Source of the DNA: Acaryochloris marina MBIC11017
Lineage (GTDB): Bacteria; Cyanobacteriota; Cyanobacteriia; Thermosynechococcales; Thermosynechococcaceae
Direction of reading: 5' to 3'
DNA: 32,000 bases
NCBI RefSeq assembly: GCF_000018105.1
Contig: NC_009925.1
Location: forward strand, 4,860,001 to 4,892,000
The stretch's first letter is position 1. Each line of letters starts with the position of its first letter. The position numbers were made by a program, and so were the translations under genes. Shown here piece by piece: positions 1 to 32,000 of the stretch. The notes beneath the pieces were generated by a model. It was not told the DNA's origin. It saw only the letters and a program-made list of their open reading frames with translations, and made no database searches.

Positions 1-45
1 CAGTGGTAAGGCAATCTCGACTAGCAGGGACTTAATGTCCGAAAA

Positions 46-921
46 TTAGCCCACTAATGCAGGTTCCCCCATTCGACCAGAGAGCATTGGCGCTGTATCA
101 AATAAGTCAGAGCACAGCACTTCGCAGGAATTATTCGGACTTTCAATCAGCTTGATGCGATGAAGTTCTGCCCCAATTTTGAGGATCGGCTCTCGCAGGA
201 GTTTGGCGATATAGAATGCAATATTTTCAGCCGTAGGAACGACCTTTTCAAAGTAGGGAATGTCTTTATTCAAGAAGGTATGGTCAAGGGGGTCTAGGAC
301 CACATCGTCGACCAGGCTTTGGAGAGCGACTAAATCCACAATCATGCCTGTCCGGGCATCCACCTCACCTTTAACGGTCACTTCTAGGTGGTAGTTATGG
401 CCATGACCATGAGGTCGAGCGCATTTGCCATAGATTTCGCAGTTTTCTTCAAAACTCAGTTCGGGAAGTGCTAATCGATGCGCAGCACTAAAATGACTTC
501 CAACAGTTAAATAGGCTTCCATGCCAGCTCCTTTGTAGTCGGCCCACAGTTTGGGATGTTCAAAAAGTTGAATGTTTACGATTGGCAAGTGGGGTTCTAA
601 CCGCTGCCAGATCACCCGTGCCAGATGCTCCGTAGTGGGTAGGGTTTCCTTAAACTCAGGCCATACCTCATTCAGATAGGAAAAATTAAGGGGGGCAGTA
701 ACCTCCCGCTTAATCACTTGCTTGACGTTTGAGAGATTTAAAACCATCCCATATTGATCGAGTTCGCCCCACATGGAGACAAACAATTCATAGTTATGGC
801 CATGGCCCGGGGAACGTGTACATTGTCCAAATTTTTCCTGATTTTCTGATTTAGATAGCTCAGGTAACCAATACCGATGGCTGGCAGAAAACTCAGCGCG
901 TCGGTGGATAAGACATTTCAT
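46..921 (-). CDS. Tandem two-domain 6-pyruvoyl-tetrahydropterin synthase / QueD-family (T-fold) protein
   Basis: ORF 46..975. It contains two internal copies of the PTPS/QueD signature (CTRSPGHGHNYELFV and CARPHGHGHNYHLEV), each preceded by an F-S-A-x-HR...LPEL segment. I prefer the ATG at 921 (MKCLIHRRAEFSASHRYW) because the conserved domain starts directly after it. The ATG at 975 is an alternative start. Confidence 0.8.
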   Translation of the reverse strand: MKCLIHRRAEFSASHRYWLPELSKSENQEKFGQCTRSPGHGHNYELFVSMWGELDQYGMVLNLSNVKQVIKREVTAPLNFSYLNEVWPEFKETLPTTEHLARVIWQRLEPHLPIVNIQLFEHPKLWADYKGAGMEAYLTVGSHFSAAHRLALPELSFEENCEIYGKCARPHGHGHNYHLEVTVKGEVDARTGMIVDLVALQSLVDDVVLDPLDHTFLNKDIPYFEKVVPTAENIAFYIAKLLREPILKIGAELHRIKLIESPNNSCEVLCSDLFDTAPMLSGRMGEPALVG

Positions 922-1025
922 AACAAGGCAAACCGTAGCAACAGCCGCTCTTCGTTGGAGACACGGCGATAACATTTCTTAAAATTTTAACCTATGGCTC
1001 AGGTTCTCTGGGTTAAGCCAGAAGC

Positions 1026-3399
<2,374 letters not shown>

Positions 3400-3640
3400 T
3401 TATGTCCCTTGGATTACAGCGTCTTTTATTAACCACCGACCTGCCAAGTGGTGGCTCACAGCCCTAATTATACCTTTGCAAACTGTAACAATTCAGAAAA
3501 TCTGAAAAAAATATAAAACTTTCTTCAATCAACCTGTTATCAAGCTCTGAAAATTAGCAGCTATATCATAATTAATTCGTTACCGGAACCCCAAGAGTTT
3601 GAGTGTAGGATCGAAAACCCAAAGACATAGGAATTTCTGG

Positions 3641-4180
3641 ATGTCGTCGAATGAAAAAACTAAAGTAGGGAACGCAACAGATGCCCTAACTGGACTAATG
3701 CTACCTGACTTGATTCCCGACCATCTCATTCAGCAACCGCAATGCGGCATCACCATCTTGGACATCGACACATTTCGAGTTTTTACTGCATGTTATGGCT
3801 ATCAGGAAAGCGATGCAGTCCTCAGAGACTTAGCTCAGACCCTGCAAAGAATGGCTCCTGAACAATGTCATATTTTTCGATCCGCAGGGGATGAGTTCAC
3901 CATTCTGATGGAATACTTACCCATCAATCAGTTGCTAGATTTTGCATTTAAACTGAGTAAGGCGATTAAGGCACAGTTTGCTCATTACCCAGCGGGAAAG
4001 TATTTTTATTTGATCAAAGATAAGCCAAGTTCTCGGATTCAGAGTATTCCATTGACCGTTTCTTGCGGCGTCGCTCTTTATCCAGATCATGGAAACAGCT
4101 ACGCATGGATAAAAGAAGCGATATATCAGGCCTGGTACATTCAAGGGAAGCGAGAAGTAGTGACTTCCCTGCCACTTTAG
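3641..4180 (+). CDS. Stand-alone degenerate GGDEF-domain protein (AGDEF variant)
   Basis: ORF 3599..4180 opens on TTG; the first ATG is at 3641. GGDEF-domain landmarks appear in order: DALTGL, ILDIDTFRVFTACYGYQESDAVLRDLAQTL (a DxD-F..N..GH..GD..L-like block in which N/H are replaced by T/Y), and RSAGDEF in place of RxGGDEF. No sensor domain or TM segment is present. Confidence 0.55.
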   Translation: MSSNEKTKVGNATDALTGLMLPDLIPDHLIQQPQCGITILDIDTFRVFTACYGYQESDAVLRDLAQTLQRMAPEQCHIFRSAGDEFTILMEYLPINQLLDFAFKLSKAIKAQFAHYPAGKYFYLIKDKPSSRIQSIPLTVSCGVALYPDHGNSYAWIKEAIYQAWYIQGKREVVTSLPL

Positions 4181-4366
4181 ATTCTGTTCAAGACTTTGCT
4201 AAGCAATTATTTGTGGATGATCAGTCAATGAGTGTTGGTAAAAGTCAGTAATATCAAGGCTTAGCTGCATGGCAGTAAGTGTCAGCTCGTCCTTCTAACC
4301 CACTTTCCCAAGTCAAGATCTTGTTATATTTAAGAGCGACTTAAGCTTTTCACCCAGTCCCATTAA

Positions 4367-5353
4367 ATGAACGTTTCTATCGTCCTAGTTGCTCTTCTCG
4401 TCCTGATTATCGTTGGTATTGCAGTTTATCTGCTCACTGCCCGTAGCTATAACTCTGCTGATTCCGTTGCCAACTCCTACGATCAGTGGACGGAAGACGG
4501 CATTTTAGAGTTTTATTGGGGCGAGCATATTCATCTAGGGCACTATGGCTCTCCTCCCCACCGTAAAAACTTCTTGAAAGCAAAATATGATTTTGTCCAT
4601 GAGATGGTGGCCTGGGGAGGCTTGGATAAATTCCCAGCAGGGACAACCCTTTTAGATGTGGGCTGTGGCTTTGGTGGCAGTAGCCGAGTTTTAGCTAAAG
4701 ATTATGGCTTTTCTGTCACTGGGGTAACCATCAGTCCGAAGCAAGTTGAGCGGGCTAGAGAGTTAACCCCAGACGGGGTAGATGCTCAGTTCAAAGTGGA
4801 TGATGCCATGGCCTTGTCCTATCCAGATGCCAGCTTTGATGTGGTCTGGTCTGTCGAAGCAGGCCCCCATATGCCGGACAAAGCCGTATTTGCCAAAGAG
4901 CTGATGAGAGTCCTGAAGCCTGGCGGTATATTAGTGCTTGCAGATTGGAACCAGCGCGACGATCGGCAGAAACCCCTGAACTTTTGGGAACGGCCTGTGA
5001 TGCGCCAGCTTCTAGATCAATGGTCCCACCCTACCTTTGCCAGTATTGAAGGCTTTTCTGAAGAACTGGCCGCCACGGGGTTTGTCGATGGCAATGTGAT
5101 CACCTCTGATTGGACGAAAGAGACCCTACCGTCTTGGTTAGATTCCATTTGGCAGGGCGTAGCCCGTCCGGCTGGCTTAGTAAAGTTTGGTTTTTCTGGC
5201 TTATTGAAATCTTTGCGAGAAGTCCCGACAATTTTGTTGATGCGGTTGGCCTTTGGTGCTGGACTCTGTCGCTTTGGCATGTTTCGAGCCCAACGAGCCA
5301 ATACTGCGATGAACTCCCATGCAGGCACGGTCAACGAAATTGCTCAGGTATAA
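4367..5353 (+). CDS. SAM-dependent methyltransferase, MPBQ/MSBQ (2-methyl-6-phytyl/solanesyl-benzoquinol) methyltransferase type
   Basis: 328 aa with an N-terminal TM helix and SAM motif I (LLDVGCGFGGSS). Long stretches match the sequence I recall for Synechocystis Sll0418: YDQWTEDGILEFYWGEHIHLGHYG, VVWSVEAGPHMPDKAVFAKEL, ADWNQRDDRQ and LMRLAFGAGLCRFGMF. Confidence 0.85.
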   Translation: MNVSIVLVALLVLIIVGIAVYLLTARSYNSADSVANSYDQWTEDGILEFYWGEHIHLGHYGSPPHRKNFLKAKYDFVHEMVAWGGLDKFPAGTTLLDVGCGFGGSSRVLAKDYGFSVTGVTISPKQVERARELTPDGVDAQFKVDDAMALSYPDASFDVVWSVEAGPHMPDKAVFAKELMRVLKPGGILVLADWNQRDDRQKPLNFWERPVMRQLLDQWSHPTFASIEGFSEELAATGFVDGNVITSDWTKETLPSWLDSIWQGVARPAGLVKFGFSGLLKSLREVPTILLMRLAFGAGLCRFGMFRAQRANTAMNSHAGTVNEIAQV

Positions 5354-5390
5354 AGTAGGTTTGAGTTCGGACAATTTTGCCCTACCTCTG

Positions 5391-6557
5391 TCAGGTAGCT
5401 GAAGCAATGCCTAAATCCTGATAGAAGGAGAATAGACGTTTGAACACCACATTTTCGTCGTATTCGGCTTCTACTCTCTGTCGCCCCGCGGCTCCATAGG
5501 CTGTTCTTAAGTCTGGATCTGCCAACAAGGGCCGTAGAGCGTTGGCCAAAGGCGTACTTGTTTGGGACGGTACGATTTCTCCGGTTTGGCCTGGAAGAAC
5601 AGCCTCCCGACACCCCCGAATATCCGTTGTCACCACGGGCACACTCATAGCCATCGCTTCCAGAATGGAACGGGGTAATCCCTCATGGGCAAAAGTTGCC
5701 AGGACAAAAATATCCATTAACCCTAGCATTTCGGGAATATCCGTTCGATCCCCAGTAAACGTGACATGGGACTTGAGGTTCAGCTGTTCAATTTTTTCAG
5801 ACAGCTGGTGGTAATAGGGTTCTGGATCAGACTTGAGTTCCCCACCCACCACTAAAATATGCAGTTGGGGAAATTCCTCTACTAACTGTGCTGCCGCTTC
5901 AATTAAATAGCCACTGCCTTTGGTTCGGGTTAATCGCCCAACTGTACCGACAATCAGTTTGGCAGAGGCTGGAATTCCTAACTCATCTCGCAAACGAGAT
6001 TGGTGATCTGAATCTAAAACACTGCGACTAAATCGATCAATATCAACTCCATTACCGAGGTAGACCAGTTTCGATTCAGGGCACAACTTCTTTTGGGCAG
6101 CCGTCTCTATATCTTCATGGTTTTGGGACAGAATTAAGTTGGTGATTTTTGCACATCCATACTCAATCGCAAAATACATCTGGTATTGCAGAGGTGGAGT
6201 CAATTGATGAAACGGCAGACCGTGGGAGGTATACACAATTGTGGGCACCCCAGCCAGCTTTGCTGCAATACGTCCCAACACCGCAGCAATCGGGGTATGA
6301 ACATGGACTAGATCGTAAGCTTGCGATCGCATCAACTGAATCAGACCCTGTATAGTCTTGAAGTTTAACAGGGGCGAAATCTTACGATCAATTTGAATCG
6401 GGTGAACCGTATACCCCTGGGCCTGTAGACGATCGACGGCACTATCGGGGGAGCAAGCAATATCAACCGTAAGATGTTGCGATCGCAAGTAATCAATTTG
6501 AGGCAATAACAACGTTTCCGCCGTGGCTCCCAAAGCGCAAACATGTAAAACTTTCAT
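5391..6557 (-). CDS. Glycosyltransferase family 4 (GT-B fold)
   Basis: 388 aa with a typical GT4 layout. The N-terminal half starts MKVLHV. The C-terminal half carries GRLTRTKG...FVLATFAHEGLPRSILEAMAMSVPVVTTD (the E-x7-E region). It contains two HIP1 sites, so it looks native and lies on the edge of the polysaccharide island. Confidence 0.85.
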   Translation of the reverse strand: MKVLHVCALGATAETLLLPQIDYLRSQHLTVDIACSPDSAVDRLQAQGYTVHPIQIDRKISPLLNFKTIQGLIQLMRSQAYDLVHVHTPIAAVLGRIAAKLAGVPTIVYTSHGLPFHQLTPPLQYQMYFAIEYGCAKITNLILSQNHEDIETAAQKKLCPESKLVYLGNGVDIDRFSRSVLDSDHQSRLRDELGIPASAKLIVGTVGRLTRTKGSGYLIEAAAQLVEEFPQLHILVVGGELKSDPEPYYHQLSEKIEQLNLKSHVTFTGDRTDIPEMLGLMDIFVLATFAHEGLPRSILEAMAMSVPVVTTDIRGCREAVLPGQTGEIVPSQTSTPLANALRPLLADPDLRTAYGAAGRQRVEAEYDENVVFKRLFSFYQDLGIASAT

Positions 6558-6603
6558 TCCTTCTTTGTTTACCCCTCTTCTTACTCAAGTAGACTTTTAA
6601 AAA

Positions 6604-8027
6604 ATGGGCAAAGGACTGATGCGAAAAAAGATACAAAAAGCTATTTCACTACTATGGAGCTGTATTTTTTTATCAGCATACTTTAATGCTAGTACCAATA
6701 GAACCATTGCTGCTGAAATAACCAGCACACAATCTCGACAATATGAAAAGAGCAACGAAGACTTCCCCAATCCAGAACGCGGTTTTTTTTTCCATATAGC
6801 CCTTGGGGAACTCAACTTCGCCCTTCCCTTAAGCTACATGAGCTGCAAAAGTTAAGAACCCAAAACATAACATTAGCGCGAAGAATCTATCTCATCTCTG
6901 AGTTTAGAACACAACCTTTATCGCAATCATTCCTAGATAAAGTATCTACGGATCTTGCAACAGCCCGAAAGGCCGGGATAAAGCTAATCATCAGATTTGC
7001 CTACAATTGGCTGGGAGGAGGGGAAGACACCTCAGTAAAGAGAATAAGTTTTCATTTGGATCAGTTAGAGCCAATACTGAAAAACAATTATGACGCTATT
7101 GCTTATCTAGAAGCAGGATTTATTGGATACTGGGGGGAATGGAATCGATCAACTAATGGACTACGAACTAACCCTCAAGCAAGAAGAAAAATATTACAAA
7201 AATTACTATCCGTTCTGCCTCCCCAACGAATGGTCGCTCTAAGATATTCCTATTACAAAGGTGATATTTTTAACCAACAACGACCGCTCTCTGAGAGCGA
7301 AGCCTTCAATAGAAGCGGTAGAGCTAGAACCGGAGCACATAATGATTGCTTTCTAGCTGGAATCGACGATTGGGGTACGTATAGCCACACCGATCCGAAG
7401 ATTATTAACCAGCAAAAGGCATTTTTGAACTCAGATAACCGATATCTAGTACAGGGTGGGGAAGTCTGCAATCCTAGCCCTTATGATGACTGTCCCAATG
7501 CACAAAAAGAGCTAGCCTACATGCGCTGGAGTACATTAAATGGCTTTCCTTCAGATGGGAAAAGTATATTGGCCGACTGGGTGACTCAAGGCTGTATGGC
7601 CAATATCAAGCGTCGCCTCGGTTATCGGTTTCGCTTACTCAATGCAGAAATGTCCAACAAAATTGCCGCTGGTGAACCGTTTGCCTTAAACCTTTCAGTC
7701 ATAAATGAGGGCTGGGCTACTGCCTATAATCCTCGAAAGTTAGAAATTATTCTTCGCCACAAATCAACAAGACGGAACTATACTCTACTTACAGAAGAAA
7801 ATCCTCAATTTTGGATGCCTGGGCAAAAGACCACTATCAATATCATTGCCAAAACTCCCAGTACCTTACCATCGGGGACATATGAAGTATTTTTGAACCT
7901 TCCAGATCCATCGAAGGAATTATCGCATCGGCCAGAGTATTCGATCAGACTAGCAAATAAAGGCACTTGGGAAGAAGATGATGGATTCAATTCACTACAA
8001 ATGAATCTAATCATTCGAAGCAAGTAA
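6604..8027 (+). pseudogene. Secreted DUF4874/DUF4832 (glycoside-hydrolase-like TIM barrel) protein, split by a -1 frame change at a T9 run
   Basis: ORF 6604..6855 encodes a signal peptide followed by NPERGFFF, the conserved start of DUF4874, and then terminates. I translated the -1 frame by hand from the T-run. It is open from 6747 through 8027 and reads FFFPYSPWG..LRTQNITLARRIYLISEF..ARKAGIKLIIRFAYNW..HLDQLEPILKNNYDAIAYLEAGFIGYWGEWNRS. That is the expected continuation of the family into ORF 7056..8027. Confidence 0.75.
6783..6791 (+). repeat. T9 homopolymer at the frame junction of the DUF4874/DUF4832 gene
   Basis: Direct count: g6782, then t6783..t6791, then c6792. The upstream reading frame has codon starts at 1 mod 3 and the downstream frame at 0 mod 3. 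Confidence 0.95.
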
Positions 8028-8099
8028 ATCGCATTCAAGAGCTTTAAAAAACACTTTATTTAACTTCTGATTAACCTCAGAAATATTTAGGAAAGGTAG

Positions 8100-9485
8100 A
8101 TGGAGCAAAGTAAACCACAGAAACTATTTTCTTCCCTAAAAAAAATAAAGAATAGCTCCCTAAATAACCAGATTTTCAGTGCCACACTGATTGTAGTGAT
8201 GCTGACAGTAGGTGTCAAAATTGCTTCATTTATTAAAGATCTTGTTGTGGCTTGGCGTTTTGGCACCAGAGATGAGTTAGATGCCTTTCTGATTGCTTTG
8301 GTCGTTCCATCTCTACTCAGCAATGTTGTCGCATCTTCTTTTAACTCTGCCCTTATTCCTACCTATATACAGCTTAGAGAAACTAGAGGAATATCTGCAG
8401 CAAATAAGCTATTCTCCAATTTGATGGTCTGTGTTCTTATAATACTAAGCCTACTATCAATATTGATGTTAGGTTTTGCTCATTTATATTTGCCACTTCT
8501 TGCAGCAGGCTTTGATGAACAGAAACTAGCTTTAACGTTTAGAATACTGTGTATCATTTCTCCTATCATTCTCCTAGACGGAATCATTTGTAATTGGCGA
8601 GCAGTATTGAATGCGGAAGAAAATTTTACTGTAGCTGGTGTTGCACCAATCTTTACACCCATTGTGACCATTATTCTCCTTATACAGGTTCATTCATGGG
8701 GTGTTTATACTTTAGCAGTTGGATTATGTGCTGGGATGATCTTAGAGATACTAGCAATAGGACTCACACTCAGTAGAAAAGGGATTCCACTCATCCCCAA
8801 ATGGCAGGGGTGGGACGACAATTTAACCCATATTTTTAAGCAATATCTCTTGGTCTTATCTGGAGCTGTTTTGCTTTGCAGTGCCGTTCCAATTGATCAA
8901 GCGATGGCAGCAATGCTATCCCCTGGGAGTGTGGCCTCACTAAACTATGGGAATAAAGTAATTGCTGCTCCCATGGGGCTTTTTACCAGTGGTTTAACAG
9001 CTTCAATCATACCGTATTGCTCAAAAATGTATGCCAATGGAGACTGGATAAAAATCAGGCAAACGTTTAGACAAAACCTAGGCTTAATTGTCCTCATTGG
9101 CATCTCCTTAACTATACTAACAATTCTCTTTTCAGAGCCAATTGTTCAATTTATTTTTCAGAGAGGTTCTTTTGTTGAAAAAGACACTAAAATTGTTAGC
9201 CAAATACAATCTTTATACTCTCTGCAAATTCCATTTTATATCGGAAATCTATTTTTAATTCGTCTAGCCAGTTCGATCAAGCAAAATCATCTTCTCTTAT
9301 GGGTTTCCGGTTTAGATCTCATCATAAATATAATCCTTAATTATATATTTATCAATATGATAGGAATCAAAGGAATAGCACTTTCAACTAGTATTGTCTA
9401 TGTATTTTCTTTCTTTTTTCTCTTCCTAAAAATCAACAAGTACACGAGTCAAGAAGCCAATAATTTAAATGCTGCGAACCATTGA
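8100..9485 (+). CDS. MurJ/MviN-family (MOP superfamily) polysaccharide/lipid-linked oligosaccharide flippase
   Basis: 461-aa polytopic membrane protein. The N-terminus has the MurJ pattern (KIASFIKDLVVAWRFGTRDELDAFLIALVVPSLL..ALIPTY). It sits among glycosyltransferases and has a GAAAGG Shine-Dalgarno-like motif upstream of the ATG. Confidence 0.8.
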   Translation: MEQSKPQKLFSSLKKIKNSSLNNQIFSATLIVVMLTVGVKIASFIKDLVVAWRFGTRDELDAFLIALVVPSLLSNVVASSFNSALIPTYIQLRETRGISAANKLFSNLMVCVLIILSLLSILMLGFAHLYLPLLAAGFDEQKLALTFRILCIISPIILLDGIICNWRAVLNAEENFTVAGVAPIFTPIVTIILLIQVHSWGVYTLAVGLCAGMILEILAIGLTLSRKGIPLIPKWQGWDDNLTHIFKQYLLVLSGAVLLCSAVPIDQAMAAMLSPGSVASLNYGNKVIAAPMGLFTSGLTASIIPYCSKMYANGDWIKIRQTFRQNLGLIVLIGISLTILTILFSEPIVQFIFQRGSFVEKDTKIVSQIQSLYSLQIPFYIGNLFLIRLASSIKQNHLLLWVSGLDLIINIILNYIFINMIGIKGIALSTSIVYVFSFFFLFLKINKYTSQEANNLNAANH

Positions 9486-9602
9486 GGCAAGCATCTAGTG
9501 GAATTTTTATACTAAGAATAAACTTATAGATTTAAATAATTATTAGATAAAATAATCCATAAGCGAACCGACCTGCACAACTAATATTCCACATGTAAAG
9601 TC

Positions 9603-10718
9603 ATGAAACATTTAGCTTTTTTTCTGCCAACTCTTCACGGTGGAGGTGCCGAGAAAGTAGTTATTGCCTTAGCCAATGGCTTTATTGAAAGAGGTATACC
9701 GATTGATTTAGTACTAGTCAATTCAGAAGGTGAATATTTTAATCAGATTAATTCCGAAGTTAATATTGTCGATCTCCAGCAAACCAGAGCTTTAAAAGCT
9801 GTAATACCTTTAGTTAAGTATTTACAAAGCTCTAAGCCATCTGTACTCATCTCCCACATGAGCCGGGCTAATCTTGCAGCCATCATAGCCAAAAAATTGT
9901 CCAGGGTAGATACGTCTCTAATCTTAGTGGAGCACAATACCCTATCTGCCACTCAGTCAAAATTATTCCGGGCTAAATTATTTCCATTCTTCATGAAACT
10001 GCTATATCCCCAAGCTGACACAATTATTGGTGTTTCTCAAGCAGCGTCAAGAGACTTAGAAAAATCATTAAACTTGAAGGCAGGGTGCATTCAAACGATA
10101 TACAACCCAGTTGTAGATAAGACCTTAGGTTTAATGGCGGAGCAACCCATACAACATCAATGGTTAGAAATTGGATCCCCTCCTGTATTTTTGGCAGTCG
10201 GTAGATTGACTGCACAAAAAGATTTCGATACCGCCATCAATGCATTTGCAATTGTCAGAAAAAAAATTCCCTCCCGGCTCATGATTTTAGGTGAAGGGGA
10301 ACTGAGACCACACATTGAATACCTTATTTCCACCCTCGATATTGCCCAAGATGTGCTTATGCCGGGTTTTGTGCAGAATCCGTTCGCATATATGAGTAAA
10401 GCAGCAGCATTTATCCTATCGTCTCGATGGGAAGGATTAGGGAATGTTCTGATTGAAGCAATGGCATGTGGCACTCCAGTTATTTCCACTAATTGCCCCC
10501 ATGGACCAAAAGAAATCTTGGAAAATGGCAAATATGGCCAATTAGTGCCTGTCGGTGATGCGAATGCCCTCGCCAAAGCCATGCAGAACGTCTTAGAAAC
10601 CCCCATAGATTGTGAACGTCTGATTGAAAGAGCTAATTACTTTTCAGTCGAGCGTGCAATCACTCAATATCTATCAGTTATTGGCATTAACGAACCCTTG
10701 AAACAATCAACTCTATGA
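9603..10718 (+). CDS. Glycosyltransferase family 4
   Basis: 371 aa. MKHLAFFLPTLHGGGAEKV at the N-terminus, and GRLTAQKDF...FILSSRWEGLGNVLIEAMACGTPVISTN (E-x7-E) in the C-terminal half. Its stop overlaps the next gene's start (ATGA). Confidence 0.85.
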   Translation: MKHLAFFLPTLHGGGAEKVVIALANGFIERGIPIDLVLVNSEGEYFNQINSEVNIVDLQQTRALKAVIPLVKYLQSSKPSVLISHMSRANLAAIIAKKLSRVDTSLILVEHNTLSATQSKLFRAKLFPFFMKLLYPQADTIIGVSQAASRDLEKSLNLKAGCIQTIYNPVVDKTLGLMAEQPIQHQWLEIGSPPVFLAVGRLTAQKDFDTAINAFAIVRKKIPSRLMILGEGELRPHIEYLISTLDIAQDVLMPGFVQNPFAYMSKAAAFILSSRWEGLGNVLIEAMACGTPVISTNCPHGPKEILENGKYGQLVPVGDANALAKAMQNVLETPIDCERLIERANYFSVERAITQYLSVIGINEPLKQSTL

Positions 10719-12076
10719 TCCTATTAGCTTATCTTGGGCTAGTCATTTTCATTGTTATATTTGAACTCATCAGGGATAAACAGACTTTAATTGATTTCCT
10801 AAGTTTTTTTAATGTTCTTTTCTGCTTGGCATTTCCTTTGCCAGGCATATTCTTACTTCTTTCAGAGCACAGCAACCTAAATACATCTATCCTCAAAGGA
10901 ACGACGATTAACCTTAATAGTTTTCAAGTCCCTTTACTGATTTTTTTGACTTATTTTTTTGTTGCCATAGGATTCCATTTAGACTCTGCGACTAATTCTG
11001 CCAATAGAATTTATATCAAAGAAAAAAATAGTGGGCATTTTGTTTTCACCTATGCACTAATTTTATTGTTAATATCTTTTTCCTCGATCGTAGTCTATAG
11101 CGTTCAAAATGGTGGACTTATCAATGCAATTTCTAATGCATCTTTACTCCGTTCTACCGTTATTGAAACACCTCAATTCTCTTTAGTTAAGAGATTCTTC
11201 TTGCTATCTTTTATGGGATCTTTCTTGATATCTTCTATCCTATTCAATGATAAGTCAAAGGGAAGAAGTATTCAATTGTTGATTATATTTATATTTTCAA
11301 TTTCTATTTCTCTGCTTTCTTTTTTCCTAATTGCAACCCGCGCAAATGTTCTAAGATATTTACTCACATTCTATTTGGTATATTCCATCAGAAAAGGTAA
11401 ACACTCCTTGGGTGTTGTAATATTCTTTATTACATTACTGGCAATCATTTCTTCTTACGGGAAAGAAATATTTGGGAGTTTAATCTACCTTTCAGATGGT
11501 ATTGATGCTGTTACGGATAATTTTCAGAATAGTGTTGATGCAAATATACAGTCAGAAAGCGACCCATCTAACGTACTGGATGAATTCAGTGCTCCATTTT
11601 TCTCAATATTTGCAGCTACAAACTCCACCTATGAACTCAGGCTGTTGAGTGACTGGTTCTATGGATTAGCATCCTTTCTTCCTGATCGGATTTATGAAGC
11701 ACCACCAACTGTCTCTTATTACAATACAAATTTCTTAGTTAATACGGATAAATATGAAATTCCGTCTGGCTTTATCTCTTCATGTTTATATAGTATGTCT
11801 TGGCCAGGATTAATTATTTTTAGTTTATCCTACGGATGGATAGGGAGATTTATCCAGCAAGTCACTTATAATCATTCACTTGAAATTCATTGGATGCAAT
11901 ATATATATGTCTACTCTGCATTAGTTTGGTCAGACTATACGATATATGCAGATCCCAAAATATTACTACAAACACATTTTTGGTTTTTTATTTCATGTTT
12001 CTTTCTGATTGTATTATCAAGTAATTTATTTATATCTGATAAATATTCAATTGCAAGAATGAGGTCAGATAAGTGA
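10715..12076 (+). CDS. Putative O-antigen/EPS polymerase (Wzy-like polytopic membrane protein)
   Basis: 453 aa, very hydrophobic, with about 10 or more predicted TM segments and one larger hydrophilic loop (DAVTDNFQNSVDANIQSESDPSN). It has no recognisable enzymatic motif. It is translationally coupled between two GT4 genes, with a 4-nt overlap at each end. The call rests on context and topology only. Confidence 0.5.
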   Translation: MILLAYLGLVIFIVIFELIRDKQTLIDFLSFFNVLFCLAFPLPGIFLLLSEHSNLNTSILKGTTINLNSFQVPLLIFLTYFFVAIGFHLDSATNSANRIYIKEKNSGHFVFTYALILLLISFSSIVVYSVQNGGLINAISNASLLRSTVIETPQFSLVKRFFLLSFMGSFLISSILFNDKSKGRSIQLLIIFIFSISISLLSFFLIATRANVLRYLLTFYLVYSIRKGKHSLGVVIFFITLLAIISSYGKEIFGSLIYLSDGIDAVTDNFQNSVDANIQSESDPSNVLDEFSAPFFSIFAATNSTYELRLLSDWFYGLASFLPDRIYEAPPTVSYYNTNFLVNTDKYEIPSGFISSCLYSMSWPGLIIFSLSYGWIGRFIQQVTYNHSLEIHWMQYIYVYSALVWSDYTIYADPKILLQTHFWFFISCFFLIVLSSNLFISDKYSIARMRSDK

Positions 12077-13206
12077 AGAACACAAAAACGATATTATTTA
12101 TAATCACAAACTTTGATAGAAATGGAGCGCAAGTCATACTCTATAATATCTTGTCCAAAATAGATCGCTCACTTTTTAGGCCAATTGTTATTTCTTTAAT
12201 GAGTACCTCTGATTTCAATAATCAATTTCAAGAATTAGAAATCCCCATATATGCATTAGGGATGCAACAAAGACTTCCCAATATAACTCACTTTTCTAAA
12301 TTAGTTTCAATTATCAAAAAACATCAGCCAGATATCATCCAAGGGTGGATGTACCATGGCAATATTGCTAGCTGTTTTGCCTCTTTATTCTGTTCTCACT
12401 CACCTCCAGTAATATGGAGTATCCACCACTCAATAAATGAACTCTCAGCTGAGAAATTACTCACTCGACTCTTGATCAGAATGGGAACCTTACTTTCTTC
12501 GTTTACCAGAGAAATAGCTTATGTTTCCAAAACGAGTCAAGAGCAGCATGAAAAACTAGGATATGCGACTCAAAAAAGTTGTGTTATACCCAACGGCTTT
12601 GATACTTCGCTATTTGTCCCTTCTGCTGAAAAAAGGAACGCTTTTAGAAATGAACTTAACTTAACAGAAGCAGAGACTGTGATTGGTATCGCTGCCCGAT
12701 ACCATCCTATGAAGGATCATCATAATTTTCTTACGGCTGCAGCGCTACTTGTCCCAAAATTTCCTAACGTCCATTTTGTCCTTGTGGGGGATGGAGTAGA
12801 TGAATCCAACACAACCTTAACTGAATTAGTCAAAACAGCAAGACTTCAACAGCATGTTCATTTGCTTGGCAAGCGAATAGACATGCCAAATATTTTCGCA
12901 GCCTTAGATATATTGACCTCTGCTTCTGCATATGGGGAGGCTTTTCCATTAGTCGTTGGTGAAGCGATGTCTTGCCAAGTGACCTGTGTGGTAACAGATG
13001 TTGGAGACTCAGCTTTTCTAGTTGGGGATACGGGGATAGTGGTACCAACTAAAGATCCTGAATCCCTAGCGAATTCTTGGAGTACATTAATCACACGAAC
13101 TCCCGAGCAGAGATTTCTGATGGGAAAAGCCGCCAGACAAAGAATTCTTGACTCTTTTTCATTAGAGTCAATTGTGAAACAGTATGAGGGCATGTATGTA
13201 AGCTGA
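12073..13206 (+). CDS. Glycosyltransferase family 4
   Basis: 377 aa with a GTG start overlapping the upstream stop (GTGA). GT4 C-terminal signature: ARYHPMKDH...ILTSASAYGEAFPLVVGEAMSCQVTCVVTDVGD. Confidence 0.85.
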   Translation: MKNTKTILFIITNFDRNGAQVILYNILSKIDRSLFRPIVISLMSTSDFNNQFQELEIPIYALGMQQRLPNITHFSKLVSIIKKHQPDIIQGWMYHGNIASCFASLFCSHSPPVIWSIHHSINELSAEKLLTRLLIRMGTLLSSFTREIAYVSKTSQEQHEKLGYATQKSCVIPNGFDTSLFVPSAEKRNAFRNELNLTEAETVIGIAARYHPMKDHHNFLTAAALLVPKFPNVHFVLVGDGVDESNTTLTELVKTARLQQHVHLLGKRIDMPNIFAALDILTSASAYGEAFPLVVGEAMSCQVTCVVTDVGDSAFLVGDTGIVVPTKDPESLANSWSTLITRTPEQRFLMGKAARQRILDSFSLESIVKQYEGMYVS

Positions 13207-13323
13207 GAGTATACCTATGGCCAAAATCTCTCAAGATTGAAGACCTCATAGAAAATTTACGCCTGGCCGGAAGGATAGTTTTCCCATCGCTGTAGAGATG
13301 AAACTATCAAATTATCTCAACCC

Positions 13324-14931
13324 TCATGAGGCAAGGGATGAAATAATGGCAATGACGCGATCCAAATCTGCATCTGTCATGCCAGAACCAGACGGCAAGC
13401 AAATACCATTATTAAACAAATCTTCGGACACTGTACCGCCAATATGGTCGCATTGAGCAAACAGTGGCTGCAGGTGCAAAGGTTTCCAAACGGGTCGGGA
13501 CTCAATTTGATGATCCCGTAGAGCTTCTTGGACCCTATTTCGGCTCACTCCAAATTTGCGAGGGTCAATCAGCATACAGGATAACCAGTGCGTTGCCCGT
13601 CCGAAAGTGGGCTCCGGCATTAAGGTTAACCCAGGTAATGACCCCAGATCTTGAAGATATCGATGATAGATGCGACGTCGGGCAGCGACTTTTTTGGATA
13701 AGAGCCTGAGTTGGCCCCGACCTATACCCGCTAAGACATTACTAAGACGATAGTTATATCCCAAGTGGGAATGTTGGTAATGAGGAGCTATATCTCTGGC
13801 TTGTGTCGACAAGAAACGAGCTTTGGCAATTAACGTGGCATCTTCTGAAACCAACATTCCTCCACCAGAAGTAGTGATAATTTTATTGCCATTAAAAGAG
13901 AACACTCCCAGTCGGCCAAAGGTGCCCGTAGCTTTGCCCTGATAGGTTGCTCCCAGAGATTCAGCAGCATCCTCAATCAGGGGAATATCGTACTCATTGC
14001 AGAGTTCTAAAATCGGTCCAAGATCCGCACTTTGACCGTATAAATGGACTAAGACAACGGCCTTTGGTAATTTACCTAGGCGAGCTCGCTGTCTTAAGGC
14101 CTGCGAGAGTAAGTTAGGATCCATATTCCAGGAGGTGCGTTCGCTGTCTATAAAAACAGGCACTGCCCCTTGATACAGAATCGGATTCGCGCTAGCAACA
14201 AAGGTTAGCGTCGAACAAAATACTTCGTCACCCGGTTCAACGCCTACCAGCTGCAACGCTAGATGTATGCCAGCCGTACCTGAACTCAGGGCTGCTGCAT
14301 GGGAAATTCCCACTGCTTCACTAAATTCCTGTTCAAAGGCATCTAAATGTGGCCCTGCAGGCGCAATCCAATTGGTTTCAAACGCATTCACCACAAAGCC
14401 CAACTCATCTGTACCCAAATGTGGTGGAGATAGAAGAATTGGGGGTGCTGTTTTTTGGATATCAAGGTCTGAATGGTCAGCAATATTAGGTTCGCTGGTA
14501 TCGGGAGTTCTATTATCTGAGGTTTCAGATTGAAAGTGTTGCAAGAAAAAGTTAACGGTATCTTGCTGAATCCAACCTTTTCGCACAGAAATTTCCCCAA
14601 ATTTGAGATCAGACTGCTCCTGAACTTGGAGAATTTCAGAAATTTGACGTTCATCTAGTAGATCAGCTGCTTGCAGATATTGTCCAATAGGCTGATAAGC
14701 AGATTGTGTTAGGAGTTGTGGAAATTTATCTACAAAAAAATGGATGGTGGACGTTTTTAAGGTACCTTGCGAAGCTAGAATTTCGCCAATTTTGAGATTG
14801 TTGCATTCTGCCTGCGTTTGCAACGCTTTTTCAAGCTGCTGAGTAGAAACTAAGCCCGCTTTTTTGAGAATAGATCCTAATGGTTTGAATGGAGTTTTAG
14901 TGATAGAGCGATCTAAAGGAGTATGTAACAT
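13324..14931 (-). CDS. DegT/DnrJ/EryC1/StrS-family sugar aminotransferase with an N-terminal tandem MshEN/T2SSE_N-like domain pair
   Basis: From about aa 165 (counted from the ATG at 14931) to the end it is a typical PLP sugar aminotransferase: HAAALSSGTAGIHLAL, LIEDAAESLGA, and SFNGNKIITTSGGGML with the Schiff-base Lys. Residues 17-133 are an internal duplication with a period of about 64 aa. The ORF track starts at the GTG at 14973; I prefer the ATG at 14931 (MLHTPLDRS). Confidence 0.85.
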   Translation of the reverse strand: MLHTPLDRSITKTPFKPLGSILKKAGLVSTQQLEKALQTQAECNNLKIGEILASQGTLKTSTIHFFVDKFPQLLTQSAYQPIGQYLQAADLLDERQISEILQVQEQSDLKFGEISVRKGWIQQDTVNFFLQHFQSETSDNRTPDTSEPNIADHSDLDIQKTAPPILLSPPHLGTDELGFVVNAFETNWIAPAGPHLDAFEQEFSEAVGISHAAALSSGTAGIHLALQLVGVEPGDEVFCSTLTFVASANPILYQGAVPVFIDSERTSWNMDPNLLSQALRQRARLGKLPKAVVLVHLYGQSADLGPILELCNEYDIPLIEDAAESLGATYQGKATGTFGRLGVFSFNGNKIITTSGGGMLVSEDATLIAKARFLSTQARDIAPHYQHSHLGYNYRLSNVLAGIGRGQLRLLSKKVAARRRIYHRYLQDLGSLPGLTLMPEPTFGRATHWLSCMLIDPRKFGVSRNRVQEALRDHQIESRPVWKPLHLQPLFAQCDHIGGTVSEDLFNNGICLPSGSGMTDADLDRVIAIISSLAS

Positions 14932-15193
14932 CGATTTAGCAATCTCATGAAGGAAATGAACATGGACGCACACGAGAAACTAATTTAGAACTGGGAATCC
15001 CATGAGACTTGAACAAAAGATTTCGCCATTAATGCACTCAATCTTCGTGAAGTCCTTTTAGTGCATTATTTTGGCTAGGTGATCTAGCCTACATAGTCAC
15101 TGTTCTAAATTTTAGATATCTTGAGGAGCTGATATTGAGTGACATAAGAGGCTCTCACTCAGAAAAGACCGCACTCAAATGCCTTGTGACACT

Positions 15194-15225
15194 TCACTCC
15201 GCTTGAATGACCGATGCTCACTCCG
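15194..15225 (+). repeat. Direct repeat TCACTCCG x2, 24 bp apart, within a cluster of four CACTC motifs
   Basis: TCACTCCG occurs at 15194..15201 and 15218..15225. CACTC also occurs at 15156 and 15172. TGAGTGA (15136..15142) and TCACTCA (15155..15161) form a 7-bp inverted repeat. Confidence 0.6.
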
Positions 15226-16177
15226 TAACGACAGTAAGGATATGAGCAAGGGGGATGATTAGAATGTTTGAACTAGTTGCGTCACCAAAACCATCACCCC
15301 CCAGAATTGTTGATGTAAAGAATAAGTTGGACGCTTTTTTATTTCAAGTCTTGTGGAAATATGAAGTATCCTAAATCAAATCTACCATAATCTTTGTGTT
15401 CCTTGGCACAAGAAACTGTGCTTTCGTCACCAAGATTTACTAATGAGCATCTAACTATCTGTTTTAGGGCAAAAAATGGATGTAGATTTTTTTGTACTGA
15501 AAAGTGGTTTTATTTCAGGATCAAAATTTAATCTATACAGAATTACATGTACATATTTTTTTAAGATCAAGTAAAATACCTAATAAGCTTAAAATACCTA
15601 CGGCTAGCACTAAAAATACTCAACACGATTGTTGAGATAGCCAAATTTGTAATATGAATAGCTATTTATATAACTATCACCCTAGTTATATCCTCAAAAA
15701 AGTAAGATTTTTTTGGTCGGAATTATTATTGAATTTAGAGATGTGATATGAAAATGATCTAATTTGAAATAAACTCGTTAATACACTCTAATAATATATC
15801 TTGAAAATAAAATTCATGAGAAGCTGAATGTCAAAATCATCTATCTATTAGAAAATAAGATTTATTTAATGGTTAGTAAATGAAATTATGTGCATTCTTC
15901 TTATACTCATTTACCATTTGTACTAATACCGTTCTAGGCGATGAGGTTTTACTCAGACGACTAAAAATAAAGACTTATAAAAATAGTGGTATTCCAATTC
16001 CCCGTAGGACTTCATACAATTTACCTCTTCCATTTGGAATGAATATGTAGCAGGTATCATTATTAGATTGTCAATGCCTTATACTTGTAAGATAAGAATC
16101 CATAAAGTCAGCAGATGTGAAAATCAAGTTAGTAAGACCAATGATTACTATAAAATAGTGGAGGGAAGACCATACAA

Positions 16178-16198
16178 ATTTTGAATACTATTCAAAAT
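16178..16198. repeat. Perfect 9-3-9 inverted repeat ATTTTGAAT-ACT-ATTCAAAAT
   Basis: Read directly. The arm 16178..16186 is the exact reverse complement of 16190..16198. Confidence 0.85.
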
Positions 16199-16287
16199 GT
16201 ATTTAATACAAGAGATATGTCAGCTTCTATAACGATAAATCTCACTATGCTTAGGTTAATTGGATAACTAACTTAGTAAGTCTGAAT

Positions 16288-16299
16288 ACTCTTAAGAGT
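16288..16299. repeat. Perfect 12-bp palindrome ACTCTTAAGAGT
   Basis: Read directly. TGAATACT, which immediately precedes it, also occurs at 16182..16189 inside the 9-3-9 repeat. Confidence 0.85.
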
Positions 16300-16339
16300 G
16301 AACTTGGATAAATATGAAATAAGCAATCAACTGCCTTTT

Positions 16340-16355
16340 TGTAACTAGCAATACA
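16340..16355. promoter_or_regulatory. Candidate NtcA-type site TGTA-N8-TACA
   Basis: The sequence is tGTAactagcaaTACa, an exact match to the extended NtcA consensus. It lies about 355 nt upstream of the wzc-like start. There is no good TAN3T -10 box at the canonical ~22-nt spacing; the nearest candidate is CAAAAT, 18 nt downstream. Confidence 0.25.
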
Positions 16356-16711
16356 ATTGAGATTCAATTCAGCAAAATCTTGGAACAGTCGCTATGGTTT
16401 CTTTGAGAGTAAAATATCCCGAGCGAGTTCAGGAACAACTACTTCACTTCTAATACTAAGATGACAGAGTCAATAGAATTTTATTGATGAATGATAGTGA
16501 TCAAGTCCAGCATAAATATCATCTATATTGGGACATGCATTCTCTTGAATGCTTTATCTGACTAACTAATGATTGAGCATCAGCTTAAACATGTATAAGT
16601 AAATATATCCGCTTTTTTAAAAGCTAGATAAAAATAAGAGTTAGAGCTGAGGAATTAGAAAATTATTAATGTCTTTTTCTACATTTTTTTGCACAATAGG
16701 AGTTGGCATCA

Positions 16712-19324
16712 GTGTTAGCCTCCCAAATCAGTAAATCAAGGAAATTTAGGCTAATCCTTCAACGCCATTGGCTACCATCTTCAGTAGCGTTCACTTTGGT
16801 GCTAACCCTCGGAACACTCGCAATAAAGTTGCTGTACCAGCCTCTCTATGTCGCTGAGGGCCAATTGCGATTTACAAAAGTGAACCCCATTTCTAAACTC
16901 ACTACATTAGGTACCGAAATTGGGAATTTAGATCCCCTTGATTTAGAGGGCAGGCCCCTGGAGACCGAATCTGCTGTCATCCAGTCCACGCCCCTTCTGC
17001 AAACAACCTTAAACAAACTAAGTACCCAGGAGGATATCGATTACTCACTAGATCTCAAAGGTTTTCGGCAAAATTTTGTTATTTCAGATGTAAAGGGAAC
17101 AGATATTCTCCGAATTACCTATAAATCCATTAATTCTGAGCATGCTGCTGCTGCAGTCAATCTACTCATGCAGGTTTATCTTGAAAACCATCTTCAAGAC
17201 AATCGCAATTCTATTGAGACTGCTAGTAAATTTATCTCAGAACGAATTCCTCAATCAGAAAAGACTGTTCAAAATGCTGAAAGAGCACTCCGACAATTTA
17301 AGCAGAAAAATCAGATTGTAGATCTTAGTAACCGGGAGCAAGATGCCGAAGCAAAAATTGCTGAATTACAAGGAAAAATCAGTGACGCCCAAGCTCAAAT
17401 TGCACAACTCCAAACTGAAGCCAATGTACTAAGTAATCAATTGGGCATGACGCCGCAACAAGCCATGGCAGCAGTTAGCCTAAGCCAATCTGCCGAGATT
17501 CGCGATGTGCTCACCCAGTTACAACAAACTGAGTCTCAGCTCGCCCTACAGACTAACCAGCTTACGGCTACTCACCCTACGGTTCTTGGTTTAGCCCGGG
17601 ATGTAAACAAATTAAAAGCTCTATTCCAACAACGTGCTGAGAAAATACTGGGGACAAAAGTAGCCGCCCCTGAATCCTTGATTGGTTCCCTGCAAGAAGA
17701 GTTGACTGCTGATCTCGTCAAATTAGAGGCTCAAAGACAGGGATTAGTCAGTCAGGTCATTGCCCAATCAAACACTTTAGAATCCTATAAACAACAACTC
17801 AACATTTTCCCTGGCTTGGCAGAAAAGCAGCGAGAATTAGAGCGAAAACTAGAGGCAGCACAGTCTACCTATGCTTTACTCTTACAAAAACAGCAAGAGA
17901 TTTTAGCTGAGGCAAATCAAACAGTAGGGAATGCGAGAGTTTTGGTACCAGCCCAAATTCCAAAGTCGCCAGTTACGCCGAATCAAGCAGACTATTTAGC
18001 AACCGGATTATTAGGGGTGTTAGCCTTCTTTGCTACTGCCTACATATTGGAAACTCTGGATAAATCCATTCGGACTGTCGAAGACGCCGTTCATCAATTT
18101 GAGTATCCTCTATTGGGGGTCATTCCCGCGTTCGGGAATTCTAATAATTCACTATTTTACGATGGGGGATTACAACAGTTAGCTCCTAAACTTTTCCTCA
18201 GAGATTTTCCTGATTCACCAGTCAGTAACGCCTTTCGAATGCTACAAGTTAGCCTAAAATCGGTACAAACGGGTCGCCATTGCCAAACTTTAGTGGTGAC
18301 GAGTACATCACCCCAAGAGGGTAAATCAACGGTGGTCGCAAATTTGGCTATGGCCCTTGCCCAGGCAGGAAATCAAGTTCTGGTTGTCGACGGTAATCTT
18401 CGAAATCCGTTTCAAGACCGTATGTGGGATGTCCTGAATGAATTCGGTTTAAGCAATGTCTTGTTTGGACAAGCTGATTTAGATTCAGCGACTCAATCGG
18501 TCACTGCCCATGTGGATGTGATGACAGCGGGTAATCTTCATGCCAATGCCATGGGGACCTTAGAATCCAAACACATGACTGTAATGCTAAATGCAGCAAA
18601 GTCCATTTATAACTACATTCTAATTGATGCGCCTTCGTTAAATTCAGCTGCAGATGTATCCATTTTGGGAGGGCAAGCGGATGGCATTGTGATTGTGGTT
18701 AAACCTGGTATTGCTAACCTTCCTAATATAGCTGCCGCAAAAGAGCTATTGATGCGTTCTGGGCAACGAGTCACGGGGCTAATTATCAATGGGGCTTTAT
18801 CACAGGATCAACCCTATGGAGACTTCCAAGTTCACCCCATGAACGGTCAGGTGCCCCCCCAACCATTGCCAACCCCATCCCCTAGTATTTCGTTCAATCA
18901 AAATCCTTTCCCCAATTACACCCCTGAAGCCCCATCGCAGGTTTTAGTGCAGTCGAATGGCCCAACCCCAGAAGAACTCCCGTTGCGGGATTTGCAAGAT
19001 CAAGTTGAACATTTGCGGGCAGTCTGGATTCGATCGGTTCAGTTTGTAGATGAACAAGAAGAAGAGCTTGTTCAACTGCACCATACAGTGTCTGACCTAC
19101 AAGAGCAGATCCGCGACGCAGGAGGTTACTCCCACAGTTCTTCGGCAGCGACGGATCTGATTCGGTTAGAACTTCGGTTGGCCCATGAAAAAGAACGGTT
19201 ACGCTTGTTTGAAAAAACTTTGGCTGGGCAACGGCAACGTTTACAGTCCCAGCAGGCGGTTTTTCAACATCACCTAGGACTACTTCAGCGACGTATAAAA
19301 CGGATTGTAGGCCATCTCGATTAG
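16712..19324 (+). CDS. Wzc-like polysaccharide co-polymerase (PCP-2a) with BY-kinase-type P-loop ATPase domain and an atypical C-terminal tail
   Basis: N-terminal TM helix, then a long coiled-coil periplasmic region and the GNVR-type motif (TVGNARVLVPAQ). A second TM helix follows (LATGLLGVLAFFATAYIL). The ATPase motifs are Walker A TSPQEGKST, A-prime VLVVDGNLRNP and Walker B YILIDAPS. The ORF opens at TTG 16703, but the GTG at 16712 sits 9 nt after AGGAG (16698..16702), so I prefer it. Confidence 0.85.
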   Translation: MLASQISKSRKFRLILQRHWLPSSVAFTLVLTLGTLAIKLLYQPLYVAEGQLRFTKVNPISKLTTLGTEIGNLDPLDLEGRPLETESAVIQSTPLLQTTLNKLSTQEDIDYSLDLKGFRQNFVISDVKGTDILRITYKSINSEHAAAAVNLLMQVYLENHLQDNRNSIETASKFISERIPQSEKTVQNAERALRQFKQKNQIVDLSNREQDAEAKIAELQGKISDAQAQIAQLQTEANVLSNQLGMTPQQAMAAVSLSQSAEIRDVLTQLQQTESQLALQTNQLTATHPTVLGLARDVNKLKALFQQRAEKILGTKVAAPESLIGSLQEELTADLVKLEAQRQGLVSQVIAQSNTLESYKQQLNIFPGLAEKQRELERKLEAAQSTYALLLQKQQEILAEANQTVGNARVLVPAQIPKSPVTPNQADYLATGLLGVLAFFATAYILETLDKSIRTVEDAVHQFEYPLLGVIPAFGNSNNSLFYDGGLQQLAPKLFLRDFPDSPVSNAFRMLQVSLKSVQTGRHCQTLVVTSTSPQEGKSTVVANLAMALAQAGNQVLVVDGNLRNPFQDRMWDVLNEFGLSNVLFGQADLDSATQSVTAHVDVMTAGNLHANAMGTLESKHMTVMLNAAKSIYNYILIDAPSLNSAADVSILGGQADGIVIVVKPGIANLPNIAAAKELLMRSGQRVTGLIINGALSQDQPYGDFQVHPMNGQVPPQPLPTPSPSISFNQNPFPNYTPEAPSQVLVQSNGPTPEELPLRDLQDQVEHLRAVWIRSVQFVDEQEEELVQLHHTVSDLQEQIRDAGGYSHSSSAATDLIRLELRLAHEKERLRLFEKTLAGQRQRLQSQQAVFQHHLGLLQRRIKRIVGHLD

Positions 19325-19365
19325 ATATCAGCATTTTTGGGTAACGGCTATATCTTAAGAGAACA

Positions 19366-19677
19366 CTAGGCTGAAGCGCTGAGGCTACCTAAAACAGACG
19401 CTAATAAACCAGGGAATAGGTTATCAAGTTCTTCTCGCCGCAGAGAATTAAGATGTTGAGTCCCTTCTTTGCGCGAATAAATCACACCGGACTCCCGCAA
19501 AATTTTGAAATGATGGGAGAGGGTGGACTTAGCAATTTCACAATCGAAGGCATTGCAGGTCAATTCACCTGAGGCGGCCAGTTGATTCACAATATCTAAT
19601 CGCACTGGATCTCCCAAGGCGTATAACACTGCCGCCAAGGAGATTTGCTGCGGTTCTGGGTGGAACAAAATTTTCAT
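19366..19677 (-). CDS. ArsR/SmtB-family winged-helix transcriptional regulator
   Basis: 103 aa with LGDPVRLDIVNQL...ELTCNAFDCEIAKSTLSHHFKILRESGVI, which is the ArsR HTH. A CxxxxC pair sits at the alpha3 position, where the R773 ArsR has CVCDLC. It is divergent from trxA. Confidence 0.85.
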   Translation of the reverse strand: MKILFHPEPQQISLAAVLYALGDPVRLDIVNQLAASGELTCNAFDCEIAKSTLSHHFKILRESGVIYSRKEGTQHLNSLRREELDNLFPGLLASVLGSLSASA

Positions 19678-19711
19678 AGTTGCATTATGCCATGGGATGA
19701 TTTATATTTTA

Positions 19712-19742
19712 ATTGTTCGAGATTCTCGAATATACGAACAAT
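19712..19742. promoter_or_regulatory. Nested inverted repeats in the arsR-like/trxA divergent intergenic region (candidate operator)
   Basis: TTCGAGA-T-TCTCGAA occupies 19716..19730 (7-1-7). ATTGTTCG (19712..19719) is the reverse complement of CGAACAAT (19735..19742). The element lies just upstream of the trxA Shine-Dalgarno AAGGAGG (19743..19749). Confidence 0.45.
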
Positions 19743-19756
19743 AAGGAGGCCCCATT

Positions 19757-20080
19757 ATGTCTTCTACTACTGCTATCAATGACACCACCTTTACTGCAGA
19801 GGTGCTTGAGAGCCAGCAACCCGTTCTCGTCGATTTTTGGGCCCCTTGGTGTGGGCCTTGCCGTATGGTCGGTCCCATCGTTGATGACATCGCTGCGGAC
19901 TACCAAGATCAAGTCAAAGTCGTTAAGTTCAATGTGGATGAGAGCAGTGATGTTGCCAGCCGATATGGCATTCGTAGCATTCCAACGCTGATCGTCTTTA
20001 AGGAAGGCCAACCCGTTGAAACGCTGGTAGGGGCATCTCCTAAAGCAACCTTGGTTGAATCCTTAGACAAACATTTGTAA
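19757..20080 (+). CDS. trxA: Thioredoxin
   Basis: 107 aa with the WAPWCGPC active site, the IRSIPTL cis-Pro loop, canonical length, and a strong AAGGAGG RBS. Confidence 0.95.
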
Positions 20081-20102
20081 GACGCCTGATTTTTCGTTCC
20101 TG

Positions 20103-20141
20103 ACGGTAAGGCGAAGCGCGCGCCGCCTTACCGTTTACTTT
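20103..20141 (+). terminator. Intrinsic-terminator-like hairpin after trxA
   Basis: ACGGTAAGGCG (20103..20113) pairs perfectly with CGCCTTACCGT (20124..20134), giving an 11-bp GC-rich stem. It is followed by TTACTTTG. Confidence 0.5.
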
Positions 20142-20198
20142 GTCCTGCTTGGCAGGCAAGTTCAGTTCTTATACTCCAAACCAACAGGGAGAGTTCCA

Positions 20199-21299
20199 AT
20201 GTCAATTTCATCCGTGTTCGAACCCATTCGTCTGGGTGCGGTTGACCTCCGCAACCGCATGGTAATGGCACCGTTAACCCGAGGTCGATCAGGACCAGAT
20301 CGAGTTCCCAACGCTTTAATGGCTGAGTATTACCAGCAACGGGCGAGTGCGGGTCTGATTATTACGGAAGCGACTCAGGTCTCTGAGCAAGCGGCGGGCT
20401 GGTCTGAAACGCCAGGGATCTACTCTGAAGCCCAAATACAGGCTTGGCGCCAGGTAACAGATGCCGTCCACCAGCAAGATGGCAAGATTTTCCTGCAAAT
20501 TTGGCATACAGGACGGGCCTCTCATCCAGATTTTCAGTTGAATGGGGCACGACCGATTTCTGCCTCGGCGATTAAGCCAGCAGGTGAAGTCCATACTCCG
20601 CAGGGTAAGAAACCATTTGTCACCCCCAGAGCTGTGAGTCTGGACGAGATTCCAAGCATTGTTCAAGATTTTGCTCAGGCCACTGGCAATGCTCGAAAAG
20701 CGGGATTTGATGGGGTTGAAATCCATGGGGCTAATGGATACTTAATTGATCAGTTCCTTCGAGATGGCACCAACGAACGGCAAGATGCCTATGGGGGCAC
20801 GATCGAAAACCGTACCCGGTTTCTGTTAGAAGTTGTTGAGGCAGCGGTAGCTGTCTGGAGTGCTGATCATGTAGGCGTTCGACTTTCTCCTACGAATGCC
20901 TTTAATGACATGAGAGATAGTAATCCGATCTCAACCTTCACACATGCAGCTCAAGCCCTCAATACTTACAATTTGGCCTATCTTCATGTCCTTGAAGCCT
21001 TGCAAGGGCATATGCTGGCAGTGGAAGGCGAGCGGGTGACTCCCTATATCCGACAGGTTTTTCAAGGTCCGCTGATGATCAACGGTGGCTATGATGCAGT
21101 CAGTGGTGCGGCTGCGATCGCAAACCAAGAAGCCGATTTAGTCGCCTATGGCGTCCCGTTTATTGCTAACCCTGACTTACCGGAACGCTTTGCAAAACAA
21201 GCCCCCCTCAATGAACCCGACCCATCCACGTTCTATACCCGGGGGGCAGAAGGCTATACGGACTATCCATTTTTAGATCCACTAATAACTGCCGCATAG
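20199..21299 (+). CDS. Old Yellow Enzyme family NADH:flavin oxidoreductase / alkene reductase (NemA-like)
   Basis: 366 aa with MAPLTRGRS, GLIITEATQVS, QIWHTGRASH, GFDGVEIHGANGYLIDQFL and GVRLSP, the classic OYE TIM-barrel motifs. Confidence 0.9.
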   Translation: MSISSVFEPIRLGAVDLRNRMVMAPLTRGRSGPDRVPNALMAEYYQQRASAGLIITEATQVSEQAAGWSETPGIYSEAQIQAWRQVTDAVHQQDGKIFLQIWHTGRASHPDFQLNGARPISASAIKPAGEVHTPQGKKPFVTPRAVSLDEIPSIVQDFAQATGNARKAGFDGVEIHGANGYLIDQFLRDGTNERQDAYGGTIENRTRFLLEVVEAAVAVWSADHVGVRLSPTNAFNDMRDSNPISTFTHAAQALNTYNLAYLHVLEALQGHMLAVEGERVTPYIRQVFQGPLMINGGYDAVSGAAAIANQEADLVAYGVPFIANPDLPERFAKQAPLNEPDPSTFYTRGAEGYTDYPFLDPLITAA

Positions 21300-21333
21300 C
21301 ATTGGGCTTTTTATCCTGATACTTTCCTAGAAC

Positions 21334-21372
21334 GTCTCGTGGTTTCCCGTTGGGGCACTACGAGGCTTTTTT
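21334..21372 (+). terminator. Rho-independent terminator after the OYE gene
   Basis: GTCTCGTGG (21334..21342) pairs with CTACGAGGC (21358..21366), using 2 G-U wobbles, and inner CCC/GGG pairing extends the stem. A T6 run (21367..21372) follows. Confidence 0.6.
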
Positions 21373-21384
21373 GATCGGTGAGTT

Positions 21385-21420
21385 TGCACCTAAAAATTAA
21401 CGGTGTATTTTTTAGGTGCA
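21385..21420. terminator. Perfect 12-bp inverted repeat between convergent genes (possible terminator for the minus-strand DUF1348 gene)
   Basis: TGCACCTAAAAA (21385..21396) is the exact reverse complement of TTTTTAGGTGCA (21409..21420). It lies 19 nt beyond the stop of ORF 21439..21915. Confidence 0.4.
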
Positions 21421-21438
21421 TTGTCTAAATCGGGGCCA

Positions 21439-21915
21439 TTACAACCCTAAGTCGGATAGGCCAGGATGATCGGCAGGACGGGGGCCTAAGGGCCAGTGGA
21501 ATTTGCGATCGCCCTCCTGAATTGGCAGATCATTGATACTGGCAATACGGCGTTTCATAAGACCTAGCTCATTAAACTCCCAGTTTTCATTCCCATAGGC
21601 GCGAAACCAACTCCCCGAATCGTCATGCCATTCATAGGCAAAACGCACAGCAATTCGGTTATCGTGGGTGGCCCAGAGTTCTTTAATCAGACGATAGTCC
21701 AATTCTTTCGCCCACTTGCGCTGCAAAAAAGCCACAATTTCGGCACGACCTGAAACAAACTCAGCGCGGTTTCGCCAAACACTATCAACGCTATAGGCCA
21801 GAGATACTTTTTCAGGATTACGACCATTCCAGGCATCTTCGGCAAAGCGAACTTTAGCGGTTGCAGATTCGATATCAAAGGGAGGCAAAGGGGGTTTTGC
21901 AATATCTTCAGGCAT
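21439..21915 (-). CDS. DUF1348-family protein (NTF2/SnoaL-like fold)
   Basis: PPLPPF...[50 protein letters not shown]...[27 protein letters not shown] matches my memory of the DUF1348 family almost throughout. I chose the ATG at 21915; the track ORF starts at the TTG at 21930. Confidence 0.8.
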
Positions 21916-22280
21916 AGAAAAACGATTCAAAGTAGAAAAACAATGAGCCTGGAGGGTTGGCTGGATTGCGGATTAGCCAAACCTAGAGCCACACTCAGTC
22001 CCCAAGGATAGGGAGTTCTGTTCCCTTAAAGGGTAGTCTATGATTCAAAATGCGATTTCCGAGGTAACATGGGCCGACATTTTACGCCTTAAGTCGTATT
22101 GAATTTTCTCAAGGGGCGTCTTTGAATAGAGGGGTTTAGTCTAGAACGCTTCAGCCAGTAAAGTCTCCGCTATCAGTGCTGAGTCGTTGAGACCCATAAA
22201 CCAACCCACTATCCGGGAGACAAGCGTTATCGTCTTTAGAGAAGTGGCGATCAGCAAATGGATTGTTTTGGCTAGCCACC

Positions 22281-23537
22281 ATGGCTTTCTCTCAAAGTAG
22301 AAGACAGTGTTTATCCATCATCCTGCTCATGGCCTTGGGATGGCTACCTGGATGTCAACTGCCTCGCCAGACTATACCTAATGAGGGAGCTTCGGGTAGC
22401 ACGATTACCTTCGGTTCAGTCTTGGCTTTAGCTGGACAAGAAGAGGGGCTGGGCAATCGTATGAAGATCGGTTTAGAAACAGCCTTGAAGGATCAAAAAG
22501 TGAAAGGGCGATCCATTCGTCTGATCTTCAAAAACGACTATTACGAACCGGCTAGCACTCGACAAGCCACCCAAGAAATCATCCAAGACCAGATCTTTTT
22601 AATGATTGGCAATGTGGGGACACCGACGGCAAAAGTATCTCTCCCCATCCTGGCAGAACAGAACATTCCTGCGGTCGGTTTTTTCACCGGCTCGGGAATT
22701 TTGAGACCCGGCAAAGGCCCCATCGTCAACTATCGTGCCAGCTATGCGCAAGAAATTAAGGCGGTGGTTCAACTGGCAATTCGCAATGGAGTAACGCCTG
22801 AACAAATCTGTGCCTATGTCCAGAATGACAGCTATGGCATGTCTGGTTTAGCAGGGTTAAAGTCAGCCCTCATCGCGGCAAAGGGCGATGCAGCGATTAT
22901 TCAATCCTTTGAAAAGATCCTCACCATGGCAGGGGATAATCCCCAACGTAATCATATTGGCCCTGTTGGGGTCTATGCGCGCAACACGCCGAATGTAGTC
23001 CCTGGTTATCAGTCCATCAAAGCCTGGGAAAAAACCAGTGGCGTCAAGTGCCGCCTCATCGTCACAGTCGGCTCCTACAGTAACATTGCTCGCTTTGCCA
23101 GCCACCTTCAACAGCAAGGTGAAAAAAGGATTATCTCAGCAGTTTCCTTTACCGGAGGCGATGATTTTATGCTCGATTTAGAAGAGTATGGCATTCGCGA
23201 CCGCGTGATCATGACTCACGTCGCTCCTCTCCTGGATTCCAACCTGCCCATCGTTCAAGAAGCGAGAACGAAACTGGAGAATGAATTTGGCCATGTCTCC
23301 TTAGAAGGGTACATTGTGGGCAAAATGACTCTGCGTATCTTAAAAGATATTCCAGGAGAAATCACACGCGAAAGTTTTATGCAGCAAGTTGCCCGTTCTC
23401 AGTTTGATTTAGGAGGCGTCACGATTAATTTTGTTGAGAACCATAACCAAGGGTCAAATTTAGTGATCTTGAGCTACTTAACCCCTGAAGGATTCAGAAC
23501 TTTAGACGCTGCAACCTTCAAAGCAATGCTCCAATAA
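22281..23537 (+). CDS. Periplasmic-binding-fold type 1 lipoprotein (LivK / branched-chain amino-acid-binding family), orphan
   Basis: Signal peptide with a lipobox-like LPGC, followed by FGSVLALAG...G.....G...A......V.G..I.L...D....P......A..L......F...G.VGTP, which is typical of the Leu/Ile/Val-binding family. ATG at 22281. There are no permease or ATPase genes nearby. Confidence 0.75.
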   Translation: MAFSQSRRQCLSIILLMALGWLPGCQLPRQTIPNEGASGSTITFGSVLALAGQEEGLGNRMKIGLETALKDQKVKGRSIRLIFKNDYYEPASTRQATQEIIQDQIFLMIGNVGTPTAKVSLPILAEQNIPAVGFFTGSGILRPGKGPIVNYRASYAQEIKAVVQLAIRNGVTPEQICAYVQNDSYGMSGLAGLKSALIAAKGDAAIIQSFEKILTMAGDNPQRNHIGPVGVYARNTPNVVPGYQSIKAWEKTSGVKCRLIVTVGSYSNIARFASHLQQQGEKRIISAVSFTGGDDFMLDLEEYGIRDRVIMTHVAPLLDSNLPIVQEARTKLENEFGHVSLEGYIVGKMTLRILKDIPGEITRESFMQQVARSQFDLGGVTINFVENHNQGSNLVILSYLTPEGFRTLDAATFKAMLQ

Positions 23538-23576
23538 CAGGAGGTTAAGTGTGCATCCTACTAGACAGTGACGTTG

Positions 23577-25685
23577 ATGAGTAAAACACCCCCAGGAGAG
23601 GACCCCCATCCCCACTATCCAAAGCCAGAGCTGAATCCAACGCTTCTAGAAGAGAACGAGGGTCAGCCCTTGGTAGAGAGCTTTCAGCGAGTTAATTTAA
23701 TCTCCGAAGATTACCTGCGGTTAGCCGTCATTCAACAGGAAGCTAGCCAATTTCAGCTTTCTTTAGCCACCTATATTCATCAACTCGAACAATATAATCA
23801 GGCGCAACAGTCTACTAGCCCTCCCAAACCCCCTCTCCTCAAGCCGTTTTCGATTCTGGATGCCAAGGTAAGTGATTTTGTTGCTTGGCTTGAAATGATT
23901 TCGATCATCAAGCTGGCAACGGTCCTGGGGGAAGCAGCTATTCTCATTGCTTTTATTTCCTATCTTTTCTCTATCCCTTACCAACAGCAAAAGAAGATAG
24001 AAGATGCGCGGAATGTTCTAGTCGATCAAAAGGGGCAACAACATAGTGATGGCAGAATAGCGGCCCTCAAAACCCTCGATTCACTCTGCGCGAGTAATGC
24101 TGGCCTGCAGGCCCCCAAAGCCCAAATGGTTAAAATTCAACTGAATCAATGCCATAAACCCTCGGTCAGTTTCCGTAGTATTCAGCAATGGCCTTTCAAA
24201 TTTTTCGAGCATCAAGGGATTGATTTATCCCATGCCAACTTAGAACAAGCCAATCTTGCCCATGCCAATCTCGAAAAAGCTAACTTAAAGGGCAGTAATT
24301 TAAAGGGAATCAACCTGAGTGAAGCTAATCTACAGGGCGCAAATCTGCAAGGGGCCAATTTAGAGGGAGCCAACCTGGAAGGAGCCAACCTGCAAGGGGC
24401 TAACTTTACGGATGCAGTATTGCATAAAAGCTTACTCAATAATGCCAACTTCACGAAGGCCAATCTAACCCGGGCAAAAATGCACCAGGTTCAAGGAATA
24501 TGGACCAAATTCAACCATGCAATCCTCCATCGTACTGATTTATACCAAGCCAACTTGAATCGTTCCATCCTCAAGGGGAGCGATTTGTACAAAGCCAACT
24601 TGGAGAATAGCTCCCTCCAATCGGTAGATTTTTTAGACGATGCCAACTTGCGATCGACGAACTTAAGAAATGCCGATCTCTCTAAAGCTAGCTTTTGGGC
24701 ACTCCATCAACTCAAACGGGCCAAGCACTGGCAGTCTGCCATCAAAAGTCCAAATTGGATGCAAACCATTGCCCGTCCTCGCTCACCTCGCTTACGAATT
24801 GGCCTGATCAAATCAGCCGATAGCACGATCTTTAAAGCCTATGAATTGGGGATGCGGCGGGCTGCCAATCGGCGGGTAGAAATTTGGAGTTTGCTATCCC
24901 CCTCCGGGGTTCAAAATGAAGCCCAAACTATTCAGGAACTGATTGATTCCGGGATTGATGCCATTGTGTTGTCTCCAGAGGATCCATTAGGGTCTATCCC
25001 AGCTCTTGAAAAGGCTTATCAAGCGGGCGTGGTGGTGATCACAGTGGATTTTTGCTTCGATAAAGAAACCGCAAAAGATATGGTGTTTGCCTGTTTCAAC
25101 ACCAATAGCTTAAAGATGGGAGCCGATTCGGCAGAACACCTCACCCAATGGGCGGCGACCCATCTCCAGGATCAGCCTTTAAATATTGGTGTGGTGGATA
25201 GTGCGGAATATGAACGGTATTATCCCAACTATCAAGGCTTCCTCAACGGCATGGCGGCTTCCGACGTTACCTGGAAAGAAGTTTCGTCCGTAGATGCAAT
25301 TACTCAAGCTGACATCGCTCACATTAAAGAAATGCTATCGGAGAATCCTCAGATCAATATCCTATGGGGGGGATCCAACTTGGCCACAGAACTGTCTGTG
25401 GCAGCAGTGGAAGACTTAGGATTGCAAGCAAAAGTCAAAGTTTTTGGCATTCTAGATTTATCAAAAGACAAGGCTCGAATGCTGTTAGATCCCAACAGTC
25501 CTCTACAATCAATCATCGATCAGGCAGGCGTCAAAATCGGCTACAAAGCCGTCCATACCGCTGTGGAAGTTTTAAGACACAAAAAAACTCAGTACACTGA
25601 ATATCCGATAGACCACCGGCTATTGACCCAGACCGATAAAGCGGCTGTCAAAGAGCTATTAACTGAAGCCAATAGCATTCAGTAA
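23577..25685 (+). CDS. Membrane-anchored pentapeptide-repeat protein fused to a sugar-binding-type periplasmic-binding-fold (PBP1, RbsB/LacI-like) domain
   Basis: The N-terminal ~110 aa are hydrophilic. One TM helix follows (IIKLATVLGEAAILIAFISYLF). Then come about 160 aa of A(N/D)LxG-type pentapeptide repeats. The C-terminal ~300 aa have a PBP1 layout (RIGLIKS..., GIDAIVLSPEDP, AGVVVITVD, NILWGGSN). ATG at 23577; the ORF track opens at the GTG at 23568. Confidence 0.8.
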   Translation: MSKTPPGEDPHPHYPKPELNPTLLEENEGQPLVESFQRVNLISEDYLRLAVIQQEASQFQLSLATYIHQLEQYNQAQQSTSPPKPPLLKPFSILDAKVSDFVAWLEMISIIKLATVLGEAAILIAFISYLFSIPYQQQKKIEDARNVLVDQKGQQHSDGRIAALKTLDSLCASNAGLQAPKAQMVKIQLNQCHKPSVSFRSIQQWPFKFFEHQGIDLSHANLEQANLAHANLEKANLKGSNLKGINLSEANLQGANLQGANLEGANLEGANLQGANFTDAVLHKSLLNNANFTKANLTRAKMHQVQGIWTKFNHAILHRTDLYQANLNRSILKGSDLYKANLENSSLQSVDFLDDANLRSTNLRNADLSKASFWALHQLKRAKHWQSAIKSPNWMQTIARPRSPRLRIGLIKSADSTIFKAYELGMRRAANRRVEIWSLLSPSGVQNEAQTIQELIDSGIDAIVLSPEDPLGSIPALEKAYQAGVVVITVDFCFDKETAKDMVFACFNTNSLKMGADSAEHLTQWAATHLQDQPLNIGVVDSAEYERYYPNYQGFLNGMAASDVTWKEVSSVDAITQADIAHIKEMLSENPQINILWGGSNLATELSVAAVEDLGLQAKVKVFGILDLSKDKARMLLDPNSPLQSIIDQAGVKIGYKAVHTAVEVLRHKKTQYTEYPIDHRLLTQTDKAAVKELLTEANSIQ
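24216..24700 (+). repeat. 15-nt periodic coding repeat (pentapeptide repeats)
   Basis: The most regular stretch is 24318..24405: GCTAATCTACAGGGC GCAAATCTGCAAGGG GCCAATTTAGAGGGA GCCAACCTGGAAGGA GCCAACCTGCAAGGG. It is in frame and encodes ANLQG/ANLEG. Confidence 0.9.
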
Positions 25686-25715
25686 CCCCATTTATGGGCC
25701 TCATTCTCAGATGAC

Positions 25716-27635
25716 CTAACTCTTTTGTTGCAACATGGCCTGGTACCTGCCCAAAGCCGTTAAGGGAAAATGCTGCTGGTAAAGGTGATATTTCAGATAG
25801 AAATGGCCGGGAAAACCAGTCCCTGTGAAATAGTCTTCATCCCAAGTGCCATCCATCTTTTGCGTCGTCGTGAGGTAATTCACGCCCCGCTCAATTGCAG
25901 CCTCGGCATAGACAGAGGTCGCTTCCCCCGCCGACAATAGCCCCATAATAGCCCAAGCCGTTTGGGAGGCTGTGCTAGGACCTTGGCCTTTAAGCTTAGG
26001 GTTATCGTAGCTGGCACAAGTCTCGCCCCAACCCCCATCCGTATTTTGGCAACTTACTAACCAAGCTGCTGCTTGCTGAATTTGGGATTGCCAGCCCTGG
26101 GGATCGATCAAGGCTAGAGCAGCCAGTACGCCACTCGTGCCGTAAATATAATTAACCCCCCAGCGTCCAAACCAGCACCCCTCCGGTTCTTGCTCAGTTC
26201 GCAAATATCGAAGGGCTCGATCCACACTGTTTTTCCCTGTTGTTTGATGGCAACGACCGATCATTTCTAACACTCGGGCCGTGACATCGGCAGTATTGGG
26301 GTCAATCATGGCTTTCAGATCCCCGTAGGGCAAGGCGTTCAGCCAGTCTTGATCATTATTGATATCAAAGGCAGCCCACCCTCCAGGACGGCATTGCATC
26401 GTGGCAATCCAGTTAACGGCTCTGGCAATGGCTGCATCCTTAGCCTGCTCGTCCGGTAGCTGGACTTCGTTTAAGGCCATGACCACAACGGCGGTATCAT
26501 CCACATCGGGATAAAAGCGATTGTCAAACTCAAAGGCCCAGCCCCCAGGTAAACCCCCTGGATTTTTCACGGACCAATCTCCGTAATCTAGGATTTGCTT
26601 ATTCAGCAGCCATTCTCCCGCTTTCACTAGGGCAGGATGATCGGGCGCTAACCCGGACTCAGCCAGCCCTCGCACGACCAAGGCCGTATCCCATACAGGA
26701 GAGATACAGGGTTGAATCCAATATTGGTCTTCGGTTTCGAGGGCAAAGGCATCCAGAGCTGCCATGCCCCGTTCAATAATCGGATCGTGGACATCATAGT
26801 CCAGGGCCTTAAGACCCAAAAGAGAATTGAGCATGGCCGGGATAATCCCTCCCCAATCCCCCGTTGCTTCTTGACGTTCCAAAATCCAACGTTCAGCAGC
26901 GCGAATTCCTTCTTCTCGAAAGGGGACAAGATTGGTCGATTCAGCAAATTTGAATAGGCCATCTAAATAGATAAAGGCATCGGTCCATTCGTTGCTGAGG
27001 GGCAGATCAAACTGGGCGCGATGGCGGCCTTCTACATAGAGTTCATCCAAGTTGAACCCAGCTTCCACGGCATAGACTGGCTCCCGATCCATCACGATCA
27101 GCAAGGGGACGGTGCTGCCCCTGGCCCAACTCGACATCTCATAAATGGTGAAAGGAAACTGTTCGGGCAACAACATCACCCAGGGCGGAAGAGAGGGAAT
27201 CCCTCGCCATTCATAGCAGCCAATCAGGGCTAAATGCAGCTTGGTAAACACGCGGGTGCGGCTAATTCCCCCATGCTCCAAAATAAACTGCCGTGCCCGC
27301 ACCATGGCCGGATCTTCCATGGGCACGCCTAAGAGCTTCAGGGCCATGTAGGCTTCGACAGAGACGCTGATTTCTCCCCCGTCGTCGAAGTAGAGTTCCC
27401 AGCCACCGTGGTCTCGCTGTTGCGATCGCAAATATGTTTCCACCTTCTCCAAGGGCCGACTACGATCTGTTCCCCAAATCTTGTGCAGCAGCACCACTTC
27501 AGAAGTAATCGAAACATTGGATTCAAGCTCTGCCCACCAATAGCCCGTCTCGTCTTGTTGGGTGAGCAGATAGCTTTGCGAAGCTGCGATCGCAGCTTCA
27601 AGGGTTTTGGGATTCACTCTGTCTCGAACAGCCAT
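25716..27635 (-). CDS. shc: Squalene-hopene cyclase
   Basis: 639 aa with the catalytic DVDDTA (DxDD) motif and multiple QW repeats (QQDETGYW, QQRDHGGW, QEATGDWGG, QCRPGGWA, QEPEGCWFGRWG, QNTDGGWGE, QKMDGTW). Confidence 0.95.
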   Translation of the reverse strand: MAVRDRVNPKTLEAAIAASQSYLLTQQDETGYWWAELESNVSITSEVVLLHKIWGTDRSRPLEKVETYLRSQQRDHGGWELYFDDGGEISVSVEAYMALKLLGVPMEDPAMVRARQFILEHGGISRTRVFTKLHLALIGCYEWRGIPSLPPWVMLLPEQFPFTIYEMSSWARGSTVPLLIVMDREPVYAVEAGFNLDELYVEGRHRAQFDLPLSNEWTDAFIYLDGLFKFAESTNLVPFREEGIRAAERWILERQEATGDWGGIIPAMLNSLLGLKALDYDVHDPIIERGMAALDAFALETEDQYWIQPCISPVWDTALVVRGLAESGLAPDHPALVKAGEWLLNKQILDYGDWSVKNPGGLPGGWAFEFDNRFYPDVDDTAVVVMALNEVQLPDEQAKDAAIARAVNWIATMQCRPGGWAAFDINNDQDWLNALPYGDLKAMIDPNTADVTARVLEMIGRCHQTTGKNSVDRALRYLRTEQEPEGCWFGRWGVNYIYGTSGVLAALALIDPQGWQSQIQQAAAWLVSCQNTDGGWGETCASYDNPKLKGQGPSTASQTAWAIMGLLSAGEATSVYAEAAIERGVNYLTTTQKMDGTWDEDYFTGTGFPGHFYLKYHLYQQHFPLTALGRYQAMLQQKS

Positions 27636-27955
27636 AGCGCTTAAAACTCAGTCAATTGTGACGACGGTCGATTCATCTTACCGGATTCCGCAAAGGTACA
27701 GCACGATGGTGGTTCCACTCTCCTATCTGGAACACATTCTTGGGGGAAGGAGTCTATTTAAATAACCGTTTCCCCACTCACATCTCCCAAAACCCTGTAC
27801 TCAAGCGATCGCCTTCCGACATTCTCCCTTCAATCCGTGAAGCGGTCAGGATATCGCTTGGGTATGATGAGGGAGTGCTTAGTGTCTGGAACATTTTGCA
27901 AGCTCCCCTTGAACCGTTCTGCACCCAACATTTTGAGAGGCCCAGCTGACTAACA

Positions 27956-28822
27956 ATGTCTAAATATTGTTCTACCCCTGCAACACGGATCGCGACCTTA
28001 GCAGTGGGAGGCTTAGTGGGAGTTCTATGGTCTGCCTTACCGAGCCATGCTGGATTTAAGCCACCTGGAGATCTATCAAAACCTGGTAATCGTCGAGGGC
28101 TAGCGACACGAGCCGTCGAGCCCAGGAAAGGGCCATTAAACGAAAGTACACCTCGACGACCTTCCCGAGTGGTTCCGATTCCGTTACCCAGACCGGATGC
28201 ACCCCCCATCTGGGAATTACCGGATGACCCTGCCATTTCGCCAGAACCGGGCCAACCCAAAACCTGTACGACCAGTGGTCGCCCCACTCTCACCACATTG
28301 GTGCCCAAAAGCAATATAGGCTTCAGTGCAACAGCTTATCCCACCTTTTATTGGTTTACTCCCACCCATAGTTACCGGATTGTTCAGTTCAGTTTGTACG
28401 AGGTGGGGGCTAACGGTCGCTCTAAGAAAGAAGTCTATTCCACGACTTTCCAGGCTTCAGGCCAAGCAGGGCTATCCAGAATTGCGATTCCTGATCAAGC
28501 CTCCACCCTCGCCTTAAAACCCAAGACAGATTATCAATGGGTCGTGGGACTCTTCTGTACCCGTAAAGGCCGAAATGGCATCATCGCCAATGGTTGGATT
28601 CGCTATGTACCGCCGACACCAGAAGTGGCTAAAAAGGTCTCAAAATCTAAACTCAGGGACCAAGCTGATGCCTTTGCTGAAGCGGGCTATTGGTATGACG
28701 CGGTGCAGGCCTTAGCTGCCGCACGCCGGGAGAAACCTGAGGATAAACGTCTCAGTAAGATATGGAAAACACTATTTGAAGCAGATGCCGTTCAACTGTC
28801 GGGGATTGCTGCTCAGAAATAG
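27956..28822 (+). CDS. DUF928-domain secreted protein
   Basis: Signal peptide, then a basic/Pro-rich low-complexity region (PPGDLSKPGNRRG...). The conserved core follows: L.ALVP..N.G.T....PTFYWF.P......V.F.L.E, then DYQW.VGL.C. The tail is TPR-like. These features match my recollection of cyanobacterial DUF928. Confidence 0.65.
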   Translation: MSKYCSTPATRIATLAVGGLVGVLWSALPSHAGFKPPGDLSKPGNRRGLATRAVEPRKGPLNESTPRRPSRVVPIPLPRPDAPPIWELPDDPAISPEPGQPKTCTTSGRPTLTTLVPKSNIGFSATAYPTFYWFTPTHSYRIVQFSLYEVGANGRSKKEVYSTTFQASGQAGLSRIAIPDQASTLALKPKTDYQWVVGLFCTRKGRNGIIANGWIRYVPPTPEVAKKVSKSKLRDQADAFAEAGYWYDAVQALAAARREKPEDKRLSKIWKTLFEADAVQLSGIAAQK

Positions 28823-28906
28823 CCCAGTTCCAATAACATCTAGAGCATTGTCTAGGTGCATCCCTATGTTCTCAAGGGCAGTACGGAGGACTGGCATAGC
28901 GCTCTC

Positions 28907-29917
28907 TCACTTCAACCTGAATAATTTACGGATGGGTCGTGATGATCTGGCTTCTAGGGAGGTGATCAACTCATACTCTCCTGGGCGAAACTTTTTTTTA
29001 GAGGGTGTAATCCCTAAGGTAAAGGTTCCCACCTTGCGATCTAGCTCATTCGTTTCTCGAAACACTTGGATGGGGGGAATTTTGTCATCCTTGGTCTTGC
29101 CAAGATAGCGGAGGATATAAGTGATTTCAGAATCTCCTCGGAATTGCACATTGGCAATGCTGGGCAGTTTAGCCGTAAAAGCTAGTGTCTTGATTTCAGT
29201 GGAGAGTTCACTCAAATCCTCGGCACAGGGTTCTTCAGCATCGCTACTCCCCTCACAAATTTTGATGCTACTGACGCTGTTATTTAGACCCGCATCTTCA
29301 ATGTCTCCTTCGTTGCGCTTGCTGACATCCTTAGGATCTGTCCAAACCGAAAAGATCTGCTCTTCGGACAGCGGTTTTTGATTACCAATTCCTTCCGGCG
29401 TTAACGTCACTCGATAGGTACCAGGCTGTAGGTCAACCTGATCCAGCTGCAGGGCCACTTCTCGTTTACCCTTCGGGACATCATAAACATTGCTAAACAC
29501 CTCAGACTCTTGGTCAGGCTCTGGCCAATAATCCAGGGTGGCTTTAACCTGATTTGCTGTTTTACCTTTGCGGAGTTTTGCTCTGACTGTAAGGGTTTGA
29601 GTCTCTTCCAAGAAAGCAATCTCATGCTTTTTACACTGACCATCTACCGGCGATTTACAAACGGCCACATTGGTAAAGCGGACCAATTTCCCCCCGGTAA
29701 TGCCAAGAGCAATGAATAAAATGATCACCGCCAGAAATATTTTCAGAAACCGAGACTTCAGCCAGGGCAAACGCTGATTGAGCCGATCCTGAATGGGAGG
29801 AGCCACAATGATGACGGCGAGTAGTGTAATGATAAAACCAAGCCACTCTCCTGAAATCAGCAAACCTAAACTCATCAGGAGCGCTATCACTGCTAGAAGC
29901 CACTGCAAAAATTTCAT
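28907..29917 (-). CDS. Hypothetical membrane protein with three N-terminal TM helices and two beta-rich extracytoplasmic modules
   Basis: 336-aa ORF starting at an ATG. TM segments are WLLAVIALLMSLGLLI, FIITLLAVIIVAP and IFLAVIILFIALGI. Two similar endings occur (LQPGTYRVTLTP and FRPGEYELITSL). I recognise no family. Confidence 0.55.
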   Translation of the reverse strand: MKFLQWLLAVIALLMSLGLLISGEWLGFIITLLAVIIVAPPIQDRLNQRLPWLKSRFLKIFLAVIILFIALGITGGKLVRFTNVAVCKSPVDGQCKKHEIAFLEETQTLTVRAKLRKGKTANQVKATLDYWPEPDQESEVFSNVYDVPKGKREVALQLDQVDLQPGTYRVTLTPEGIGNQKPLSEEQIFSVWTDPKDVSKRNEGDIEDAGLNNSVSSIKICEGSSDAEEPCAEDLSELSTEIKTLAFTAKLPSIANVQFRGDSEITYILRYLGKTKDDKIPPIQVFRETNELDRKVGTFTLGITPSKKKFRPGEYELITSLEARSSRPIRKLFRLK

Positions 29918-30039
29918 AGTTTTAGCAAAACATCACCAATCTTCCACCGTTTTATAACACTAAATTACCTATTTACTTTACTGAAAAAGTAATTAAGAAC
30001 TCTGGGTAAAGTCAAAATTTAGCAGGTCATGCGTCACCT

Positions 30040-30582
30040 ATGAGCACAAAAGTTTCTGTTTTTATTGCGACCAGCTTAGATGGATTTATCGCCAGAACCA
30101 ATGGAGACATCGATTGGCTCAATGAGGCGAATGCAGCAGTCCCGGAGGGGGAAGATTGTGGCTATCAAGCCTTTATGGCCTCGGTGGATGTCTTGGTCAT
30201 GGGGCGAAAAACCTATGAACAGGTTCTATCTTTTGGAGCGTGGCCCTATGGTCAAACCCGAGTCATTGTCTTGAGTCGAACTCCTATCCAATTCCCAGAT
30301 GCTTTGCCTGCCTGCATTACGCACTCTGCAGACCCCCCACTCATGCTCTATAACCGCCTTGTCCAAGAAGGAGCCCAGCATTTATATATAGATGGTGGGG
30401 CTACAATCCAGCGATTTTTGGCGGCGGGTCTGATTGATGAACTCACCATTACCGTGATCCCTATTCTGTTAGGCGAGGGGATACCTCTGTTCGGTTCCTT
30501 GGCAAAAGAGATACCGCTGACCCACCTCAGCTCCTATTCCTATGACTTTGGATTTGTCCAACTTAAATATGCTGTTTCTTGA
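30040..30582 (+). CDS. Dihydrofolate-reductase-family protein (RibD C-terminal-domain type)
   Basis: 180 aa with VFIATSLDGFIA...GDIDWL, VLVMGRKTYE, LYIDGGATIQRFLAAGLIDELTITVIPILLGEGIPLF, the characteristic RibD_C/DHFR-like pattern. Confidence 0.8.
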   Translation: MSTKVSVFIATSLDGFIARTNGDIDWLNEANAAVPEGEDCGYQAFMASVDVLVMGRKTYEQVLSFGAWPYGQTRVIVLSRTPIQFPDALPACITHSADPPLMLYNRLVQEGAQHLYIDGGATIQRFLAAGLIDELTITVIPILLGEGIPLFGSLAKEIPLTHLSSYSYDFGFVQLKYAVS

Positions 30583-31160
30583 AATAGGCTCTCAGCTTTC
30601 GCAGATGCATGGACAGCATGGTGGTGCAATCTCAGATCTGTATTGCGGTAAGATCTCTCAGATGATCCCATCCTCATCACTGCCCCTTAACTCAAGGATG
30701 ATGAGATCGTAAAGTTATGGCCAGCTGATCTCAGCACAATGCTTCAAGTGTTTGAATTCCTTTGAGAACTGCGTTTAAGAGTGATATAAACGATGCCGAA
30801 CAGCTAAAATCTTCAATATCTTCTGGATATACCAAGATCACATCCCGCCGCGGCAAAGATGGAGCATGATCAAGACATCTCAACGGTTCATTAGTTAAGC
30901 CAAATCAGTTAAGACATTTGAGGAAGAAGATACCTGTAAACGCTGTCTCGTTATCATCAGTAGTCAGCATCGTCTCCATCCGTTAAGTGCGCTCTCCCAT
31001 CCAACAAAGGAATTTAAGATCAAGAAGCAGATAACTCTAATCTTCAGGCTATCGGGAAACATCAGTTTTGACCGGTAGTCAGAGCCATCTCCCTCACCAA
31101 CTTTAGGGTGATCCAGTCCTAACAATCCCAATATTGACCCATCAAACGCTCCTCACACTT

Positions 31161-32000
31161 ATGGTTATTCTTCGACCCCAGGTTGCCCTGCTATCGACTG
31201 CCCTCTCAATTGCAACCCTCACAATCGCTTCCCCCACCCCTAAGACTTGGGCAGCCCCAAACTCCGACTCGTCCAAGGCCATCATTGACGAAGTTTGGCA
31301 GATTATCAAAAATGATTATTTAGATACATCCTTCAATGGTACAGATTGGCCTGCTATTCGCAGCCAATACTTAAACCGTACTTATACCTCCAAAGAAGAA
31401 GTCTATGATGCAGTTCGAGAAATGCTGGACCAACTTGAGGATCCTTATACTCGCTTTTTGGATCCTCAGCAGCTTAAAAACATGCAAATCAGTACTTCAG
31501 GAGAACTAACAGGTGTTGGGGTACAAATCACCCAGGATGAAAAGACGAAAGACATCACGGTCATTGCTCCGATTGAAGGCAGTCCTGCCGCCCAAGCAGG
31601 GCTCTTAAATCAAGATGTGATCATCCAAGTAGATGACACCAGCACCGAAGGGATGGATATTAATGAAGCGGTCCAGTTAATTCGAGGTCCCGTTAACTCT
31701 ATCGTGACCCTCACCGTTTTACGGGGTCAGGAGCAGTTGAGTTTTAAGATCAAGCGGGCTCGTATTGAAATTCATCCAGTTCGATTTTCCTCTCAAACGA
31801 GTCCCTCTGGCCCAGTGGGCTATATCCGCCTCAACCAATTTAGCAACAAAGCCACTTCTGAGATGCGCGAAGCCATCCAAGACTTGGAAAAACAAAAGGT
31901 CACTGGATTTGTTCTAGACCTGCGCTTAAACCCCGGTGGATTGCTATATTCCAGCACTGAAATTGCCCGAATGTGGATGGGGGAAGGTACAATTGTGGCC
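31161..32000 (+). CDS. ctp: Carboxyl-terminal processing protease (S41 peptidase), 5-prime partial; runs off the window
   Basis: It is absent from the ORF track because no stop is reached. Reading from the ATG at 31161 gives a signal peptide, then IIDEVWQIIKNDYLD.SFNG.DW, LEDPYTRFL, a PDZ segment (GVGVQI...VIAPIEGSPAAQAGLLNQDVIIQVD) and GFVLDLRLNPGGLL. The frame is open and in phase through position 32000. Confidence 0.9.
   Translation, partial: MVILRPQVALLSTALSIATLTIASPTPKTWAAPNSDSSKAIIDEVWQIIKNDYLDTSFNGTDWPAIRSQYLNRTYTSKEEVYDAVREMLDQLEDPYTRFLDPQQLKNMQISTSGELTGVGVQITQDEKTKDITVIAPIEGSPAAQAGLLNQDVIIQVDDTSTEGMDINEAVQLIRGPVNSIVTLTVLRGQEQLSFKIKRARIEIHPVRFSSQTSPSGPVGYIRLNQFSNKATSEMREAIQDLEKQKVTGFVLDLRLNPGGLLYSSTEIARMWMGEGTIVA

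Follow-up and report, generated by a model that had tools for sequence, protein, structure and literature searches.

The window, by which we mean the entire 32,000-nucleotide stretch of DNA that was analyzed, contains a gene for a 535-residue protein in which two helical repeats, an acidic linker, and a nucleotide-sugar aminotransferase follow one another (Table 1). Residues 1–164 of this protein correspond to window positions 14440–14931 on the reverse strand. Gene calls on 23 public contigs, one of them the 6.4-Mb chromosome AP026075.1, give the identical 535-aa product, and these calls and all orthologues (P0001–P0008) begin at the ATG at 14931; an in-frame GTG at 14973 showed no conservation. 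Unfused orthologues (375–390 aa) start at approximately residue 162 of the fusion and the DegT-family profile begins at residue 174, so that the N-terminal extension spans ~162–165 residues, in agreement with the ~165 extra residues reported in the preliminary description.

A Wzx/Wzy-type cassette and a Wzc-like gene flank the fusion gene, which bears out its earlier placement within a polysaccharide island. The 453-aa multi-pass protein of the cassette is without a Pfam match and is Wzy-like by position; GC content is 0.33–0.40 across ~8000–13000. Cassette content varies between orthologous loci, and the fusion gene and the Wzc-like gene form a conserved pair across loci with differing GT cassettes; in L001, L002, L023, and L024 the Wzc-like gene lies immediately downstream of the fusion and is co-directional with it. 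The HmpF domain (PF28019) was found on the identical Wzc-like gene in L018–L021. Profile searches with Pfam detected neither a 4,6-dehydratase nor an initiating Bac_transf gene in the window, so that the pathway assignment derives from PglE/EpsN homology only; the window likewise has no remnants of the Bac_transf, formyltransferase, PIG-L, PhyH, and FemAB genes known from the related locus L001. A small GGDEF protein is encoded at 3599–4180. Neither a c-di-GMP riboswitch nor any other Rfam family was found in the window or in the 1.7-kb upstream gap, at gathering scores or with E up to 1, and promoter and terminator scans performed no better than on shuffled sequence. A second copy of the repeat module, for instance on the Wzc-like or pentapeptide proteins, was not found in the window.

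Table 1 Features of the fusion gene and its surroundings, in window coordinates
Feature	Position	Strand	Basis
Wzx/Wzy-type cassette: GT4, DUF4874/4832, MurJ-like flippase, GT4, 453-aa multi-pass protein, GT4	5391..13206	.	Pfam
Whole gene, (MshEN_N)2-linker-DegT aminotransferase fusion, 535 aa	13324..14931	-	ORF list; public gene calls; orthologues
PLP-dependent nucleotide-sugar 4-aminotransferase (PglE/EpsN/LegC-like), residues 166–535	13324..14436	-	PF01041, PDB, TIGR04181
Catalytic Lys350 codon	13882-13884	-	NGNKIITT alignment
Acidic low-complexity flexible linker, residues 134–165	14437..14532	-	pLDDT; dN/dS; orthologue identity
Repeat 2, MshEN_N-like, residues 81–133; half-motifs 81–104 and 110–133, 5-residue spacer	14533..14691	-	NF053729, motif count, AlphaFold helices
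Repeat 1, MshEN_N-like, residues 17–70; half-motifs 17–40 and 47–70, 6-residue spacer	14722..14883	-	NF053729, motif count, AlphaFold helices
N-terminal tail, unstructured, residues 1–16	14884..14931	-	pLDDT <50 in both models; dN/dS ~0.33
Conserved non-coding stretch 5' of gene, probably promoter or leader	15247..15534	-	70–76% identity to upstream regions in L002/L024
Inverted segment, gene and upstream region, relative to orthologous loci	13324..15534	.	blastn against L024/L002: reversed coordinates, both flanks collinear
Wzc-like co-polymerase/ATPase (GNVR, AAA_31/ParA, HmpF-like C-terminus)	16703..19324	+	Pfam

The aminotransferase and its linker

The catalytic domain is readily classified. 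Residues 174–530 matched the DegT_DnrJ_EryC1 profile PF01041 at E 1.4e-96 over model positions 5–359 of 360, a near-full-length match that upholds the family assignment first made for the 535-aa product, and the best PDB match, which extends end-to-end, is the Campylobacter jejuni enzyme PglE (1O61, E 5.8e-93). Lys350, within the NGNKIITT motif, aligns with the lysine mutated in 4ZTC, and this residue and those of the PLP site are invariant in 36 homologues, fused and unfused; judged from these alignments, the catalytic site is intact. The best equivalog model was that of the LegC family (TIGR04181, 377.9 bits, under its cut-off of 420), and all remaining equivalog models, PseC and ArnB among them, scored far under their cut-offs; we can therefore only infer the substrate. 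The closest unfused homologues are 70% identical to the window enzyme and are named EpsN by JGI. The catalytic domain matches those of C. jejuni PglE and Bacillus subtilis EpsN, which are UDP-4-keto-6-deoxy-HexNAc 4-aminotransferases, and the product is most likely a precursor of the UDP-4-amino-4,6-dideoxy-HexNAc type, destined for a surface polysaccharide made by the Wzx/Wzy-dependent route. Unlike the window enzyme, PglE and EpsN possess no N-terminal regulatory domain.

The acidic low-complexity segment that had been proposed to join the module to the enzyme is evident at residues 134–165, which are disordered in the full-length AlphaFold model (pLDDT ~30). Amino acid identity between orthologues falls to 15–30% in this linker, which is evolving neutrally (dN/dS ~0.8–1.05); the corresponding values for the module and the enzyme are ~0.06 and 0.035, and purifying selection acts on the module. 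The full-length model (pTM 0.66) did not dock the module confidently on the enzyme, and hence no allosteric interface can be claimed; a neutral and disordered linker, moreover, argues against rigid allosteric coupling.

Tandem MshEN_N-type repeats

The internal duplication noticed previously is unambiguous, with 37% identity, and 63% positives, between residues 17–70 and 81–133 in a BLASTP alignment (E 2e-12), far above chance. The NCBIfam model NF053729 (‘cyclic di-GMP-binding domain, MshE-related’), a curated 53-position model of the N-terminal half of MshEN, matched two stretches of the whole protein and gave 63.6 bits, where 38 is the cut-off; the isolated repeats scored 42.3 bits (repeat 1) and 39.4 bits (repeat 2), which is 1–4 bits over the cut-off. 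In single-sequence searches of the PDB, the module matched MshE (5HTL) and PilF, and a 30-sequence family profile matched only the N-domains of PilF, PilB, and MshE (E 3e-9 to 1e-4). A sub-threshold Pfam match to DUF4388 was also observed (16.9 bits).

Structure prediction leads to the same family. AlphaFold modeled the module with a pLDDT of 85.6 and a pTM of 0.76 as eight helices that run short-long-short-long twice, comprising residues 18–24, 30–42, 48–54, and 60–74 in repeat 1 and residues 82–88, 94–106, 111–117, and 123–133 in repeat 2. The best Foldseek matches of this model in the PDB were PilF GSPII domains and MshE, with local rmsd values of 1.4–2.1 Å over 51–54 residues; the global E-values (0.3–2) are weak, an effect of querying with a double domain. 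The likeness to MshE that had been expected of the N-terminus is present in the predicted helix pattern and local fold. By sequence and profile matches and local superposition, the window module appears to share a bipartite motif of 53 residues, and the helix order short-long-short-long, with Vibrio cholerae MshEN (5HTL) and with GSPII-B and GSPII-C of Thermus thermophilus PilF.

A match to the Pfam model PF05157 (T2SSE_N), by contrast, was absent from the 535-aa protein even at E up to 10. We do not take this as a refutation of MshEN homology, since the MshEN_C/T2SSE_N1 half that PF05157 largely covers is missing from the module and the miss is to be expected; repeat 1 is followed by a second MshEN_N, and then by the disordered linker, in place of MshEN_C. 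For these reasons the protein is classed as MshEN_N-only and not as full MshEN, and the original MshEN/T2SSE_N assignment holds for the N-terminal half of MshEN, on the evidence of NF053729, the PDB profile, and the predicted fold, but not for the complete domain. Relative to MshE and PilF, the window protein lacks both MshEN_C (T2SSE_N1) and the secretion ATPase, its units are in tandem, and its second half-motifs end in Phe.

We scored each 24-residue half-motif at 11 key positions. With the relaxed motif of Wang et al., the four half-motifs match at 10, 9, 9, and 9 of the 11 positions, and with the strict motif at 9, 4, 6, and 5; the key-position misses are K23, T57, F70, Q87, D90, S115, and F133. 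Two half-motifs of PilF GSPII-C, a c-di-GMP binder with three motifs of which these two may or may not form the site, were scored alongside and reached 11 and 9 of 11. The pair of half-motifs claimed for each repeat, with a ~5-residue spacer, may be present in relaxed form; the spacers measure 6 and 5 residues.

Which of the deviations bear upon ligand binding can be gauged from conservation. Glycine at motif position 3 is invariant in all four half-motifs of nine orthologues, and in the wider family (151 family copies) it is 92–97% conserved; the first half-motifs keep Gln at position 24 in 88–94%. The second half-motif of each repeat ends in Phe (F70, F133) in place of this Gln. Proline at motif position 1, flagged at first as a threat to binding because the consensus has Arg, is itself the family consensus (74–75%) and is permitted by the relaxed motif (Wang et al.). 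It recurs in PilF GSPII-C, a c-di-GMP binder (KD ~0.46–0.5 µM) that has P335 at motif position 1, while GSPII-B, with K and L there, attains nM affinity (PMC11731258); the concern is largely removed. Two other positions, by family conservation, weigh more heavily against binding than this Pro: T57, at a site that is Trp in 84% of the family but T/A/S/L in the DegT-fused clade, and D90, at a site that is Gly or Ala in 78% of the family but Asp in the fused clade. The latter is the Asp at the G10 position of repeat 2 that had already been singled out as a deviation. The T57 position corresponds to F48 of MshE, and F48K has been blamed for the lost binding in Deinococcus geothermalis PilB_3.

A widespread cassette in a rare fusion

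The duplicated module is, by profile and consensus, one copy of an abundant and promiscuous cyanobacterial (MshEN_N)2 cassette of the cce_1044 type. A profile of the nine-orthologue clade, which scores the window module at 245 bits, found 1738 family representatives, with 142 of these at E <1e-30 and covered over both repeats. The family consensus reads KPLGxxLQxAGL.S..Q...AL..Q ... R/K-h-GEIL ... TxDFF, twice. Measured against the MshE motif, the whole family has W/L/F instead of Gln at the end of the second half-motif and a polar residue at position 7 of the first; in the second half-motif of repeat 1, positions 17/21 are A/V family-wide. The cassette is also borne by TPR, pentapeptide, FHA, WecG/TagA/CpsF glycosyltransferase, and Alg14 proteins. 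The repeats of cce_1044 from Cyanothece sp. ATCC 51142 appear in the alignment of Wang et al. 2016 and are listed in their Supplementary Table 4. The window protein has the two-repeat module and the consensus in common with cce_1044; however, cce_1044 is a stand-alone module, whereas in the window protein a flexible linker leads from the module to the DegT aminotransferase, and the fused clade departs from the cce_1044-type family at residues 57 (T/A/S/L for Trp) and 90 (Asp). The duplication first described is genuine, but it was not invented in the 535-aa protein, the cassette having already been catalogued.

The fusion to DegT is rare: eight clusters, a named Acaryochloris MAG, and a fragment. 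Scans of GTDB species representatives and JGI metagenomes for further DegT fusions returned only L002 (Acaryochloris sp.); at each of the 12 metagenome loci and at 15 other loci in genomes, the cassette was on other proteins. P0124 may point to a second lineage with the fusion. No (MshEN_N)2-DegT fusion is listed among the architectures tabulated by Wang et al. 2016 or in the searchable literature, consistent with the initial impression that such a fusion had not been described. We regard the fusion as confirmed to be real, rare, and conserved.

Proposed function and competing explanations

The evidence supports an extension composed of two MshEN_N-type domains in tandem, on a DegT aminotransferase that is intact and is encoded in a polysaccharide locus; the earlier interpretation of a c-di-GMP-sensor-like module on a sugar aminotransferase is, as a whole, partly supported. 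The best explanation, to which we assign a probability of roughly 0.5, is that a c-di-GMP-responsive (MshEN_N)2 module controls a nucleotide-sugar 4-aminotransferase. A model can be drawn as follows. In an Acaryochloris-like lineage, a PglE/EpsN-type cytoplasmic enzyme would have gained the (MshEN_N)2 cassette N-terminally via a floppy, ~30-residue tether. Each 53–54-residue repeat would be a four-helix MshEN_N unit able to bind one c-di-GMP, by hydrophobic stacking and by contacts from backbone amides of the Gly that is invariant at motif position 3. Rising c-di-GMP would render the module ordered and ligand-bound, and the bound module may then shift its contacts, either to its own catalytic dimer, with steric autoinhibition relieved or imposed, or to a membrane-assembly partner, for which the Wzc-like neighbor would be the obvious candidate. 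Amino-sugar supply, and hence repeat-unit assembly, would be tied to a sessile-state signal, and control of polysaccharide output may lie at the supply of building blocks. The analysis establishes the domain identities, the predicted fold, the selection on the module, the intact active site, the flexible linker, and the surroundings of the locus; that the module binds a ligand, in which direction it would regulate, and with which partner are points that we infer. That c-di-GMP binds the tandem module and directly switches the aminotransferase on or recruits the enzyme to an assembly complex has, in our view, somewhat poorer than even odds.

The occurrence of the cassette on other early-step glycan enzymes (WecG/TagA/CpsF glycosyltransferase, Alg14) counts in favor of sensing, and known systems offer partial parallels. 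In Escherichia coli NfrB, a c-di-GMP-activated GT2 with a C-terminal MshEN, the MshEN domains activate the fused glycosyltransferase (PMC8669469); as in the window protein, an MshEN-type receptor resides on a polysaccharide enzyme, and the NCBIfam models of NfrB weakly matched both repeats. NfrB is, however, a membrane synthase with a full MshEN that acts at the polymerization step of a synthase-dependent pathway, whereas the window protein is a soluble nucleotide-sugar-modifying enzyme upstream of Wzx/Wzy in which MshEN_N only is present, duplicated, and N-terminal. The Methylobacillus EpsG-type chain-length-determinant tyrosine kinase likewise has an N-terminal MshEN_N-only unit on a Wzx/Wzy-type exopolysaccharide component, and its model TIGR03029 matched residues 82–131 of repeat 2 (E 4.7e-6). 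EpsG bears a single MshEN_N on the kinase/co-polymerase, while in the window locus the Wzc-like protein is without the module and the aminotransferase carries it.

The most serious competitor, which we judge distinctly less probable, is that a degenerate, ligand-independent MshEN_N pair serves as a docking or oligomerization handle, for instance as a tether to the Wzc-like protein or to cassette-bearing proteins. The clade-specific T57 and D90 at family-conserved positions and the change of the terminal Gln to Phe in each second half-motif point this way, and comparable changes abolish binding in XpsE and in D. geothermalis PilB_3; so do the flexible, unconstrained, tether-like linker, the many family members that carry interaction domains only (TPR, pentapeptide, FHA), and the conserved pairing with the Wzc-like gene. 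Yet the best-conserved residues of the repeats are the c-di-GMP contacts of MshE, namely all four Gly3 residues, the hydrophobic positions 2/6/11/12/17/21, and the first-half-motif Gln24; both repeats are still above the NF053729 cut-off, and PilF GSPII-C binds although it deviates similarly.

Because the second half-motif is systematically altered in the cyanobacterial cassette, a further alternative is that the module binds another nucleotide messenger, such as c-di-AMP, cGAMP, or other guanine nucleotide. The family-wide W/L/F at position 24 of second half-motifs, the A/V at 17/21 of repeat 1, and the weak binding of cGAMP by MshEN (Fig. 1h legend) could be read in this manner, but we consider it improbable: MshE achieves guanine specificity via backbone amides at positions 3–4 that read O6/N7, with Gly3 near-invariant here, c-di-AMP is not bound by MshEN, and there is no positive evidence for a different ligand. 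Finally, an annotation or assembly artefact, in which two neighboring genes were joined or the start mis-called, has only the rarity of the architecture to recommend it (the extension occurs on 8 of 8000 scored DegT homologues) and is effectively refuted by the single frame, unbroken by stop codon or frameshift between module and enzyme in the window and recurring in other species and independent assemblies (61–98% identity), by the conserved start codon, and by purifying selection on the module.

The direct c-di-GMP inputs to exopolysaccharide synthesis that are known act on synthases, co-polymerases, or transcription (BcsA, Alg44, PelD, PgaCD, NfrB). In the E. coli Nfr system, precursor supply is under transcriptional control only (PMC8669469). 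If control of the aminotransferase by c-di-GMP is true, it would, to our knowledge, be the first second-messenger gating of a Wzx/Wzy-type pathway at precursor supply by post-translational means, with control placed at a committed precursor step by a receptor on a soluble aminotransferase; it would suggest a post-translational gating route for a Wzx/Wzy-dependent pathway, in which there is no single synthase to regulate. If binding has instead been lost, the locus would record the conversion of a sensor cassette into a plain docking domain. As the enzyme is soluble and easily assayed, the fusion is a convenient member on which to test the (MshEN_N)2 family as a whole, WecG/TagA fusions included. 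Diguanylate cyclases are numerous in cyanobacteria and validated c-di-GMP receptors few, and no cyanobacterial MshEN protein has yet been assayed for c-di-GMP binding (PMC12448109); should sensing be true, the (MshEN_N)2 family, with its 1738 representative clusters, would constitute a major class of cyanobacterial c-di-GMP receptors that has so far been missing.

Domain layout and homology of the fusion protein

One ORF encodes the whole feature, in which a tandem MshEN_N module is joined by a linker to a DegT aminotransferase. All eight orthologous clusters begin at the position of the ATG at 14931; translation from the in-frame GTG at 14973 would lengthen the protein by 14 residues. Pfam places DegT_DnrJ_EryC1 (PF01041) at residues 174-530 of the product (E 1.4e-96), and since the closest unfused homologues (~70% identity, 375-390 aa) start at about residue 162, the preliminary description was correct in assigning the enzyme ~165 extra N-terminal residues. 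An alignment to C. jejuni PglE (1O61; E 5.8e-93) spans the catalytic domain from one end to the other, and the Schiff-base Lys350, within NGNKIITT, is aligned with PglE and invariant in fused and unfused homologues. The best NCBIfam model, that of the LegC family, scores below its cut-off; therefore, on sequence, the enzyme is described as a PglE/EpsN/LegC-like 4-aminotransferase, and its exact substrate we can only infer.

The proposed internal repeats, residues 17-70 and residues 81-133, are 37% identical to each other (E 2e-12). Each comprises two half-motifs of 24 residues, at 17-40 and 47-70 in repeat 1 (six-residue spacer) and at 81-104 and 110-133 in repeat 2 (five-residue spacer), which match 10, 9, 9 and 9 of the 11 key positions of the relaxed motif used in the Wang et al. 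2016 census, [RKPN]hGxxhhxx[GAS]hhxxxxhxxxhxx[QNKRYWST]. A check against Pfam PF05157 had also been proposed; no match was found in the 535-aa protein, because the module consists of MshEN_N only and lacks the MshEN_C/T2SSE_N1 half. Wang et al. list such MshEN_N-only architectures as a separate class. The NCBIfam model NF053729 ('cyclic di-GMP-binding domain, MshE-related'; cut-off 38 bits) matches the protein in two stretches at 63.6 bits, and both repeats exceed the cut-off singly (42.3 and 39.4 bits).

A single-sequence PDB search retrieved PilF of T. thermophilus (E 1e-6) and MshE of V. cholerae (5HTL; E 0.02). In the PDB, a 30-member profile of the wider family matched MshEN-type N-domains only (PilF 3e-9, Geobacter PilB 6e-6, MshE 6e-6, Myxococcus PilB 1e-4). 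With nine orthologues as input, AlphaFold2 modeled residues 1-136 (pLDDT 85.6, pTM 0.76) as eight helices, short-long-short-long twice. Compared with the PDB by Foldseek, this model has only PilF GSPII and MshE domains among its best matches. Locally, 51-54 residues superpose within 1.4-2.1 A, with 29-31% identity; that the query is a double domain accounts for the weak global E-values. The predicted fold is MshEN-like, as the preliminary description had envisaged, and alignment and model together support MshEN_N-type architecture and homology for the extension. The original observation of the fusion is confirmed.

The cassette family and the rarity of the DegT fusion

Scanned in full with the orthologue profile (HMMER), 1.84 billion representatives yielded 1738 proteins at E <= 1e-3 and 142 at E <= 1e-30, nearly all spanning both repeats. 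These proteins measure 124 to 1036 aa and carry the module at either end; partners in 63 of the longer members are TPR (23), pentapeptide repeats (4), WecG/TagA/CpsF glycosyltransferase (3), FHA (3), AAA_35 (3) and Alg14 (2), and in a genome scan, MAGs of Pleurocapsa, Microcoleaceae, Lyngbya and Myxosarcina had the same range of partners. Both repeats align with those of Cyanothece cce_1044, the '(MshEN_N)2' example of Wang et al. Judged by these relatives, the tandem module is a reused cassette and not a one-off. The WecG/TagA/CpsF-family glycosyltransferases with a C-terminal cassette, from Microcoleaceae and Lyngbya MAGs (NF053729 72.7 bits), are a second cassette-enzyme fusion in glycan synthesis, apparently undescribed.

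The extension is carried by 8 of 8000 scored DegT homologues (P0001-P0008, 61-98% identical). The DegT fusion was recovered from 1 of 185,579 species-representative genomes, the Acaryochloris sp. MAG of locus L002, and from 0 of 12 module-bearing JGI metagenome loci. P0124, a 201-aa fragment from the HMMER scan, runs from a more divergent module through a linker into the opening ~30 residues of a DegT domain (PILLSTPHMGEQELAFV), after which the sequence degenerates; it could represent a second lineage of fusions, or else a copy that is truncated or frameshifted. Another kind of N-terminal extension occurs in P0009 (781 aa), which has two DegT-type domains in tandem, the C-terminal one closely homologous to the window enzyme. 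The DegT fusion is missing from the architecture table of Wang et al., the protein is not among the Acaryochloris marina MBIC11017 entries of their alignment, and full-text literature searches pairing MshEN with aminotransferase, or c-di-GMP with DegT, found nothing relevant; within that table and literature the fusion has no described example, in keeping with the earlier remark that none was known.

Prospects for c-di-GMP binding

In MshE, the backbone amide of Gly at motif position 3 reads guanine O6/N7 (Wang et al.). All four half-motifs keep this Gly without exception in the nine orthologues, and 92-97% of 151 cassette-family copies have it; the family also conserves hydrophobic positions 2, 6, 11, 12, 17 and 21 and the Gln closing each first half-motif (88-94%). 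The preliminary description had read Pro in place of Arg at position 1 as a possible sign of lost binding. This worry is largely gone: Pro is the family consensus (74-75%), is permitted by the relaxed motif of Wang et al., and occurs as P335 in PilF GSPII-C, whose KD for c-di-GMP is ~0.46-0.5 uM, while GSPII-B, with K or L there, binds at 2-6 nM (PMC11731258).

Other features count against binding. The second half-motifs of the family end in W/L/F, not Gln; the T57 site is T/A/S/L in the nine DegT-fused orthologues vs Trp in 84% of the family, and corresponds to F48 of MshE, a position whose change in D. geothermalis PilB_3 was held responsible for lost binding there (Wang et al.); and the Asp noted earlier at the G10 position of repeat 2 is a deviation, the DegT-fused clade having D90 where 78% of the family has Gly or Ala. 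Among cyanobacterial MshEN proteins none has had c-di-GMP binding tested (PMC12448109), and cce_1044 is missing from the binding table of Wang et al. Weighing these residues, we consider it somewhat more probable than not that at least one repeat binds c-di-GMP.

The deviations would suit the main rival explanation, a degenerate, ligand-independent docking module, which, set against the invariant position 3 Gly, we regard as possible but rather unlikely. That the module senses another nucleotide ligand is a minor rival of low probability. An artefactual fusion deserves almost no credence, the identical protein being called from ATG 14931 on 23 public contigs, including the 6.4-Mb chromosome AP026075.1.

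A variable polysaccharide locus and a proposed tethered sensor

Features of the window and of related loci
Feature	Sequence	Positions	Strand	Remarks
SQS_PSY (squalene/phytoene synthase-family), flavin amine-oxidase-family and squalene-hopene cyclase genes	window	1026-3393; 25716-27635	-	
Stand-alone GGDEF ORF	window	3599-4180	+	193 aa from TTG; 179 aa in public assemblies
Wzx/Wzy-type polysaccharide locus	window	~5391-19324		contains the fusion gene (Pfam)
GT/flippase/polymerase cassette	window	~8000-13200		GC 0.32-0.40
(MshEN_N)2-linker-DegT fusion ORF	window	13324-14931	-	535 aa
Inverted segment	window	13324-15534		fusion gene and ~600 bp of conserved upstream DNA
Gap	window	15000-17000		GC 0.32-0.40
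AT-rich segment	window	~15535-16840		~1.3 kb, GC about 0.32
Wzc-like protein gene	window	16703-19324	+	GNVR + ParA/AAA_31; conserved partner gene of the fusion
Wzc-like protein gene	L018	5609-8221		
Paralogous fusions P0008 and P0005	L022; L001	10001-11623; 10001-11626		
WecG/TagA/CpsF-cassette genes	L007; L008; L011	5236-6411; 3960-5135; 2916-4091		

Besides a GNVR+AAA_31 Wzc-like protein and three GT4 glycosyltransferases, the locus encodes a DUF4874/4832 protein, a MurJ/MATE-like flippase and a multi-pass protein of 453 aa that matches no Pfam family, and the isoprenoid genes on either side set it between hopanoid/carotenoid-type genes. In the orthologous loci L001, L002, L023 and L024 the fusion and Wzc-like genes share one direction, the fusion gene being upstream by ~130-160 bp, and the GT/flippase/polymerase cassette varies among these loci. 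Relative to L024 and L002, where the aminotransferase gene is directly upstream of the Wzc-like gene, the segment with the fusion gene is inverted in the window; the AT-rich segment has no counterpart there and no convincing ORF. The cassette and gap (together GC 0.32-0.40; the GT cassette 0.33-0.40) are poorer in GC than the flanks (0.45-0.52), and cassette content differs among the otherwise collinear L024, L023 and L022, as expected for a polysaccharide cassette swapped in serotype-like fashion. Upstream of the fusion gene, no match to a riboswitch or any other Rfam family was found.

In the Wzc-like proteins of the window and L018, precomputed annotations mark a C-terminal HmpF-like region (PF28019), HmpF being a domain of a cyanobacterial motility protein; no C-terminal tyrosine cluster was seen. 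The GGDEF ORF (SAGDEF active-site motif), ~9 kb from the fusion gene and at the same position in L018-L021, could supply c-di-GMP locally or encode a degenerate binder. On metagenomic contig JAHLSW010037718.1, two paralogous fusions (61-65% identical to the window protein) bracket one cluster. Its Bac_transf initiating transferase, formyltransferase and PIG-L deacetylase fit a bacillosamine-like amino sugar, and it also encodes PhyH and a FemAB-like protein; none of these genes occurs in the window.

Between window and orthologues, dN/dS is ~0.06-0.07 for the module, ~0.035 for the enzyme and 0.8-1.05 for the 30-residue linker (15-30% identity), values that are rough since dS is near saturation. 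In the full-length AlphaFold model, module and enzyme are both folded and residues 135-160 have pLDDT ~30. A flexible, neutrally evolving linker speaks more for tethering or a steric mechanism than for rigid allostery. The tandem module would act as a tethered c-di-GMP sensor; binding would order it and alter its contacts, whether to the catalytic dimer or to a membrane-machinery partner, the conserved Wzc-like neighbor being the first candidate for such a partner. Dedicated 4-amino sugar supply, and hence repeat-unit assembly, would then track c-di-GMP. We give this mechanism as a whole a probability of about 0.5. NfrB is a precedent for MshEN activating a fused polysaccharide enzyme (PMC8669469), and the WecG/TagA and Alg14 fusions show that wiring of the cassette to early glycan steps recurs in cyanobacteria.

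The receptor module, the DegT enzyme and the promiscuity of MshEN_N are well known; of interest is that a precursor-supply enzyme of a Wzx/Wzy pathway bears a putative second-messenger sensor. The fusion protein would also be a test case, simple to assay, for a large cyanobacterial family of candidate c-di-GMP receptors.
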